Of a stretch of 64,000 nucleotides of DNA, positions 1 through 64,000 are shown one piece after another. The notes beneath the pieces were generated by a model. That model was given only the letters and a program-made list of their open reading frames with translations, had not been told where the DNA came from and made no database searches. The stretch lies in the NCBI GenBank assembly GCA_023255625.1, contig JAHFLF010000001.1, positions 504,074 through 568,073 on the forward strand, given 5' to 3'. Made by a program: the position numbers and the translations under genes. Positions within the stretch are counted from its first letter, which is position 1; the number at the start of each line of letters is the position of its first letter. This stretch comes from Candidatus Harrisonbacteria bacterium (GTDB taxonomy: Bacteria > Patescibacteriota > Minisyncoccia > UBA6257 > 1-14-0-10-44-23).

Positions 1-400
1 TTATGTTTACAGAGAGCAGGAAAAAGAAAAGGTGATTAAAGAATTGCTCGCGCTCAAAGCTGCGGCAAAAGCTGAAAAGACAAAAGGTAAGAAAGGAGAG
101 GTTGGTGAAGAAGGTCAGGAAATTGAAGCGGGTTTGCCCGCAGAGGCCGCCTCGGCTAAAGAGGGCGAGGGCGAGATGAAGGGTATCAAAATTCAGCGCT
201 TTAAGGGTCTTGGAGAGATGAACGCTGATCAGCTTGGCGACACGACTATGAATCCGATTAACCGCCGATTGAAAAAAATCACTGTTGCCGATACAAAAGA
301 GGCAGATCATTTGTTTGATGTGCTGATGGGCGCCGATGTCCCGCCGCGTGCGAAATTTATTCAGTCTCACGCCCAGTATGTGAAGAATTTGGATATTTAG
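1..400 (+). CDS. gyrB: DNA gyrase subunit B, C-terminal fragment (5' part lies upstream of window)
   Basis: The open frame runs in from the window edge. The tail ...[20 protein letters not shown]...[25 protein letters not shown] is the conserved GyrB C-terminus. Confidence 0.85.
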
Positions 401-407
401 AAATGGT

Positions 408-443
408 GAGAGGGCGGCGCGACGCGTGTCACGCTGCCCTCTC
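408..443. terminator. GC hairpin (GAGAGGGC...GCCCTCTC) between convergent gyrB and 429..713(-) gene; possible bidirectional terminator
   Basis: 8-bp GC stem seen directly; no clean U-run. Confidence 0.3.
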
Positions 444-713
444 TTGCGCTGCGGCCTCTGCTTCGGCCCGTTCGTCTTCGCGCTCGTCGAACTCCTCGTC
501 GTCATCTTCCCAGTGAGGGTGGTCACATTCGATGTGTTGTTTCCAAACCTGCAGTCTACGACCGTAGATCCAGACCTCCGCCTTGTATTCCTCACCTGGG
601 CTGATTCCGTACGGACAGTTGCAACAGTGGTGTTCTTCCTGCGCGATCCTGCAATAGGATCTAAGCAGGCGCTGTCGTGGCCTGCTGCGTTTGAGCTTGA
701 GAAGCTTAGGCAT
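429..713 (-). CDS. Small Cys/His-rich, acidic-tailed hypothetical protein, encoded in a GC-rich segment
   Basis: 94-aa ORF with AGGAGG 4 nt upstream of ATG on the minus strand; CCNCPYG / C..H.HW motifs; local GC is clearly higher than the flanks. Preferred over the overlapping plus-strand ORF 426..770, which has no RBS and a low-complexity translation. Confidence 0.5.
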   Translation of the reverse strand: MPKLLKLKRSRPRQRLLRSYCRIAQEEHHCCNCPYGISPGEEYKAEVWIYGRRLQVWKQHIECDHPHWEDDDEEFDEREDERAEAEAAAQERAA

Positions 714-862
714 ACGCCTCCTTTCGGGGTCATGGTACTAGTTTTCAGGACTTTTGACAATTCTGAATAGCTCATATATAATGCTTGTAATGAGCTGCGG
801 ACGGGAACCCGCAGTTTTTTAGAACCTTTTTGATTCATTCGTATATTACATCTCTAATTCGT

Positions 863-878
863 TCCGCCAGCTGGCGGA
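863..878. promoter_or_regulatory. Perfect 16-nt palindrome TCCGCCAGCTGGCGGA 15 nt upstream of secE start
   Basis: Seen directly; a near-identical inverted copy (TCCGCCGGCTGGCGGA) lies upstream of gatB at 5126..5141. Confidence 0.4.
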
Positions 879-892
879 TTCGGGAATACTCT

Positions 893-1072
893 ATGAATAA
901 AATCGCAGCATATTTTGCCGGTGCGCAGCAGGAATTTAAACTGATTAAGTGGCCGACATTTGCCGAAACCAGAAAGTTGACTATCGTGGTTATTGCGCTT
1001 TCTGTTCTTTTGGCCGTGTTTCTGGGCATCTTTGATTATTTGTTTACTTGGGGTCTTACAAGATTGATTTAG
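893..1072 (+). CDS. secE: Preprotein translocase subunit SecE
   Basis: 59-aa product MNKIAAYFAGAQQEFKLIKWPTF...one TM; SecE signature (E..KV.WP) and position immediately upstream of nusG. Internal Met chosen over the ORF-track start at 830. Confidence 0.8.
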   Translation: MNKIAAYFAGAQQEFKLIKWPTFAETRKLTIVVIALSVLLAVFLGIFDYLFTWGLTRLI

Positions 1073-1078
1073 AATCAT

Positions 1079-1645
1079 ATGGTTGCGGCAAACGACGAAA
1101 AACAAAAAATAAAAGCAGCTCCGCGGCACTGGTATGCGGTGCACACTTACTCTGGCTACGAAGACGCTGTGGCGCGTTATTTAAAGCAGCGCGTTGATTC
1201 GCTGGAAATGAGCGACAAGATTTTTAACATTACAGTGCCGCGCGAGAAAAAGATCAAGATAACTAATGGCCGGCGTAAAGAAATCGAAGAGAAAATTTAT
1301 CCGGGATATGTACTGGTGGACATGATTCTGACCGATGATTCCTGGTATGTTGTCCGTAACACGCCGCGCGTGACCGGTTTCGTCGGAAGCGACAGCACGA
1401 CGCCTACGCCGCTTAGTCAGCCAGAGGTAGATGCGCTAACCGCAAAGATGAGCGGTGGCCAGAAAAAGTTCACTGTTGACCTTAAGATCGGTGACATGGT
1501 CAAGATTACCGACGGTCCATTTAAGGACTATGACGGCAAGGTCAGCCAGGTGGATGAAAAGAGCGGCATGATCAAGGTGATTATCGCCATCTTCGGCCGC
1601 GATACGGTCATGGAGTTAGATTCGCTACAAGTGCAGAAGATGTAG
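1079..1645 (+). CDS. nusG: Transcription termination/antitermination factor NusG
   Basis: N-terminal NGN domain (WY.V.T.SG.E..V) and C-terminal KOW motif (GD.V.I..GPF.D..G.V); secE-nusG-rplK synteny. Confidence 0.9.
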   Translation: MVAANDEKQKIKAAPRHWYAVHTYSGYEDAVARYLKQRVDSLEMSDKIFNITVPREKKIKITNGRRKEIEEKIYPGYVLVDMILTDDSWYVVRNTPRVTGFVGSDSTTPTPLSQPEVDALTAKMSGGQKKFTVDLKIGDMVKITDGPFKDYDGKVSQVDEKSGMIKVIIAIFGRDTVMELDSLQVQKM

Positions 1646-1690
1646 CGAGTCAGTTATCAAGTTGTAAAGTTCATCAAGTTTATCAAGTCA

Positions 1691-2038
1691 ATGCCAGCGA
1701 TTGTTCGATTTGAAGATATTATTGCTTGGCAACGGGCCCAAGAATTTGCAGTTGTTGTTTACGATTTATTTAGAGCTAATAAGGATTATAGTTTTAAAGA
1801 TCAGATTGATCGGGCAGTGATCAGTATCTCAAATAATATTGCCGAAGGATATGAGCGTAGAAGTAATAATGAATTTAGGCAATTTCTGTATATTGCGAAG
1901 GGTTCTTGCGGCGAGGCGCGTTCAATGCTTTATATTGCAAAACGATTAGGGTATGCGAGTCAAAGTCAATTTGATAAACTGCAAGATGAGGGTATGCAAA
2001 TTTCAAAAATGCTCTCGGGCTTGATTAAAACACTGTAA
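1691..2038 (+). CDS. Four-helix-bundle protein (TIGR02436 / '23S rRNA intervening-sequence protein' family; Avd-like fold)
   Basis: 115 aa; the pattern AWQ.A..L...VY..F....+...Q..RA.+SI..NIAEG..R.S..EF.QFL.IA.GS..E....L.IA..LGY matches that family. Confidence 0.6.
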   Translation: MPAIVRFEDIIAWQRAQEFAVVVYDLFRANKDYSFKDQIDRAVISISNNIAEGYERRSNNEFRQFLYIAKGSCGEARSMLYIAKRLGYASQSQFDKLQDEGMQISKMLSGLIKTL

Positions 2039-2090
2039 TTCTGTATGCTTGATAAACTTTAGAACTTGATAAACTTGATGAACTAAATCC

Positions 2091-2519
2091 ATGGCATCCA
2101 AACCCGTAAAAGCCGTTGTAAAATTGCAAATCGAGGCCGGTAAGGCCAACCCGGCGCCGCCAATTGGTACTGCGCTCGGCCCGCAGGGTATTAATATCAT
2201 GAATTTTTGCAAGGAGTTTAACGCCGCCACGGCCAAGATGGCTGGCGATGTTATCCCGGCCGTGATCACTATTTACGAGGATCGCAGTTTTAGCTTTATC
2301 ATGAAGACCCCGCCGGCTTCTTCGCTTTTAAAAAAGGCCGCAGGAATTGAGAAGGGGGCTGGTAACCCATTATTGAATAAAGTTGGCAAGGTAACGAAAG
2401 CCGATGTGCGTAAGATTGCCGAGCAGAAGTTGGCAGATTTGAATACGACTGACATTGAAAAGGCCATGAAGACGGTTATGGGTACGGCGCGCAACATGGG
2501 GATTGAAATTGAGGGATAA
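2091..2519 (+). CDS. rplK: 50S ribosomal protein L11
   Basis: Highly conserved L11 sequence (KLQI.AG.ANPAPP.G.ALG..G.NIM.FCK.FNA.T...G..IPV.IT.Y.DRSF.F). Confidence 0.95.
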
Positions 2520-2523
2520 GATT

Positions 2524-2580
2524 TCCGCGCCCTGCTTATTTCGCGAGAACTGGACTCACATTCTCGCGATAACAAGCAGG
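2524..2580. other. Long imperfect hairpin (arms of about 24 nt) immediately after the rplK stop; not a canonical terminator because no U-run follows
   Basis: CGCGCCCTGCTTATTTCGCGAGA ... TCTCGCGATAACAAGCAGGGCGCG seen directly. Confidence 0.4.
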
Positions 2581-2716
2581 GCGCGAAAGCACAGCAAGTT
2601 ATATGAAGATAATGATTTCAAAAATAATGGCGATGCGTATGCAAAACTCAAGATTGCTTGAGGGCATTTGTCATTGCTTGTTTCAGTAAACTTTTTACGA
2701 AATGAACACTGTCAAA

Positions 2717-2747
2717 CGACCTCAAGCGAGGTCGTTTTGATTTTATT
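2717..2747 (+). terminator. Rho-independent terminator (CGACCTCAAGCGAGGTCG + T-run)
   Basis: Perfect 7-bp stem followed by TTTTGATTTTATTT. Confidence 0.6.
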
Positions 2748-2769
2748 TGGCTAACTGAACTAAAAAATT

Positions 2770-3609
2770 ATGAAAATAAAAAATGTACACATCTCGATAG
2801 TTACTGATTGCGGCCGGTCTGATGCTTTGCGCTATGAAATAGGCGCGGCAGCATGTTTTGCTGATGCGCGGTTTAGCATGGGATTCTTTGAAACCGAGAG
2901 CTTTAATACTCTACATGCCGGGTTTGTCGCCGGATCGCATGCTTACGCACCGATTGAGTATTTTTCAGATATTGCGCCACGGATGCAGTTTGGCATTTTG
3001 GTTAATGCGGCTCCAGGCGCAGCGGAGGGGCAGAAGCTGCGCGGTTTAGATAATAAAAGCGATGGTGGGCAAATCTATGCACTGGAACTTAAAAATGGTG
3101 TCTGTGTTGTTGGACCCAATGTTGGCTATAATTTATATTTTTTTCGCGATTTGATCGCGCGCTCTTTCCTTGTAACCGTGTCAAAGAATTCAGACACGCC
3201 GTATCGTTCTCTAGAAATCATGTTGCCGGCGCTTGCGCAGGTTATGGGTGTCAGGAATTTCCCTGGTTTTACGCTCACGCCTAAGAAACTTGATTTGCCC
3301 GAGGTGCAAAATGGGATATATGTTGGCGATAGCGATAGCCACGGCAATATCTATCTGGCTTCGATTGGTCAGGAGCAGGGATTTGTGCCGCGTGTTGGCG
3401 AGGTATTTACAGTGCAAATTGGCGATAAAAGTATCAAGGCGCGGTACACTGATCAATTTTTCGCTGCTCGCGCTGGCGAGTTTACGCTGACAACTGGCAG
3501 TCTTACGCTGGCCGGTAATCCGGTATATTATCTAATACAAATGGGCGGCAGCGCTTCGAATTTTTTCGGCAATCCTGCCGTTGGAACAAAGATTTTAGTT
3601 CAAAAATAA
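2770..3609 (+). CDS. SAM hydroxide adenosyltransferase-like protein (DUF62 / SalL-FlA fold), tentative
   Basis: 279 aa with a two-domain layout; a C-terminal beta-domain pattern (GNIYLASIG...G.V.RVGEVFTV.IGD) resembles DUF62 proteins. Called from memory of the motifs only. Confidence 0.45.
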   Translation: MKIKNVHISIVTDCGRSDALRYEIGAAACFADARFSMGFFETESFNTLHAGFVAGSHAYAPIEYFSDIAPRMQFGILVNAAPGAAEGQKLRGLDNKSDGGQIYALELKNGVCVVGPNVGYNLYFFRDLIARSFLVTVSKNSDTPYRSLEIMLPALAQVMGVRNFPGFTLTPKKLDLPEVQNGIYVGDSDSHGNIYLASIGQEQGFVPRVGEVFTVQIGDKSIKARYTDQFFAARAGEFTLTTGSLTLAGNPVYYLIQMGGSASNFFGNPAVGTKILVQK

Positions 3610-3610
3610 T

Positions 3611-4285
3611 ATGAAAAATTTATCATTTAGCGTTACTAAGGAGGTGCTTGATTTGGGCGTAAAAATTATTACCGCGCGGATTACAGGAGTTAAAAATATT
3701 GAATCAGATGCTGCTTTTGATTTATACAAAAATGCAGAGTTAGAAAAAGTAAAACAGGAGTGGGCCGGCAAAACATACAAAGATGATCCGGTGCTTGGTG
3801 GTTTTCGGGATCTGCATACTAAGGTTGGCAGGAGTAATCGTGAGTATGTTGCCTCGCCGGAAGCACTGCGGCGTTCGTTCTTAGAGCGCGACCGATTTCC
3901 GCACATCAACACCGTCGTAGATATATACAATTTAGTTTCGCTAAAGACAGGGTTGGCTTTGGGCGCACACGACATTGATAAGGTACAGGGAAATATCACG
4001 CTCCGGCTTACAAAAGGTGATGAAAAGTTTATGCCGCTTGGCAAGAGTGAGCCGGTTGCAGTTTTTCCTGGAGAGTATGGATATGTTGACGACGGCAATA
4101 GTGTCATCTGTCGCCTGGAGGTTTTACAAGTCGAGCCGACAAAAATTACTCCTGCTACAAATGATATTTTTCTGATCATTGAAGGCAACGCAAATACTGC
4201 AGCAGAATATGTAAAGCAAGTTGCGGATGAAGTTTGTGAATTAATAGTAAAATTTTGCGGCGGGAAGGTATTATTCCTTATTTGA
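3611..4285 (+). CDS. B3/B4 tRNA-binding domain protein
   Basis: HINTVVDIYNLVSLKTGLALGAHDIDKV.G.ITLRL resembles the B3/B4 domain (PheT-like). Confidence 0.5.
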   Translation: MKNLSFSVTKEVLDLGVKIITARITGVKNIESDAAFDLYKNAELEKVKQEWAGKTYKDDPVLGGFRDLHTKVGRSNREYVASPEALRRSFLERDRFPHINTVVDIYNLVSLKTGLALGAHDIDKVQGNITLRLTKGDEKFMPLGKSEPVAVFPGEYGYVDDGNSVICRLEVLQVEPTKITPATNDIFLIIEGNANTAAEYVKQVADEVCELIVKFCGGKVLFLI

Positions 4286-4410
4286 TTCAGGATGAAGTTC
4301 TTTTATTTTACATCAATCTTCCTTCAGTGCTTATTCGCACGAATAAGCACTGAAGGGCAGAGATTATTTTGAATTTGGGGAATTTCATGGACATTGGTAG
4401 AATAAGAGGC

Positions 4411-5106
4411 ATGGCAAAAGGTAAATTTATTGTAATTGAGGGTACGGACGGGAGCGGCAAGGCCACACAGACGAAGATGCTTGCTGACCGACTTACTGCC
4501 GAGGGATACCCGGTTGAGATGTTTGATTTTCCGCAGTATTTCAAGAGTTCGTCGGATTTTGTAAAAGCGTATCTGCAAGGCAGGTATGGCAGTATTAAAG
4601 AGGTCAGCGCGCAGAAGGCTTCGCTGCTGTACGCGCTCGACCGCTTCGAGGCGGCGCCAGATATTCGCGCCGCTCTTAATGCGGGCAAAATTGTTTTGGC
4701 AAATCGGTATGTGGCCAGTAATATGGGGCATCAAGGCGCAAAAATTAAACTTGCTGATGACAGGATGCGTTTCTTTTTATGGGTGCAGGATCTTGAGTTT
4801 AAAATTTTAGAGATTCCAAAGCCGGATTTAAATATTGTGCTGCATGTGCCGGCAAAGATTGCGCAGCAGCTCGTTGATCAAAAGACAGGCGCCGAGCGGG
4901 TCTATACGAAAGGGAAGTCGCGGGATTTGCACGAGGATAATTTGCAGCATTTAAAACGCGCTGAGCAGGTGTATCTGGAGCTGGCACGGCTTTTCCCCCG
5001 ACAGTTTACGCTTTTAGAGTGTTCTGACGGCAAACGGCTCAAGCCAATAGATCAGGTGGCCGAGCAGATTTGGACGCTCGTCAAAAAGAAAGTAGGATTA
5101 AAGTGA
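4411..5106 (+). CDS. tmk: Thymidylate kinase
   Basis: P-loop FIVIEGTDGSGKATQ and overall dTMP-kinase length; start placed at the Met preceded by AAGAGG. Confidence 0.85.
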   Translation: MAKGKFIVIEGTDGSGKATQTKMLADRLTAEGYPVEMFDFPQYFKSSSDFVKAYLQGRYGSIKEVSAQKASLLYALDRFEAAPDIRAALNAGKIVLANRYVASNMGHQGAKIKLADDRMRFFLWVQDLEFKILEIPKPDLNIVLHVPAKIAQQLVDQKTGAERVYTKGKSRDLHEDNLQHLKRAEQVYLELARLFPRQFTLLECSDGKRLKPIDQVAEQIWTLVKKKVGLK

Positions 5107-5125
5107 GCTACGAATAACGAATCAA

Positions 5126-5141
5126 TCCGCCGGCTGGCGGA
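5126..5141. promoter_or_regulatory. Palindrome TCCGCCGGCTGGCGGA 17 nt upstream of gatB start (inverted near-copy of 863..878)
   Basis: Seen directly. Confidence 0.4.
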
Positions 5142-5158
5142 ACGAAAGTACGAATAAG

Positions 5159-6634
5159 ATGAAAACCTACATTCCAGTCATCGGATTAGAAATACATGCG
5201 GAACTGAAGACGAAGACGAAGATGTTCTGCGGGTGTCTTAATGATCCGAATGAAACTAGGCCAAATATAAATATTTGCCCGGTCTGCATGGGCCATCCGG
5301 GTACACTGCCCGTTGCCAACAAGGCGGCGATTGAGCAGATGATTAAAATCGGCATGGCGGTTGGTGGCGAGATCCCGGCGACCTCCAAGTTTGATCGCAA
5401 GAATTATTTTTATCCGGATATTCCTAAAGGGTATCAAATTACGCAGTACGATGTGCCGTTTGTGTTCGGTGGTAATTTGAAGGGGGTGCAACTAACGCGA
5501 GTGCATTTGGAAGAGGATACCGCAAGTTCAATCCATCAGAAGGATGCGACCGGTAATGAGGTCTCGCTTATTGACTTCAACCGTGCCGGCGTGCCGCTCA
5601 TGGAGCTTGTTACCGAACCCTGTATTCGTGAAGTAAAGCAGATTGGGGAGTTTGGCCGCGAGCTACAACTGCTGCTGCGCTATCTTGGTGTCTCTGACGC
5701 GGATATGGAAAAAGGCCAGATGCGCGTGGAAGTAAATTTGTCGCTTGGCACTATAGTAGACGGCGAATTAAAGTTTGGTACAAAGGTGGAGGTAAAAAAT
5801 ATTGGCTCGTTTAACATGGCGGAGCGCGCGGCGGAGTATGAGATTAAACGACAGCGGGAGATTTTAGAAAAAGGCGGGGTGATTGACCAGGAGACGCGCG
5901 GGTGGAATGACCCCGGCCAAAAAACCGTGAGCCAGCGTAAAAAAGAATCCTCACACGATTATCGATATTTTCCGGAGCCGGACATCCCGCCGATTGATCT
6001 GGCGAAATTCGATTTGCGTAAGCTCAAGGCGGAACTGCCAGAATTGCCGGCACAAAAAAGGGTGCGGTTTGCGGATGAATACGGCTTAACGGCCGGCCAG
6101 GTTGAGGTGCTTGTGTTTGACCGCCCCTTGGCAGGATATTTTGAAGAAGTGGTTTCTGAACTGAAGACAGAAGTAGACGAGTCGCGAGTGGCGAGTCGCG
6201 AGTGGAAGAAGATGGTCCAACTAGCGGTGAACTATCTGACCAGTGATTTGAAAGGACTAATGATTTCGGCTGGCATTGATGATCCGGCGAAAACTAAAGT
6301 AACCGCAGAGAACTTAGCGGATTTAATTATTCTAGCGGCGGACGATAAGATCGGTAGCCGAGTGGCCAAGGATGTGCTCAAAAAAATGTTTGAAAGCGGC
6401 GGAGATCCGAATGTGATTATTAAAGAGCAGGGGCTGGAGCAGGTTTCCGATGAGGCCTTGCTCATCCCGGTTTGCCAGCAGCTGATTGATGCTAATCCCG
6501 GTCCGGCGGCTGACTTCAAAGAGGGCAAAGAGGCGGCACTTCAATTTTTCATCGGACGGGCCATGGGTGCACTAAAAGGAAAAGGGAATCCGGCTGTTTT
6601 ACAGAAACTATTTAGAGAATTATTGACTAAATGA
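5159..6634 (+). CDS. gatB: Asp-tRNA(Asn)/Glu-tRNA(Gln) amidotransferase subunit B
   Basis: N-terminus IGLEIHAEL.T..K+FCGC.....PN.N.CPVC.G.PG.LPV.N and C-terminal GatB/YqeY domain. It also contains a 14-nt perfect tandem duplication at 6178..6205. Confidence 0.9.
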   Translation: MKTYIPVIGLEIHAELKTKTKMFCGCLNDPNETRPNINICPVCMGHPGTLPVANKAAIEQMIKIGMAVGGEIPATSKFDRKNYFYPDIPKGYQITQYDVPFVFGGNLKGVQLTRVHLEEDTASSIHQKDATGNEVSLIDFNRAGVPLMELVTEPCIREVKQIGEFGRELQLLLRYLGVSDADMEKGQMRVEVNLSLGTIVDGELKFGTKVEVKNIGSFNMAERAAEYEIKRQREILEKGGVIDQETRGWNDPGQKTVSQRKKESSHDYRYFPEPDIPPIDLAKFDLRKLKAELPELPAQKRVRFADEYGLTAGQVEVLVFDRPLAGYFEEVVSELKTEVDESRVASREWKKMVQLAVNYLTSDLKGLMISAGIDDPAKTKVTAENLADLIILAADDKIGSRVAKDVLKKMFESGGDPNVIIKEQGLEQVSDEALLIPVCQQLIDANPGPAADFKEGKEAALQFFIGRAMGALKGKGNPAVLQKLFRELLTK

Positions 6635-6635
6635 T

Positions 6636-7244
6636 ATGAAAAAAGGAATTGTGCTTATCTCCAGTCTTGGCGTTATCATCATCGCGCTCCTCTGCGTCCT
6701 TTTGTTTGTCCCAGCAAAGAATGCTGGCGCTCCCGCCCCTGTAATCGGTGAAACCTATCTTAATAACGCATTTGATTTTTCATTGGTGTATCCGAAGGAG
6801 GCAACTGTGTATGAGGGGGATCCTCATGGGTTATATCTTGAGCCGGAAACCAGTAACGCCACAACGGCGGTTGCGATCGTTTTCCCTCGCGTTGACACAT
6901 TTTCAGAGAATGGGAGCCATGGATATTATGAATTTCGTGTTCATGTAGCTATTGCACCGATGAATACCTGCGAAACAAAAGATTCCGCCAATACCGGTGA
7001 ACACTTTGTTCAATTCGAGAATCTTAATGGGATAACATTCGCTGTTTTCGCAGGCGGCGGCGCTGCTGCCGGCAACCGGGTTTTATATACTCGCTATGGA
7101 ATATGTCGAGGGCCTATTCTTTTTTCAGTCTACGACATCTTAGCATCAGGCAGCGACGGCACACCGCTGACACCAAAGTTGGAGGCCGATATTGCAGCAG
7201 GAAAGATCCGCAATGAGCAGATCGTTAGAAGTTTTCAGTTCTAG
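6636..7244 (+). CDS. Membrane-anchored secreted hypothetical protein
   Basis: N-terminal TM/signal anchor; no recognisable domain. Confidence 0.45.
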   Translation: MKKGIVLISSLGVIIIALLCVLLFVPAKNAGAPAPVIGETYLNNAFDFSLVYPKEATVYEGDPHGLYLEPETSNATTAVAIVFPRVDTFSENGSHGYYEFRVHVAIAPMNTCETKDSANTGEHFVQFENLNGITFAVFAGGGAAAGNRVLYTRYGICRGPILFSVYDILASGSDGTPLTPKLEADIAAGKIRNEQIVRSFQF

Positions 7245-7279
7245 AAGGTTTGTGCGGTCGTGTTCTCTTGCATGATTGA

Positions 7280-7483
7280 TTGAAAATGCGCTACGCTCCT
7301 TGTATGTCTGCAAGAAATACTGTCCTGGCGTATGGTATCAGCACCGCTAATTTAGGCCGTTTTTTGGTCTATCGCCGACTGTGGCTTTTAATGCCGCTTA
7401 TCGCTCTTTTACTGGTATTTTTTGTCATCATTATTCTGGGTAGCACGACGCCGCTTGGGCCATTTATTTACACTATTTTTTAG
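7280..7483 (+). CDS. DUF5989-like small membrane protein
   Basis: 67 aa, one TM, C-terminal ...PFIYTIF resembles the DUF5989 family that accompanies carbamoyltransferases. Confidence 0.45.
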   Translation: MKMRYAPCMSARNTVLAYGISTANLGRFLVYRRLWLLMPLIALLLVFFVIIILGSTTPLGPFIYTIF

Positions 7484-7489
7484 TTTGTT

Positions 7490-7708
7490 ATGTGGGCTAA
7501 GATTTCAGCGGCATTCAAAAAATTTGGGTTAGTTGTCGGCTCTATAATTTCGACTGTTTTTTTGATCGTTTTTTACTACACTATTTTTGGGATTTACGCG
7601 ATTTTGGTGGGCGGGATCCGTTCTTTTGAGAAACCGGTGCGCGGCACTATTTGGCATTCAGCCGAGGTTGCTAAATATTCATTAAAAGATTTTGTCCGCG
7701 AATTTTAG
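7490..7708 (+). CDS. SxtJ-like small membrane protein
   Basis: 72 aa, one TM, immediately upstream of the carbamoyltransferase (typical SxtJ/SxtK-like arrangement). Confidence 0.45.
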   Translation: MWAKISAAFKKFGLVVGSIISTVFLIVFYYTIFGIYAILVGGIRSFEKPVRGTIWHSAEVAKYSLKDFVREF

Positions 7709-9536
7709 TATGAATTCTTCTCGCTCGATAATTCTTGGTCTTTCATTCTTTTATCATGACGCAGCGGCTGCGTTACTTATAGATGGAGTGCCGGTGGCCA
7801 TGGCGGAAGAAGAGCGTTTTAGCCGCAAAAAGCATGATTCGGGTTTTCCGGTTCAGGCGATTGAGTTTGTTTTGCGTACCGGTGGCGTTTCGGTAGGCGA
7901 TCTGACTGCCGTAGTATTTTATGAAAAGCCCCTGCTCAAGTTTGAGCGTATTTTAAAAAATGCTGTTTCTAATTTTCCCTTCGCGCCCTTTCTATTTGCA
8001 AGAAGTTTAAAAAGTCTCCTGGAGGATAAGATTTGGATCAGACCGCTGATTAGCCGCAAGCTAAATATCAGTCCGCGCAAAATTTATTTTTCTAATCACC
8101 ATCTTTCTCATGCCGCATCGTCTTTTTATCCTTCGCCTTATAAAAAGGCCGCGGTATTAACTCTTGATGGTGTCGGCGAATGGGCAACCTGCTCGCTCGG
8201 TCTGGGCGAGGGCACTCATCTCACAATGTTTAAAGAATTACATTTTCCAAATTCGCTTGGACTTTTATATTCGGCTTTTACTGCCTTTCTTGGTTTTGAG
8301 GTTAATGAGGGGGAATATAAGGTAATGGGTATGGCTCCCTACGGTAAGCCGCAGTATAAAAAATTAGTTGAGAAATTATTGATTACACACGGAGATGGAT
8401 CATGCGGGCTTAATCTAGAGTATTTCAGCTTTCATCGTTCCGGGCGGCGAACTTTTTCCCATAAATTCGTTCAGCTTTTCGGCAAGCCCCGCGAAACGGA
8501 ATCTCATTTTTGTACTCGTCAGACCGGTTGGCCATCTTACTTCGGTAAAAAGCCGGAAGGTGCGGAATACGAGAAGCTCGTTAATGAGCAGGAATATTAT
8601 GCAGATTTGGCGGCTTCAGTGCAGGCCGTACTCGAAGATTGTGTTGTTGCGATGGCTAACCATCTTCACTCGATTACTGGCGGAGACACTCTTTGTTTGG
8701 CGGGTGGAGTGGCCCTGAACTCGGTTATGAATTGGCGGCTTGCGGAACGGACGCCATTTAAACGGATTTTTGTGCAGCCGGCGGCGGGTGACGGAGGAGG
8801 TGCGCTTGGCGCAGCACTTGCCCTGCATCATTTGGCGCTTGGAGGAGCGCGGACTGCGCCGATGCGGCACGCATTTTATGGAGAAAATTACAGTGGCAAA
8901 GAAATTGAGTCGGCGCTTGATGAGCTTAGCGTTAGTTTTGTTAAAATGTCTTCAGAAGAAATTCTTGTTGAAAAAGTCGCTGAATTTTTGAAAAATGGTT
9001 CAGTGATTGGTTGGTATCAGGGCGCATTTGAGTGGGGGCCGCGTGCGCTCGGCAATCGTTCTATAATTGCCGACCCGCGCCGAAATGAGATGAAAGAGAT
9101 CGTAAATACTAAAATTAAGTTTCGAGAGCCATACCGTCCGTTTGCTCCATCAGTACTTGCAGAGTATGCCGATGCTTATTTTAATTTTGGCGATATATCC
9201 GAGAGAGAGCCGGCACGGTTTATGCTTTATGTTGTGCCGGTTAAATCTGACAAGCAGAAAGAGGTTCCGGCGATAACTCATGTTGATGGCTCGGCTCGGC
9301 CGCAGTTGGTCTTTGCGCAGGACTGCCCGCGCTACCATAAACTAATCAGTGCGTTTTATAAAAAAACCGCCGTGCCGATGCTACTGAACACATCTTTTAA
9401 TTTGCGCGGTGAGCCGATTGTAACAACTCCCCAGAATGCGCTAGCTACATTTGCCAAAAGCGGTATGGATTATCTTATTATGGATACTTATATTATTAGC
9501 CGAAAAGACCTTGCTAATTCAAAACTTTTCGCATGA
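7692..9536 (+). CDS. Carbamoyltransferase, NodU/CmcH (HypF-like) family
   Basis: N-terminal ILGLS.FYHD.AAALL.DG....A.EEERF.R.KH and the C-terminal carbamoyltransferase domain. An alternative start at 7710 (MNSSRS...) avoids overlap with the upstream gene. Confidence 0.85.
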   Translation: MSANFSMNSSRSIILGLSFFYHDAAAALLIDGVPVAMAEEERFSRKKHDSGFPVQAIEFVLRTGGVSVGDLTAVVFYEKPLLKFERILKNAVSNFPFAPFLFARSLKSLLEDKIWIRPLISRKLNISPRKIYFSNHHLSHAASSFYPSPYKKAAVLTLDGVGEWATCSLGLGEGTHLTMFKELHFPNSLGLLYSAFTAFLGFEVNEGEYKVMGMAPYGKPQYKKLVEKLLITHGDGSCGLNLEYFSFHRSGRRTFSHKFVQLFGKPRETESHFCTRQTGWPSYFGKKPEGAEYEKLVNEQEYYADLAASVQAVLEDCVVAMANHLHSITGGDTLCLAGGVALNSVMNWRLAERTPFKRIFVQPAAGDGGGALGAALALHHLALGGARTAPMRHAFYGENYSGKEIESALDELSVSFVKMSSEEILVEKVAEFLKNGSVIGWYQGAFEWGPRALGNRSIIADPRRNEMKEIVNTKIKFREPYRPFAPSVLAEYADAYFNFGDISEREPARFMLYVVPVKSDKQKEVPAITHVDGSARPQLVFAQDCPRYHKLISAFYKKTAVPMLLNTSFNLRGEPIVTTPQNALATFAKSGMDYLIMDTYIISRKDLANSKLFA

Positions 9537-10708
9537 TCATGTACTGGTTTAAAAAAATTGCTACCGTGCTCTTGTCCGTAATCATTGTCTTTGTGGCATT
9601 TGAGATATTGCTGCATATAGAGCAGCAGTTGAGTAATGCGCATCCGATTAACCAAAATTCGCCTTGGTATGAGAAACTTAATTTGTCGGTCGAGCCCTGG
9701 ATGCCGGAGTTGTATAAAGAAGCCAGCGCTGAAGTTCCTGGCAAGAGTGGACAGTTGTTTACACCTTATCTAATGTGGCGTTTTGCCACAACCACAACGG
9801 CTAAATATTTCAATATTGTTGCTCCGGGTGAGCGCAAGACTTGGAATCCGGAAAAATTCAGCGAACCACCCACAAAAATATTTATGATGGGCGCTTCTAG
9901 CTTAATGGCTTCCAGCGCGCGCGATAACGACACCATCCCGTCTTTTATTTCACAGGAGCTTAATTCAACCGTGCCGCGTTACGAAGTCCGTAATTTTGGA
10001 GAGCCCGGTTATGTTTTTGAACAAGAAGTTTTGAAGCTCACAGCATTACTGCGTGCCGGGGAGCGGCCGGATATTGTTCTATTTTATGATGGCCATAACG
10101 ATGTTGAAAATGCATATGATTTTGGATACCCCGGCAATCTTGGCTATCCGGAGTATTTAATGCGCGAGAAACTTGAGGGTGGTTTGGCGCAGGTCATTTT
10201 GCGCAAATCTCGAGATTTTATTCGGGATAATTGCATAACCTGTCGTTTAGTGTACGCCGCAATTCAGAAAATCAATCCGCAACTTTTTTATGGATATGAT
10301 CTACAGGGCTATTCGCTGCCAGATGAAGTACGCGAAAATTTGGCGCAGGCAACCGCAGACGATTATGCGCAAACATATAGTTTGCTGGAAAAGTTGGCCG
10401 GGGCATACCATTTTCGATTCATGGTTTTTTTGCAGCCATCACTGATGACCGAGACGAAATTGGTTGGCACCGAAGAGCAGATTGCAGAGTGGAACTGGCG
10501 TGTGCGGGATGAGCGGCAGAAGGCGTTTCATCTCCGTGTACGCGAGCTCTTAGCGCAAAAAAAGATTCCATATCTGGCCGATCTTGCGAACATTTTTGCC
10601 GATCGAACCACGGCGTATTATCATGACCATGTTCATGTTTGGTATAAGCCGAACAAGATTGCTGCCGAGCAGATCACAAAAAATTTACTCACTAAGTTCG
10701 GACTTTAG
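9533..10708 (+). CDS. Membrane-anchored SGNH/GDSL-like hydrolase family protein (putative)
   Basis: N-terminal TM; IFMMGASS...DGHNDVEN block pattern; frequent neighbour of this carbamoyltransferase. Confidence 0.45.
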   Translation: MIMYWFKKIATVLLSVIIVFVAFEILLHIEQQLSNAHPINQNSPWYEKLNLSVEPWMPELYKEASAEVPGKSGQLFTPYLMWRFATTTTAKYFNIVAPGERKTWNPEKFSEPPTKIFMMGASSLMASSARDNDTIPSFISQELNSTVPRYEVRNFGEPGYVFEQEVLKLTALLRAGERPDIVLFYDGHNDVENAYDFGYPGNLGYPEYLMREKLEGGLAQVILRKSRDFIRDNCITCRLVYAAIQKINPQLFYGYDLQGYSLPDEVRENLAQATADDYAQTYSLLEKLAGAYHFRFMVFLQPSLMTETKLVGTEEQIAEWNWRVRDERQKAFHLRVRELLAQKKIPYLADLANIFADRTTAYYHDHVHVWYKPNKIAAEQITKNLLTKFGL

Positions 10709-10812
10709 AGTAATGCAAACAAAAAAGTCGTACTAAGATGAGCACAGAAGACTTGATGCTCCCTATGGTGCCGGCTTTTTGCCTGAAACAGATGCGGGGC
10801 AAGCAATGATTT

Positions 10813-11025
10813 TTATAGACCCAGATTGCCAATATTCTGATACTGGCTTAGTGTGCCCAGGAATTGCGGGATAACAAAGACGAGTCCGATCATCGGTAGA
10901 ACGATTACGGCGACGCTGACAATCAGCGTCCACTTAAAATACTTTCTAGTTTTTTCAGCCGACTTGTAAGTCGCGTCAATTTTTTGTTCTAGCGTCGCGA
11001 GTCGTTTTTCTAAATCTTGATCCAT
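10813..11025 (-). CDS. Small coiled-coil/TM protein
   Basis: ORF with a C-terminal TM helix. Confidence 0.35.
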   Translation of the reverse strand: MDQDLEKRLATLEQKIDATYKSAEKTRKYFKWTLIVSVAVIVLPMIGLVFVIPQFLGTLSQYQNIGNLGL

Positions 11026-11079
11026 AGGTAAGAAGGTTATAGGTGATAGGTTATGGTGGGAGATCGGGGGATCAAAGAA

Positions 11080-11409
11080 CTATCGTTTCTGATTTTCCTT
11101 TGCGAATTTTACCTGGCATTCTTTGGCGAGTGTAATGCATTCCTCGGGGTCGTAGCCAAGCTCGTCGCAGTGCCTGATAGTTGAGAAGATGAGGTTGCCA
11201 AGTTCTTTTTTCAGCTCTGCGTCGGTATGAGTTTTGACATCTTTAGTGGCATTTCGCTCGTAGCGGCAGATGTCGCCGAAAACTTTACCAATGCGAACAA
11301 TGATTTGCGCGAGGGGCAGCTTCTTATCGCCCCAGATTGCGCGTGATTCTTTAAGCAATCCCTTTATTTCCATAAGTTTAAGTATATCAGAATCCTGAAA
11401 GTTATTCAC
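11080..11409 (-). CDS. MazG-like nucleotide pyrophosphohydrolase (small single-domain type)
   Basis: 109 aa with the EL.KELG.++......A..LG pattern of the MazG nucleotide pyrophosphohydrolase family. Confidence 0.6.
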   Translation of the reverse strand: MNNFQDSDILKLMEIKGLLKESRAIWGDKKLPLAQIIVRIGKVFGDICRYERNATKDVKTHTDAELKKELGNLIFSTIRHCDELGYDPEECITLAKECQVKFAKENQKR

Positions 11410-11423
11410 TGGGTCAGTTTGAC

Positions 11424-11445
11424 ATATACCCCCTAGGGGGTATAT
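11424..11445. promoter_or_regulatory. Putative CsoR operator: perfect 22-bp palindrome ATATACCCCCTAGGGGGTATAT
   Basis: Seen directly, ending 6 nt before the csoR start; CsoR operators are GC-core inverted repeats of the TACCC...GGGTA type. Confidence 0.55.
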
Positions 11446-11450
11446 ACATA

Positions 11451-11732
11451 GTGTATATGAAATACAGCATCAATAAAAAAGAGCCGCGGCTTATTCAACG
11501 ATTAAAAATTATTGAAGGGCAGATTCGCGGATTGCAGCGAATGGTTGAGGAGGGGAAATACTGCATTGATGTCATTGCCCAGACCTCGGCCGTGAAACAG
11601 GGGCTCTCCAATGTTGAAGATTTGCTTATGGAGGGGCATTTGAGCGGGTGCGTTGTCCACCAGATTCAGTCCGGTCAGATAGATAAGGCGAAGCGCGAAA
11701 TTTTGAAAGTGTATAGGTTGAAGCGTAAATAA
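11451..11732 (+). CDS. csoR: CsoR/RcnR-family metal-sensing transcriptional repressor
   Basis: 93 aa; RL.RIEGQ.RGL.+M......C.D...Q..AV..+L......++E.HL..C motif; precedes copA. Confidence 0.8.
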   Translation: MYMKYSINKKEPRLIQRLKIIEGQIRGLQRMVEEGKYCIDVIAQTSAVKQGLSNVEDLLMEGHLSGCVVHQIQSGQIDKAKREILKVYRLKRK

Positions 11733-11832
11733 AAATATGGCCGTACAAACATTCAAAATCAAAAGAATGCACCCCGGTACTAGAACCTGCTGGTTCAGTA
11801 CGGGGCAGGCTGTGCTTAACTTTCCATAAAAT

Positions 11833-14082
11833 ATGGTCACTCAAATTTATAAAATTCGCGGTATGCATTGTGCATCGTGCTCGGTGATTATTGAAAAGAC
11901 TTTGAAAAAGTTGGATGGAGTTAGTTCGGCGCAGGCAAATTACGGCACTGAATCCGTTAAAGTTAATTTTGACGAGGCGAAAATAAAACCCGAGGCGTTG
12001 TCAAAAAGTATTGAACCGCTCGGTTATTCGCTTGTTATGCCAGAGCCAGCACCCATGAATCATGGCAACATGACCTCTGCAGAAATGGGAATGTCTGAAA
12101 ATGAGCACGCAGAACATCTAGGCATCAATCAATCAAAAAAAGAGAAGTTAGCTGAGCTAGCGGCTTTACGAACGAAAGTCATTTCTGTGATTCCTCTGGC
12201 AGTCATCAGTATTTTTATTATGGCTTGGGACGCGCTCGCGCAGTTCAATATTATTTCTAGCATGACGCCGGTGTGGGAGGAATTTTTCCATCACCTTCTG
12301 CCGATCATGGCTACCTATACTCTTTTTGTCGTGGGTACGCCGTACCTGTTTGGCGTCTACCGATTTTTGCGTTATCGCAAAGCTAATATGGATACGCTTA
12401 TCGGTATCGGCACGCTGGCCGCGTTTATTTACAGCTTTGTGCTAACGGCATTTGAGGAGGCGCTCGCGCCGTTTTTGAATGTTAATCAGACTTATTATGA
12501 TGTGACGATTGTGGTTGTCGCGTTTATTACCTTTGGTAAATATTTGGAGATGAAGTCGAAGATTAAAACCGGCGACGCGATTGAGAAGCTACTGAATCTA
12601 CAAGCTAAAACAGCATTGGTGATCCGTAACGGCAAGGACCTGCCTGCCGGCAGGCAGGAGATAGAAATTCCGATTAACGAGGTGGTGAAAGGGGATATTC
12701 TGATTGTGAAATCCGGCACTAAAATTCCGGTTGATGGCGTGATTACCGATGGATCTTCATATGTTGATGAGTCCATGATGACGGGCGAACCGATTCCGGT
12801 GGAGAAGAAAGTGGGCGACCCGGTTGTCGCTGGTACCATGAACACGACCGGCAGTTTTTCGTTTCGCGCCACTAAAGTCGGCTCGGAGACATTACTTGCG
12901 CACATTATTAAAATGGTGGAGGAGGCGCAGGGGAGTAAGGCGCCGATTCAGGCGCTGGCGGATAAAATTTCCGGTGTGTTTGTGCCGATCGTTCTTGGTA
13001 TCGCGGCCCTGACACTGGCCACCTGGTTACTATTTGGATACGGTTCAATGGGGCTGACTTCTTTTGTCGCAATCCTGGTTATCGCCTGTCCGTGCGCGTT
13101 AGGGCTGGCAACGCCGACGGCGATTATTGTCGGCGTCGGTAAGGGCGCGCGCGAAGGGATTTTAGTTAAAGACGCGGCGACACTCGAAAAATTGCACAAA
13201 GTGAAAGTACTCGTTGTTGATAAGACCGGCACTATAACCAAAGGCAAGCCCGAGGTTACAAGTATCAAAAATTATTCCAAGTTAACCGATGGGAAAATTA
13301 TTGCAGTCATGGCTTCACTGGAAAGTAGGTCAGAGCATCCGATCGCGCACGCAATAATTACATACGCTAAACAAAATTCAATCCAAATTCCGACCGTTTC
13401 AAATTTTGAAATGCTAAAGGGCAGGGGAGTAAGTGGAACTGTTGATGGTATTGAATATTTTCTCGGGGGTGTGCCGATAATTCTTGCGGCAAAGAACGGT
13501 GAACCGATTGCGACGGTAACAGTCGCCGATGCCATCAAGCCGGAGGCAATTCAGGCGGTCAAAGATCTGCACACGCTCAATATTAGAGTGGTGATGCTTA
13601 CCGGTGACGGCAAAGACGCGGCGCAGGCGATTGCAAAAGAGGCAGGCATTGATGATTTTGTCGCGCAGGTTTTGCCGCAGGATAAACTTATAAAAATTAA
13701 AGAATTGCAATCGCAGGGGTTGTTCGTTGCCATGGCTGGTGATGGCGTTAACGACGCACCCGCGCTCGCGCAGGCCGATGTGGGTATCGCGATGGCCACC
13801 GGTACGGATGTGGCGATTGAGTCGGCCGGCATCACGCTGCTGCACGGTGATATCTCAAAGCTGGTCAAAGCGATCCGGCTGTCAAAGCTGACCATGCGCG
13901 GCATCAAGCAGAATTTGTTCTGGGCGTTTGTCTATAATATTGTTGGCATTCCGCTGGCCGCCGGCGTTTTTTATCCGATTTTTGGCTGGCTGCTTTCGCC
14001 GGTTTTTGCCGGTGCGGCGATGGCGCTTTCTAGCGTATCAGTTGTGGGCAACTCCCTCCGATTGAAAACTAAGAAACTATAA
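11833..14082 (+). CDS. copA: Copper-translocating P1B-type ATPase
   Basis: N-terminal HMA domain (GMHCASC), the CPC motif [17 protein letters not shown], and [10 protein letters not shown]. Confidence 0.9.
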
Positions 14083-14085
14083 TTT

Positions 14086-15114
14086 TTGTATATGACTGGG
14101 AAAACCGAACATCTGTTTCATATCACCGGCATGCACTGTGCCTCCTGCGTGGTTTTGATTGAGGAGCAAGTGAAGAATCATCCCGGTGTTGCGCAGGTCA
14201 AAGTAAGTTTGGCAGAGCGTACCGCAACTATAAGCGGCGAGTTCCCACATGACCGTGAAAAACTTGCAGGATTTTTTACCGAGCTAGTGAAGGAGCATGG
14301 GTACTCATTCTCACTTTCGCAGCAGAAGCCGCCGGTTAAGTGGGGTGAGTTTATATATGCACTGCCCATTGCGGTTGTGCTCATTGCTGGCTTTATCTTG
14401 CTGCAGCGGTTTGGCCTTGTAGATCTGATTGGCGGTGATGGAGTTACTTATGGTACCGCGTTTGTTGTGGGACTTATCGCCTCGGTTTCAACCTGCCTGG
14501 CGGTTGTTGGAGGACTCTTGCTCTCGCTTTCTGCGAGTTATGCAAAGAGTGGTCGTAAATGGCGTCCGCAGATTTTTTTTCATGTTGGTCGGCTTGTCGG
14601 ATTCTTTCTGCTCGGTGGAGCAATCGGCGCGCTTGGCACATCATTCACGCTCGGCAGTACCGGCAGTTTGATTCTCGGTATTATCGTGATGCTCGTCATG
14701 ATTATTCTCGGCATCAACCTGCTTGATGTATTTCACTTCACTAAACGATTGCAGCTGCGGATGCCCGGCGGTATTTCACGAATCCTTATGCGGCGAGAGG
14801 CGACGAATATGTTTGCACCTTTGCTGATTGGTGCTGCAACATTCTTCCTGCCCTGCGGATTTACCCAGTCAATGCAGGTGTACGCACTTTCCGCGGGCGG
14901 ATTTATTGCCGGCGGACTGACGATGCTGATATTTGCACTAGGGACCTTGCCGGTGCTTGCGCTTATCTCGTCGGGTGCGGCACGGATTGCACAGCTGTCG
15001 TGGAAGGGGATATTTTTTAAAACCGCAGGACTTGTAGTGATTGCACTTGCCGTGTTTAATGGTCTGGGAACATTAGCCGCGCTTGGCATTATTGATCCGA
15101 TATTTAATTTCTAA
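14086..15114 (+). CDS. HMA (GMHCASC) domain fused to a TauE/SafE-like multi-pass permease; putative metal-related membrane protein
   Basis: N-terminal HMA fold followed by about 8 TM helices. Confidence 0.5.
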   Translation: MYMTGKTEHLFHITGMHCASCVVLIEEQVKNHPGVAQVKVSLAERTATISGEFPHDREKLAGFFTELVKEHGYSFSLSQQKPPVKWGEFIYALPIAVVLIAGFILLQRFGLVDLIGGDGVTYGTAFVVGLIASVSTCLAVVGGLLLSLSASYAKSGRKWRPQIFFHVGRLVGFFLLGGAIGALGTSFTLGSTGSLILGIIVMLVMIILGINLLDVFHFTKRLQLRMPGGISRILMRREATNMFAPLLIGAATFFLPCGFTQSMQVYALSAGGFIAGGLTMLIFALGTLPVLALISSGAARIAQLSWKGIFFKTAGLVVIALAVFNGLGTLAALGIIDPIFNF

Positions 15115-15116
15115 CT

Positions 15117-15521
15117 ATGAATAGCAGCAGTAAACACATAGCGGTCTCAATCGTCATCAGTGTTCTGATTATTGCCGGGGCGATGGTGTATGTTGGGGCC
15201 GGTCGGGACGAAGGGGGAGAGCCGGCTGCAACCAATGTTGTTTCGGTTGTTGATGGAAGGCAGATCATTGATATTGCCGCCCGCGGCGGATATTCGCCGC
15301 GCAAAATTGCCGCAAAAGCGGGCATACCAACCGTCCTGCGCGTCACGACCAAAAATACCTACGACTGCTCTGTGGCGCTGACTATTCCGAAATTGGACTA
15401 TAAAAAATTCCTGGGTAGCACGGCGGTTACCGACATCCCAGTCTCCGCCGAGCAGGCAACTGGTACACTCCGCGGCCTGTGCAGTATGGGCATGTATAGT
15501 TTTAGCGTGGATTTCCAGTAG
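15117..15521 (+). CDS. Cupredoxin-like domain protein (secreted/membrane-anchored)
   Basis: Signal anchor plus a C-terminal ...GTLRGLCSMGMYSF motif typical of cupredoxin_1-like copper-binding domains found in copper operons. Confidence 0.5.
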   Translation: MNSSSKHIAVSIVISVLIIAGAMVYVGAGRDEGGEPAATNVVSVVDGRQIIDIAARGGYSPRKIAAKAGIPTVLRVTTKNTYDCSVALTIPKLDYKKFLGSTAVTDIPVSAEQATGTLRGLCSMGMYSFSVDFQ

Positions 15522-15522
15522 T

Positions 15523-15566
15523 TTTCTTATTCTCATGTTCTTAAGAACATGAGAATAAGAATTTTT
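15523..15566 (+). terminator. Rho-independent terminator of the copper operon
   Basis: Perfect 17-bp inverted repeat TCTTATTCTCATGTTCT/AGAACATGAGAATAAGA followed by ATTTTTTG. Confidence 0.75.
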
Positions 15567-15644
15567 TGATTGGGCGGGCGTTACCAAGCTTCCTATTGAA
15601 AAAAGACCTTCATAGTAGTAGTATTTACCAACAACTTAATAACA

Positions 15645-15720
15645 TTCCGGAGTAGTTCCCGCCCCAGAAGGGGCGAGGCTCGCTCAACAGTAGTTGAGCG
15701 GCAGTGGTTCTTACCGGAAG
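15645..15720. other. Structured segment sharing a 14-nt identity (TTCCGGAGTAGTTC) with the 5' end of the downstream tRNA; not a cloverleaf
   Basis: Direct comparison with 15760..15773; contains two hairpins (CGCCCC/GGGGCG; CGCTCAAC/GTTGAGCG). Confidence 0.3.
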
Positions 15721-15760
15721 CATTAGTTGCGTGTTAGTTGTCAGTAAAACTTAATATAAT

Positions 15761-16193
15761 TCCGGAGTAGTTCAGTGGTAGAACGCCTCGCTGTAAACAG
15801 GACCTACTGTCGAATATGCTTTTGAGGGATTTGGACCCAGATTGCGTGGCGGGTCGAAGTTACAAAAATTCAGTAATACCCAAGGGGTCTAGTGAATTTT
15901 CGTGACAAGACACCGACCGCAATACGGGACAAAGCACCAAAATCATATTCGACAGTAGGTCCAATAATTGCAGCTTTCAACCGAAAGGTTGATTGAAAAA
16001 TCTTGGGATAACGGTGAAACCCCCTTGGGGCAACACCGTGGGAACTCTGACATTAAGTCGGAGGACGCCGTAGAGACTAGATACCAAGAGACCTAAAGTG
16101 AAAACTATGGTCGTGATATAGTCCACCCCTTTCAGTAATGAGAGGACACGTGTAACGAGGATGTCGTAGGTCCGATCCCTACCTCCGGAGCCA
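15761..16193 (+). tRNA. tRNA-Asn(GUU) gene interrupted in the anticodon loop by a roughly 358-nt intron (exons 15761..15794 and 16153..16193 including encoded CCA)
   Basis: The two exons fold into a canonical cloverleaf (acceptor TCCGGAG/CTCCGGA; D-arm GTTCAGTGGTAGAAC; anticodon stem CCTCG/CGAGG; variable loop ATGTC; T-arm GTAGGTCCGATCCCTAC). Discriminator G and overall similarity to bacterial tRNA-Asn. The spliced anticodon loop CTGTTAA assumes the splice junction U|...G|. An alternative junction would give Thr(UGU). Confidence 0.65.
15795..16152 (+). ncRNA. Group I-like self-splicing intron within the tRNA-Asn anticodon loop
   Basis: R-like GAGACTAGA (16073..16081) and S-like GATATAGTCC (16115..16124) give a P7-type GACTA/TAGTC pairing. 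The 5' exon ends in U and the intron ends in G. A 19-bp perfect long-range stem pairs 15800..15818 with 15944..15962. A candidate internal guide sequence GCAGC at 15968 is complementary to the exon end GCTGT, with a U.G pair. Confidence 0.5.
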
Positions 16194-17792
16194 AGTGGGA
16201 TTTGCGAAGCCAAAAGCTTCGCTTTTCCTTTTCATTGCAGGGTTTGTAGAGGTTCGAGCGGAATCAGCTACTACTCCAACATAGTCATTGTTCTTGAATA
16301 TGCTTTGGAACGCGGGACGCAGCTCTATCCTCAATTTGCCTCTTTCAAGGAGGAGGTTCGAGCCAAGACAGCCCAGAATAGCTCTTCGGGTATCTGAATC
16401 ACCATTCAGAAACCAGAGGCGCGCATAGCGTGCGAAATTAAACGTTTTCTCGGTTAGCTCAATCCATTGCTCTAGTTGTTTTCCCTGGCCTTGTAAGTCA
16501 TTCTCGAGCGATTGCTTACGTTTTAGCAGCGTGCTCTTGAGTGCCTGGTACTCACCGTCAGAGATAAGCTGGCCATTTGTATTACTGCTTGATGTGTACT
16601 TTAGTAGTAATGATGCTAATTGCTCGGTTGCACCCTCCAGCTCCCTCTGCTTATTCTGAAAGGCGACTTGCTGTGTGATTGCTTCTCCCTGCCTAATCTC
16701 GTGCAAGTGTTTGATTGCCCAGGTTTTGAATCCTTCGGAAATAGTAACTCCTTGAAGCACAGAATCTATTTGACTATGCAACTTTTTAACCTCAATAGAT
16801 TTTTCTGTACAATCAGGGTTCTTTTTCTTTGTGCAATGATAGTAAATGTAATAGTGCACATTGCCATTTTTTTGATGTTTTATTTTTTCTTCTGCTGTAA
16901 TGCTAGAGCCGCAGCTCGCACAGCGCATTAAACCTGTGAAGGCAAATAGATGGCGTTTCGGGGCGGGCTTTCCTCGTTTCCCTAAGATTACTTGAACGTG
17001 TTGATATTCTTCTTCGGTAATCATTGGTTTGTGTTTCCCCTTAACCCAATTGCCGCTTCCGACAGGAAACTCAAAATATCCATAGTAGAAAGGATTGTTG
17101 AGAATCTTATAGATGGCACTGCGCGACATTGGGCTGCCGCCCAGTCGTTTACGTTGCACGGTTCGATAGCCCCATTCCTTGGTTGCAATTTTATGAATCC
17201 GTAATGGCGTATAGTTACCTGTAAGCATTAAGTCCCACATTCTGCGCACCAAATGAAACCTCTCTGGGTCTTCAACAAGTATTTTGTATCCTTTTTCCCT
17301 GTCTGGCGTATTTAAGTAGCCAGCAGGGGCAACGCCAGGTAGCCATCCGTCATTAACTTTCTTTCGTAAGCCTCTTTTTACATTGACGGATAGGTCTCGA
17401 ACAAATTGATTTGCCTGGCCGAACTCAACACCAATCAGAATACTGTTGTCTCCAGGGGTGTATTCCTTGCCATACGTTTGAATGCTTTGCAGTACGCTCC
17501 TTTGAAGCATCCAGCTAATTTGCCCACCATCTACGGGATTGCGCGCCAATCGGTCAAGCTTCCAGCACAATATGCCATTCGCTTCACCTTTATGGATACG
17601 TTGTAACATTTCAAGAAAGATTGGTCGGCCAGGCTCCTTAGCTGATTGAGATTCCGTAAATGTGCCGACAACATCCAATTTTGATTCGCTTGCAATCTTT
17701 TTGAGCTCATCAATCTGCGCATCAATTGATGCAACCTGCCTATCTTCCGTTTCACTCGACTTGCGAGCATAGATGAAGTACTTCATATTCAA
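16179..17792 (-). CDS. Large serine recombinase (phage-integrase type)
   Basis: N-terminal resolvase domain with catalytic Ser (YARKSS), a recombinase domain, a C-terminal Cys-rich zinc-ribbon/coiled-coil region; 3' end overlaps the tRNA 3' end. Confidence 0.85.
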   Translation of the reverse strand: MNMKYFIYARKSSETEDRQVASIDAQIDELKKIASESKLDVVGTFTESQSAKEPGRPIFLEMLQRIHKGEANGILCWKLDRLARNPVDGGQISWMLQRSVLQSIQTYGKEYTPGDNSILIGVEFGQANQFVRDLSVNVKRGLRKKVNDGWLPGVAPAGYLNTPDREKGYKILVEDPERFHLVRRMWDLMLTGNYTPLRIHKIATKEWGYRTVQRKRLGGSPMSRSAIYKILNNPFYYGYFEFPVGSGNWVKGKHKPMITEEEYQHVQVILGKRGKPAPKRHLFAFTGLMRCASCGSSITAEEKIKHQKNGNVHYYIYYHCTKKKNPDCTEKSIEVKKLHSQIDSVLQGVTISEGFKTWAIKHLHEIRQGEAITQQVAFQNKQRELEGATEQLASLLLKYTSSSNTNGQLISDGEYQALKSTLLKRKQSLENDLQGQGKQLEQWIELTEKTFNFARYARLWFLNGDSDTRRAILGCLGSNLLLERGKLRIELRPAFQSIFKNNDYVGVVADSARTSTNPAMKRKSEAFGFANPTWLRR

Positions 17793-18145
17793 CTTTTATG
17801 AAGACGAATGACAATGCCTAAGCTGACTACGCATAGGGCAGCTGCATAAAAAAATCGAAGCCAATCATGAGAGCTGAATGCGTTGATTCCTAGAATGATA
17901 GAAATAAGCGTAGCTCCTCCCAAAATGTGATTTAAATAACGTTCTTGTCTTTTGCTTCTTGACTGCGCTTTGACAAAAGATTTTGCTACTTCAAATAAAA
18001 CTTCCTCCTGCGAATAGTTAGGGTTATATTCTTTAACTAGCTCAACCTCATGCCGAGCATCAAAGTCGAGGCTAACCTTATCTACAAAGGCTTTACCTTG
18101 CTCTCGGACACTTTTCGCTTCTAGATTTTGATTGTGGGTAGTCAT
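17789..18145 (-). CDS. Hypothetical protein with C-terminal TM segment
   Basis: ORF translationally coupled to the recombinase (4-nt overlap). Confidence 0.4.
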   Translation of the reverse strand: MTTHNQNLEAKSVREQGKAFVDKVSLDFDARHEVELVKEYNPNYSQEEVLFEVAKSFVKAQSRSKRQERYLNHILGGATLISIILGINAFSSHDWLRFFYAAALCVVSLGIVIRLHKS

Positions 18146-18207
18146 AGTAGTAATTATTTATTAACTACAACTTTCCCAGAAATACAAAAAGGGACAGCCG
18201 TAGCCTG

Positions 18208-18334
18208 CGTCCCACAAGATTGAATGCACGAAGGCACCCAATTGCGGAGGTCGGCTGCCCCTTTCAGCCCGCAATTGGAGCCAAAAAAAGCAGAAACCCC
18301 CGTGCTTATATTCAATCTTGTAGGACGCAAATAA
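18208..18334. ncRNA. Candidate structured RNA of unknown family inside the integrative element
   Basis: Nested perfect stems: GTCCCACAAGATTGAAT/ATTCAATCTTGTAGGAC (17 bp, one G.U) enclosing CCAATTGCGG/CCGCAATTGG (10 bp), plus an upstream GGGAC..GTCCC hairpin. Confidence 0.3.
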
Positions 18335-18343
18335 AGCATAGCA

Positions 18344-19141
18344 CTACTGATTTGCTTTTTGAAGCAGGGTCTTAATAATCCCTTGCAGATAGGCGGGCTT
18401 ATTATCAATTGTTTTACGGCCTTGTACGTCTTCACGGTAAATGCCCCAAGCGCGTTCGATAATACTAATTCCTTGAGTTCGTAGTACGGACAGAAGAGGA
18501 TTCATAAATTGCTCTCCGACTTCTTGCGCTATTTGATAACACCTCGCTTCTTCCGTAGTCCGTGGTTCGTATTCCCTCACTAACGTTCCCTTAAAGGCCT
18601 CTTTGCCTAACGTAGATTTATTATCCTTGTGGGTATCCGTATCGTTATAGTGACTTCTGAATGACGGCGGAGCTGGATTGCCAGAAAATCCTTTAATCAC
18701 CTGAAGTTTTTTCTCCTGCAACTTCTGAATAGCACCCTCTGACTTCTGAGTAACCTCTGTTTCGGTAACTGTCTTGCTACGGCCTGGGGTAATCGCAGAA
18801 TCGTTGGTGAAGTAAGCGTCAAGATGCTTAATTTGCCCATTAGGAAGCAACCAGTCGTCGAAGTGAACATCGAAGGAGCCTCTGCGTCCCTGGCGAGATA
18901 GGTAGTGTACGTAGCGCTTCTTTTTCAGTGAGAGGAGCAAGTAATTTATGTGATTAGCCTCTACGTTTTCGTAAATGTCATCTCGAATTGCGATTAATGA
19001 CGTTGTTACTTTTCCATAGGGGTCTGCGTTATCTCGCAACCACTGATAAACTCTCCACTCACTACTCGTCATTTTTCCGCTACGAACATCGGAAGTGATG
19101 TAGCGCGGCGTAGTGGTATACGGCTTCGGCTTTTCTTTCAT
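18344..19141 (-). CDS. Hypothetical protein, basic, possible winged-helix DNA-binding N-terminus (replication/regulatory protein of the element)
   Basis: 265-aa ORF; no confident family assignment. Confidence 0.4.
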   Translation of the reverse strand: MKEKPKPYTTTPRYITSDVRSGKMTSSEWRVYQWLRDNADPYGKVTTSLIAIRDDIYENVEANHINYLLLSLKKKRYVHYLSRQGRRGSFDVHFDDWLLPNGQIKHLDAYFTNDSAITPGRSKTVTETEVTQKSEGAIQKLQEKKLQVIKGFSGNPAPPSFRSHYNDTDTHKDNKSTLGKEAFKGTLVREYEPRTTEEARCYQIAQEVGEQFMNPLLSVLRTQGISIIERAWGIYREDVQGRKTIDNKPAYLQGIIKTLLQKANQ

Positions 19142-19320
19142 AACTTTGGAATATCATTAGTTGGTTCGTCGAGCCACGCTTTTTTAAGTGGGCGATAAAT
19201 TACATCGAGCGACGTAAGCAGGCTTACTGCCTGCTCCATAGCAAACTCATCGGAGATTATCTCTCCGCGTTCTTCTTCCCATATTCGTTTGAACTCACGT
19301 AACGCTTTTTCGCTCAACAT
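19138..19320 (-). CDS. Small hypothetical protein
   Basis: 60-aa ORF coupled to the downstream gene. Confidence 0.3.
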   Translation of the reverse strand: MLSEKALREFKRIWEEERGEIISDEFAMEQAVSLLTSLDVIYRPLKKAWLDEPTNDIPKL

Positions 19321-19741
19321 AAAAGCCTGCTTGTGGCTTGGCGGGTTTCCGTTGGCGCGGCGACCCGCAAAGCCATAAACAGGCTATGCGTAATTTTTGC
19401 CAACGAAATTATCGCCGAGAATTGTAATTCTCATAGTTGAGTACGCAGTAATACAAAAGGCTACCACCGCATCACACACAACTGTGAGATGAAATGGTAG
19501 CCTCTCAATGATTCCTACCCAGCGGGCTCCCAAACCCGATACGCGCGCTCCCTCTTGCGAGAGCGTAGGCTCGAAGATGTTTTACGTGCCATCGACGAGC
19601 GGGGATTTATTAAGTTTTACTAACAAGATAACTGTAGCGCATCGAAAAGACCACGGCAATGCAAAGGCAGTTAGCATCTGTTATCTATAGTTATTAAATG
19701 TATACTATTGCTAGAGCTACTTATCCACAGTTTCAACGAAT

Positions 19742-22700
19742 ATGCACGGATTACATCAGGGATACTCATATCAAGACCTTCTTGCGGCTTTTCTTATCTC
19801 AGAAAATTTACATCGAAAGGATTTTAAAATTGCCGTTGAGCTTAAAGAGTGCGCAGGAGATGTATTTGATGACATAGTTTTCATCGCAGATAGTAGAAAA
19901 ACTAAAGTTCAAGTTAAGCACTCTGCTTCAAATACAGCATTAAATAAAAATAGTTTTCAAAACACTTCTAGCGACTTGAATCTTGATGGACTAGCTAAGC
20001 CTTTCAAGGCAAAAATTGAAGCTGATTATATTATTGCAACCAATCGTAAGGTAACCCCAGACCCTTTTTTTAAGGAAATAAAAGCCCCCAAAGTCTTTCG
20101 ATTAAAGTATAAATCTTTTTTAATTACTAACTCAGCTCAGAATAAGAAGTTCTTGGAAAAACTTGTTGTTGAATCGTCTTTACCCGACGCCTCATTTGAT
20201 TTAAATAAGCCAGGAAATTTAGAAAAGGAATTGCTAGGTTCTCTGCGCTCGCATGTAGGTATTGGATATTATCCCAACAATCAAGTGTCCGAACGCGATG
20301 TGGCTGGTCGCCTTATTCTACTAGCTTCCCAACTAAGGGGTGCTAAGGAGCATAATTTTGTAACTAGAGAAGAAATTTTTAAACATATAAATTTAAATGT
20401 TGAGTTCGGTCATATCGCCCAAGATTTTCCATTTATATCAACGGAGTATCGCCTCTATAGAAGTGAGATTACAGAAAAGCTCAGGAGACTGCTCTTAAAA
20501 GATACTTATGTTGTTCTTGAAGGGCCTCCAGGTAGTGGCAAGTCTCATATATTTGACGACCTACATTCGAAAATTTTTTCAGAGAAGATTATCGCCGTAC
20601 GACATTTTTGCTATTTGGAACCGACAGACAAGTTTGCCCAAGAACGGATAGTAGCAGAAACTTTGTATGGAAATTTTCTCCATCAGCTTGAACGTGCTGA
20701 GCCAAAGATTTCTGAAGAACTTCGGCCATATTTTGCTGCTACAAAAGTAAATCTTGAGAAATTCCTTGAAAAATTATGTGCTTCAGGAAAACGATTAGTG
20801 CTAATGGTAGACGGCCTAGACCATCTCAACCGAGTAGTTGCCCAGAATAAGTTGCCGCCAAGCCTGGTCCACGATTTCGTCGCCGAATTACTTGATTTGA
20901 AATTGCCGAAAGGATGTTCTCTTTTTATTGCCTCACAACCTGGAAACGAAATAAAAGAGATTATTGAAGAAAAAGGTGTAAAAGTTGTAGAACTGCCACC
21001 TTGGAATGAGAAGATGGTTGCTGAGTTTATAAAAAAACATAATGAACGCTCGGCTGGAACAAGACAAATTCCGATGAGTGATGAGATTATAGATACTTTT
21101 ACTCAGAAAACTGAAGGAAACCCGCTATATCTTACATACGTGTTGAAAGAGATACTGGGGTCTGGAAACGAAAATGATATTATTGCTTTCCTCAAGACAC
21201 TACCTCAACTTAGTAGCGACTTAAATAATTATTATAAATATCTTACGCACGACAGTGATATAAACGATTTTGCAGTGATTCAGACATTTGCTCTACTTGA
21301 TTTCAGCGTCTCTGCTGATGAGCTGAAGGAAATGTTTCCACCTATTCAAAAACGAGCTTTACAGCAAACAATTGCGAAGATACAGCCAATTCTAAAACCA
21401 GGACTTGTTCAGGGTGGTTTGCGTATTTATCACGAAAGTTTTAGAAGATTTATTATCGAGCAGAGCCATAAAAATAAACAGAAAGACAGTGAGCTCTATA
21501 GACACATCACGCAGTGGTTAAGCAGGAATGGATTTTATGCGTCTCAGAGAGCATATAGATATTTGATTCCGTACCTTATTCGTTCTGATGAATACCAACA
21601 AGCATATGAACTGCTAGCAGCAAATTTTGTTGCCCAAAGTCTATATTTTTTCCATTCTCCAGAAAGTATTAAAAATAATTTAAACAGAATTGCTGAATTA
21701 TCTGCCAGAGGTGGGCGTTGGGATATCTACTGTAAGTGCGTAGAGCTCCATCGCGCACTCCATACATACACCTGGGAACGTCAAGAATCAATTGACGATA
21801 TATACCACCAAGCAGTCTTGGATGTTCTTGGTACAGAAATCTTTTGCGAAAGAATGGTATTCGACGGCAAGGCAGTTTTTTCGAAGACTAATGGCATCCT
21901 GCTGTGCCAAATGGCGCAGCATAAGGGGGGAAATCCGCCCTGGGACCACTACAGTGTCGCTGGCGTTTCAATGAACGTTAGAGATGACTCACAAATTCGT
22001 TATTTTCAAGAGGTTGAAAGTGCGCATTATTTGAATCTTTGCCGCAATTCATCTCTGAAGGGCGCGCTAAATACTTTGCAGATGATGATAATTAGAAACA
22101 AATATAAAGGTACAGAAATGCGCCAGATAAGGCTGCTTCTGCGCGAATTTGATTACCTATTCGGTGTTGCGAAACGTAGTAAAGAATTGACAGCTTTTTC
22201 CGTGGCAATGGTTAAGAAAGTGCCTTTGTATATTGTAGTTGCGGAGTATTTGTACAAAGAAGGAATGAAAAAAGAAGCCGCAATGTTAGCCACCTTTGCT
22301 GGTCAACAAACCAAGAATAAAAGTTATATTACTCAGGCATTGCTTTGCGGCGGGAAGCCCGCAAGTTCAACTCGCTTGCCAGATTTTAAAAAATTAACGA
22401 AACAAGTTTTTGAATTTGAGAACCTTTATGATAAAGAGCGTCCCATATTTAGTGAATGGTACAAAACCCTTCTAATACAAGCCCGTATCAATCCTGGGGT
22501 AGTACAGGATGCAAAAAAGCTAGTTGTAAGAATTGATGGTTGGTATAGAGCTTGGATAAAGTTCTTGTTTGAATTGTCTCTGCTGGAAGCTTCAGATATA
22601 AAAAATTCTGGTAAAGCAAAATGGTTGCAAGACGCCTTGTCTGACTTGAATAAATATACACATCCATTCAAAGGTAAGCCACGAGCAATGGACTTATACG

Positions 22701-24388
22701 GGATTCGAGAAGATAGTACCGATTCTTTCCGAAGAACTCTTAATCTTGCAGCCAAATTAAACAATTACCAATCAGTAATATCACTATTGGGTGAGATTAG
22801 TCGTCGCACAACTTCATATCTGCAGGGCTCAAGCTCTGGCCCATTGGAGGGGGAAACATTAAATTCTTTACTAAAAGATACTTATTCGGATTTGAACATT
22901 ACGAACCGAAAAGTGGTTTTAAAGTTGCTTAGACAGAACGTGTTAGAACGCGCAGGTACATCACAATACTATGACTCATCTGCTTTTGAGTATTTAAAGT
23001 TAGGAAGTGTTCTCGCTCTGGCGGGAAATAATACTGAAGCAAAAAAGCGTTTTTTCGAGGGTTGTGTACACGTTGCAGCGTATGGTCATCGTAAGGACGT
23101 TACAATTTACGAGATTATTGACCCCGTTCCTTTTATCGCCGAGAAGGACATTCCTTTTGCGCAACAAGCATTAAAGAAACTTTATCCATTAGTAGAGACA
23201 GTATGGAGATACACCGACGGTAAATCAACTCAATACAGTCTTACTTACTGGCTTGAAGCGCTTGTTGACTCCGACTCTGTGGTTGCAGCTCAAGCAATTA
23301 CTGAACTTGTTACGAAAGACCCCAAACGAGATTGGAGAGTAGAAAGAGGAACAAATTATTTCTGTGATAAATTACTCGGAACAAGCCTTCCAAGAGAGCT
23401 GATTGCAGAATTATACGAAACAATCAACCAGATGAGGGATGTAGATTATGATGTTACTGTAGGACTGAAGATAGTAGAGTCCCTTCTTGCAGATGGGAAA
23501 AAGGAATATGCTGAAAAGCTGTTTGGTAGTATGAGTCATAATCTATACTACGCTTTAATTTTTGATGGCTATTTTAGGGAGCGTGATAACTTTCCCAAGA
23601 TGATTGCCTTTGCTAAGAAGTTCAATCTGATTATTCCAGAAGATGAACGAATGCGATTCGAGGCTGAGATAGAAAAGAAACCTATGGAGTTGCCTGGCGG
23701 TGTTCCTACCGAAAGTAAACCAATACCCAAATTCAAACTTAAAGGTATATCTCTAGAGAAACTACGTAGGTTGATGGACGAAAATCCTTCAAGTTACTTC
23801 TTTGAAACTACCAACAGGAAAGAGTTTGCTGAAGCGTTATTTAATCTTGATAAACAACATCCAGGGAAAGTACAGGAATTAATTCTTTCAGCATTTCGAA
23901 ATGGATATTTCAGAGATGCAGACATCGAGAATCTAATTAAATTGCAAGAATTTTTTATTAAGAAAAAGAAACCTGAAATTGTCGCCTTCATAGGAGTGCT
24001 TTGTTTTGTGTATGCGCGCGGTGGAAATGGCTGGCACTCTCTCGCTGATAGTAAATACAACCACTTGCTCAAAGATGCATTTAGGCTTTCTAGGGCTACT
24101 GCGGAGGATGTTCTAGCGGTTGAGATGTCATATGTGTTCACAAAGCAAGGATACTATACTGGCCCAACGCGACATTTTATTGAGTTCTTTGCATTGAATT
24201 CTGGCGTAAAAATGGCTGAGCTAATATGGAGAGAAGCATTTGATGTAATCAAGTTTCGGTTGCCCACGCCCAAAGAGCTTGATGAAATCTTAAACGCAGA
24301 AACTCCGACTTTTAACTACAATTCATCGAAATCTCTTAATGCCTCGCTCAAAAAATTGATTATTGCTCGTAAGGCAATAACGGGTTAG
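19742..24388 (+). CDS. STAND-class P-loop NTPase, 1548 aa: putative nuclease-like effector N-domain, NTPase, long helical-repeat C-terminal region (antiviral Avs-like architecture)
   Basis: Walker A LEGPPGSGKSH (about 20521..20547) and Walker B LVLMVDGLDHL. About 230-aa N-terminal domain with a D...(Q/E)xK-like signature (FDDIVFIADSRKTKVQVKHS). About 1000 aa of C-terminal alpha-helical repeats. Very AT-rich (about 37% GC) compared with the flanks. Confidence 0.65.
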   Translation: MHGLHQGYSYQDLLAAFLISENLHRKDFKIAVELKECAGDVFDDIVFIADSRKTKVQVKHSASNTALNKNSFQNTSSDLNLDGLAKPFKAKIEADYIIATNRKVTPDPFFKEIKAPKVFRLKYKSFLITNSAQNKKFLEKLVVESSLPDASFDLNKPGNLEKELLGSLRSHVGIGYYPNNQVSERDVAGRLILLASQLRGAKEHNFVTREEIFKHINLNVEFGHIAQDFPFISTEYRLYRSEITEKLRRLLLKDTYVVLEGPPGSGKSHIFDDLHSKIFSEKIIAVRHFCYLEPTDKFAQERIVAETLYGNFLHQLERAEPKISEELRPYFAATKVNLEKFLEKLCASGKRLVLMVDGLDHLNRVVAQNKLPPSLVHDFVAELLDLKLPKGCSLFIASQPGNEIKEIIEEKGVKVVELPPWNEKMVAEFIKKHNERSAGTRQIPMSDEIIDTFTQKTEGNPLYLTYVLKEILGSGNENDIIAFLKTLPQLSSDLNNYYKYLTHDSDINDFAVIQTFALLDFSVSADELKEMFPPIQKRALQQTIAKIQPILKPGLVQGGLRIYHESFRRFIIEQSHKNKQKDSELYRHITQWLSRNGFYASQRAYRYLIPYLIRSDEYQQAYELLAANFVAQSLYFFHSPESIKNNLNRIAELSARGGRWDIYCKCVELHRALHTYTWERQESIDDIYHQAVLDVLGTEIFCERMVFDGKAVFSKTNGILLCQMAQHKGGNPPWDHYSVAGVSMNVRDDSQIRYFQEVESAHYLNLCRNSSLKGALNTLQMMIIRNKYKGTEMRQIRLLLREFDYLFGVAKRSKELTAFSVAMVKKVPLYIVVAEYLYKEGMKKEAAMLATFAGQQTKNKSYITQALLCGGKPASSTRLPDFKKLTKQVFEFENLYDKERPIFSEWYKTLLIQARINPGVVQDAKKLVVRIDGWYRAWIKFLFELSLLEASDIKNSGKAKWLQDALSDLNKYTHPFKGKPRAMDLYGIREDSTDSFRRTLNLAAKLNNYQSVISLLGEISRRTTSYLQGSSSGPLEGETLNSLLKDTYSDLNITNRKVVLKLLRQNVLERAGTSQYYDSSAFEYLKLGSVLALAGNNTEAKKRFFEGCVHVAAYGHRKDVTIYEIIDPVPFIAEKDIPFAQQALKKLYPLVETVWRYTDGKSTQYSLTYWLEALVDSDSVVAAQAITELVTKDPKRDWRVERGTNYFCDKLLGTSLPRELIAELYETINQMRDVDYDVTVGLKIVESLLADGKKEYAEKLFGSMSHNLYYALIFDGYFRERDNFPKMIAFAKKFNLIIPEDERMRFEAEIEKKPMELPGGVPTESKPIPKFKLKGISLEKLRRLMDENPSSYFFETTNRKEFAEALFNLDKQHPGKVQELILSAFRNGYFRDADIENLIKLQEFFIKKKKPEIVAFIGVLCFVYARGGNGWHSLADSKYNHLLKDAFRLSRATAEDVLAVEMSYVFTKQGYYTGPTRHFIEFFALNSGVKMAELIWREAFDVIKFRLPTPKELDEILNAETPTFNYNSSKSLNASLKKLIIARKAITG

Positions 24389-24727
24389 TTTTTCGTAAAA
24401 ATATCTCAACTTGAAGAGCCTGTCCCCGCCAAAAGCGCCAAGTTAAAAAGGGAAACTACCACCACCCGAAAATCGGAAAAAGGACAGACTATAGCTTTCT
24501 ATTGATAACTAGGGATAACTACTGCTAACATCGGATAGCTCTGGTTATGAATTGTTAGCTCATCAGTACGGGCCTGAAGAGATATGTATAGTCAGCACCT
24601 GTACGGATACGATTATATCTATATCAGTACTAATTGATTACAGCTACGTCTACTGATAGTCTTGGTATGAAGAAGTATTCGGGGTTGTTCTGGTAATAGG
24701 TTCTAACCTCGTCTACGACTCGGAGCC

Positions 24728-25429
24728 ATGGATGTACATTTTGATATTCACAAAATTTTTGATGTAATACTAAAAATAGGTTCAGTCGCAGGTTTACTAT
24801 CTTTGGTATTTAGCCTTAGAGATCAAATTAAAAAGCGTTCAAAATTTAAGTTTGATTTTCGTGGTTCTAGCGGGAAAATAGATACCAGGGACAATTTGGA
24901 TTTTTACGATATCGCATTTGATGGCTATGTAAAAAATCAAAGTAACGAGCAAAATTCAATAACTGAGATTTATTATCAGATTTGGGGTAATAAAGGCAGG
25001 ACAAAAACCTTAGCTAGCGGGATGGGCGCAGAAATTTTTGACGCTAGCGATAAGTCTAAAAAGATTTCCTTACCAATCCTTTTTGAAGCAAAAGAAGGAA
25101 AACATTTAATTATTCGATTTAGCGTTTGCCTTACCGGTACACATGTCAATGAATTAGTCCGGGCGCTCAAGCCAGTGCAGACCGGTTCTCCATTTATGCT
25201 TCCCAAGCATGAATTCTCTTTGTCATTCAAGGACGTGGATGAGGTTTTGTTCGATGATAAAGGTAAAATTAGAAGTCAAAGATTAATAGATCTTTGGTGG
25301 ACACTGCCAAACACTTTCAGCGCTTTAAAGGTTGGTAATCCATTGCCATATCTCTGGCATATGTTTAAAATATTTTTTGTATACTTTTTTTATAAGATAT
25401 TTTCAGTCATTCAACGAATTGGATTTTAA
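24728..25429 (+). CDS. Hypothetical membrane-anchored protein (AT-rich island cargo)
   Basis: 233-aa ORF with an N-terminal TM; same low GC as the STAND gene. Confidence 0.4.
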   Translation: MDVHFDIHKIFDVILKIGSVAGLLSLVFSLRDQIKKRSKFKFDFRGSSGKIDTRDNLDFYDIAFDGYVKNQSNEQNSITEIYYQIWGNKGRTKTLASGMGAEIFDASDKSKKISLPILFEAKEGKHLIIRFSVCLTGTHVNELVRALKPVQTGSPFMLPKHEFSLSFKDVDEVLFDDKGKIRSQRLIDLWWTLPNTFSALKVGNPLPYLWHMFKIFFVYFFYKIFSVIQRIGF

Positions 25430-25513
25430 ATAAGGGAGTACCAATTTTAGCTAGCATTAACCCGGGTTAATTTTGTACCTGCGGTGGGGGTGGAATTTTG
25501 CTATACTTGCGGT

Positions 25514-26086
25514 ATGAAAAAAGCAGTTCTCTTATACGGCAGATTTTCAGAAAAAATTGCCACCCTTCCTGAATGCAACCCCAACGATGAGCGTAATTGG
25601 ATGGGTTGGACCAAAAAGCAGCTTATTGAGCGTGGCTATCAAGTGGTCTGTCCGACTATCCCAAAGGTTTGGGAAGCTCCTTACGGAGAATGGAAGAAAG
25701 CCCTTGGCGACGCTGCGATTGATGCAGATACAGTTTTGGTTGGACTGAGTGCTGGCGGTGCGGCTTGTGTACGGTATCTTGCCGAAGAGAAGAGGGCTAT
25801 CAATAAGCTCATCCTTGTCGCACCAGCACGATACGCTGAGGGAGAAGAACCTCTTTCCGCTGCTGCCGACTTCTACAATTTTCAGCTTAGCGATAGCGTT
25901 AAGCAGCAAATCAAGAATGGGACAACGATTTTCGTTTCCAATGATGAACCGCTAGCTGGCATTCAAGGGTCAGTAAAAATATACGAGAAAGAGCTCGGTG
26001 CGAAAGTAATTCGTTTTGAAGATAGAGGTCATTTTTCGTTTTTGATTAAAACCTTCCCAGAATTGGTTGAGGAAGTAGCTACCTAA
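25514..26086 (+). CDS. Alpha/beta-hydrolase, YdeN/RBBP9-like serine hydrolase
   Basis: GxSxG nucleophile elbow GLSAGG, about 190 aa, start at MKKAVLLYG. Confidence 0.5.
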   Translation: MKKAVLLYGRFSEKIATLPECNPNDERNWMGWTKKQLIERGYQVVCPTIPKVWEAPYGEWKKALGDAAIDADTVLVGLSAGGAACVRYLAEEKRAINKLILVAPARYAEGEEPLSAAADFYNFQLSDSVKQQIKNGTTIFVSNDEPLAGIQGSVKIYEKELGAKVIRFEDRGHFSFLIKTFPELVEEVAT

Positions 26087-26224
26087 CACTTGCCGTTTGC
26101 CGTAGCTTCAAAATACCGCTAAACTCTAGTTCTTCACGAATATGCTTCCAATCAAGGGTTCTAAACTTGTTCAATAGAGGGAGTCAAAGTTCTAATCAGT
26201 TTCATTACGGGGTATACTTTCGAT

Positions 26225-26845
26225 ATGCTGCTTTTTCTCAATTCCAATAGCTATCTCGGCCTCTCTCTTGCTCATTGGCTCGTAGTTGTATCCGCAGTTT
26301 TAAGTCTTAGCGGAGCCTTCGCTTATATTCGCGACATGCTCCGTGGGAAATCAACGCCCAATCTCGTAACATGGGGATTATGGGCATTCGCTCCCTTAGT
26401 CGCAACAGGTGCGGCGCTCTCCGCGTATGCTGATGGATGGTCCACTGTACGTATTTTCATGACTGGTTTTGGGCCACTTCTTATAACGATCACCGCACTC
26501 TTCGTTTCCAAGCGTTATTGGAAGTTGTCATTTTTTGATTACGCCTGTGGCGCGCTTTCTATAATTGCCCTTGGCGTATGGCTTATAGCTGGTTCACCGG
26601 TGTTAGCGATACTGCTGGCAGCAACAGCGGATTTGTTTGCCACGCTTCCAACTATCATTAAGGCATGGAAATATCCAGAAACAGAGACCCTCTATACCTA
26701 CTTCGTGGGGCTATTTACTGCCAGCATTATTATTCCCGCGATACCTGTTTGGAATATAGAGAACTCCGCTTTCCAAATATATGTCCTAATAGCTAATGCA
26801 GCCCTTTTCATCGCTGTATTTCGCAAACGTGTAAAGTGGTTCTAA
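26225..26845 (+). CDS. Integral membrane protein (about 6 TM), unknown function
   Basis: Hydrophobicity pattern. Confidence 0.4.
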   Translation: MLLFLNSNSYLGLSLAHWLVVVSAVLSLSGAFAYIRDMLRGKSTPNLVTWGLWAFAPLVATGAALSAYADGWSTVRIFMTGFGPLLITITALFVSKRYWKLSFFDYACGALSIIALGVWLIAGSPVLAILLAATADLFATLPTIIKAWKYPETETLYTYFVGLFTASIIIPAIPVWNIENSAFQIYVLIANAALFIAVFRKRVKWF

Positions 26846-26901
26846 TCTTCTGCACCAGCCGGAGCTTTCAAAAACAGAAAATGCGCTATAATGCGTAGTA
26901 T

Positions 26902-27237
26902 ATGCGTATTTCCAGAACAAAATTCGTTATCATCTTCATCGTTTCTGGGTTTGTTTTTCTTTTTATCACCACTTCACTCTTGGGGTCAACGGGGCCGCGG
27001 GGCTTTCCTAAGCCGCCAGACTCTTTGTTGCTCATAGACTCACCGGTGGTCTGGAAGAGCACCGTATCCGCAATCATATCGCCCATCAAAATTGTTTTGA
27101 TAGGACCCTTACTGCTGCCTAGTATTAATTTTTTGAAAGACGATCCACCGCCGCCATTTGTTGGCATCTACTTCATTTTCTACTGGAGTATTCTCGCTTC
27201 AATTATTCATTACCTTCTCGGTAAATTAAAACGCTAA
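26902..27237 (+). CDS. Small membrane protein, unknown function
   Basis: ORF with two or three TM helices. Confidence 0.3.
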   Translation: MRISRTKFVIIFIVSGFVFLFITTSLLGSTGPRGFPKPPDSLLLIDSPVVWKSTVSAIISPIKIVLIGPLLLPSINFLKDDPPPPFVGIYFIFYWSILASIIHYLLGKLKR

Positions 27238-27245
27238 TCGGGCCA

Positions 27246-27467
27246 ATGCATACAATACCAGTGGATTTACGAGAAGTCCTTGCTTCTTCGCCCAAGGCTC
27301 TTGCAGTATGGGAGGATATTACGCCGCTCGCGCGCAATGAGTGGATCTGCTGGGTTACATCCGGAAAAAAAGCGGAAACGAGGAGTATTCGCATACAGAA
27401 GGCACTCTCTAAACTTAGCGGTGGCATGCGCCGGCCGTGCTGCTGGGCGGGTTGCACTCATCGTTAA
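27246..27467 (+). CDS. YdeI/OmpD-associated family-like small protein
   Basis: WI..AKK.ETR..RI.+....L..G pattern. Confidence 0.45.
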   Translation: MHTIPVDLREVLASSPKALAVWEDITPLARNEWICWVTSGKKAETRSIRIQKALSKLSGGMRRPCCWAGCTHR

Positions 27468-27513
27468 GTAAAAGTCGCAGAAATAATCGGGGCCGTTTGG
27501 TATACTGTGCTAT

Positions 27514-28125
27514 ATGAGAATAGCCGTACCATTTTATAGCCAGCATTGGGATTTGGATGCGTGGCAGGCGATGGGGTACAAAAATAGAGAAGAGGCGCAG
27601 TATTGGGAGCGTTCCTGCTGCGGTATTTTATGCATCAAAATGGTGATGGATGCTTTTTTGCGGCAACATGATAAGCCGCTGACGCCGACCATCAAAGAGA
27701 TTATTGATATAGGCGTTAATCAGGGTGCATATGAAGATATATCTGGTTGGAGTCATCACGGTTTAGCCGCTCTGGTTAAGAGTTTTGGATTTCGTGGAGA
27801 GGCGATACCCATGACCACGCAGGATTTGAAAAATTATTTGAACAATAACAGCTTGGCTATTGTATCAATAAAGTGGGGTTTTGATACGGCTAATAAAAGT
27901 CTCAAAGAAATGATTCTTTTTTGGAAAAAATACGGTGGTCATTTAGCTGTAGTGACCGGCTTTGAAGAGGAGAACGGGGGCATCACAGGTTTTTATGTCC
28001 ATCACACCTCAAAAATAAAAGAGCAAAATTGGCAGGATAGATTTATAGAGATAGAAAAGTTCAAGAAGGGGTATACGGGTAGAGGTATTCTTATACAGCC
28101 ATACAGATCCACGACAAGGATCTAA
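27514..28125 (+). CDS. Peptidase C39-like (papain-fold cysteine peptidase) domain protein
   Basis: VPFYSQ...SCCGILC catalytic Cys context and a downstream His. Confidence 0.55.
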   Translation: MRIAVPFYSQHWDLDAWQAMGYKNREEAQYWERSCCGILCIKMVMDAFLRQHDKPLTPTIKEIIDIGVNQGAYEDISGWSHHGLAALVKSFGFRGEAIPMTTQDLKNYLNNNSLAIVSIKWGFDTANKSLKEMILFWKKYGGHLAVVTGFEEENGGITGFYVHHTSKIKEQNWQDRFIEIEKFKKGYTGRGILIQPYRSTTRI

Positions 28126-28136
28126 CCATTACCGGT

Positions 28137-28541
28137 TTATATTCTAGATTCTTGTTTTTCCTTAAACGATTGGCAGTATTTGTCGTTTCCGAAGAGGGCG
28201 ATAGCGAGCGTAGCAAAACTCAAGCCGAAATCGCGCACACCTATAGCACTTAAGCCAAGATGCGAGGTGATGACAAAAAGGTGCAGGGCCAGGATTGCCG
28301 CGACATAGCGGACGAAAAATCCCGTACCAAGCAGCAGTGCGCCGACAATTTCTAGAATACCGTTAATGTGTACGATATTGACGGCGCTTAGCCCGAAGAT
28401 GCCGGTTGCCCAGACGGGAACTAATCCGACCCATGCGCCGGTATTAACAATTTGCGAGACTCCGAACCATGTGAAGACAGCGGTCAGTCCTAGTCGCAGC
28501 ACTATTGGTGCATAGTTTGGCCAATTTTGTGTATTGATCAT
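28137..28541 (-). CDS. DoxX family membrane protein
   Basis: 134 aa, four TM, typical DoxX pattern. Confidence 0.65.
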   Translation of the reverse strand: MINTQNWPNYAPIVLRLGLTAVFTWFGVSQIVNTGAWVGLVPVWATGIFGLSAVNIVHINGILEIVGALLLGTGFFVRYVAAILALHLFVITSHLGLSAIGVRDFGLSFATLAIALFGNDKYCQSFKEKQESRI

Positions 28542-28548
28542 TTGATTA

Positions 28549-28917
28549 TTATTGCATTACTGCGACTGCGCCGATTTTAAATCCGGCTAATTCATCTGCC
28601 GGCCGGCGCTGATTGGCGTGCTGGTCATTAAATGCAGATGATCCGTCTTTACCGCAAATGCTCAAGATAGCTTGCTCGCCGCCAGGATGCTGTGCAATCC
28701 AGCCGGTAACATCATAGACATTACCGTTAACCGCCGTCCAGCAGCTGTTCAGATCAGAATGCATGGCGACCTGGGCAAGAGTGTATCCATCTGCTGTAGG
28801 GGTTGGCGTTACCGGTGGAACATCATTTTTTCCGCGCGGTTGATTTAATGCAACTATGCCAGCGATCAGAACGACTGCAAGTCCGAGAGTGATAGAGATA
28901 ATTTTATTTTTTTGCAT
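28549..28917 (-). CDS. Secreted cytochrome b5-like heme-binding domain protein
   Basis: Signal anchor plus VYDVTGW...HPGG......CGKD.S..F. Confidence 0.65.
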   Translation of the reverse strand: MQKNKIISITLGLAVVLIAGIVALNQPRGKNDVPPVTPTPTADGYTLAQVAMHSDLNSCWTAVNGNVYDVTGWIAQHPGGEQAILSICGKDGSSAFNDQHANQRRPADELAGFKIGAVAVMQ

Positions 28918-28976
28918 AGCTGATTTTTATGTAATACTACTACAATTCGTAAGAAATTGCATTTCAGAGCGTCCTC

Positions 28977-29333
28977 ATGTATATGAGAGCTCTAACTTAC
29001 AAACAATTTCAAAAAATAGCGCTTGGCTTCGCTAGTTTTGTGCTTATTGTTGGCGGAGCGATTATACTCTGGCCAGATCACACAGGGGCAACCGCTAACT
29101 CCTGCGAGATAGGTCATTGCCCCAAAGAGATCAGGATGATTGATAACGGAGGTATTTTTTCGTACAAGTTGGGCAGTCGCTTTAATATAGTTTTAGATAA
29201 ACAAAAGTATCCCGCCAAGCAGGTAGGGTGTATTGGCGGCGAGGGATTGCTCGAAGAGAAATTAGTTTTAGCCGATCTTTTTACCCGAATTATGCAAAAA
29301 GGTTTGAGGCAAAGAATGCTGGGCGGTGCGTAG
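28977..29333 (+). CDS. Membrane-anchored hypothetical protein
   Basis: ORF with an N-terminal TM. Confidence 0.35.
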   Translation: MYMRALTYKQFQKIALGFASFVLIVGGAIILWPDHTGATANSCEIGHCPKEIRMIDNGGIFSYKLGSRFNIVLDKQKYPAKQVGCIGGEGLLEEKLVLADLFTRIMQKGLRQRMLGGA

Positions 29334-29401
29334 TTCAGCATGGGGATTTTGCAGTAACCGTAGTGGTATACTAGATATATAATTAAGATAAATTAAAAAT
29401 T

Positions 29402-29794
29402 ATGAATAGAGTTGTTCATTTTGAGATTCAGGCCGATAAGCCAGAGCGAGCTATGCAATTTTACAAAGCTGTATTTGGTTGGAGTTTCACGCAGTGGGGC
29501 GAGAAAGAATATTGGATGCTGATGACGGCGGAGAAGGAAAGTAAAGAGCCGGGGATTAACGGCGGTCTGTTGCCGCGTCCGTGTCCTGCGCCGGCGATTG
29601 GGCAGGGAACAAATGCTTTTGTCTGCACGGTACAGGTTGATAATTTCGATGAGACGGCGGTAAAGATAACGGCTGCAGGAGGAATTGTGGCGATGCCAAA
29701 GTTCGCTTTGCCGGGCATGGCCTGGCAGGGATACTTTCTTGACACTGAAGGAAATACTTTTGGCGTGCACCAGACAGACCCGAATGCAAAGTGA
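29402..29794 (+). CDS. VOC (glyoxalase/bleomycin-resistance fold) family protein
   Basis: VHFEI.......FY..VFGW..., 130 aa. Confidence 0.6.
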   Translation: MNRVVHFEIQADKPERAMQFYKAVFGWSFTQWGEKEYWMLMTAEKESKEPGINGGLLPRPCPAPAIGQGTNAFVCTVQVDNFDETAVKITAAGGIVAMPKFALPGMAWQGYFLDTEGNTFGVHQTDPNAK

Positions 29795-29806
29795 GTCGGA
29801 TAATTT

Positions 29807-30766
29807 ATGCAGAATTCGCGGCAGGGTAGAGCTAGTATTAGCTTAGTCATCGGTTGGGTGATTGTGCTTGGCGGCTTCGGCTATTATTTTCGTGCGCCGC
29901 TATCTGATATCTGGCAACGGATTCAGAGCGGGGTACTGCCATGCGTGCAGCCGATTACATATTCGATTGGTACATTTGATCCGAAGTTTAACATTAGTAA
30001 ATCTGATTTTATTGCTTCGATTAAACAGTCCGAGCAGATTTGGGAGAGCCAAGTAGATAAACAACTTTTTGAATATCAAGAAAACGGCGGTAGTTTAACA
30101 GTCAATCTGATTTATGATGAGCGTCAGGCGGCCACGCAAAAGTTGCAGAAGATTGGCGTCGTGATTAACGATAATCAAAGCACATATAATTCTCTGAAAG
30201 CGAAGTACGATTCGCTGAAAAGTCAGTATGCGCAGCAACGGGTAAAGTATGAAGCGCTTGAGAATTCATATCAGAGCGCAAAAGTGCAATACGAAAGTCA
30301 GGTTGACTATTGGCAAGCTCGCGGCGGCGCACCACGGGCCGAGTATAATAAATTAGAGCAGCAACGGGAGAGTTTAAATTCTCAAGTTTCCATTCTTAAC
30401 TCTGAACAACAGAAAATAAATGAGATGGTGGAAACTATTAATGCGCTCGCGACTAGTCTGAATCAACTGGCGGCGGAATTAAATTTGACAGTCGAAAAAT
30501 ACAATACAGTCGGTTCACAAAACGGCGGTGAGTTTCAGGAGGGCGAGTATCGCGCGGACATCCAAGGCAGGGAGATTACGGTTTATCAGTTTGATGACCG
30601 CGCAAAGTTGGTGCGCGTACTAGCGCATGAATTTGGCCATGCGCTTGGGCTAGAGCATGTTGAAGATCCAAAGGCGATTATGTATCGTTTAAATCAGGCG
30701 AGCAATGACCGGTTGAGCGCTGTAGATCTGGTTGCGCTTAAAAAGCGATGCAATATTTTGGAATAA
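29807..30766 (+). CDS. Membrane-anchored matrixin-like zinc metalloprotease with a coiled-coil insert
   Basis: HEFGHALGLEHV (HExxHxxGxxH) plus a Met-turn region. Confidence 0.65.
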   Translation: MQNSRQGRASISLVIGWVIVLGGFGYYFRAPLSDIWQRIQSGVLPCVQPITYSIGTFDPKFNISKSDFIASIKQSEQIWESQVDKQLFEYQENGGSLTVNLIYDERQAATQKLQKIGVVINDNQSTYNSLKAKYDSLKSQYAQQRVKYEALENSYQSAKVQYESQVDYWQARGGAPRAEYNKLEQQRESLNSQVSILNSEQQKINEMVETINALATSLNQLAAELNLTVEKYNTVGSQNGGEFQEGEYRADIQGREITVYQFDDRAKLVRVLAHEFGHALGLEHVEDPKAIMYRLNQASNDRLSAVDLVALKKRCNILE

Positions 30767-30911
30767 AATATATCTGGCTTTGAGCGTATTGCGCTGACTT
30801 TTTGAACTGGCGGGGCGATTTTTTGACAAACATAATATGTGTGTGTTTACATATGTGAGTGGATTTCTGTTCGGACAAGGTTGATGCCCTAGGGCATCTC
30901 GGAGGTGCAAG

Positions 30912-31346
30912 ATGCTGCTCGTGATTGGAAGTATTCTGATACTGGCCAGTCTGGTAATCGCCCAGGTGGCCGCAGTGGCGCTCAAAGACCAGAAGAAGAC
31001 CGGTGAGAAGGTTGCTGCCAATGTCATCGTTCTCTTGATGGGGTTTCTCGGGGCGCTGTTCTTCTACGGGAGCGGGTATGAAAGTGGCATTGGTGTGTGC
31101 GACACGGCGCCACTCGTGGGCACCGTGTACCAGGTGCGAGGTCTCGTTGCCAACCCCGCAGTCAAGGATAGGGCGGCGCTCCTCGTTCTGACGCCTGCAG
31201 AGGAGGAGGTCCGGGCCATCTCGGTTCAACTCCGGGCCGGACTCACTCCGGAATCCGCTGTTCCACAGTGGATTCGGGTTGGCCATGACGACGCAGGTTA
31301 CTTCGCTGTTCCTCTGGACAGCAAGGAGGCGAAGCCAGAAAAGTAG
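30912..31346 (+). CDS. GC-rich hypothetical protein with N-terminal TM
   Basis: GGAGGTG ribosome-binding site 5 nt upstream; palindrome GATGCCCTAGGGCATC just upstream; local GC well above the backbone. Confidence 0.45.
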   Translation: MLLVIGSILILASLVIAQVAAVALKDQKKTGEKVAANVIVLLMGFLGALFFYGSGYESGIGVCDTAPLVGTVYQVRGLVANPAVKDRAALLVLTPAEEEVRAISVQLRAGLTPESAVPQWIRVGHDDAGYFAVPLDSKEAKPEK

Positions 31347-31366
31347 TTGCGGTACGCGCGAGGCGG

Positions 31367-31410
31367 TAGACAGAAGCGGTGAGCTCTGTCGCCGCCTCTG
31401 TCTATTTTTA
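31367..31410 (+). terminator. Rho-independent terminator after the GC-rich gene
   Basis: TAGACAGAAGCGG/CCGCCTCTGTCTA stem followed by TTTTTA. Confidence 0.55.
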
Positions 31411-31487
31411 CGGATGATAAAATATATCTCTTTGGGCTTGTACCGAGCGGATTTGACTATTTTTCTCAAATAGTGTATTTTTAGATA

Positions 31488-32807
31488 ATGACTTCACAAC
31501 CCAGCCAGCCAATCCAGCCGGTGCAGCCCGCCACAAAAAGTTTTTATGGACTTGGGATCGCACCGAAACTTTTAGAAATTTTGACGAGCAAAAAATTTAC
31601 AATTCCAACGCCGATTCAGGAGCGGTGTATTCCGTCGGCTCTCGAAGGAAAGGATTTAGTCGGTATTGCACAGACGGGAACCGGCAAAACTTTAGCTTTT
31701 TCTATCCCGCTTGTTCAGCGGCTGGCCTCAACTCCAAATGCCCGCGGACTGATTTTGGTGCCAACGCGTGAATTAGCTCTCCAAGCTGATGAGACGCTCA
31801 AAACTATCGGCGGCCCGCTGGGAATGAAGACCGCTGTAGTTATCGGAGGGGCCTCAATGTACGCACAAGTCCAGCAGCTTCGCCGCAACCCGCATGTGAT
31901 TATCGCCACCCCAGGGCGACTGAATGATCACTTGGCGTCTAAATCGGTGAATTTGGCAGGTGTAAAAATTTTAGTTCTGGACGAGGCGGATCGTATGCTG
32001 GACATGGGCTTTGAGCCGCAGATTAGTAAAATTTTAGCGTTGATTCCAAAAGAACGCCAGACACTTTTGTTCTCGGCGACGATGCCGGATCAGATTGTGA
32101 AAATTGCCAACAAATATATGCAACTGCCGCTACGCGTTGAGGTGGCGCGGGCCGGAACTGCCGCTGAAAAAGTTGTGCAGGAATTATTTTTTGTGGCCAA
32201 ACCGGCCAAGACGCAACTGCTGGCCTCGCTGCTTGCGCAATACCGCGGCACGGTATTAGTTTTCGTGCGCACAAAACATGGCGCGCACCGTCTCTCGCGG
32301 GATTTGAAAGCTTTAAATTGTAGTGCGGCTGAAATTCACGGCGATCGCTCTTTGAGCCAGCGTAAGGAGGCGCTGGAGGGTTTTAAAACCGGCCGGTATC
32401 GCGTGCTCGTTGCAACCGATATCGCCGCCCGTGGTATTGATGTTACTGGTATCGAGCTAGTGCTGAATTTTGACCTGCCGATGAACCCAGAGGATTATGT
32501 GCACCGCATCGGCCGCACTGGCCGTGCCGGAATGGCCGGTCGGGCGATTTCATTTGCAACTCCGGATCAACGCAATGATGTGCGCGATATTGAACGACTA
32601 GTGCGTTATGCTTTGCCAATTTCTCGTCTGCCGATGAATATGCCGGTTTTGCCAGAACTTCCTAAACATACCTATATTGAGCCGACTCCGCGGCAATTCC
32701 ACCGTCGTCCGTCGTCCGGCGCACAGAGTTCCGGAGGGTTTGGCAGCCAGCGTCGTTTTGGCAGCAATCGTGGCCAGAGTCGCGGCGGATTTAGCGGCCG
32801 GCGTTAA
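31488..32807 (+). CDS. DEAD-box ATP-dependent RNA helicase with C-terminal RGG-rich tail
   Basis: Q-motif, AQTGTGKT, PTRELA, DEAD, SAT, HRIGRTGRAG. Confidence 0.9.
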   Translation: MTSQPSQPIQPVQPATKSFYGLGIAPKLLEILTSKKFTIPTPIQERCIPSALEGKDLVGIAQTGTGKTLAFSIPLVQRLASTPNARGLILVPTRELALQADETLKTIGGPLGMKTAVVIGGASMYAQVQQLRRNPHVIIATPGRLNDHLASKSVNLAGVKILVLDEADRMLDMGFEPQISKILALIPKERQTLLFSATMPDQIVKIANKYMQLPLRVEVARAGTAAEKVVQELFFVAKPAKTQLLASLLAQYRGTVLVFVRTKHGAHRLSRDLKALNCSAAEIHGDRSLSQRKEALEGFKTGRYRVLVATDIAARGIDVTGIELVLNFDLPMNPEDYVHRIGRTGRAGMAGRAISFATPDQRNDVRDIERLVRYALPISRLPMNMPVLPELPKHTYIEPTPRQFHRRPSSGAQSSGGFGSQRRFGSNRGQSRGGFSGRR

Positions 32808-32813
32808 TCTTTT

Positions 32814-33452
32814 TTATCTTTTTTTGAAATCAGCCAGCAGTTTTTTCTGTTCCTTTGCGCTAAATAAATATTCAGTCGGATTTTTTGTGCTGCGCTGCGG
32901 GCTTGCCCGCCTCTGGCGGGCAATTTCATACAAAAAAAGTGCGGCGCTGACCGAGACATTGAAACTTTCCACAAAGCCGGCCATAGGCAGGTAAAGGAGT
33001 CGGTCAGCAAGTTTGGCCACTTCCGGAGATATACCGCGGTGTTCGTTGCCAACAACAAGCGCAATTTTTTTGGCAGTTAAATCTGCTCGCGATGCGTCCT
33101 CGGCGTCTTTATTTAAAATTGTCGCGCAGATCTGATATTTTTGTTTTTTGAGTTCCGTAAAGCATTCTTTAGTTGAACTGAAAATATGAAATGTTAGCCA
33201 CTTATTAGCTGATGATGAGGTAACTTTGCCGACGCGCCGCGGGTTGTAGCGTTTCTCCTGCGCGAAAATAAAATATATTTCCTGAATGCCCAGACCCTCG
33301 CAGGTACGCAATATCGCTGCCGCGTTGTGTGGGTCGTGGATGTCTTCAAGCACCAGGGCAAGCCCGGCCTGCCGGTTTTCTGCAACATTTTTGAATCTAG
33401 CGAGGCGTTTGGTACTTATCATGTGGGGGGATTGTAGCATATTTTCTAGCAT
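32814..33452 (-). CDS. TrmH/SpoU-family RNA 2'-O-methyltransferase
   Basis: SpoU motifs (LVLE.I.DP.N.GAI.RT; VVGNE..G.S.E....D..L.IPM.G...S.NVSV). Confidence 0.8.
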   Translation of the reverse strand: MLENMLQSPHMISTKRLARFKNVAENRQAGLALVLEDIHDPHNAAAILRTCEGLGIQEIYFIFAQEKRYNPRRVGKVTSSSANKWLTFHIFSSTKECFTELKKQKYQICATILNKDAEDASRADLTAKKIALVVGNEHRGISPEVAKLADRLLYLPMAGFVESFNVSVSAALFLYEIARQRRASPQRSTKNPTEYLFSAKEQKKLLADFKKR

Positions 33453-33471
33453 AGAGAATAGACCATTTTTT

Positions 33472-33517
33472 ACGATGTTATAGTAATTCTACGGTCGTAG
33501 AATTACTATAACATCGT
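33472..33517. promoter_or_regulatory. 46-bp near-perfect palindrome (22-nt arms) in the divergent trmH/eamA promoter region
   Basis: ACGATGTTATAGTAATTCTACG-GT-CGTAGAATTACTATAACATCGT seen directly. Confidence 0.5.
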
Positions 33518-33549
33518 GTTTTGCTGGCATTTATTCGCTTTTTGATGAT

Positions 33550-34461
33550 ATGCTTACTGTAATGAAATTCTCTGGACCATTTTTGATTTTTATTGCCGCT
33601 ATTCTCTGGGGTATTGACGGCATTCTGCGCCGCTCGCTGTATAGTCTGCCGCCGATTACGATTGTATTTCTTGAACACCTGATTGGCGCAATTATTCTGT
33701 TGCCGTTTTTCCTACGAATTTTTCGCAAAGAGCACCTGACAAAAAAGGAGTGGTGGGCGCTCGCCGTTATTGCGCTGTTTAGTGGCGTGCTTGGTACTTT
33801 GTTTTTTACGACCGCACTCGCGAAAATTCATTTTATTTCCTTCTCCGTTGTTTTTCTTTTGCAAAAGCTGCAGCCGATTTTTACGGTTGCCACGGCGGCG
33901 GTCGTGCTTAAAGAACGGCCGGCAAAGCAATATTGGATTTGGGCCGGGGTTGCCGTTGTTGCGGCATATTTTGTAACTTTCCCGAGCGGAGTCGTTAACC
34001 TTGCGACTGGCTCGGGGACTATTATTGCCGCCCTATTTGCCGTTGCTGCTGCGCTGTGTTGGGGATCAACCACGGCGTTTTCGCGGTACACGCTGCTCAA
34101 CCACTCCAACACATTTATCGTGGGGATGCGGTTTTTGCTCACGACCCTCATCGCAATTCCATTTCTCTTTGCACTTGGCGGGGGAGAGTCAGCGCTAACG
34201 ATTGGCACTGGGCAGATCTGGAAGCTGGTTGCAATAGCACTGACGAGCGGGATGGTGGCGCTGTGGATTTATTACCGCGGGCTAAAATCAACACCGGCTA
34301 GTGTTTCAACCATTGTTGAGCTTGCTTTTCCGCTGACCGCCGTGATTATTGATTATTTTTTGTACGACACCGCGCTCGCTGCGAGTCAGTACGCCGCCGC
34401 AGTTGTCTTGTTGTTTGCCGTGTATAAAGTTTCGCGGCTAAGTAGAAAGATAATAAACTAG
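33550..34461 (+). CDS. EamA/DMT-superfamily transporter
   Basis: 10 TM with duplicated EamA domains. Confidence 0.8.
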   Translation: MLTVMKFSGPFLIFIAAILWGIDGILRRSLYSLPPITIVFLEHLIGAIILLPFFLRIFRKEHLTKKEWWALAVIALFSGVLGTLFFTTALAKIHFISFSVVFLLQKLQPIFTVATAAVVLKERPAKQYWIWAGVAVVAAYFVTFPSGVVNLATGSGTIIAALFAVAAALCWGSTTAFSRYTLLNHSNTFIVGMRFLLTTLIAIPFLFALGGGESALTIGTGQIWKLVAIALTSGMVALWIYYRGLKSTPASVSTIVELAFPLTAVIIDYFLYDTALAASQYAAAVVLLFAVYKVSRLSRKIIN

Positions 34462-34494
34462 AAACAATAAGCAAGGAGATGGCAGAGAGCGGAT

Positions 34495-34530
34495 TTTGCG
34501 GGTTTTGGCGAGTACGCCAAAACCCGCAAA
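34495..34530 (+). terminator. Strong hairpin (16-bp perfect stem TTTGCGGGTTTTGGCG/CGCCAAAACCCGCAAA) after the transporter gene
   Basis: Seen directly; the downstream U-tract is loose. Confidence 0.5.
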
Positions 34531-34795
34531 TGATTCTAAAGATTTTTAATATTTCTAATTTTTCTTTCGGTCATTTTCACCATGTTGCAGCGTACTAGTA
34601 CACTGTAACGATAGTCAGAATGATATTTTTTTAGTACGAGCGAGGGCTTTGCCGCATCCCGAGCGAGCGCTTGCATTCTCTCTCTCTTTGTTGCAGGGTA
34701 AAGAAGAATGTGTCCTGGTAGGGCATGTTGAGCCGGCGGTACGGGTTCCGCTGGTTTTGTGTAAATTCAACCCGAGGGAAGAGGAGTATCTTGGC

Positions 34796-35566
34796 ATGCG
34801 CGTCGTAGACATGAGCCCCGCAGAACGACTCACGGTGGCGGCTGACTTCAAGCCCGCTGACTGGGGCGGGCGCAGGGGGGTCAGAGACAAGGTGGTAAGT
34901 CTGGCGCAATCGTTGCGAGGAACCGGCGTGACATTCAAGGTCAACACGATCCTGCGCGCGATCGGCTACGGCCTGCTCGAGGAGATCTCCGAGCAGGGGC
35001 TGGTGCCGTGGGCGGATCTCAAACTCTCCGACACCAAGGACACCGACCAGAGCGACATCGATTTCCTGGCGGAGGTCCAGGTGCCGAAGCTGCTGGTCAC
35101 GGTCAAGTGTGACAGCGGAGCAGGCACGCTCAGACACCTGGTGGCGAAGCTTCCGAGGCACATCGAACTCATCGGCATCACCGTCCTCTCGGACATGACG
35201 GAGGACGACTGCCAAGTCGTGTTCGGGCGGGAGATCCACATCGCCATCGACAACTTCTTCGCCATGGCCGGCGAGTGTGGCCTGGGCGGGATCGTCTGCT
35301 CGGGCAAGGACGCAGCCAAGGTCAACGCTGGCAGGACCAGGGTCTCGGACAAGTTCACGATCAACACCCCGAACATCCGGCCCGCCTGGGCCGAGGTCAA
35401 GGGCGACGGCCAGAACGTGAAGCGAGCAGCGACCATCGCGGAGGCACTCGCATACGCCGACCGGGTCGTCATCGGCCGGCCGATCACACAGCAGGAAGAC
35501 GTGCTCGGCGCGACAAGAAGATGTCTGGAAGAAGTCTACACCTGTTGCGGCGGCCTCCCGGACTAG
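34796..35566 (+). CDS. pyrF: Orotidine-5'-phosphate decarboxylase-like protein (high-GC island)
   Basis: FKVN..L....G..LLEEI...G..+.ADLKLSDTKDT (DxKxxD active-site motif) and the C-terminal VIGRPI motif; about 64% GC. Confidence 0.55.
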   Translation: MRVVDMSPAERLTVAADFKPADWGGRRGVRDKVVSLAQSLRGTGVTFKVNTILRAIGYGLLEEISEQGLVPWADLKLSDTKDTDQSDIDFLAEVQVPKLLVTVKCDSGAGTLRHLVAKLPRHIELIGITVLSDMTEDDCQVVFGREIHIAIDNFFAMAGECGLGGIVCSGKDAAKVNAGRTRVSDKFTINTPNIRPAWAEVKGDGQNVKRAATIAEALAYADRVVIGRPITQQEDVLGATRRCLEEVYTCCGGLPD

Positions 35567-35595
35567 GCAACAGAACAAGGAAGGAGAAGGGCAAC

Positions 35596-36393
35596 ATGGA
35601 CATGCGCAAGAGTATCGCCGATCTTCACAGTCTCGGCGATCTGCTCCGGATTCCGCCGGAGCGTTGCTACGACATCGCGTACGACAGCATGGGACTCACA
35701 TCTGAAGAGTTCCGGCACCTCCTCGAGCTGTGCGGGGAATTCTGGCAGCACGACGGCTACATGAACCGGCCGCATGCGAAGCTCACGAGTGGCAAGCACA
35801 GCGACGGATTCGTGAATGTGCTGGGAGGCCTCCGCTTCCCGGTGTTCGCGCAGCTTGTCGCCTGCCATCTGTCGGCCGTGATCGCAAGGTCGTGGAAGCC
35901 ACGGCAGGAGGGCCTTGTGGTCATCGGTTCGAGTTACGCGGCGCTTTGTCTGGCTCACGATGTGGGCCGGCTGCTGCGCGCGGAGTCGACCGGCTTCACG
36001 GAGAAGGGGCCGGAAGTCGAGGAGGGCGGCAAGAAGCGCAAGACCCAGGTGTGGGATCGCTTCGCGATCCGGCCCGGCAAGGTCGTGCTCAATGTGGAAG
36101 ACCTCGTGACGACTTCCAGCACCTGTGTGGAGGTGCGGCGGGGGATTCGCGAGGGCAACGCGAACAAGTTCGGGGTGGCCGAGCCCGTGCAGTTCGCACC
36201 TCTCTTGGCGACGGTGGTGAATCGCTCGCCGGACGAGAAGTTCGAGGGCGCGCCGATCTTCTGCGTGGCGCGTTACAACATGGGCCAGTGGACGCCCGAC
36301 GAGTGTCCGCTCTGTCAGCAGGGTTCGCCGCTCATCGAGCGGCCCAAGAAGCAGTGGAAGGAGCTCACCGGCAGAGACCTTCCGATTCTCTAG
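35596..36393 (+). CDS. pyrE: Type-I phosphoribosyltransferase, orotate-PRTase-like (high-GC island)
   Basis: AAGGAG ribosome-binding site; KLTSGKHSDGFVNV (flexible-loop region) and the PRPP-binding motif VLNVEDLVTTSST; N- and C-terminal extensions including CPLCQ. Confidence 0.5.
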   Translation: MDMRKSIADLHSLGDLLRIPPERCYDIAYDSMGLTSEEFRHLLELCGEFWQHDGYMNRPHAKLTSGKHSDGFVNVLGGLRFPVFAQLVACHLSAVIARSWKPRQEGLVVIGSSYAALCLAHDVGRLLRAESTGFTEKGPEVEEGGKKRKTQVWDRFAIRPGKVVLNVEDLVTTSSTCVEVRRGIREGNANKFGVAEPVQFAPLLATVVNRSPDEKFEGAPIFCVARYNMGQWTPDECPLCQQGSPLIERPKKQWKELTGRDLPIL

Positions 36394-36431
36394 CCCGCGC
36401 CGCCTGACTAGCGACGCGGGTATCAGCAAAT

Positions 36432-36495
36432 CAGGGGTGGTGCGCATGAACCTCGAGTTCAAAAGCACCGCCCCTGACGCATTTTTATTTTTGAG
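36432..36495 (+). terminator. Rho-independent terminator closing the high-GC pyrF/pyrE-like island
   Basis: CAGGGGTGGTGC/GCACCGCCCCTG stem followed by ATTTTTATTTTT. Confidence 0.7.
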
Positions 36496-36688
36496 CTTGA
36501 TACTGCTCGTACTGCTGCTCAATCAAGGTTCTTTTTTTGATCCAAAAATGATAGCCACTCCAGCCGAGTCCAAGAATGATTAAAAATCCAATTAGAACTT
36601 TTAAAAAATGCGGATGTTCAATACTTTTTCTAAATCCATCGCCGATATGAGACATTTCTCTAGTATACTCTAATCTTCCCACAAGCAA
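36485..36688 (-). CDS. Small membrane protein (tentative)
   Basis: 67-aa ORF with one TM. Confidence 0.25.
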   Translation of the reverse strand: MLVGRLEYTREMSHIGDGFRKSIEHPHFLKVLIGFLIILGLGWSGYHFWIKKRTLIEQQYEQYQAQK

Positions 36689-36778
36689 AAATTTGTCGGT
36701 TTAATCCTCTCAAGGTTTATTCGTCTTTACTAATACAAGGTCGAATACTTGTAATAACGACATATATACATTACTGCT

Positions 36779-37732
36779 ATGCCAATTATCTTAATTGTTG
36801 CAGTTCTGCTTACCGGTGGTGTGACGGTCGCTGCAGAAAATTCAGTGCCGGGTAATCTGCTGTATCCGGTGAAGATTGAGGTGAACGAATCAGTGCGCGG
36901 TGCGCTCACTCTGACCGCGCAGGGTAAGGCGCAGTGGGAGGCGGATCAGGCGATTCGTCGTCTAGAAGAGGCGGCGGAATTAAGTGCCGAGCAGAAATTA
37001 GACGCACAGGCAAAAGTTGATTTAGAGAATGCATTTGTGGTGCATGAAAAGGCGGCCGAGGATAGAATTGTTGCATTATCAGAAGATGGCGATAATGAAG
37101 CAGCGGCGGAGGTGAGTGCGGATTTTGAGGCGCGGCTTAAGGCAAATGCCGATATCTTGAATCGGCTTGCTCAAAAAAGCCAGCCAGATGCAGCGGGTAA
37201 TGTTATTCTTCGTGTTAATGCGGCTATCGGTGCGCTAGGCCAGTTGCGGCTGGCTAGTGAAGCTGCTGTTGGCGCGCAGCCGGATGTTGATGTTGCGGCG
37301 CAGGGTGCTGCAAAGGCGGCGCGCAATAAGCTAGATGAGGCCAAATGGTTTATTGATCGGCGATCTGCACAGGTTAGCGCCGAGGTTAAGACGAAGGCGT
37401 ATGCAAAGCTAGATGCGGCCGAGCATGCTTATGTCGCAGCACAGGCGAAGTTTGATGCTAAGGCGTATGCTGATGCGTTTATCGAGTTTCGTTCAGCAAG
37501 CCGGCTGGCGCAGGAGGCCCAGGAATTTATTTCTGGCGAGCAGGAGCTTGAGGTCAAGCTGGATTTTGACGCCCGCAGCGATTTTCAGTCAGATGTTCAG
37601 GAAGACAATGCTAACGACGACGATCGCGATGACGCCCGGGTTGATCTTTCTGCTGGTGCTGATGCGAAAGCAGATGATAATGCGTTAAATGGCAGGGCTG
37701 ATGGTCAGATGAAGATTGATCTCGGGTACTAA
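36779..37732 (+). CDS. Secreted DUF5667-like protein, Ala-rich with acidic C-terminal tail
   Basis: N-terminal PGNLLYPVKI...E..R..L motif characteristic of DUF5667. Confidence 0.55.
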   Translation: MPIILIVAVLLTGGVTVAAENSVPGNLLYPVKIEVNESVRGALTLTAQGKAQWEADQAIRRLEEAAELSAEQKLDAQAKVDLENAFVVHEKAAEDRIVALSEDGDNEAAAEVSADFEARLKANADILNRLAQKSQPDAAGNVILRVNAAIGALGQLRLASEAAVGAQPDVDVAAQGAAKAARNKLDEAKWFIDRRSAQVSAEVKTKAYAKLDAAEHAYVAAQAKFDAKAYADAFIEFRSASRLAQEAQEFISGEQELEVKLDFDARSDFQSDVQEDNANDDDRDDARVDLSAGADAKADDNALNGRADGQMKIDLGY

Positions 37733-37747
37733 GTTGTATTTGACTGG

Positions 37748-37786
37748 TCAACGAGCCCGCATGGTGCGGGCTCGTTGAGTTTTCTG
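37748..37786 (+). terminator. Rho-independent terminator
   Basis: CAACGAGCCCGCA/TGCGGGCTCGTTG stem followed by AGTTTTCTG. Confidence 0.65.
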
Positions 37787-37822
37787 GTCGCTTTATGTTA
37801 TTCTGCAGCTACAAAATCAAAT

Positions 37823-38485
37823 ATGAAGAGTGTTCAAATCAAGAATTCAATTAATAAAAGAGTCGGTGTTTCGAGCGATCCTGTTCCCACTTGGCTTGCC
37901 TGTACCTGGCTGCGAACCCCCTGCGGTAAGAAGAGTTGTGCCGTCTGCGGTGTTTTAGCAGACGAGCGGGTGCGGCTTATGACCCAGGGCATGCACGAGG
38001 AGGAAATGCTTGATATTTTAGACGATCTGCGCGAGAGCGTGGCCGATGCTTTTTTGCTGCTGGCTGACAAGATTGATTTGAAAAGGAGCAGTAATCGAAT
38101 TTATTCTACCCGCAGTCCGCACCGTTTTTCAATTTTCCGTTTGCTGGACAGCTGGCACGAGCTTCTGCACGATATTTTTGATGAGGCGGAGATTAATGCC
38201 AGTTGGTGGCTAGAGAGCAGCGACGCTGCAGATGCGGATTGGTATACGCATGTGTTACTAGAATATTTGTATCGCTTGCTTTCATATCGTTGCAGTAGCA
38301 AGTTTTCAGTCAGAAGCAAGCCGACATTCGGAAATATATATGCGCAGTCAGTTGTCATTACTGCGTCAGAAATTGTTGCGAAGTGTTTGCATTCACTGGC
38401 CCTGCTCGATTCGTCAGAAAAAGGATCGCTGCTGCGAATGAGCGGACGGTTCGATGAGTTGCACTCTAAACTTTTACTTTTATGA
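37823..38485 (+). CDS. Hypothetical protein (CxxC pair near N-terminus)
   Basis: ORF; start moved downstream of the terminator hairpin. Confidence 0.4.
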   Translation: MKSVQIKNSINKRVGVSSDPVPTWLACTWLRTPCGKKSCAVCGVLADERVRLMTQGMHEEEMLDILDDLRESVADAFLLLADKIDLKRSSNRIYSTRSPHRFSIFRLLDSWHELLHDIFDEAEINASWWLESSDAADADWYTHVLLEYLYRLLSYRCSSKFSVRSKPTFGNIYAQSVVITASEIVAKCLHSLALLDSSEKGSLLRMSGRFDELHSKLLLL

Positions 38486-39210
38486 CCGCAGCGACTGTTC
38501 AGCGCAAGTTGCGCGAATTTGCTAGCCCGCGGCGAGCTAATATGGCCCGGCGGTATTTCAAGCCCGGTCTCGGAGGATATGGCGAGGGAGATAAATTTAT
38601 TGGTGTATCTCTGCCGAACTTGCGTCGAGTTGCCCATGATTACCTACTGCTTTCCCGAACAGAGCTTCGAGAATTGCTACATTCTAGAATTCACGATGAA
38701 CGGTGTCTGGCGCTGATTATTTTAACCGAGCAGTTTGCCCGCGCCGGTGAGCATGACCGAGAGGCGATTTACAATTTATATCTACTGAATACGAAATATA
38801 TTAATAATTGGGATTTGGTGGATATTTCGGCGACTAAGATTGTCGGCGAGTACCACTATGCCCTTATTCGAACGAATAAGGGCATAGTTTCGGATGTGTT
38901 TTTGCGTTTGGCCAGGTCAAAAAATATTTGGGAACGGCGCATTGCTATGCTCGCAACATTTGCCTTCATAAAGCGCAAAGAGGCAACTCAAGCCCTGGCC
39001 ATTGCCGATATTCTGCGCCACGACACGCACCATCTTATCCACAAAGCAGTTGGTTGGATGCTACGCGAGGTCGGCAAGAACTGTTCTATGGCAACCCTTG
39101 AGCGCTACCTCAAGCCCCGTTACAAGCGCATGCCCCGTACCATGCTCCGCTACGCCATCGAGCGCTTGCCATCTCGCCGCCGTGCGCAGTATTTGGAAGG
39201 TAAAGTATAA
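38482..39210 (+). CDS. DNA alkylation repair protein (AlkD/AlkC-like HEAT-repeat glycosylase family)
   Basis: 242 aa, all-helical, matching the DNA_alkylation family pattern. Confidence 0.65.
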   Translation: MTAATVQRKLREFASPRRANMARRYFKPGLGGYGEGDKFIGVSLPNLRRVAHDYLLLSRTELRELLHSRIHDERCLALIILTEQFARAGEHDREAIYNLYLLNTKYINNWDLVDISATKIVGEYHYALIRTNKGIVSDVFLRLARSKNIWERRIAMLATFAFIKRKEATQALAIADILRHDTHHLIHKAVGWMLREVGKNCSMATLERYLKPRYKRMPRTMLRYAIERLPSRRRAQYLEGKV

Positions 39211-39231
39211 ATATCAGGATTAATATCCGAC

Positions 39232-39876
39232 TTGCCATCGGTTCAGTCGTGGCGCTACAATCAATTTATGGATAATCCGCAGCAAGAAATTATAGTTGAG
39301 CCGTCGCAGCCGCGCCGAGCATCATTTTTGGTGAAAACAGTTCTTGGTATCGTTATTTTTATCGGTTTGGCCTGGGGCTTGAGCGCTCTGCGCGAGAAGC
39401 CGCCGCAGCAATTCGTAGAAAATGAATTAAGTGAAACGGCTATTTCTTCGGCGAATAGCTATAGCTTATTCCAGCCAATAGCTGCCGGCGGAGAAAAATA
39501 TACACTCGAGGGCGTTGACTGGAGTTTTGAAGATCAGGGCGCTACAGAACAAGGATTACCGATTACAAAGGTGCGGTTGCAGCTGATTGGTTTGAAACGC
39601 GGTTCAGTTGCGATTGATGTTGCTAAGTACCGCCTCGGCACATATCGAGGCAGCTGTGCCTCTGTAGATCCTGTTGTTTATTCTTCGTCGACTGCTGATC
39701 GCGGCGCGTTAGCATTCGCAGAGTGCCGGTTTGGAGGAGTCGGCAGACAACTCGGTGTTTTTCAGGGCGGGAATTTTTTGTTAGTCAAAGCCCGGGCTGA
39801 TGAAAAAGAGGGCGGAATGAATGATCAGATGACAACGATTTTGACTATAGATGTGCCGAATATTGTTGAGCGCTAG
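39232..39876 (+). CDS. Membrane-anchored hypothetical protein
   Basis: ORF with an N-terminal TM. Confidence 0.4.
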   Translation: MPSVQSWRYNQFMDNPQQEIIVEPSQPRRASFLVKTVLGIVIFIGLAWGLSALREKPPQQFVENELSETAISSANSYSLFQPIAAGGEKYTLEGVDWSFEDQGATEQGLPITKVRLQLIGLKRGSVAIDVAKYRLGTYRGSCASVDPVVYSSSTADRGALAFAECRFGGVGRQLGVFQGGNFLLVKARADEKEGGMNDQMTTILTIDVPNIVER

Positions 39877-39927
39877 CGATTATTTTATGGTATCATTCGC
39901 ATTATTAGCTATATTTGCATTTATTTT

Positions 39928-40569
39928 ATGAAAAGATACGCACTACCAATCAGCATTCTAGTTGTGATTATCATTTTGATTGGGCTCACTTTTTTGGGCG
40001 GTTCAAGCGCACCAGATTACACAAGCGGCATCGCTACAGAGCCGGAGTTATCGCAGGAGTGGGTGCGTGGCAATCCCAATGCAGCCGTGAAATTAATCGA
40101 ATATAGTGATTTTCAGTGTCCGGCCTGCCGTAGTTATTACGGACTCGTGAAACAACTCGAGACAGAATATGGAGATAGAGTCGCTTTCGTCTACCGCCAT
40201 TATCCTTTATATCAGATTCATGCTAACGCCGATTATGCCGCCAGAGTTTCCGAGGCCGCCGGAGTGCAGGGCAAGTTTTGGGAAATGCACGATCAGCTTT
40301 TTGAATCCCAGGGGGATTGGGACAAGCTGCTTGATCCAGGCAAGACATTTGCCAAGTATGCGACCGAGCTCGGTTTAGACGCGGATAAGCTGATGAGCGA
40401 TAGTGAAAGCACCGAGGTTCGCCAAGAGGTTGCAAATGATTATCAACGCGGGCAGCGAATCGGTGTTGCAGGTACGCCCACCTTTATTGTCGGCGGTGCG
40501 AAGATTTCGAATCCCGGCTCGCTCGAGGAATTTCAAGCTGTCTTGAATTTGGTTTTAGGAACCAAATAA
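39928..40569 (+). CDS. DsbA-like thioredoxin-fold thiol:disulfide oxidoreductase
   Basis: Signal anchor plus the CPAC active site (DFQCPACRSYY). Confidence 0.75.
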   Translation: MKRYALPISILVVIIILIGLTFLGGSSAPDYTSGIATEPELSQEWVRGNPNAAVKLIEYSDFQCPACRSYYGLVKQLETEYGDRVAFVYRHYPLYQIHANADYAARVSEAAGVQGKFWEMHDQLFESQGDWDKLLDPGKTFAKYATELGLDADKLMSDSESTEVRQEVANDYQRGQRIGVAGTPTFIVGGAKISNPGSLEEFQAVLNLVLGTK

Positions 40570-40585
40570 TCATTCTTATATTGCA

Positions 40586-41164
40586 ATGCAATTTAAACGA
40601 CCAGAGCCAGGGCAGAGGCGTCCGGCGGATGCGGAGCGCGTTTTTAAGGGCATTATTTTTGATGTGTATCAGTGGCGGCAGAAGATGTTTGACGGTTCGC
40701 TGGCAACTTTTGAACAATTGAGCAGGCCAGATACAACCGAGGTCATCTCTGTACTGCCAAACGGAAAAATCTTAGTAATTGAAGAGGAGCAGCCGGGCAA
40801 GCCGCCATTTTTATCGTTGCCTGGCGGTCGGCTTGAACTGGGCGAGGATCCAGCTGCTGCCGCGCTCCGCGAGCTTCACGAAGAAACCGGATATACGGCC
40901 AAGGAGATCGCGCTTTGGACCGCAGTGCAGCCAGTCGGTAAAATTGACTGGGCAATTTTTACTTTTATTGCGCGAGGAGTTGCTAAGGAGGGCCTGCCAC
41001 ATCTTGATGTGGGCGAAAAGATAACCGTGCACGAAATGAGTTTTGACGAGTTTTTGGAGGCGGCGCGTCAGGGCCGACTGTGGGATCACCTTGCTCTGCA
41101 TGCGTATCGTGCCGCCGACGACCCCGCCTACTACACCGAGCTAAAAAAGCTATTTGGAGTATAA
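40586..41164 (+). CDS. NUDIX hydrolase
   Basis: Nudix box GGRLELGEDPAAAALRELHEETG. Confidence 0.8.
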   Translation: MQFKRPEPGQRRPADAERVFKGIIFDVYQWRQKMFDGSLATFEQLSRPDTTEVISVLPNGKILVIEEEQPGKPPFLSLPGGRLELGEDPAAAALRELHEETGYTAKEIALWTAVQPVGKIDWAIFTFIARGVAKEGLPHLDVGEKITVHEMSFDEFLEAARQGRLWDHLALHAYRAADDPAYYTELKKLFGV

Positions 41165-41381
41165 TATAGATACGCTTACGAGTAGCGCACGCGAATCTTA
41201 TATGAGTTGGAAACTTGGCGTTCAGAAAAATCCGAAAATTATAGTTTTAGTAATTATTTTCGTTGCCTTGGGATTTGTGGCAACATTGCTGGCCAGCCAG
41301 TGTTCTTTTTTTGAGAAATGTATTGCGCCGAACTACGATCCAGCGCTTGTTTTGAATCAGCAGTGGCCCGCTTCTTTTTAA
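41154..41381 (+). CDS. Small membrane protein (tentative)
   Basis: ORF with one TM. Confidence 0.25.
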   Translation: MEYNIDTLTSSARESYMSWKLGVQKNPKIIVLVIIFVALGFVATLLASQCSFFEKCIAPNYDPALVLNQQWPASF

Positions 41382-41415
41382 TTACACCGGCTCGTGTTAG
41401 GGTAATTAAAGTTTT

Positions 41416-43380
41416 ATGTATTCGCATAAAAAATTTGAACTTGTATCAGATTATGTTCCATCGGGTGACCAGCCCGGGGCTATTCAGCAATTAGTAAGCG
41501 GTTTAGAAAAAGGCAAGCGTTATCAAACGCTTCTTGGGGTAACCGGCTCGGGCAAGACCTTTACCATGGCGAATGTCATTGAAAAGATTCAGAAGCCGAC
41601 GCTCGTTATCGCGCCGAACAAAACTTTAGCAGCGCAGCTGTATCAGGAGTATCAGGCATTTTTTCCGCACAACAAAGTTTGCTATTTTGTGAGCTACTAC
41701 GATTACTACCAGCCAGAGGCGTATTTGCCGGTTACTGACACCTACATTGAAAAAGAGGCGATGATCAACGAGGAGATTGACCGCTTCCGCCATGTTGCGA
41801 CCTCTTCGCTTTTAACGCGCAGCGATGTCATCGTTGTTGCCTCGGTCTCCTGTATCTATAACCTCGGCGTGCCGGAAAACTATTTTGATTCCATTATTGG
41901 GCTTGAGGTTGGGCGCGCAATCACGAGGGGAGACTTAATGAAATGGTTAATTAAAATCGGATTTACGCGCAACAACATTGGTGCCAAGCGCGGCACATTT
42001 CGTATCCGCGGGGATGTGTTTGAGGTCTATCCGGCAGCCGAAGCAGTGACTTATAAAATTACGCTTTCGCCGGAACAAGCCGTGACCGAACTCGCCGTCG
42101 TGGATACGCTCACGCGTAAAGTCAAAGAACAATTAAAAGATTTAATCATCTTCCCGCCAAAACATTTTGTTACAACGATGCCAGAGCGGGAGCGTGCCAT
42201 AAAAGATATTAAGGCCGAGTTGAAAGAACGGCTGAAATATTTAGAAAAAAATAAGTTGCTGCTGGAAGCGGAGCGGCTACAGCGGCGCACAAAATATGAT
42301 GTTGAGATGATCGGAACACTTGGCTTTTGCCACGGTATTGAAAATTATTCACGGCACTTGTCTGGCAAGCCGCCTGGATCGCCGCCCGATTCTTTGATGT
42401 CGTACTTTCCGAAAGATAAGAACGGCAAGCCGGATTTTTTGACTATTATTGATGAAAGTCATATCGCCGTGCCGCAGATTGCAGGCATGTACGCCGGCGA
42501 CCAGGCGCGTAAAAAAACGCTGGTTGAATTTGGCTGGCGTCTGCCATCCGCCATGGATAACCGCCCGCTTTCATTTAAGGAAATTTTTGGGCAGGAGTTT
42601 TCCGCCGGAGGCGGATCCGCCTCCGGCGGAGAGGAGCGCATCGGCCAGACGATTTTTACTTCCGCCACGCCGGCGCAGTATGAAAAAGAGCATGCATCAC
42701 AAGTCGTTGAGCAGATCGTCCGCCCGACTGGGCTTGTTGATCCGCCGATTGAGGTGCGCCCGGTTTATTCTCCCTTTCCTAAAGGGAGTACCGCACAAGC
42801 GGGGAGGGATTTAAATCCTCCGTCCGGAGTACCGGCCACCTCCTTTAAGAAAGGAGGAATAAAACAGTGGACCCAGATCGACGATGTCATCGCTGAAACC
42901 ACCGCGAATATTAAAAAAGGCGAGAAGACCTTAATTATCACGCTGACCAAAAAACAGTCCGAGGAGCTAGCGCAGTTTTTAACTGACAAAGGATTCCGTG
43001 CCAAATTTATGCATTCAGATACGCTTACTATGGAACGCACCGAAATTTTGAAAGGCCTACGCAGCAACGAGTTTGATGTATTGATCGGCGTGAACTTATT
43101 GCGTGAAGGGTTAGACTTGCCCGAAGTTTCGCTCGTGGCAATTTTAGACGCCGACCGCGAAGGATTTTTGCGCTCCGAAGTCTCGCTCATCCAAACCATG
43201 GGCCGTGCTGCGCGTAACCTTGGTGGCCGCGTTATTTTGTATGCTGATACCATGACCGGCTCCATGAAACGGGCGATGGACGAGTGCACCCGCCGCCGAG
43301 CAATCCAGCTGGAATACAACCGCAAACATAAGATAACACCTAAGTCTATTAAAAAAGAAATAAGAGAGTTTGGTCAGTAG
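41416..43380 (+). CDS. uvrB: Excinuclease ABC subunit B
   Basis: GVTGSGKTF, beta-hairpin region, DESH, helicase motifs and overall collinearity with UvrB; carries two in-frame palindromic insertions (42601..42630 and about 42762..42860). Confidence 0.9.
   Translation: MYSHKKFELVSDYVPSGDQPGAIQQLVSGLEKGKRYQTLLGVTGSGKTFTMANVIEKIQKPTLVIAPNKTLAAQLYQEYQAFFPHNKVCYFVSYYDYYQPEAYLPVTDTYIEKEAMINEEIDRFRHVATSSLLTRSDVIVVASVSCIYNLGVPENYFDSIIGLEVGRAITRGDLMKWLIKIGFTRNNIGAKRGTFRIRGDVFEVYPAAEAVTYKITLSPEQAVTELAVVDTLTRKVKEQLKDLIIFPPKHFVTTMPERERAIKDIKAELKERLKYLEKNKLLLEAERLQRRTKYDVEMIGTLGFCHGIENYSRHLSGKPPGSPPDSLMSYFPKDKNGKPDFLTIIDESHIAVPQIAGMYAGDQARKKTLVEFGWRLPSAMDNRPLSFKEIFGQEFSAGGGSASGGEERIGQTIFTSATPAQYEKEHASQVVEQIVRPTGLVDPPIEVRPVYSPFPKGSTAQAGRDLNPPSGVPATSFKKGGIKQWTQIDDVIAETTANIKKGEKTLIITLTKKQSEELAQFLTDKGFRAKFMHSDTLTMERTEILKGLRSNEFDVLIGVNLLREGLDLPEVSLVAILDADREGFLRSEVSLIQTMGRAARNLGGRVILYADTMTGSMKRAMDECTRRRAIQLEYNRKHKITPKSIKKEIREFGQ
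42601..42630. repeat. 30-bp perfect palindrome TCCGCCGGAGGCGGATCCGCCTCCGGCGGA, in-frame in uvrB (encodes SAGGGSASGG)
   Basis: Seen directly; identical copy in dus (60020..60049) and a near-identical copy in nfo (56058..56087). Confidence 0.85.
42762..42860. repeat. Roughly 100-nt in-frame insertion in uvrB made of three consecutive small palindromes
   Basis: Hairpins CTCCC..GGGAG, GGAGGGATTTAAATCCTCC, CCTCCTTTAAGAAAGGAGG; insertion of about 33 aa between the conserved IEVRPV and TQIDDV blocks relative to canonical UvrB. Confidence 0.4.
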
Positions 43381-43623
43381 CATAAAACCTGCCCCGTAAT
43401 GAATCAGCAGATTCTACTACCGGGGTTACCCCGCGTGGTATCACAAAGGGGATTCGGGAGTTTGGGGCGTAATTTGTTTGACAAGTTTTAACGAGGGTGT
43501 ATTATATTCTCTACATGTTTAGATCAATAATCACTACTAAGTGTACGACTACCAAGACTCTCTCCTGCGAGTGGGTGGTTATTTCTATGGTTTAACATTT
43601 TTAGAACCAACGAAATTTTTTAA

Positions 43624-43656
43624 AACCGCTCTATCGCCGAGAGCGGTTTTTGTTTG
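43624..43656 (+). terminator. Rho-independent terminator
   Basis: AAACCGCTCT/AGAGCGGTTT stem followed by a T-run. Confidence 0.6.
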
Positions 43657-43733
43657 CGTGCTGGATTCTGTCTCTCGCTGGAGCGAGAGACAAGGCGGGA
43701 GACAGAATCAGTTCGTGAAATAGGAGGTTCAGC

Positions 43734-44543
43734 ATGTCTGGTGAACGGTTTTATGTCGATCAAGATGCCGCAGCAGAGATGCTGCGCACCCGCACCCCAC
43801 TCCGGGATCGGGTGGAGTGCTGGTGGGCACAGCAGGGGTTCGCCTTCCCCGATGTCTTCGCTCGTCATCATCAGATCGGCTTCGTTTCGCGACACCTGGC
43901 CACGGCGCGGTTTGAGGACGCGGCCTTCGTCGTGATGGCGGAGCTGATGGGGCTGCGGCCCGTCTGGTCCACCTACATCGGTGATGAGTTCGTCACCTTC
44001 TCGCCGGTCAAGTGCTCGTATGTGCAGCCCCTCGTGTTCGATCGGTTCGCCGGCAAGCCCGATAAGCCAGAACCGGTTCTTCGCAAGGTTCGTCTTGCGA
44101 ATCCAGAGTGCTGTCAGGGCGAGCGACTCAACAGGATCATGGTGCAGGGCGGCAGTTCGCTCGTCGCGTGGCACCAGAACCGGCTTCTCACGATGTACCC
44201 AGGTGCGCTCGTCACGGATCCGACCGAGATCTATCGGCGTCTCGGTGGTGCGCGCAACTACTATGTCTTCCTCCTGTCGCTCGCGGCGGCGCATGGCGTC
44301 CTCTTCGAGGATTTCCATGGAGGCGAGACGGGGGAGCCACTGATGAAGTTCACGCGGGAGATCTTTGAACCCGCGTTCGACAAGGTCGCCGAGCTGTTTG
44401 GCGCACCACCGGTGGTGGTCCGGCTCCCGTGGTGGCGCGAACTCGGTTACTATGTGTCTGAAGCAGATCTCGTGAACGGATGGAGAGACAGCCCGGCGCT
44501 CAAGCATCTCGCCAGGGCGCACAGCCCTTGCGCTCGGATGTAG
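43734..44543 (+). CDS. GC-rich hypothetical protein (269 aa), unknown function
   Basis: AGGAGG ribosome-binding site; nested inverted repeats in the 5' leader; about 62% GC. Confidence 0.5.
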   Translation: MSGERFYVDQDAAAEMLRTRTPLRDRVECWWAQQGFAFPDVFARHHQIGFVSRHLATARFEDAAFVVMAELMGLRPVWSTYIGDEFVTFSPVKCSYVQPLVFDRFAGKPDKPEPVLRKVRLANPECCQGERLNRIMVQGGSSLVAWHQNRLLTMYPGALVTDPTEIYRRLGGARNYYVFLLSLAAAHGVLFEDFHGGETGEPLMKFTREIFEPAFDKVAELFGAPPVVVRLPWWRELGYYVSEADLVNGWRDSPALKHLARAHSPCARM

Positions 44544-44595
44544 CGGACTCGCACGAGGGGCGGTTACGGCCGCCCCTCAAAAAATAATTCATATT

Positions 44596-45558
44596 ATGCG
44601 GTATTATACATCTATGGCTTACACCATGATTGAATTCATAAAAAAGTTGTATGCGCTTGGGGAGCGGCAGTTTGAGAAAGAGCAACAGGCAGCTGTTTTA
44701 ATTCGAAAAGAGCTTGAGGCGTATCATGTACCATATCGGACTGAACATTTTACGATGAATCTGCCCCGTTTCAAGAAGGCAGAGTTGTCTGTTGATGGAC
44801 ATACTATTCCGTGTGTAGCCACCTCACTCGTATCTGGCAAGATCACATCGCCTAATCCGTTGATTAGTTCGCTCACCAGTTCTCAGAATTTTCTACATAA
44901 CTCAAATATTAATTTTAATCAGCTTTGCAGGTCTATATCGCGCAGCAATCATTATTTTGCGCCTTCAGTGGCCGTACATGCGCATGATGTAAAACATTTT
45001 TTGGGAGCAGAGTCTGTTCAGGGAACAGTTATAGTTCATAAAGTCAGACATACGGCTACCAACATACTGGTGGGTAATAGTAAAAATCCTCGCTATGTTG
45101 TTTTTTCGCATTTTGACTCTCTGTATGGGGGTGCGGTTGATAATGCGAGCGGTACAGCGCTGTCTTTGTATCTTGCTACGCAGCACAAAGAGCTTTTGGC
45201 GCATACACTTTTTGTTTTCAGCGGTAACGAAGAACTTTCATATGACGAACCCATTTACTGGGGGCATGGCTATCGGGTTTTTGAAGCTAAACACGGGAGC
45301 GCTCTCAAGCGGGCAAAACATATATTTGTTATCGATTGCATTGGCTTTTCCAAAACAAATTTTGTTAGAGATCAGAAGGTCGTTATATTGGGTTTCCCGG
45401 TCAAATCACTTAGCACTATTATCAATAAAACTACATTAGTGATAGGTGATTACCAAAAGATGATGACTTTTTATCACAGCGATTTAGATACGCCCGAACT
45501 GATTACGGAAGCAGAGATGCGGCGAGCGGCGCAGGCAATGATTAAAAAATTATCATAA
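44596..45558 (+). CDS. M28-like zinc peptidase family protein
   Basis: HFDS...GAVDNASGTA metal-binding block. Confidence 0.5.
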   Translation: MRYYTSMAYTMIEFIKKLYALGERQFEKEQQAAVLIRKELEAYHVPYRTEHFTMNLPRFKKAELSVDGHTIPCVATSLVSGKITSPNPLISSLTSSQNFLHNSNINFNQLCRSISRSNHYFAPSVAVHAHDVKHFLGAESVQGTVIVHKVRHTATNILVGNSKNPRYVVFSHFDSLYGGAVDNASGTALSLYLATQHKELLAHTLFVFSGNEELSYDEPIYWGHGYRVFEAKHGSALKRAKHIFVIDCIGFSKTNFVRDQKVVILGFPVKSLSTIINKTTLVIGDYQKMMTFYHSDLDTPELITEAEMRRAAQAMIKKLS

Positions 45559-45561
45559 TAT

Positions 45562-45984
45562 ATGGCACAAGATTTTTCACGGCGGTTGGCGATCGTAGTC
45601 CGCAGGGATATTGAGAGCTGGCAGACGACTAATACCATCGCGCACATTGCGGGGCGGCTAGGGCATGACATTAAAGAGTATTTGACCGGCAAAATCTTTA
45701 CCACAAAGGACGGCATGAGTGTGCCGCGCAATTCGCAGTATCCGATTATTGTGTTCCAGACAGAGGGGATTGAGAAATTACGAGTTTTCCTCGGCGAAGT
45801 GCGGGTCGCTCAACTGCCGCATCTTGCGTATATTCGAGAGATGATTGATTTTGAAGACGATGACCAGCTCCAGGCCGCGCTCGGACAAAAGAATGACGCA
45901 GAGGTTGAGTATCTTGGCGTTGGCGTATTTGGCGACAACGACACTCTCAAAAAGCTGACCAAGAAGTTTAGTTTGTGGAAATAA
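45562..45984 (+). CDS. DUF2000-like small protein (tentative)
   Basis: 140-aa ORF; weak family resemblance only. Confidence 0.35.
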   Translation: MAQDFSRRLAIVVRRDIESWQTTNTIAHIAGRLGHDIKEYLTGKIFTTKDGMSVPRNSQYPIIVFQTEGIEKLRVFLGEVRVAQLPHLAYIREMIDFEDDDQLQAALGQKNDAEVEYLGVGVFGDNDTLKKLTKKFSLWK

Positions 45985-46062
45985 ACTTTTTGTAGTAAAG
46001 TCCTATTTGTATCGTATACCCCCTTATATTCAAAAAGGCGGGCGTTCTGCATTATGAACTCT

Positions 46063-46134
46063 TTGTCATTCTGACGTACGCGGAAGAATCTCGCCGAAAG
46101 ACGGGTCGAGATCCCTCGGCTTCGGGATGACAAC
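46063..46134. repeat. MITE-like palindromic element, intergenic copy upstream of uvrA
   Basis: TGTCATTCTGACGTACGCGGAAGAATCTCGCC-GAAAGAC-GGGTCGAGATCCCTCGGCTTCGGGATGACAA; imperfect inverted repeat about 72 nt. Confidence 0.7.
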
Positions 46135-46139
46135 TAGAT

Positions 46140-48833
46140 ATGAAAAAACCAAACGAATTCATTAACAAAATTGTTATCAAGGGCGCGCGGGTTCACAACT
46201 TGAAGGATGTGAATTTGGAGTTGCCCAAAAATGAGCTGATTGTTTTTTCGGGGTTGTCGGGGAGTGGAAAAAGTTCGCTTGCATTTGATACGATTTTTGC
46301 GGAGGGGCAGCGCCGGTATGTTGAGTCTCTTTCGCCATATGCGCGGCAATTTTTGGGCCAGATGGAGAAGCCGGATGTGGACGAGATTACCGGGCTCTCA
46401 CCGGCCATTGCCATTGATCAAAAGGCGCACTCGCATAATCCGCGCTCAACCGTGGCAACGCTTACCGAAATTTATGATTACATGCGCGTATTGTTTGCCC
46501 GTGCTGGCGTGGCGTACTGCCCAACCTGTGGTCGCGCTATTCGTAAAATGGCGCCAGAAGAAATTGTAGACACTATTCGCGACGAGGCGGCGAAGCGTAA
46601 GGTGCAGCATGTCACGATCATGGCCTCAATGGTGCGTGGACGAAAAGGCGAGTACTTTCAACTGCTTCAGGATTTGTTTCGCGATGGATTTAACGAGGCG
46701 CGGATTGATGGCAAGACGGTTTCGCTGCACGAAAAAGTTGAGCTGAAGCGATATGGTGCGCACACGATTGATCTGGTTGTAGACAAGGTCATGCCCTCGG
46801 ACAAGTCTCGATTATTTGAGGCGGTGGAGACGGCGCTGACCAAAGGCAAGGGGTTAATTTCAGTTGCGTTTGGGGATCCGGCAACCGTTCGTCATTCTGA
46901 GCGCAGCGAAGAATCTCGCCGGAAAAAGGGGCGAGATCCTTCGGGCATACCTCAGGATGACAAAGGGGAGGATGTGCCGCAGTGGGAGCATGACCTTGAG
47001 GCGTCAAAAAAATTAGACAGCGAGATCCTTCGGCTTCAGGATGACAAGCAGGGAAACGAACAAATGTTTTCGGCGCACTGGAGCTGCCCGCACGACGGAT
47101 TTTCGTTTCCGGAGATTGAGCCGCGCCTGTTTTCATTCAACAGTCCATTTGGCGCGTGTGAGGAGTGCCATGGCATTGGGCATGATTTTTTTGACTCGGC
47201 AAAGGTCTGTGCAAGGTGTAATGGCGCGCGGCTGCGCCCCGAGGTACTATGCATCCGGCTCGGCGGTAAAAATATTGACGAGATTGTGTCGCTGACAATT
47301 GACGAGGCCTATGAATTTTTTGCGGACATTGAGCAACACTTGTCTACGAGCCAAAAAGTAATTGCCAAAAATGCTCTGAAAGAGATTACTGACCGTTTGG
47401 AATTTTTGCTGGAGGTTGGGCTGGATTATATAACGCTCAAGCGCGAGAGCGGCACCCTCTCTGGCGGCGAGGCGCAGCGTATTCGGCTGGCATCGCAGAT
47501 CGGCAGCAAACTTTCCGGCACGCTGTATGTTCTGGACGAACCAACGATTGGTTTGCACGAGCGCGACAATGAGCGGCTCATTAAGATTATGAAGGAGCTG
47601 CGCGACCTGGGCAATACGCTGATTGTGGTTGAGCATGACGAGCGAGTCATTCGCGAAAGCGATTATTTTGTGGATATTGGCCCGGGGCCGGGAGTGCACG
47701 GCGGGCAGATTGTGGCGGCCGGAGAGATGCCAGGAATTTTAAAAACTGCAGGCAAGGAATCTTTGACAGCGCGGTATTTGAGAGGTGAGGAGGAGATTGT
47801 AATTCCAAAAACACGGCGCGAGAAAGATAAGGGCTGGCTCAAGATTATTGGCGCAACTGCCAACAATATTCAAAATTTAAATGTAGAAATTCCGCTGGGA
47901 CGGCTGGTCTGCGTGACGGGTGTATCAGGTAGTGGGAAATCAACGCTGCTAGAGGAAGTTTTGTATCGCAACACGCAGAAGATGCTTGGCGGGTTTCAAA
48001 ATCTTGTAGGAGTGTCAAAAATACTCGGCGTTGAGTTTATCCGCCACATTATTGAGATTGACCAGTCGCCGATTGGCAAGACGCCGCGGAGCAACCCGGC
48101 AACTTACACCGGCGTGTTTGGCCCGATTCGTGATTTGTTTTCAATGCTTCCTGAAGCCCAGGAGCGGGCCTACGGCGCCGGCCGGTTTAGTTTTAATGTG
48201 CCTTCGGCGCGTGGCGGTGGGCGGTGTGAGGCCTGTGAAGGTGCTGGAGCCAAGATTATTGAGATGCACTTTTTGCCGGATGTTTTAGTAACCTGCGATG
48301 TCTGCCGCGGTAAGCGGTTTAATGCCGAGACACTGGAGGTGAAATATAAAAATAAAAGCATTTCACAGGTTTTAGACATGACGGTTGAGGAGGCGCTTAC
48401 GCACTTTGACGGCGTGTACCGCATTACCGATCACTTGCGGGTCATGAACGAAGTGGGACTTGGGTACATTAAGCTCGGCCAATCAGCGACAACGCTCTCG
48501 GGCGGTGAGGCCCAGCGCATTAAGCTGGCAAAAGAGCTCGCTCGGCCCATGGCACGCCATGATTTGTTTATTTTAGACGAGCCGACGACCGGACTGCATT
48601 TTGAAGATGTTAAGATGCTGCTGGAAGTTTTACAAAAGTTAGTTGAAAAGGGGAACACCGTGATTTTAATTGAGCACAATATGCATGTGATTAAAGTGGC
48701 GGATTATTTGATTGACATGGGGCCGGAGGCGGGCGTGCGTGGCGGCAAGGTGATTGCGGAGGGGACGCCGGAAGAAGTGGCGAGAAGTGCAAAATCAATC
48801 ACGGGGAAATATTTGAAAGAGTATTTGAGGTAG
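46140..48833 (+). CDS. uvrA: Excinuclease ABC subunit A
   Basis: Two ABC ATPase modules (GLSGSGKSSL; GVSGSGKSTL), zinc-finger Cys clusters, LSGGE signatures; contains a full and a half MITE-like element in-frame (46891..46973; 47020..47048). Confidence 0.9.
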   Translation: MKKPNEFINKIVIKGARVHNLKDVNLELPKNELIVFSGLSGSGKSSLAFDTIFAEGQRRYVESLSPYARQFLGQMEKPDVDEITGLSPAIAIDQKAHSHNPRSTVATLTEIYDYMRVLFARAGVAYCPTCGRAIRKMAPEEIVDTIRDEAAKRKVQHVTIMASMVRGRKGEYFQLLQDLFRDGFNEARIDGKTVSLHEKVELKRYGAHTIDLVVDKVMPSDKSRLFEAVETALTKGKGLISVAFGDPATVRHSERSEESRRKKGRDPSGIPQDDKGEDVPQWEHDLEASKKLDSEILRLQDDKQGNEQMFSAHWSCPHDGFSFPEIEPRLFSFNSPFGACEECHGIGHDFFDSAKVCARCNGARLRPEVLCIRLGGKNIDEIVSLTIDEAYEFFADIEQHLSTSQKVIAKNALKEITDRLEFLLEVGLDYITLKRESGTLSGGEAQRIRLASQIGSKLSGTLYVLDEPTIGLHERDNERLIKIMKELRDLGNTLIVVEHDERVIRESDYFVDIGPGPGVHGGQIVAAGEMPGILKTAGKESLTARYLRGEEEIVIPKTRREKDKGWLKIIGATANNIQNLNVEIPLGRLVCVTGVSGSGKSTLLEEVLYRNTQKMLGGFQNLVGVSKILGVEFIRHIIEIDQSPIGKTPRSNPATYTGVFGPIRDLFSMLPEAQERAYGAGRFSFNVPSARGGGRCEACEGAGAKIIEMHFLPDVLVTCDVCRGKRFNAETLEVKYKNKSISQVLDMTVEEALTHFDGVYRITDHLRVMNEVGLGYIKLGQSATTLSGGEAQRIKLAKELARPMARHDLFILDEPTTGLHFEDVKMLLEVLQKLVEKGNTVILIEHNMHVIKVADYLIDMGPEAGVRGGKVIAEGTPEEVARSAKSITGKYLKEYLR
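46891..46973. repeat. MITE-like palindromic element, full copy in-frame within uvrA (encodes ..RHSERSEESRRKKGRDPSGIPQDDK..)
   Basis: Near-identical to the uvrC copy at 51058..51130. Confidence 0.7.
47020..47048. repeat. Half-copy (right arm) of the MITE-like element in uvrA (encodes SEILRLQDDKQ)
   Basis: GCGAGATCCTTCGGCTTCAGGATGACAAG. Confidence 0.5.
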
Positions 48834-48843
48834 CGGCGGTATC

Positions 48844-48968
48844 GGTTCCTGGTTTTTGGTTTGCCCCAGACCGGCCCCGTCTATCTGCGCGCGGCTCGCG
48901 CAGCGACTCCTCTCGGCCTCCTCGGCCTGCGAGAGGGCCGCCTTGCGTCAAACCAAAAACCAGGAACC
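48844..48968. repeat. Perfect 20-bp inverted repeats (GGTTCCTGGTTTTTGGTTTG / CAAACCAAAAACCAGGAACC) flanking an 85-nt GC-rich spacer, between the uvrA stop and the GC-rich Cys-repeat gene
   Basis: Seen directly. Confidence 0.5.
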
Positions 48969-49082
48969 TCAATATTTAGTTTGATAATTTTATATAGGTG
49001 GAGTAGGGTAGAAAAATGACTGTGTGCAGAGTCCCTGCGCAGGTCAAGCCGGCTACGAGCTGGCGGAAGGAGAGAGGAAATC

Positions 49083-50210
49083 ATGGCGAGGACATTGTCT
49101 CGGTCGCACCTATCGCGATCGTCGCTCGGATCAAGGTGTTTCGGCGGGGGCGTCAGCATGCGTTTCTGCTGTACATCGGGTCGGCCCGGAGTGGTCAAGA
49201 AGGCGAAGCCGCCTGTGGAGGCCGCCCCTCCGAAGCCCACAATGACTTTCAGCCCGGAGCCTTCTGGCATTCTGTGCGGTGAGTGCGGCAAGCTGAAGGC
49301 GACTCGCCGAGTGGCGTGGGACGGCAAGTTCGTGGGTCGTATCTGCGAGCAGGTCGCCTGCGAATGGAAGGCCATCGAGGACGGCAGTTCCTGGAGGCCG
49401 CGGGTTCCGGCCCCGGCCAGGAAGCCGCAGCCGGCGGTATCCGCCCCGACGGCCAGCCGTGAAGACACGGAGCGGGCCGCTGCTGGGAGGTTCGTTCGTG
49501 AGGGCAGGAGACCCATGCGGCCGGGCAGCGTCGTTCAGCCGAGTTCCCGGGCGACGACGCCCGCACCAGCGGCTGGCATCGATTCCAGTCGGATCAAGGC
49601 GGGTGTGAGGGGATACATGGATGCGTCCAAGAGATGCGTCTGCGGAGGGCATGCGTTCTACGACATCTCTCTCGACGGCGTCCTCATCGGGCAGGCGTGC
49701 TGGGATTCCGCATGCCACAGGAAGTTGGCCACGCAGCATGAGGCAGGGAGCAGCGTGCCGACCGCTGCTGCGACGCCTGCTGTCGCTGACCGGTGGTTCA
49801 CGAAGCCGTTGTCGGCCCGCTCGAGTGGTCTCAAGTGTGCAGTCTGCGGAGCACTCGCGCACTACGAGCTTCTACGCAATGATCGGCCAGTCGGTCTTCT
49901 GTGCTGGCTGGACATCTGCGAGACGACGCTCAAGGAGAGCATCGCCTCCAACAAGCCGCAGGCGGTATCCACCGCGAGCGTCCAGCCCGCGCCCGTGGAC
50001 ATGCGGCATTCGGTGGGGACAGCCGGTTTGTGCAACTTCTGTGGCCGTAGGCACTGGCTGGATATGTCGTTCTACGCGCCTAACGGCGAACTGCTCGGTA
50101 CTAGCTGCATCGAACCTGCCTGCGTCGCCAATGCGAAGGCGAGGGCCCGTCTGGGCGAGAGCTGGACCCAGAAGCAGCCGGCGGCTTCTGGAGGAGGCGG
50201 GCCCCACTAG
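49083..50210 (+). CDS. High-GC protein with four tandem Cys-ribbon-like repeats (CxxCG-x15-19-C-x4-6-C) separated by Pro/Ala-rich linkers
   Basis: Repeats CGECGK..GRICEQVAC / CVCGGH..GQACWDSAC / CAVCGA..GLLCWLDIC / CNFCGR..GTSCIEPAC; GGAGAGAGG ribosome-binding site; about 65% GC; the exact start is uncertain. Confidence 0.5.
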   Translation: MARTLSRSHLSRSSLGSRCFGGGVSMRFCCTSGRPGVVKKAKPPVEAAPPKPTMTFSPEPSGILCGECGKLKATRRVAWDGKFVGRICEQVACEWKAIEDGSSWRPRVPAPARKPQPAVSAPTASREDTERAAAGRFVREGRRPMRPGSVVQPSSRATTPAPAAGIDSSRIKAGVRGYMDASKRCVCGGHAFYDISLDGVLIGQACWDSACHRKLATQHEAGSSVPTAAATPAVADRWFTKPLSARSSGLKCAVCGALAHYELLRNDRPVGLLCWLDICETTLKESIASNKPQAVSTASVQPAPVDMRHSVGTAGLCNFCGRRHWLDMSFYAPNGELLGTSCIEPACVANAKARARLGESWTQKQPAASGGGGPH

Positions 50211-50266
50211 GGGCTCACACTCGCTGGAGTTCCGTGGGATTCCAGCTACAACTACGGGGCGCGCTC

Positions 50267-50309
50267 GGACACCATGCCGAGCGCGCCCGCAATTTTTTTG
50301 GATTTTTTA
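50267..50309 (+). terminator. Rho-independent terminator of the Cys-repeat gene
   Basis: GGGCGCGCTCGG/CCGAGCGCGCCC stem followed by GCAATTTTTTT. Confidence 0.7.
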
Positions 50310-50327
50310 CATATTATCTATAACTGT

Positions 50328-50361
50328 ACTAGTCGCTTATTCGCGCGAATTAGAGACTAGT
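50328..50361. promoter_or_regulatory. ACTAGT-flanked palindromic motif with ATTCGCGCGAAT core in the uvrC upstream region; an inverted 24-nt copy lies inside uvrC (51265..51288)
   Basis: TCGCTTATTCGCGCGAATTAGAGA is the exact reverse complement of 51265..51288. Confidence 0.45.
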
Positions 50362-50639
50362 TGTTTTTGGGTCGGAGTATCAGCTATACTAACCGCTCAC
50401 GGGTTCTTCTGCTTTTGAAAAATTAAAGTTGTTCGGGTATGGTATAAGCGGCTCCGCAGTGCTTTGAGGGAGCACCGAAGTACAAAGATGCCAGGGTGTT
50501 GTTGATAGGATTCTGAGCCAGCGAACTCGCCGTTTTTATCTTTTCCGGCGACGGAGGCGAAAGAATTATTCAATGACCAGTTCCCTCGTTGCAGTCGTGT
50601 CCGGGCGCGGCGCACTCGTCGCGCCCGGAATATACTTGT

Positions 50640-52118
50640 ATGAACTTGGCGATTTATGAAAAATTAAAGAAAATTAGTAAAAAATTTCCGAACAAGCCAG
50701 GGGTTTATTTCTGGCGAAATAAAAAAGGTGCGCCGCTGTACATTGGCCGGGCGGGGAGTTTAAAAAAGCGGATTGCGAATTACTTCGTCACGCCGAAGCT
50801 CGGCGAAGGCGGATCTAGATTAGACCCGCGGATTCGCGAGATGACGCAGGTGGCGCATTCGCTGGATTTTGAAGAGACGGATTCTTTGCTTGAGGCGATT
50901 GTGCTTGAAGCGAATTTAATCAAGCAATACTGGCCCAAATACAATATCTTGGAAAAGGACGGCAAGTCGTTCATTTATCTAGTTATCACCGACGAAGAAT
51001 TTCCAAGACTGCTTCTTGTCCGCGGCCGTGAGTTGGATAAATATTCCGTTAGCTTACGTCATTCTGAGCGCAGCGAAGAATCTCGCCTCAAAACGGAGCG
51101 AGATCCTTCGGGCGTACCTCAGGATGACAAACAAAAAAAGAAAAGGAAGCAGTACGGTACTTTGGGCGTATTTGGACCGTACCAAAGTTATTATCTATTG
51201 CGCAAAGCTTTAGAGATTGTCCGCAAAATTTTCCCGTATTCAAATTGTCGTCCCCCTGACTATTCTCTAATTCGCGCGAATAAGCGAATAGTCAGTAAGC
51301 CCTGCTTTCACTATCAGATCGGCTTATGCCCGGGCGTGTGCGTTGGCGCGATTGATGCAAAGACATACCGTAATAATATCCGTAATTTAATATTGTTTTT
51401 CCGCGGTGAGAAAAAGCAACTGCTCAAAAAATTGCAGAAAGAAGAAGCTTTACCCTCCAAAACTTTTGGGAAAAGTTTGGGAGGGCGAGACGCTATCTTG
51501 GCGCTTAAGCAGGTTCGGGACACGGCGCTTTTGGCTGATTCTGATGTTTTGCTGCGTGGTAATCAGCTCACTGACCGACGGATTGAGGGGTATGACATCA
51601 GCCACTCCGGTGGCAAACAGCCGGTGGGGGCAATGGTGGTGTTTGAGAATGGCGAGCCGGCGCGCGATCAGTATAGGTTGTTTAATATCCGTGGCCCTGC
51701 ATCCTCTTCCGCTATCAACTATAAACTATCAACTATAAACTCCTCCGATGATTTGGCCATGTTGCAGGAAGTTTTGGGGCGGCGGCTCAAACATTCCGAG
51801 TGGCCGTTGCCGCAGATTGTGTTTGTTGACGGTGGCGTAAATCAGGTACGGCGGGTGAATGCCGTGCTTAAGCGGCATAATTTGACATTGCCGGTCGTTG
51901 GATTAGGAAAAGCTGGCCAGCATGCCGCATCGTCGGCCGGGCAGGACAAGTTGGTCGTAGCAAATGCAAAAAAAACCGGTAAAGAATTAATAATTGCGTC
52001 ACGGAATCTATTTCAGCAAGTGCGTAACGAAGCGCACCGGTTTGCAATCAGTGCGCAGCGCCGGCGCGGCAAAAATACTTTCTTGCCGCGCCGACTGCCA
52101 CCTATCTATCCGTCTTAA
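50640..52118 (+). CDS. uvrC: Excinuclease ABC subunit C (short form; ends after the RNase-H-like endonuclease domain, with no C-terminal helix-hairpin-helix (HhH) tail)
   Basis: GIY-YIG N-domain (PGVYFW...PLYIGRAG.LKKR...YF), the UvrBC-interaction region, the C-terminal endonuclease motif EAHRFAI; contains an in-frame MITE-like element (51058..51130) and a palindrome (51257..51298). Confidence 0.85.
   Translation: MNLAIYEKLKKISKKFPNKPGVYFWRNKKGAPLYIGRAGSLKKRIANYFVTPKLGEGGSRLDPRIREMTQVAHSLDFEETDSLLEAIVLEANLIKQYWPKYNILEKDGKSFIYLVITDEEFPRLLLVRGRELDKYSVSLRHSERSEESRLKTERDPSGVPQDDKQKKKRKQYGTLGVFGPYQSYYLLRKALEIVRKIFPYSNCRPPDYSLIRANKRIVSKPCFHYQIGLCPGVCVGAIDAKTYRNNIRNLILFFRGEKKQLLKKLQKEEALPSKTFGKSLGGRDAILALKQVRDTALLADSDVLLRGNQLTDRRIEGYDISHSGGKQPVGAMVVFENGEPARDQYRLFNIRGPASSSAINYKLSTINSSDDLAMLQEVLGRRLKHSEWPLPQIVFVDGGVNQVRRVNAVLKRHNLTLPVVGLGKAGQHAASSAGQDKLVVANAKKTGKELIIASRNLFQQVRNEAHRFAISAQRRRGKNTFLPRRLPPIYPS
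51058..51130. repeat. MITE-like palindromic element, full copy in-frame within uvrC (encodes ..RHSERSEESRLKTERDPSGVPQDDK..)
   Basis: GTCATTCTGAGCGCAGCGAAGAATCTCGCC-TCAAAACGGA-GCGAGATCCTTCGGGCGTACCTCAGGATGACAA. Confidence 0.7.
51257..51298. repeat. 42-bp imperfect palindrome inside uvrC (CTGACTATTC...ATTCGCGCGAAT...GAATAGTCAG)
   Basis: Seen directly; its core is shared with the promoter-region copy. Confidence 0.45.
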
Positions 52119-53205
52119 AGTTCAGAATACTGCCGCGCGCCTCGCCCAATTGGTTACTGGCAACAATGCGGTAGTAATACCGAGTATTTCTACTTAGGCC
52201 TGTGGCTTGTAAATTCACATCCAGATTATCGTAGCCATTACCGGCGGAGCCAAGCGGCGAGGTTGAGCCGATTATGGTCCCAAGTAGTGAGTCGGTGCCA
52301 TACTCAAACCGATAGGTTGTATTAGCTCCATTCGGATTAACTGTTCCGTTAAAGGTAACGGTGGAGGTGGCAATCGCCGTTGCTGGCTTTGTTTGTGCGG
52401 TTGGCTTTGCTGGTGCCGGCGGGCCATTGGTCGTGAAGTTCATGATTGCGCCATTAATCGTGCCGTACTGGTTTTGCCCATTAAGACGGAAGTAGTATTT
52501 TGTACTTGGCGCAAGATTTGAGATTGAGATTGCGACATCCTGCATGCCACTACTATTACCCGCAGACTGCACGGCGGTGATTGTGCCGAGCGATTGGCTG
52601 TCGCCATATTCAAACCAATACGAAGTTTGCACTCCGTTTGGGTTAATCTGTCCGCGCAAGTTGGCGGTGGTGCGGGAGACATCTACCGCCGTTAGAGTTT
52701 TCGTGGTCGGCGCATTGCCTTGTGGTGGCTGGCCGGTTGGCGTGGTCATAAAGCTATATGTATTGCCGTAAGTCGTGCCAAAGCCGTTCTGTGCTGCTAC
52801 ACGGAAAAAGTAGCTAGTGCTTGGCGCGAGCCCAGTGATGTATCCTGGTGCTGAAATATTGCCGAACCCTGAACCAATTGCTGCGCCGGGAGTTCGTGCG
52901 CCGAAAGATGTGTTCTGGCCATACTCATACCAATAAGTTGTCTGTGCGCCATTTGCGCTGACGATGCCCGTTACAATCGCGGTTGTATTTGTAACATGCG
53001 TTTCTGCGTCTGAAGCAGCAACCGGCAAACCGGCTTTTCGCACCGGCGGATTTTGTGTAACCGGTTTGGTTTGCGCAGTCGGCGAGGTGCTCGTTGCCGA
53101 CGGCGTAGTTGTATTTGTGCTGACGGCGCTCATGAGCGCTATAATGCCAGCGAGTACAGCTATTGCCACAAGTCCGGCGGTAATCGCGCTTGTATTTTTT
53201 GTCAT
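52102..53205 (-). CDS. Secreted cell-surface protein with three tandem Fn3/Ig-like repeats of about 85 aa (T..NG.VNPNG..T.Y.FEYG)
   Basis: Signal anchor; Thr/Pro-rich linkers; internal triplication obvious in the translation. Confidence 0.6.
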   Translation of the reverse strand: MTKNTSAITAGLVAIAVLAGIIALMSAVSTNTTTPSATSTSPTAQTKPVTQNPPVRKAGLPVAASDAETHVTNTTAIVTGIVSANGAQTTYWYEYGQNTSFGARTPGAAIGSGFGNISAPGYITGLAPSTSYFFRVAAQNGFGTTYGNTYSFMTTPTGQPPQGNAPTTKTLTAVDVSRTTANLRGQINPNGVQTSYWFEYGDSQSLGTITAVQSAGNSSGMQDVAISISNLAPSTKYYFRLNGQNQYGTINGAIMNFTTNGPPAPAKPTAQTKPATAIATSTVTFNGTVNPNGANTTYRFEYGTDSLLGTIIGSTSPLGSAGNGYDNLDVNLQATGLSRNTRYYYRIVASNQLGEARGSILNFKTDR

Positions 53206-53303
53206 AATGTTAATGTATTAATTAATAATGCGTATACAAATATAGACGGTCTGCAAGACAGAATATTTCAAAGTTTGCTTGTAGGCGCTGGCTCGGGTAG
53301 TAT

Positions 53304-54260
53304 GTGGCTATGGAAATAAATCCGAAAAGTAAACAGGGAGTTGCGCCAAAGAAGCTATCTCACAAGGGCCGGGCCGGGTTTTTACTGCGTAAAAAATGGT
53401 CGGAGGAGGCGGGGAGGCAAAGCGCAAAGCGAACGATGCCAAATCCGACTGTAGGCAAAGAACTACCTTCAAGGCGCGAGACAGGTTGGGGCGGTGTTGC
53501 GCAGTGGTATCACGAGACCGTAGAGGATAGCGCCAGCTATCAGTCAAGTTTAATTTTGCCGAACATCATTCGTTTGCTAGATATTAAAAAAGGCGAGATG
53601 ATTTTGGATTTGGCCTGCGGCGAGGGATTTTTTGCGCGACGGTTTGCCAAAAATGGCGCCAAAGTTATCGGCGTAGATATAGCGAAGGAGCTAATTGAAA
53701 TCGCCCAGAAGCAGTCGCCAGAGATTAAATATCATGCTGCGGCTGCAGATAAAATTCCTTTTATTGCCAGTCAGAGCATTGATAAGCTGACAATTATTTT
53801 AGCATTACAGAATATTGAAAATGTCGCTGGAGTTTTTCAGGAATGCGCTCGCGTATTAAAGCCGGCAGGGAAGATGTTGATTGTTTTAAATCATCCGGCT
53901 TTTCGGATTCCGAAAGTCAGCAGTTGGGGTTGGGAGACGAGTACGAGTAACGAGTCACGAGTAGCGAATGGGGAGCCAGTACAATACCGACGGATTGATA
54001 AATATATGTCGGAGTTGCGGGAGAAGATTGATATGGCTCCCGGGAGTAAGATGAGCGAACATACAATTTCCTTCCACCGGCCGCTGCAATATTTTATTAA
54101 AGCGATCGGTAAGCAAGGATTAGTAGTTGCGAATATGGAGGAATGGGTGAGTAACAAAAAAAGCCAGCCTGGGCCGCGGGCTTTGGCTGAAGATGTTGCC
54201 CGCGGAGAGATTCCGCTTTTTATGATGTTAGAGTGCCGTAGATCTGAAGCTAAGCTCTAA
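53304..54260 (+). CDS. Class I SAM-dependent methyltransferase
   Basis: Motif I ILDLACGEGFF, post-I D, LKPAGKMLI. Contains a run of CGAGT-type short repeats (53937..53972); the start could instead be an internal Met. Confidence 0.65.
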   Translation: MAMEINPKSKQGVAPKKLSHKGRAGFLLRKKWSEEAGRQSAKRTMPNPTVGKELPSRRETGWGGVAQWYHETVEDSASYQSSLILPNIIRLLDIKKGEMILDLACGEGFFARRFAKNGAKVIGVDIAKELIEIAQKQSPEIKYHAAAADKIPFIASQSIDKLTIILALQNIENVAGVFQECARVLKPAGKMLIVLNHPAFRIPKVSSWGWETSTSNESRVANGEPVQYRRIDKYMSELREKIDMAPGSKMSEHTISFHRPLQYFIKAIGKQGLVVANMEEWVSNKKSQPGPRALAEDVARGEIPLFMMLECRRSEAKL

Positions 54261-54272
54261 TTGATGAGCGGT

Positions 54273-54821
54273 CTACCCTTTTTTTTCCCCGCCTTCAGAA
54301 ACAAGGTTGACTTTGAACATCTGCGATACAACATTGCCGCTATTGTCTAACAAAGCTGGGTCTTGCTGTGGGTTGGTAAAAATTCCGTTACCGTCATCGC
54401 CGTGGAGCATGGCGTGATAGCTAGCTCCGGGAGTCAGCGTCATGATTAGCGAGGTGTTTGCGTACTCGCCTGGTTGATACAATTTGCTGGTGGCTACAAT
54501 TGGCCCCAGCTGCCCGCTATTATCTGCGTGGATTTCTACAAAACAGGAGACACGACAGGAAAATTTTTTGATGAGCACTGCGACACTATCCGGGTCCTGA
54601 TTATCGAGTGCTATGCTGTTGTCGATATTAGTGAGCGCGGTTGCTGGTGTCGGCGGTGTGCTTGCCGGCCAGAAGATGACTGCACCGAGAATCAGCAAAA
54701 TGATTGCTATGGCAATGCCGATAGCTATAGCTTTTTTGCTTTTGGCAGGTTCGACTTGGCTCGGCGAGACAGGCATACCGGAGTTTCCGGGAGTCCACGG
54801 GCTATTTTTTGTTTCGTCCAT
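54273..54821 (-). CDS. Membrane-anchored hypothetical protein
   Basis: ORF with a TM near the N-terminus. Confidence 0.4.
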   Translation of the reverse strand: MDETKNSPWTPGNSGMPVSPSQVEPAKSKKAIAIGIAIAIILLILGAVIFWPASTPPTPATALTNIDNSIALDNQDPDSVAVLIKKFSCRVSCFVEIHADNSGQLGPIVATSKLYQPGEYANTSLIMTLTPGASYHAMLHGDDGNGIFTNPQQDPALLDNSGNVVSQMFKVNLVSEGGEKKG

Positions 54822-54840
54822 ATTTTTGTTTTAATTTTTT

Positions 54841-55176
54841 TTAGGAGAGCGCTTTTTTTGCTGCTCTGGTTTTCTTACGATTTTTTTCCTGTCCCGCCAG
54901 AAGATTTGCTATTTTTTGATCCAGCAGGTCGTATGCCGCCTGCCTTATTGTATCGCGTGGAACATTTGCGAACTTTGAATCCGGCTGGCGGTCAACAGTT
55001 CTATCGATGGCGCTTTTGGCATTTTCTGTCCGTTCGTGGACCGTTCCTATGCCGTATGTTTCTGTAAATACAGTGAAACAGGTTTCTGCTATGTCGCCAG
55101 CCAGCCGCCTTAATTCGGCACTTTCATCACGGGCGCTCACTTCTTGTTTTGCAGGGTCAATTCCTTCGGATGTCAT
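54841..55176 (-). CDS. Hypothetical protein
   Basis: 111-aa ORF. Confidence 0.3.
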   Translation of the reverse strand: MTSEGIDPAKQEVSARDESAELRRLAGDIAETCFTVFTETYGIGTVHERTENAKSAIDRTVDRQPDSKFANVPRDTIRQAAYDLLDQKIANLLAGQEKNRKKTRAAKKALS

Positions 55177-55235
55177 GCTGCTATTATGACAGCAGTAGTA
55201 ATCTCAAAGCAAGCCCGCTATTATATACAGACGAT

Positions 55236-56150
55236 ATGGCTAAGTCCTTATTACATAGGCCGCTGCTTGGTGCCCATGTGTCTGCCGCGGGCGGACTGTG
55301 GAATGCAATTGATAACGGCGAGAAGCTTGGCGCGGAGTGCATTCAAATTTTTGGCGCCAGTCCGCGGAGTTATACAGCTAAACTCCCGACAGCTGAAACA
55401 ATCGTGCGTTTTCAGCAGCGGCTCAAAGAGAGTCCAATCAAAAAAGTGTATCAGCACGGGGCGTATCTGGTGAATCTTGGGAGCGCTGATACGGCGACCC
55501 TGAAGCGGTCAATTGGAAATCTAGCAGCACATCTAGAAATCGCAAACTTGATTGGTTCTGAAGGAGTTATTTTTCATGTGGGTTCGCCTAACGGCGGTGA
55601 TCGTCCGGCGGCGCTTGCAAGCGCCGCCGGAGCAATGAAAGAAATTTTGGGAAAAATAAAAGGCCCGGCGCAGCTCATTATGGAAAATTCCGGCAGCGTG
55701 AAAAAGATCGGCGGGAGTATCGCAGATCTAGAATGGATTTTCAAAAAAGTAAATGATCCGCGGCTCAAAATTTGCATTGATACCGCGCACGCGTTTGAAG
55801 CGGGCTTAATCGAGGCATACACACCGGCGAATATAAAAAAGTTTTTTGGCGCATGGGATGAAGCGGTCGGGTTAGAGAATGTAGTTGCGCTGCATGCGAA
55901 TGATTCAAAGACGCTCTATAATTCGCAAAACGATAAGCATGAGAATATCGGGCAGGGGTATATTGGTATTGCCGGGTTTCGGGCTTTGGCCGGTTTTGCG
56001 GCGAAGCCGCAAAACCGGCTGACCCACACCAGCTGGTTTTTAGAAGTTCCCGGGTTTCCCGCCGGAGGCGGGTCCGCCTCCGGCGGAGACGGGAAACAAA
56101 ACGGTCCGGATAAGCAGAATATGGATTTGCTGAAGAGCTGTTTTGGCTGA
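55236..56150 (+). CDS. nfo: Endonuclease IV (AP endonuclease family 2) with C-terminal in-frame palindromic insertion
   Basis: LLGAHVS..GG, the characteristic His/Glu/Asp metal ligands (HG.YL.NL; H.NDSK), start at MAKSLL. Confidence 0.85.
   Translation: MAKSLLHRPLLGAHVSAAGGLWNAIDNGEKLGAECIQIFGASPRSYTAKLPTAETIVRFQQRLKESPIKKVYQHGAYLVNLGSADTATLKRSIGNLAAHLEIANLIGSEGVIFHVGSPNGGDRPAALASAAGAMKEILGKIKGPAQLIMENSGSVKKIGGSIADLEWIFKKVNDPRLKICIDTAHAFEAGLIEAYTPANIKKFFGAWDEAVGLENVVALHANDSKTLYNSQNDKHENIGQGYIGIAGFRALAGFAAKPQNRLTHTSWFLEVPGFPAGGGSASGGDGKQNGPDKQNMDLLKSCFG
56058..56087. repeat. 30-bp palindrome CCCGCCGGAGGCGGGTCCGCCTCCGGCGGA, in-frame in nfo (encodes PAGGGSASGG)
   Basis: Differs from the uvrB/dus copies only at the outer positions of the left arm. 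Confidence 0.8.
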
Positions 56151-56164
56151 TAAACTAACGGTGT

Positions 56165-56980
56165 ATGAAAAAATATTTTTATTTTATCGGAATAGCCGTA
56201 ATTTTATTTTTTGCTGCACTTCTAATCTCGCGGCAGCCGAGTCGAGGGCTGATTGTAGATGAAATTAATAATATCCGCATTTATGAACCGCAGCCGGGTG
56301 ACACAGTCGGCCAGCCGCTTATTATTGTTGGTAAGGTGCGCGAGCCGGAAAATAATTTTAACTATCGTTTGTTGGATTCCGAAGGGCATCAGCTGGCTGG
56401 TAGTTTTGCTACCGCGGTCGCTATTGATGTCGGGAAATTTGGAGCATTCAGCGTAGTTTTAAATTACGGCGAGCCAGCCGGTAGCTCCGGTACTGTAGAA
56501 GTTTTTTCTCATTCTGCAAAAGATGGTGCCGTGATTGATCTGGTCCGGATACCGGTGAAATTAAAAAAAGAAGCGCGAACAGTCATCAAAGCATATTTTG
56601 ATTTACCGGCGACAAAAATTTCCAGCAATCCAAGTTTAATTATCGAGCAATGCGAGGGCGTCTATCCGGTGATGCGAGTTGTGCCAAAAACAACTGCAGT
56701 GGCCAGGGCCGCCCTGGAAGAGCTTTTCCAGGGTCCAAATTTGGCGGAACAGCGAGCCGGTTATACGACTCTGATTAATAAGGGGGTAAAGGTGAAAAGT
56801 TTAAATATTGAGAGTGGACTAGCAACAGTTGATTTGAGTAGCGATCTAATGTATCAAGTTGGTGGATCCTGCCGGGTCGGCATGATGATAGACCAAATCG
56901 AGTCAACGCTTCGGCAGTTCTCGAGTGTGCAGTCAGTTAAGATTTTAGTTGATGGGAATGCCGATGCCTTGCAGCCCTAA
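56165..56980 (+). CDS. Membrane-anchored Gmad2 Ig-like plus GerMN domain protein
   Basis: C-terminal GerMN-type pattern (...A.LEELF.GP...E...G..T.I..G..V.S..I..G.A.VDLS). Confidence 0.55.
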   Translation: MKKYFYFIGIAVILFFAALLISRQPSRGLIVDEINNIRIYEPQPGDTVGQPLIIVGKVREPENNFNYRLLDSEGHQLAGSFATAVAIDVGKFGAFSVVLNYGEPAGSSGTVEVFSHSAKDGAVIDLVRIPVKLKKEARTVIKAYFDLPATKISSNPSLIIEQCEGVYPVMRVVPKTTAVARAALEELFQGPNLAEQRAGYTTLINKGVKVKSLNIESGLATVDLSSDLMYQVGGSCRVGMMIDQIESTLRQFSSVQSVKILVDGNADALQP

Positions 56981-57060
56981 TTTGCAATTGTCAGTTTTGA
57001 CATGGCGGATTGAGATGTTATGCTGAATAGAACATTATTCAATATAAGTTTATAGTTTTT

Positions 57061-58287
57061 ATGTTTAAAAAAATATTGTTGGCGGTCGGGATACTGGCCG
57101 TAGCGTTTCCGGTCGCTGTTTTTGCGCAGGAAGTCGAAACACCAAAAGCGCAACTGCAACTGCAGATGGAAAATCTTAAGGCGCAGGTTGAAGCGATGAA
57201 TAAAGCAAAACTGGAGAAACAGGTAGAAGAGTTAAATGCTCGATTGAAGGCGACTCCTCCTACGGCTAGGCCAGATACGAATAAAGTACCACCACCTCCG
57301 AACATTGGTGTAAATGCAACTGTCGGTGTTGGCGCGGACGCTGTTTTACAGAACGGAACTGTTTCGAAGCCCCCGGCTATTCGTGGCGAAGTTCGTAAGG
57401 AGGTTCAGCAAGAGCGTCAAGAAATTAAAGATGTTCGTCAGGACGCGCGTCAGGAGATTAAAGAAATTCGAACTGAAAATCGCGGCGAAATAAAGGAACT
57501 TCGGCAGGGCGTAATGCAGGAGGTGAAAGAAAATCGCCAGGAGTTTCGTGAAGAGCAAAAAAATAATAAGCAGGAGTTACAACAGGATCGCAAAGATGGT
57601 CGCGTTGAGGTTCAGGTAGAGGTTCAGAAAATTCGCGCTGACGCATCTTTGACCGCAGAGCAGAAAGAAGAAAAATTACAGGAATTGCGGCGGCAGTTTG
57701 ATGAGCAGCGAAAGGCGGAAATGGAAAAGTTTCAAGAGGAGCGCAAGCAAGAGATGGATAAATTTCAAGCTGCGCAAAAGATAGCGCGGCAGCAGTTTGA
57801 AGTTAAGCGGGTGGCTGCACAGCAGGAATTTCAGGCCAGCTTGAAGGTGGTCAAAGATGAGCGGAAGAAAGAAGTTGCCGGTCGGGTTGTCGAAAACTTT
57901 AATGCAATTAATGCGAAGTTGACCGGGCAGATGGCTGAAACTGTTGGGAAGATTGATGCCGTTCTTGCCAAAATTGTTGCCCGCGCTGATGAGTTGGGCG
58001 GAGCGGGGAGAGATGTAGCCGCGGCCCGTACTGCAATCGAAAATGCCCAGTTAGCGATCAGTGCGGCGCGTACCGCAATTACTACGCAGACTGCCCGTTC
58101 ATATACGGTTGAGGTTACAACTGAAGCGAATCTAAAAACTGATTTTGGCGCAGTTCGAGTTCGACTGGAAGCCGACTTGAAGATTGTTCGCGTGGCTGTT
58201 GACGCCGCCCGCGATGCGGTCAAACTTGCCGGGGCGGCATTGCCCGGCGTAACCATAACTGCAACGACGAACGCGGTAGTTCAGTAA
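57061..58287 (+). CDS. Secreted coiled-coil protein with EIKE/RQE-rich repeats
   Basis: Signal peptide; low-complexity charged heptads. Confidence 0.5.
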   Translation: MFKKILLAVGILAVAFPVAVFAQEVETPKAQLQLQMENLKAQVEAMNKAKLEKQVEELNARLKATPPTARPDTNKVPPPPNIGVNATVGVGADAVLQNGTVSKPPAIRGEVRKEVQQERQEIKDVRQDARQEIKEIRTENRGEIKELRQGVMQEVKENRQEFREEQKNNKQELQQDRKDGRVEVQVEVQKIRADASLTAEQKEEKLQELRRQFDEQRKAEMEKFQEERKQEMDKFQAAQKIARQQFEVKRVAAQQEFQASLKVVKDERKKEVAGRVVENFNAINAKLTGQMAETVGKIDAVLAKIVARADELGGAGRDVAAARTAIENAQLAISAARTAITTQTARSYTVEVTTEANLKTDFGAVRVRLEADLKIVRVAVDAARDAVKLAGAALPGVTITATTNAVVQ

Positions 58288-58305
58288 TAATATATAAAAT
58301 ATTTT

Positions 58306-58542
58306 ATGGATAAAAAAATACCGACTTGGATTTTAGTAGTCGTTCTCGTTGTGGCCGCGGCCCTGCTTGTCTGGTGGATTTTGATGCAAAAACAGGAAGC
58401 TGCTTCGATTGCGAATCGCAGTTCTGAAAATGTTTCCAGTAATGTTCCTCAAAATGAATACGCGCAGGAACTTGATGGGCTGAATGAAGCCGAAGTTAGC
58501 GCCGAGTTTCAGCAAGTAGACGCTGATCTGCAGACCCTATAA
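58306..58542 (+). CDS. Small membrane-anchored protein (tentative)
   Basis: ORF. Confidence 0.3.
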   Translation: MDKKIPTWILVVVLVVAAALLVWWILMQKQEAASIANRSSENVSSNVPQNEYAQELDGLNEAEVSAEFQQVDADLQTL

Positions 58543-58588
58543 CGGATATTTTTCTGGGCCACTGTAATTTTGTGGTACAGTAAATTAT

Positions 58589-59068
58589 ATGTCTGTAAAA
58601 ATGTCGATCGCTGTTCTTGCAGTATTTGTTGTTCTTTCAGCAAACAATTTATACGCCAAGGAGACTGCTTCAATTTCTGATTCCGCACCGGTGCGGCTGG
58701 CGACGGCCGTGCTTACCGCCATCAACTCTTTTGCTAAAGGACAGGCGGAAAATTTGTCAAAAATCAAACAGAAAGTTGATGCAGAGGTAGCAGTCTTAAT
58801 CGCGCAAGAAAACGCCAGCACGACCAAGCCATTTGCTGCGGGTCAGCACATTGATAACCTCAATGATGCCGGCGGTGGTAGTATTGCAACCTCATCACCT
58901 ACCGCCGCACCCTCTTTAGAGCGATTGTCCAAACAGGCCTATTCTTGGCTTTTGTATGCGCTTATTTATATTTTGAGTACACCATGGCTGCTCTATAGTG
59001 TACTAGTAATTATTCTGTATTGGATTTATCGTTTCCACAGGCGGCGGCGGTTTGAGCGCGCTGGTTAA
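58589..59068 (+). CDS. Hypothetical protein with signal peptide and C-terminal TM
   Basis: ORF. Confidence 0.4.
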   Translation: MSVKMSIAVLAVFVVLSANNLYAKETASISDSAPVRLATAVLTAINSFAKGQAENLSKIKQKVDAEVAVLIAQENASTTKPFAAGQHIDNLNDAGGGSIATSSPTAAPSLERLSKQAYSWLLYALIYILSTPWLLYSVLVIILYWIYRFHRRRRFERAG

Positions 59069-59077
59069 ATCTAACTT

Positions 59078-60145
59078 ATGCAGCAAGGATTTTGGGCAAA
59101 GTTACAAAAGCCAATTTTTGCGCTTGCGCCGATGGCCAATGTTACGGACGCGGCTTTTCGGCGCATCATCGCGAAGTACAGCCGGCCGGCTGGGCCAGCG
59201 GTTTTTTGGACAGAGTTTGTCTCGGTAGAAGGATTATTATCACGCGGGCGCGAAAAGTTGCTGCCGGATTTTTGGTTCACGGAAGCCGAAAGGCCAATCG
59301 TGGCGCAGATTTTTGGCGGTAAGCCGGAGCAATTTTATGAAGTTGCCAAACTGATTGTTTCTCTTGGCTTTGATGGGATTGATATTAATATGGGTTGTCC
59401 AGACAAAGGCGTAGAAAAATCCGGCGGCGGAGCGGCATTAATAAAAAATCCGAAGCTCGCGCAAAAAGTTATTTTAGAAACTAAGCGGGGAATAGCTGAT
59501 GCGTCCGCCAGTGGACGGAGTTCAATTCCGGTTTCAGTAAAAACGCGTCTCGGATATAATAAAGATGAAATAGAAACCTGGTTGCCAGCGCTGTTTGAAA
59601 CTGGTTTGGCGGCGCTCACAATTCACCTGCGCACGCGCAAGGAGATGAGTTTGGTGCCCGCGCACTGGGAATGGGCGAGCCGGGCCGTCGCACTACGCGA
59701 TAAATATGGTCCGGAAACTTTGCTACTCGGAAACGGCGATATTCCGAATCTTACTGTCGGCCGTCAACTGTCCGCTGACCACGGACTTGATGGCGTCATG
59801 CTCGGCCGCGCTATTTTTGGCAATCCGTGGTTGTTTGCCGAAAAAATTCCAACCACCGAAGAAAAATTGAGCGTCTGCGTAGAGCATACAAAATTATTTG
59901 AGGAATTGTATGGTGCAGGCACCGTCCAGTCCGTCATCCCGAAGCCGAGGGATCTCACCCCTCGCATCAAGCCCTTTGACTTGATGAAAAAGCATTTTAA
60001 GGCCTATGTCAGCGGTTTTTCCGCCGGAGGCGGATCCGCCTCCGGCGGAGATGGTGGAGCATTAAAGGTACTGCGCATGAAAATGATGGAAGCGGAGACC
60101 GCGCAAGAGATTGAAAAGATTGTTGCGAATTTTTTTAAAAAATGA
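59078..60145 (+). CDS. dus: tRNA-dihydrouridine synthase
   Basis: N-terminal LAPMA..TD..FR, the catalytic-Cys region, the FMN-binding TIM-barrel pattern; carries a half MITE-like element (59933..59958) and the 30-bp palindrome (60020..60049) in-frame near the C-terminus. Confidence 0.8.
   Translation: MQQGFWAKLQKPIFALAPMANVTDAAFRRIIAKYSRPAGPAVFWTEFVSVEGLLSRGREKLLPDFWFTEAERPIVAQIFGGKPEQFYEVAKLIVSLGFDGIDINMGCPDKGVEKSGGGAALIKNPKLAQKVILETKRGIADASASGRSSIPVSVKTRLGYNKDEIETWLPALFETGLAALTIHLRTRKEMSLVPAHWEWASRAVALRDKYGPETLLLGNGDIPNLTVGRQLSADHGLDGVMLGRAIFGNPWLFAEKIPTTEEKLSVCVEHTKLFEELYGAGTVQSVIPKPRDLTPRIKPFDLMKKHFKAYVSGFSAGGGSASGGDGGALKVLRMKMMEAETAQEIEKIVANFFKK
59933..59958. repeat. Half-copy of the MITE-like element, inverted orientation, in-frame in dus (encodes SVIPKPRDLTPR)
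   Basis: GTCATCCCGAAGCCGAGGGATCTCAC. Confidence 0.55.
60020..60049. repeat. 30-bp perfect palindrome TCCGCCGGAGGCGGATCCGCCTCCGGCGGA, in-frame in dus (encodes SAGGGSASGG)
   Basis: Identical to the uvrB copy. Confidence 0.85.
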
Positions 60146-60166
60146 GCCCACGCGCCGCCACAGGGG

Positions 60167-60637
60167 CTAGCAGATGGGCTCAACGATTTCGTAGATCGCC
60201 CAGACGATCCAGAAAATGATTCCGAACAAGACGACCGCAGACCAGAACAGCGTGTAGCCGTTCAGATGATCGGACCAGGTCACCTTTTCGGGAGACTGCG
60301 CGTCCTCGTCCCCAGGGTCTTCCTCCTCTGATTCGTCGGGATCAGAGGCGAAGTCGTCCTCGCCATCGTCCTCGCAGTCCTGCGGATCACAGAACGATGC
60401 GTGCCTCATGTGCTCTATGAAGAGGTCTAGTTGGCTGGACGAGAGGGGAAGGTTCTCGCCAGGTTTTAGTCTCGCGGCATGCATCCAGAGGAATTCTATC
60501 CTCAGCTCGGCGGTACTTCTTGAGTCTCCGTTGCTCGTGAAGTAGCCGAGGACCAGATTGTAAGTCTCCTCGGCAGCGTCTCTGCCAAGGCCGCAATCCG
60601 GACACGCGTCCGGATCATCGTCCACATCATGCGACAT
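60167..60637 (-). CDS. High-GC acidic protein (CPDC pair near N-terminus, poly-acidic stretch, C-terminal TM)
   Basis: 156-aa ORF; about 60% GC. Confidence 0.45.
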   Translation of the reverse strand: MSHDVDDDPDACPDCGLGRDAAEETYNLVLGYFTSNGDSRSTAELRIEFLWMHAARLKPGENLPLSSSQLDLFIEHMRHASFCDPQDCEDDGEDDFASDPDESEEEDPGDEDAQSPEKVTWSDHLNGYTLFWSAVVLFGIIFWIVWAIYEIVEPIC

Positions 60638-60771
60638 GGGATTCTCCTTCTGCGTGAGGGGTTTAGGGTCAATAAGACAATATCAAAATTGCATTTTCCC
60701 GTCCGTTCGTCAAATGTGACTCGGGCCGCCGACAGGGTGTGTCGGCGGCCCGAAGCGGGTGCGCGATGGCT

Positions 60772-60915
60772 TCATCGCGCGTCCGAATCATCTTCCACTC
60801 GTTGCGGAAATTGATCCGGTTGATCGCTGTCGCGTCCGTAGGAACGCGTTGGCGGTGGATATTGCGGTTCCCGGTCTTCGTCGCGCCAGACCGGCAGCTC
60901 GAACGGTTCGGCCAT
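60772..60915 (-). CDS. 47-aa acidic, proline-rich small protein (tentative)
   Basis: GGAGGG ribosome-binding site 5 nt upstream; 1 nt after the stop of the upstream small ORF (translational coupling). Confidence 0.3.
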   Translation of the reverse strand: MAEPFELPVWRDEDREPQYPPPTRSYGRDSDQPDQFPQRVEDDSDAR

Positions 60916-60916
60916 C

Positions 60917-61015
60917 TCACCCTCCGTTCATGTGGACGCCTTCGCATCCGGTGAAGCATGCGACGATGATCAGGGCGATGGTCCAGATGATCGCGAAAAT
61001 GTCTCGTTTGCTCAT
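60917..61015 (-). CDS. 32-aa membrane peptide MSKRDIFAIIWTIALIIVACFTGCEGVHMNGG (tentative)
   Basis: AGGAG ribosome-binding site; single TM helix. Confidence 0.3.
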   Translation of the reverse strand: MSKRDIFAIIWTIALIIVACFTGCEGVHMNGG

Positions 61016-61025
61016 TCTGAAACTC

Positions 61026-61415
61026 CTACCTGGTCTGACTTCCGATTCGTTGCGCCCGCAGCTCCATGCGGATTGCGTAGACCCGTTCGAGCAGAGCGAG
61101 GCGTGAGAGGGGGCGACCCTTCTCGTCGCAGAGAAGCAGGCGTCGCGCCGACATCTCTTGCTGATAGAAGCGCTTGAATGAACTATTCCGGGCTTGGTGT
61201 TGCAGCATCTCCTTGATGCCGATCCACGCCCAGAATGCATTCAGGCCGACGAATACCCATGTTCTGCTAAGCGTAGCGCTGATGGATAGGAGGAGTGCCC
61301 CCATTCCGTTCATGCTCGCGAGCAGGAGTTGTCGCTTGTCGCCCCGACTTGCCAGCCAGTAGGCGACCAAGAGCATGGTTGCGCCGCAAATGCCGGCAAG
61401 ATCTCCTATCCCCAT
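61026..61415 (-). CDS. High-GC membrane protein (3-4 TM), unknown function
   Basis: AAGGAGG ribosome-binding site 8 nt upstream. Confidence 0.45.
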   Translation of the reverse strand: MGIGDLAGICGATMLLVAYWLASRGDKRQLLLASMNGMGALLLSISATLSRTWVFVGLNAFWAWIGIKEMLQHQARNSSFKRFYQQEMSARRLLLCDEKGRPLSRLALLERVYAIRMELRAQRIGSQTR

Positions 61416-61566
61416 GTGTGCCGCCTCCTTGTTGCGGTACTTTCTTTATATTCTCTTGTTATGATTTGGTCAAATGTCTTAGCTTGGTCTATTCTGTAAG
61501 CATGAACCGGGCAGTGAAAATGCGAGTAGTGCCCGGAAATATTAACACTCGCATTTCTACTGCCCG

Positions 61567-64000
61567 GTGAACTTTGCCCAAGAACTAAAAAAATTAAACC
61601 CCAAGCAGCGGCAGGCCGTTCTAGCCATTGAGGGGCCGGTGATGGTTGTGGCGGGACCGGGCACGGGCAAGACGCAGATTTTGACGCTGCGGATTGCTAA
61701 CATTTTAAAGACGGCTCAAGTCGAGCCGGAGAATATTCTGGCGATCACTTTCACCGAGTCGGGCGTTGCAGCGATGCGCAAGCGGCTGGCCGAGCTCATT
61801 GGCAGCGAGGCGTATGGTGTAACGATCACAACCTTTCACGCATTCTGCAATAACATCATCCGTGAGCACCCCGAGAGCTTTCCGCGGATTATCGGCTCTA
61901 CGCCGATGACGGAGGTGGATCAAATGAAGGTGTTAGAAGCGCAAATCGCAAAGCGCAAAGCGCCAATTTTGAAACCGTTTGGTGAGCCATTGTTCTACGT
62001 AAAGGACATTGCTAAGGCGATTGACGAGTTAAAGCGCGAAAATATTTCGCCGGAGCAGTTTGCAAAAATTGCTAAGCAGGAACTAAAAGATGCCGAGAAT
62101 GATCCCGAGGCGTATCACGCAAAAGGCAAATTTAAGGGGCGGCTCAAGGGCGAGTACGCGCGAGCAATAAAGCACGCGCAGAAGAATATTGAACTTGCGC
62201 AGATTTACGAGGCATATCAGCAGGCGCTTACTAAACAGAAACGGTATGACTACACTGACATGATCATGGAGGCGGTTAAGGTTCTGGGAAGTAAGGAGGG
62301 GGTGCGTTTTGGCTTATTATTTGAGTTGCAGGAAAAGTATCAATATGTGCTAGTTGACGAGCATCAGGACACCAACAACGCGCAGAATAAGTTGCTGGAG
62401 CTCATCATGAGTTTTCACAAAGACCCGAATTTGTTTGTGGTCGGTGATGCCAAGCAGGCGATTTACCGTTTCCAGGGTGCCTCACTGGAAAACTTTTTGT
62501 ACTTTAAGAAATTGTATCCGCGCGCGAAGTTGATTGAGCTAACCGACAACTATCGCAGCACACAACATATCCTGGACGCCGCACATTCCATTACGAGAGT
62601 GGACGAAATCAAGCTGATCGCCCGCGCAGACCATCCGAAGCGAGAGATTTTGACCGCTGCGCTTTCCAGTGATGTCGCCGAACAATATTTCGTCGCTAAA
62701 CATGTTAGCGAGAGGTTGGCCTCTGGCGTGAGCCCGCACGAGATTGCAGTGCTGTATCGCAATAACAAAGATGTGCTGCCTATCGCCATGATGCTGGAGC
62801 GGTTGAATATTCCGTTTACCATTGAATCTGCGCAAAACATTTTTGATGATCCGGAGATAAAAAAATTGCGCACACTTTTGACTGCAATCGCCAAGTTTGG
62901 CAATCACGAGTTTTTGGCCGTCTTACTCTATGCTGATTTTCTGGGAATTGATGCTCTCGACGCCCACCGAGTGATTGCGTATGCGCGCCGCCCTCGGCCC
63001 CAGTCTGTCATTGCGAGTACTCGAAGCAATCCATCTCCGCATCCCACCCGCCCACTTTCCATTTATGATGTCCTAAAATCCCCGCAACTCCTGAAAGCAG
63101 CCGGAGTAGAAAATCCGCAGCCATTCCTAAAACTCTACGAAAATCTTTCCCGCTGGCGAAGTGCGGCGCAGTATCACGGCGCTGGCGAGGTCTTTGAGAT
63201 TGCGGTGCAAGAGAGCGGTTTTTTGGCGCATATTCTTTCAAAACAAAACGGCGTAGATATTTTGCATAAATTAAATGTATTTTTTGACGAGCTTAAGGAT
63301 TTAACCGAACAAAGAGGATCGCTTGTGCTCCAGGAATTTGTTGAGTACTTAGATATGCTGGATGAGCACGAGTTACTAATTAAACGAGTACCCGCCGCCC
63401 ATCGCCAGATTGGCCGCGTTCGGCTCATGACCGCGCACGCCAGCAAAGGGCAGGAGTTTGATTATGTCTATATTATCGGGGCGGTAGATGGCCATTGGGG
63501 GAATAAGCGGAAAGTGGAGATGCTCAAGCTGCCTCGTAGTATCTACTCTCCCTCCGTCATCCCGAAGCCGAGGGATCTCGCCCCATCCGACTCCGACGAC
63601 GATCGCAACCTTTTCTATGTTGCTTTGACCCGTGCCCGCAAAGAGGTAGTGATTAGTTATGCCGAGGCAGCAGCAAGTGGTAAGGAGCAGCTGCCAAGCG
63701 AGTTTGTGGCTGACATTAAATCAGAACTTATTGAACAGGTGAGCGTTGAGTCGTATGAGGGAGATTTAGTAACTATGCCGCAGCTTATTTACCAAAAGCC
63801 AACTGCCGGGCAGCATAGGATCAAAGAAAAAGAGTTTGTCAGTGAGCTATTCCTGGAGCGCGGTCTTTCGGTTACGCATCTTAACAATTATTTAGACTGC
63901 CCGTGGAAATATTTCTTTGTTAATTTATTGCGTATTCCGGAGCATAAGAATAAGCACATGATGTATGGAAGCGCCGTGCACGAGGCGCTTGAAGTGTTTT
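61567..64000 (+). CDS. UvrD/PcrA/Rep-family ATP-dependent DNA helicase, N-terminal about 810 aa (runs off window end); probable GTG start
   Basis: LNPKQRQAV......P.MVVAGPGTGKTQ.LT.RIA, AITFTE.....M+.RL, TFHAFC, VDEHQDTN, GD..Q.IY.FQGA; absent from the ORF track because it is unterminated; contains MITE-like fragments at 63006..63032 and 63556..63582. Confidence 0.8.
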   Translation, partial: MNFAQELKKLNPKQRQAVLAIEGPVMVVAGPGTGKTQILTLRIANILKTAQVEPENILAITFTESGVAAMRKRLAELIGSEAYGVTITTFHAFCNNIIREHPESFPRIIGSTPMTEVDQMKVLEAQIAKRKAPILKPFGEPLFYVKDIAKAIDELKRENISPEQFAKIAKQELKDAENDPEAYHAKGKFKGRLKGEYARAIKHAQKNIELAQIYEAYQQALTKQKRYDYTDMIMEAVKVLGSKEGVRFGLLFELQEKYQYVLVDEHQDTNNAQNKLLELIMSFHKDPNLFVVGDAKQAIYRFQGASLENFLYFKKLYPRAKLIELTDNYRSTQHILDAAHSITRVDEIKLIARADHPKREILTAALSSDVAEQYFVAKHVSERLASGVSPHEIAVLYRNNKDVLPIAMMLERLNIPFTIESAQNIFDDPEIKKLRTLLTAIAKFGNHEFLAVLLYADFLGIDALDAHRVIAYARRPRPQSVIASTRSNPSPHPTRPLSIYDVLKSPQLLKAAGVENPQPFLKLYENLSRWRSAAQYHGAGEVFEIAVQESGFLAHILSKQNGVDILHKLNVFFDELKDLTEQRGSLVLQEFVEYLDMLDEHELLIKRVPAAHRQIGRVRLMTAHASKGQEFDYVYIIGAVDGHWGNKRKVEMLKLPRSIYSPSVIPKPRDLAPSDSDDDRNLFYVALTRARKEVVISYAEAAASGKEQLPSEFVADIKSELIEQVSVESYEGDLVTMPQLIYQKPTAGQHRIKEKEFVSELFLERGLSVTHLNNYLDCPWKYFFVNLLRIPEHKNKHMMYGSAVHEALEVF
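63006..63032. repeat. Variant palindromic fragment TGTCATTGCGAGTACTCGAAGCAATCC in-frame in the helicase gene
   Basis: Related to the GTCATTCTGAGCG...GAAGAATC arm of the MITE-like family. Confidence 0.35.
63556..63582. repeat. Half-copy of the MITE-like element, inverted orientation, in-frame in the helicase gene (encodes SVIPKPRDLAP)
   Basis: GTCATCCCGAAGCCGAGGGATCTCGCC. Confidence 0.55.

Follow-up and report, generated by a model that had tools for sequence, protein, structure and literature searches.

In this Paceibacteria/Harrisonbacteria-like bacterium, the dus gene and the gene for a UvrD-type helicase are separated by a foreign segment that carries four ORFs (p129, p32, p47 and p156), which tile the minus strand without overlap, precisely as an earlier note on this DNA had described them. 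Its high-GC core runs from about 60150 to 61440. GC content is 0.55-0.62 over 60100-61450 (300-nt windows), against a mean of 0.478 for the window, the whole 64-kb stretch of DNA that was analysed; the same note had drawn attention to this GC-rich cassette between the two genes. At least four islets of this kind, the insert included, are found in the window. The flanking genes are native: dus is 63-67% identical to Patescibacteria homologues, and the helicase, a protein of 1020 aa whose gene extends beyond the window end, matches from its GTG start at 61567 the start of its counterpart in the closest available relative residue for residue. We consider p129 and p156 to be well-supported genes, and p32 and p47 to be possible small genes. 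Coordinates are collected in Table 1.

Table 1. Features of the dus/helicase junction and of the segment inserted there
Feature	Position	Strand	Basis
dus, tRNA-dihydrouridine synthase, native flank	59078..60145	+	PF01207, E 1.2e-48
Intrinsic terminator of p156	60137..60181	-	Terminator scan match
Inserted foreign segment, ~1.42 kb	60146..61566		dus stop codon to helicase GTG start
p156, 156 aa, predicted tail-anchored protein	60167..60637	-	Codon GC, SD, hydropathy, AF2
Promoter-like element P2 upstream of p156, ACATTTGACG	60685..60717	-	Read from sequence
Double GC-rich hairpin directly after p47 stop	60721..60785	-	Inverted repeats I4, I8
p47, 47 aa, acidic Pro-rich putative soluble peptide	60772..60915	-	SD, coupled start
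p32, 32 aa, MSKRDIFAIIWTIALIIVACFTGCEGVHMNGG	60917..61015	-	GC3, SD
p129, 129 aa, predicted 3-TM membrane protein	61026..61415	-	Family match, codon GC, SD
Promoter-like element P1 upstream of p129, ACATTTGACC	61445..61477	-	Read from sequence
22-bp inverted repeat, right edge of insert	61506..61568		Inverted repeat I2
UvrD-type helicase, C-terminal PD-(D/E)XK domain, native flank	61567..64000	+	Pfam families

The closest relative available is L031 (Dus 67% identical); there, dus (41..1048) and the helicase gene (1014..4070) overlap by 35 nt, with no insert and no GC excursion. This overlap fixes the insertion point to the nucleotide. The next relative (L003) has a 414-nt insert at the dus/helicase junction, holding a high-GC minus-strand gene led by a Shine-Dalgarno (SD) site; this insert and ours show no significant similarity in blastn, tblastx or BLASTP, and shared ancestry of the two was rejected on that basis. 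A 12-mer shared with another L003 islet was also set aside, as its orientation is inconsistent and its occurrence within chance. Neither L031 nor L003, the two comparators at the orthologous site, contains the segment; the comparison at this junction covers no more than three genomes. Because L031 has no insert and the content of the L003 insert is unrelated, we interpret the segment as a lineage-specific horizontal insertion. The dus|helicase and uvrA|uvrC junctions are each occupied, in two genomes from different datasets, by islets that are unrelated to one another, and the 10-mer GCCCACGCGC is present at both dus-side boundaries and unique in the window.

The signatures of mobility that were looked for did not turn up: there is no integrase or transposase Pfam family within +/-10 kb, no tRNA gene in the 64-kb window and no direct repeat flanking the insert. 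Of terminal inverted matches, the insert ends offer a single one (I9), an A/T run of 10 nt that lies within the flanking genes. Exact look-ups of the neighbouring proteins for strain variants that lack the island returned only the same population.

Composition, codon usage and translation signals all set the cassette apart from the native genes. Its RSCU has a correlation of r = 0.03 with that of native genes, against 0.82 between one native set and another, and of r = 0.64-0.78 with that of other high-GC islets in the window. All four cassette ORFs have AGGAG or GGAGG 5-9 nt upstream of ATG (AGGAGG 8 nt before p129, AGGAG 7 nt before p32, GGAGG 5 nt before p47 and AAGGAG 6 nt before p156), whereas a strong SD site at the start was found in 0 of 55 native ORFs of at least 100 aa (background frequency 3%). 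This contrast had been pointed out before, as had the core reading of a horizontally acquired small-protein module, which is supported and now has a comparative footing in the gene overlap of L031, the RSCU correlation and the SD contrast. Because the native genes use no SD sites, foreign genes can be recognised here by their translation signal alone; for the same reason, efficient translation of the cassette in this host is not assured. The genes of the islets are all SD-led, with GC3 of 0.71-0.90, among native genes that are not SD-led.

The insert also carries signals that could drive and end its own transcription. P1 comprises a -35 hexamer TTGACC (61473-61468), a 17-nt spacer and TATAAA (61450-61445); it fails the rule of the promoter scan tool that a -10 hexamer must end in T. 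P2, likewise not called by the tool, has its -35 hexamer at 60713-60708, a 17-nt spacer ending in TGc and AATTTT at 60690-60685. The two elements have in common a 12-nt box, ACATTTGAC (repeat family D5). The double hairpin consists of a 14-bp perfect stem (60721-60753) and a second stem (60756-60785) and is followed by no U-tract; its RNA folding energy is -54.8 kcal/mol (z -6.9), and it is likely to be the end or an attenuator of a first unit. The terminator of p156 is a GAGCCCA...TGGGCTC stem ahead of AUUUUUU (-29.7 kcal/mol, z -3.0); its 3' arm and U-tract lie over the final codons, stop included, of the convergent dus. The 22-bp inverted repeat at the insert's right edge has arms that are 91% complementary around a 19-nt loop, and its 3' arm reaches the helicase GTG start codon. 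This repeat is unique in the window (-40.6 kcal/mol, z -8) and has no counterpart in L003 or L031; a search of Rfam (gathering and E<=1) gave only two chance miRNA-hairpin matches, both on it.

Residues 5-67 of p129 match the NCBIfam profile NF047864 (CBU_0592 family) over positions 3-67 of 72 (65 positions) with 25.6 bits (E 8.6e-6), 0.6 bits above the curated cutoff of 25, and a precomputed match to PF26604 is on record. Like the family, this part of p129 comprises three hydrophobic helices. The protein is nonetheless more than a membrane domain of about 72 residues standing essentially alone: at 129 aa, it has a further C-terminal tail of about 60 aa (residues 68-129; net charge about +8, pI 10.8), an extension that is basic, helical and outside the membrane; it lies beyond the reach of the 72-position profile and has no family match of its own. 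Hydropathy and AF2 bear out three of the three to four TM helices proposed earlier, add the basic tail and give no fourth; the AF2 helices (3-23, 27-46, 52-76, 78-95 and 105-127) are of low confidence. Literature searches for CBU_0592 and PF26604 gave nothing, the family being uncharacterised. As CBU_0592 has no known function and no literature, membership says nothing on mechanism; tentatively, the cassette gives the family its first co-encoded partners.

The N-terminal domain of p156 (about 90 aa) holds C12xxC15, H76, H79, C83 and C88 and is followed by a polyacidic linker (90-118) and a TM helix (126-152) within a hydrophobic segment (126-156); the protein has 37 D/E residues in all. The C12-P-D-C15 pair, the D/E tract and the C-terminal TM segment read from the sequence in the earlier note are all present. 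The C-terminal helix is confident in AF2 (pLDDT 88-97) and agrees with the hydropathy for a TM segment, and the N-terminal domain should lie in the cytosol. The membrane character of the cassette proteins in general is read from hydropathy, charge and AF2 helices, among which this one is confident. Zinc-binding anti-sigma factors (ZAS) have H-x3-C-x2-C in the N-terminal anti-sigma domain and are encoded next to an ECF sigma factor gene. We rejected p156 as a member, as its Cys/His pattern (C12xxC15 plus H76xxH79xxxC83xxxxC88) has no HxxxCxxC and there is no Pfam match and no sigma factor gene nearby.

In p32, the basic n-region is MSKRD; a hydrophobic core and IIVA|C20 follow. C20 conforms to a PROSITE-type lipobox rule, {DERK}(6)-[LIVMFWSTAG](2)-[LIVMFYSTAGCQ]-[AGS]-C with Cys at 15-35 and K/R in the first seven residues, and p32 is the sole plausible ORF in the window for which this holds. 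It may be a single-TM micropeptide or possibly a pre-lipoprotein. Its GC3 of.78 fits the coding pattern and one independent assembly has a gene call at this place, which makes p32 plausible as a coding sequence. The p32 stop (60917-60919) and the p47 ATG (60913-60915) are 1 nt apart (TGAgATG), as noted before, and p47 is putatively translationally coupled to p32. Its acidic and Pro-rich character is likewise as described (pI 4.2, 8 Pro). The GC1/2/3 values of p47 (.77/.47/.57) show no GC3 signal, so that the argument for its coding status comes from the SD site and the coupled start only; two assemblies have a gene call there, and p47 is unproven as a gene.

Homologues of the small ORFs had been named as a check, and the outcome was negative. 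Against 5.8 billion protein clusters, p129 and p156 retrieved only themselves, also when the search was repeated at E<=10; exhaustive phmmer with p156 against 1.84 billion representatives found only p156, and each of the four ORFs forms a single-member 90% cluster in the protein collection. Nothing was found for the four by phmmer in 7,780 stop-to-stop frames (about 650 kb of related Patescibacteria loci), nor for p129 and p156 by tblastn in plasmid records. Pfam searches with separate domains at E<=10 gave nothing, and a sequence search of PDB gave insignificant matches only. Confidence is low in both single-sequence AlphaFold models made for the two larger proteins (pLDDT 58.6 and 65.8, pTM 0.27), which for this reason provide no fold evidence; Foldseek with the p129 model found nothing in PDB below E=2.6, a meaningless result.

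It has to be asked whether the ORFs are genes at all. Their lengths are within chance for this composition: of 2000 dinucleotide shuffles of this region, 25% have a longest ORF of at least 156 aa and 16% contain two ORFs of at least 129 aa. The insert could then be real but decaying foreign DNA, its ORFs being partly chance frames or relics that SD-independent translation leaves unexpressed. This view would also accommodate the plus-strand and alternative-frame ORFs of 96-115 aa in the region, the lack of any other match to the four ORFs in the collections searched, the GC3 value of p47, the absence of SD sites from native genes and the high-GC filler between uvrA and uvrC in L003, which has no clean ORF. 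The codon positions speak against it. GC3-GC2 is 0.02+/-0.06 in random ORFs, and the values of p129 (GC1/2/3 =.60/.47/.71) and p156 (.59/.40/.71) are reached by at most 0.05% of them (P<=0.0005), that of p156 by 0 of 2173. A correctly spaced SD site at four of four starts exceeds chance, as such a site precedes 2% of random ORFs; the HMM match of p129 lies above a curated cutoff, the terminators at both unit ends are intact, and the sequence is identical across assemblies, with no frameshifts. Weighing both sides, we regard decay as fairly unlikely.

Codon-position GC, the family match and the terminators firmly support p129 and p156; they make p32 plausible and do nothing for p47. The earlier note had given lack of conservation, together with long ORFs on the opposite strand, as grounds for abandoning the genes; self-only matches and a plus-strand ORF of 115 aa are just what we find, and the genes are retained solely on evidence that the note did not use (codon-position GC, the CBU_0592 match and the terminators). 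Three alternative gene models, 60917..61240(-) of 107 aa, 60669..60959(-) of 96 aa and 60759..61106(+) of 115 aa, were rejected for their atypical codon-position GC (GC2>=GC1) and Arg-rich, junk-like sequence, and also because they have no SD site and overlap hairpins or promoter-like elements.

If the ORFs are genes, the insert might be a toxin/immunity or addiction module in which membrane-active p32 and/or p129 is neutralised by acidic p47 or p156, and this would explain its persistence in a streamlined genome. A hydrophobic peptide of 32 aa coupled to an acidic ORF of 47 aa, the complementary charges of the basic p129 tail and of p156 and p47, the cassette's own promoter-like elements and its strain-specific occurrence would all suit such a module, and the layout resembles small toxin/antidote pairs in general terms. 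However, none of the four ORFs has a match in PADLOC at E<=0.1 or to a toxin, antitoxin or immunity family of Pfam or NCBIfam, there is no antisense RNA or Rfam match, and homologues elsewhere are lacking, though addiction modules usually spread. We therefore think a toxin/immunity module unlikely; the suggestions of a toxin/immunity, bacteriocin or stress-module function made earlier received no positive support from PADLOC, PHROGs, Pfam, phage or plasmid matches.

Less probable still is the remnant of a phage lysis or exclusion cassette, with p129 as a class-I-like holin and p32, perhaps joined to p47 through a +1 shift at GGG-TGA-G behind a GGAGGG motif, as a small Pro-rich lipoprotein of the o-spanin type. 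Three TM helices in N-out/C-in orientation with a highly charged basic C-tail (p129), agreement with the lipobox rule (p32) and a Pro-rich reading frame in +1 at the p32 stop (p47) correspond to general properties of holins and spanins. Yet no ORF has a PHROGs match, p129 and p156 have no tblastn match in 50,697 phage records and no close relative in IMG/VR contigs, and the cassette adjoins dus and a helicase gene, with neither an endolysin gene nor any other gene of a phage within +/-10 kb. The family of p129 consists of chromosomal membrane proteins, not holins, and p156 has its TM helix at the C-terminus, where an i-spanin does not. This makes the phage reading very unlikely. An assembly artefact, in which reads of a high-GC organism were chimerically joined into a Patescibacteria contig, would account for the abrupt composition jump in a sequence from metagenome assembly but is extremely improbable, since an ENA assembly (126 kb contig), the NCBI contig (601,890 nt) and Logan assemblies of two runs all contain the same sequence, a Logan contig of 2,171 nt runs from dus through the island into the helicase gene at 100% identity, and the terminator of p156 and the stop codon of dus interlock.

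On balance, we think it somewhat probable that the insert is a lineage-specific, horizontally acquired and self-expressed micro-island of about 1.4 kb, encoding small membrane proteins at the dus/helicase junction; the cassette is best read as an autonomous module that consists of two units and encodes small proteins of the cytoplasmic membrane. The foreign DNA, about 1.4 kb, would have entered exactly at the junction of what is, in the closest relative, an overlapping, operon-like pair, and would be self-sufficient for expression on the strand opposite to dus and helicase. In the first unit, the TTGACC-17-TATAAA element would drive p129, p32 and p47, each with its own SD site, and the double GC-rich hairpin would close it; in the second, the other element with the ACATTTGAC box would drive p156 as far as the stem and U-tract terminator, which seems to borrow the A/T-rich 3' end of dus. 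The basic tail of p129 should face the cytoplasm because of the positive-inside rule. p156 would be tail-anchored and present its Cys/His-containing, extremely acidic domain to the cytoplasm, p32 would be a single-TM or lipobox peptide, and p47 may be an acidic peptide in soluble form. As we infer it, these proteins would most likely act as a small accessory assembly in the membrane, with the acidic cytosolic p156 and p47 binding or regulating the basic tail of p129. Such a module would serve a non-essential envelope function and would be neither an enzyme nor a defence system.

The insertion is an ordinary kind of event, and the cassette is one more acquired islet in a Patescibacteria genome that cannot be annotated. 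Its value is that of a clean and well-delimited example, four small ORFs with complete expression signals. The SD contrast could offer a simple way to screen whole genomes of such lineages for recent acquisitions, and donors, if identified, would give hints at the partners of these uncultivated bacteria. A bolder proposal, which we hold to be decidedly unlikely, is an undescribed class of self-expressing, high-GC, SD-led micro-cassettes that have no linked recombinase, recurrently colonise dus|helicase and uvrA|uvrC in Harrisonbacteria-like Patescibacteria and deliver small envelope proteins. The unrelated islets in both junctions, the SD-led islet genes and the shared 10-mer are compatible with such a class. 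Were it true, the cargo might have been captured from high-GC organisms that live with or host these ultra-small bacteria, the islets would record, as molecular fingerprints, partners not otherwise known, and the four genes together would constitute a new membrane system of small proteins.

Several known systems resemble the micro-island in part. It shares with an integron gene cassette the compact build from small ORFs and the place at a site that is used recurrently and has other cargo in a relative. It differs in having its own promoter-like elements, where integron cassettes are promoterless, and in having no attC-type site or paired R'' core and no intI gene nearby; a regex search of 60050-61650 on both strands found no paired attC cores and one GTTRRRY only, and an integron cassette was rejected. 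Like peptides of the entericidin EcnA/EcnB type, p32 agrees with a lipobox rule and is of about that size; mature p32 would have 13 residues, however, and no other lipobox protein is found in the window. The three TM helices and basic tail of p129 recall the layout of class I holins, here with no endolysin gene, and Pfam, NCBIfam, PHROGs and PADLOC gave no sequence or profile similarity to EcnA/EcnB-type pairs or class I holins. In Patescibacteria, horizontally transferred genes and islands make up to 13% of genome length (PMC12455944). The insert agrees with those islets in being foreign in composition, lineage-specific and placed at a junction that is occupied in a relative. It stands apart from them in its very small size (1.4 kb), in having no mobility gene, tRNA gene or repeat boundaries, and in its cargo, which is without detectable homologues and SD-led among native genes that have no SD sites.

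The foreign, GC-rich segment between dus and the UvrD-like helicase gene (the cassette, or insert) is an inserted, self-contained unit coding for two or more genuine small membrane proteins. The earlier note's description of four minus-strand ORFs (p129, p32, p47 and p156, named by length in amino acids), with their coordinates, high GC, AGGAG-type ribosome-binding sites and 1-nt gap that separates the p47 ATG from the stop codon of p32, was confirmed. GC is 0.55-0.62 over 60100-61450 (300-nt windows) against a window mean of 0.478, and AGGAG or GGAGG lies 5-9 nt upstream of all four ATGs. Searches of the cassette found no Rfam family at threshold and no tRNA gene.

Coordinates of the cassette, the other islets and the repeats (window positions, except for L003, a relative's locus used for comparison)
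Feature	Position	Strand	Description
p129	61026..61415	minus	ORF
p32	60917..61015	minus	ORF
p47	60772..60915	minus	ORF
p156	60167..60637	minus	ORF
dus	59078..60145		cassette flank; PF01207
UvrD/PD-(D/E)XK helicase gene	GTG start 61567, continues past window end		other cassette flank
Two consecutive GC-rich hairpins	60721-60785		after p47 stop; -54.8 kcal/mol, z -6.9, no U-tract
22-bp inverted repeat	61506-61568		right edge of insert; -40.6 kcal/mol, z -8
10-mer GCCCACGCGC	60146-60155; L003 8107-8116		dus-side boundary
Islet	34673-36522		OMP-decarboxylase-like gene and second ORF (start 35596)
Islet	43634-44620		269-aa ORF without family, 43734..44543
Islet	48695-50351		between uvrA and uvrC; 375-aa Cys-rich repetitive ORF, 49083..50210
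L003 islet	1831-2170		uvrA-uvrC junction; high-GC filler
L003 islet	8102-8515		dus-helicase junction; 80-aa SD-led ORF 8178..8420, minus
L003 islet	11294-11769		after helicase gene; 104-aa SD-led lipoprotein-like ORF 11364..11678, minus, GC3.90
42-nt perfect-palindrome repeat	42594-42635		in uvrB
42-nt perfect-palindrome repeat	56051-56092		in gene 55149..56150
42-nt perfect-palindrome repeat	60013-60054		in dus
75-nt element	46890-46964		in uvrA
75-nt element	51057-51131		in uvrC
Repeat copy	46083-46119		intergenic
32-nt element	59930-59961		in dus
32-nt element	63553-63584		in helicase gene

We compared the ORFs with a chance model of 2000 dinucleotide-preserving shuffles of 60146-61566. Their length is not beyond chance: the longest ORF reached at least 156 aa in 25% of shuffles, two ORFs of at least 129 aa occurred in 16%, and the plus strand of the real sequence also holds ORFs of up to 115 aa. 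The codon-position GC of p156 and p129, together with the placement of Shine-Dalgarno (SD) sites, is beyond chance. GC at codon positions 1, 2 and 3 (GC1/2/3) is.59/.40/.71 in p156 and.60/.47/.71 in p129; among random shuffle ORFs (at least 100 aa, n=2173), GC3-GC2 is 0.02+/-0.06, and differences of 0.24 and 0.31 are found in 0.05% and 0/2173, respectively. A strong SD precedes 4/4 cassette ORFs, compared with 2% of random ORFs and 0/55 native ORFs. Non-functional, decaying DNA, with which the ORF lengths would be compatible and the codon-position GC would not, is in our judgement unlikely. The coding pattern is matched by p32 (GC3.78); p47 (.77/.47/.57) departs from it, its high GC1 being due to a D/E/P/R/Q-rich composition, and p47 is a putative coding ORF by virtue of its SD, its coupled start and the lack of a plausible competing frame: the other frames are Arg-rich, lack an SD and cross the hairpins. 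The native ORFs scored were of at least 100 aa, with the SD sought at -20..-4 (background 3%), and the upstream regions of native genes are A/T-rich. As native genes essentially lack SD sites, in this genome an SD sets foreign genes apart from native ones.

Residues 5-67 of p129 match the CBU_0592 membrane-protein family (25.6 bits, E 8.6e-6; curated cutoff 25), on which a literature search found nothing, and a precomputed PF26604 match is on record. Three hydrophobic helices, with a basic first loop, are followed in this protein by a 60-aa tail carrying a net charge of ~+8 (pI 10.8); the positive-inside rule predicts an N-out/C-in topology. Thus a membrane protein of three helices stands from the earlier reading of 3-4 TM segments, and the fourth helix does not. 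In p32, a basic n-region leads into a hydrophobic core of 14 residues and then IIVA/C20; it is the sole plausible ORF in the window to fit a PROSITE-type lipobox rule, and would be a micropeptide with a single TM segment or else a pre-lipoprotein whose mature part has 13 residues. The putative p47 product is acidic (pI 4.2), with 8 Pro, and has no hydrophobic segment. The fourth protein, p156 (37 D/E overall, pI 4.05), lacks a signal peptide; its N-domain combines three weakly predicted helices with C12xxC15, H76, H79, C83 and C88, and its C-terminal TM helix is confidently predicted, which would make it tail-anchored.

We infer that the products may come together as a small accessory assembly of the cytoplasmic membrane that has five TM helices altogether. 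The strongly acidic cytosolic domain of p156, and perhaps p47 as well, would engage the basic tail that p129 extends into the cytoplasm, and a metal ion may be bound by the Cys and His residues of p156. The overall statement (foreign insertion, coding small membrane proteins, accessory assembly with a p129-p156 interaction) is in our view somewhat probable, and insertion, coding status and membrane location carry most of its weight, the interaction model little.

Searches with p156 and p129 against 5.8 billion clusters, and an exhaustive phmmer search with p156 against 1.84 billion representatives, returned only the queries themselves, and each of the four ORFs forms a single-member cluster. 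Phage and plasmid records, IMG/VR, PHROGs, PADLOC and PDB sequences gave no match for the ORFs tested in each, nor did ~650 kb of related Patescibacteria loci. The functions suggested earlier (toxin/immunity, bacteriocin, stress module) remain unsupported; a toxin/immunity-type module we regard as distinctly unlikely. Very unlikely, too, is a phage remnant of holin/spanin type, in which p32 and p47 might be joined by a +1 fusion at GGG-TGA-G behind GGAGGG. The insert is a small HGT islet of small membrane proteins without detectable relatives and one member of an uncharacterised family.

Promoter-like sites can be read upstream of p129 (ACATTTGACC, 17 nt, TATAAA, then a ~22-nt leader with AGGAGG) and of p156 (ACATTTGACG, 17 nt ending TGc, AATTTT, then AAGGAG). 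They have a 12-nt box in common; neither was called by a promoter scan tool, which insists on a T at position 6 of the -10 hexamer. The p156 stop is followed by an intrinsic terminator (a stem, then AUUUUUU); its 3' arm and U-tract lie over the final codons and the stop of dus, which is convergent. From these sites, the terminator and the hairpins after p47, the insert seems to comprise two autonomous units of transcription, one with p129, p32 and p47, the other with p156. The 22-bp inverted repeat is unique in the window, ends within the helicase GTG start codon and has a counterpart in neither relative (L003, L031); if the helicase mRNA includes this repeat, the helicase start would be sequestered. 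That start is ATG in the relatives and GTG in the window, where the overlap with dus is lost. Given these changes and the inverted repeat, the insertion may have altered helicase expression.

Dus homologues assign the window to Patescibacteria (Paceibacteria), the best genome match being Candidatus Harrisonbacteria MAG L003 (63% identity) and the best metagenome contig L031 (67%). L031 shows a 35-nt overlap of dus (41..1048) with the helicase gene (1014..4070) and a steady GC of 0.47-0.54. A gap of 414 nt (60% GC) lies between these genes in L003; it holds a different minus-strand ORF (80-97 aa, GGAGG site, GC3.78), and the inserts of L003 and the window have no significant similarity. The N-terminal residues of the window helicase align one for one with the L031 start, and the Dus C-terminus ..NFFKK* corresponds to ..EFLK* in L003; the insertion of ~1.42 kb thus falls exactly between the stop of dus and the start of the helicase gene. 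In codon usage (RSCU), the cassette shows no correlation with native genes (r=0.03, versus 0.82 between two native sets). Together with the insert-free L031 junction, this supports and sharpens the earlier proposal of horizontal acquisition; HGT and genomic islands are already known in Patescibacteria (PMC12455944). Neither an attC site nor a direct repeat, and no gene for a recombinase or a tRNA, is associated with the insert. An assembly chimera is extremely improbable, as one 2,171-nt contig covers both junctions and the arrangement is 100% identical in an ENA assembly and in Logan assemblies of two runs.

The cassette is not alone: the window has three further islets (high-GC segments flanked by native genes), of 60-62% GC, and their SD-led genes have GC3.74-.83 and cassette-like codon usage. 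The high-GC islets of L003, whose native genes also lack SD sites, are unrelated to those of the window. Both genomes carry GCCCACGCGC 1-6 nt after the dus stop codon, as the 3' arm of a minus-strand terminator hairpin, in inserts that are otherwise unrelated; the 10-mer is single-copy in the 64-kb window (0.28 expected by chance). Among the three genomes compared, this common boundary hints at either hotspot use or a common ancestral terminator. That such cassettes form a recurrent class marking partner organisms is decidedly doubtful.

Repeats also occur inside coding genes. The 75-nt copies are 93% identical, and UvrA and UvrC both carry RHSERSEESR..DPSG[IV]PQDDK from them; the 32-nt copies are 97% identical, that in Dus being translated as SVIPKPRDLTP. 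The 42-nt palindrome (core TCCGCCGGAGGCGGA-TCCGCCTCCGGCGGA), at which Logan contigs end, sits in three core coding genes and is read in frame as ..SAGGGSASGG..; its Dus copy is a 12-aa insertion missing from both relatives. In this the palindrome recalls the in-frame mobile insertions known as Rickettsia palindromic elements.
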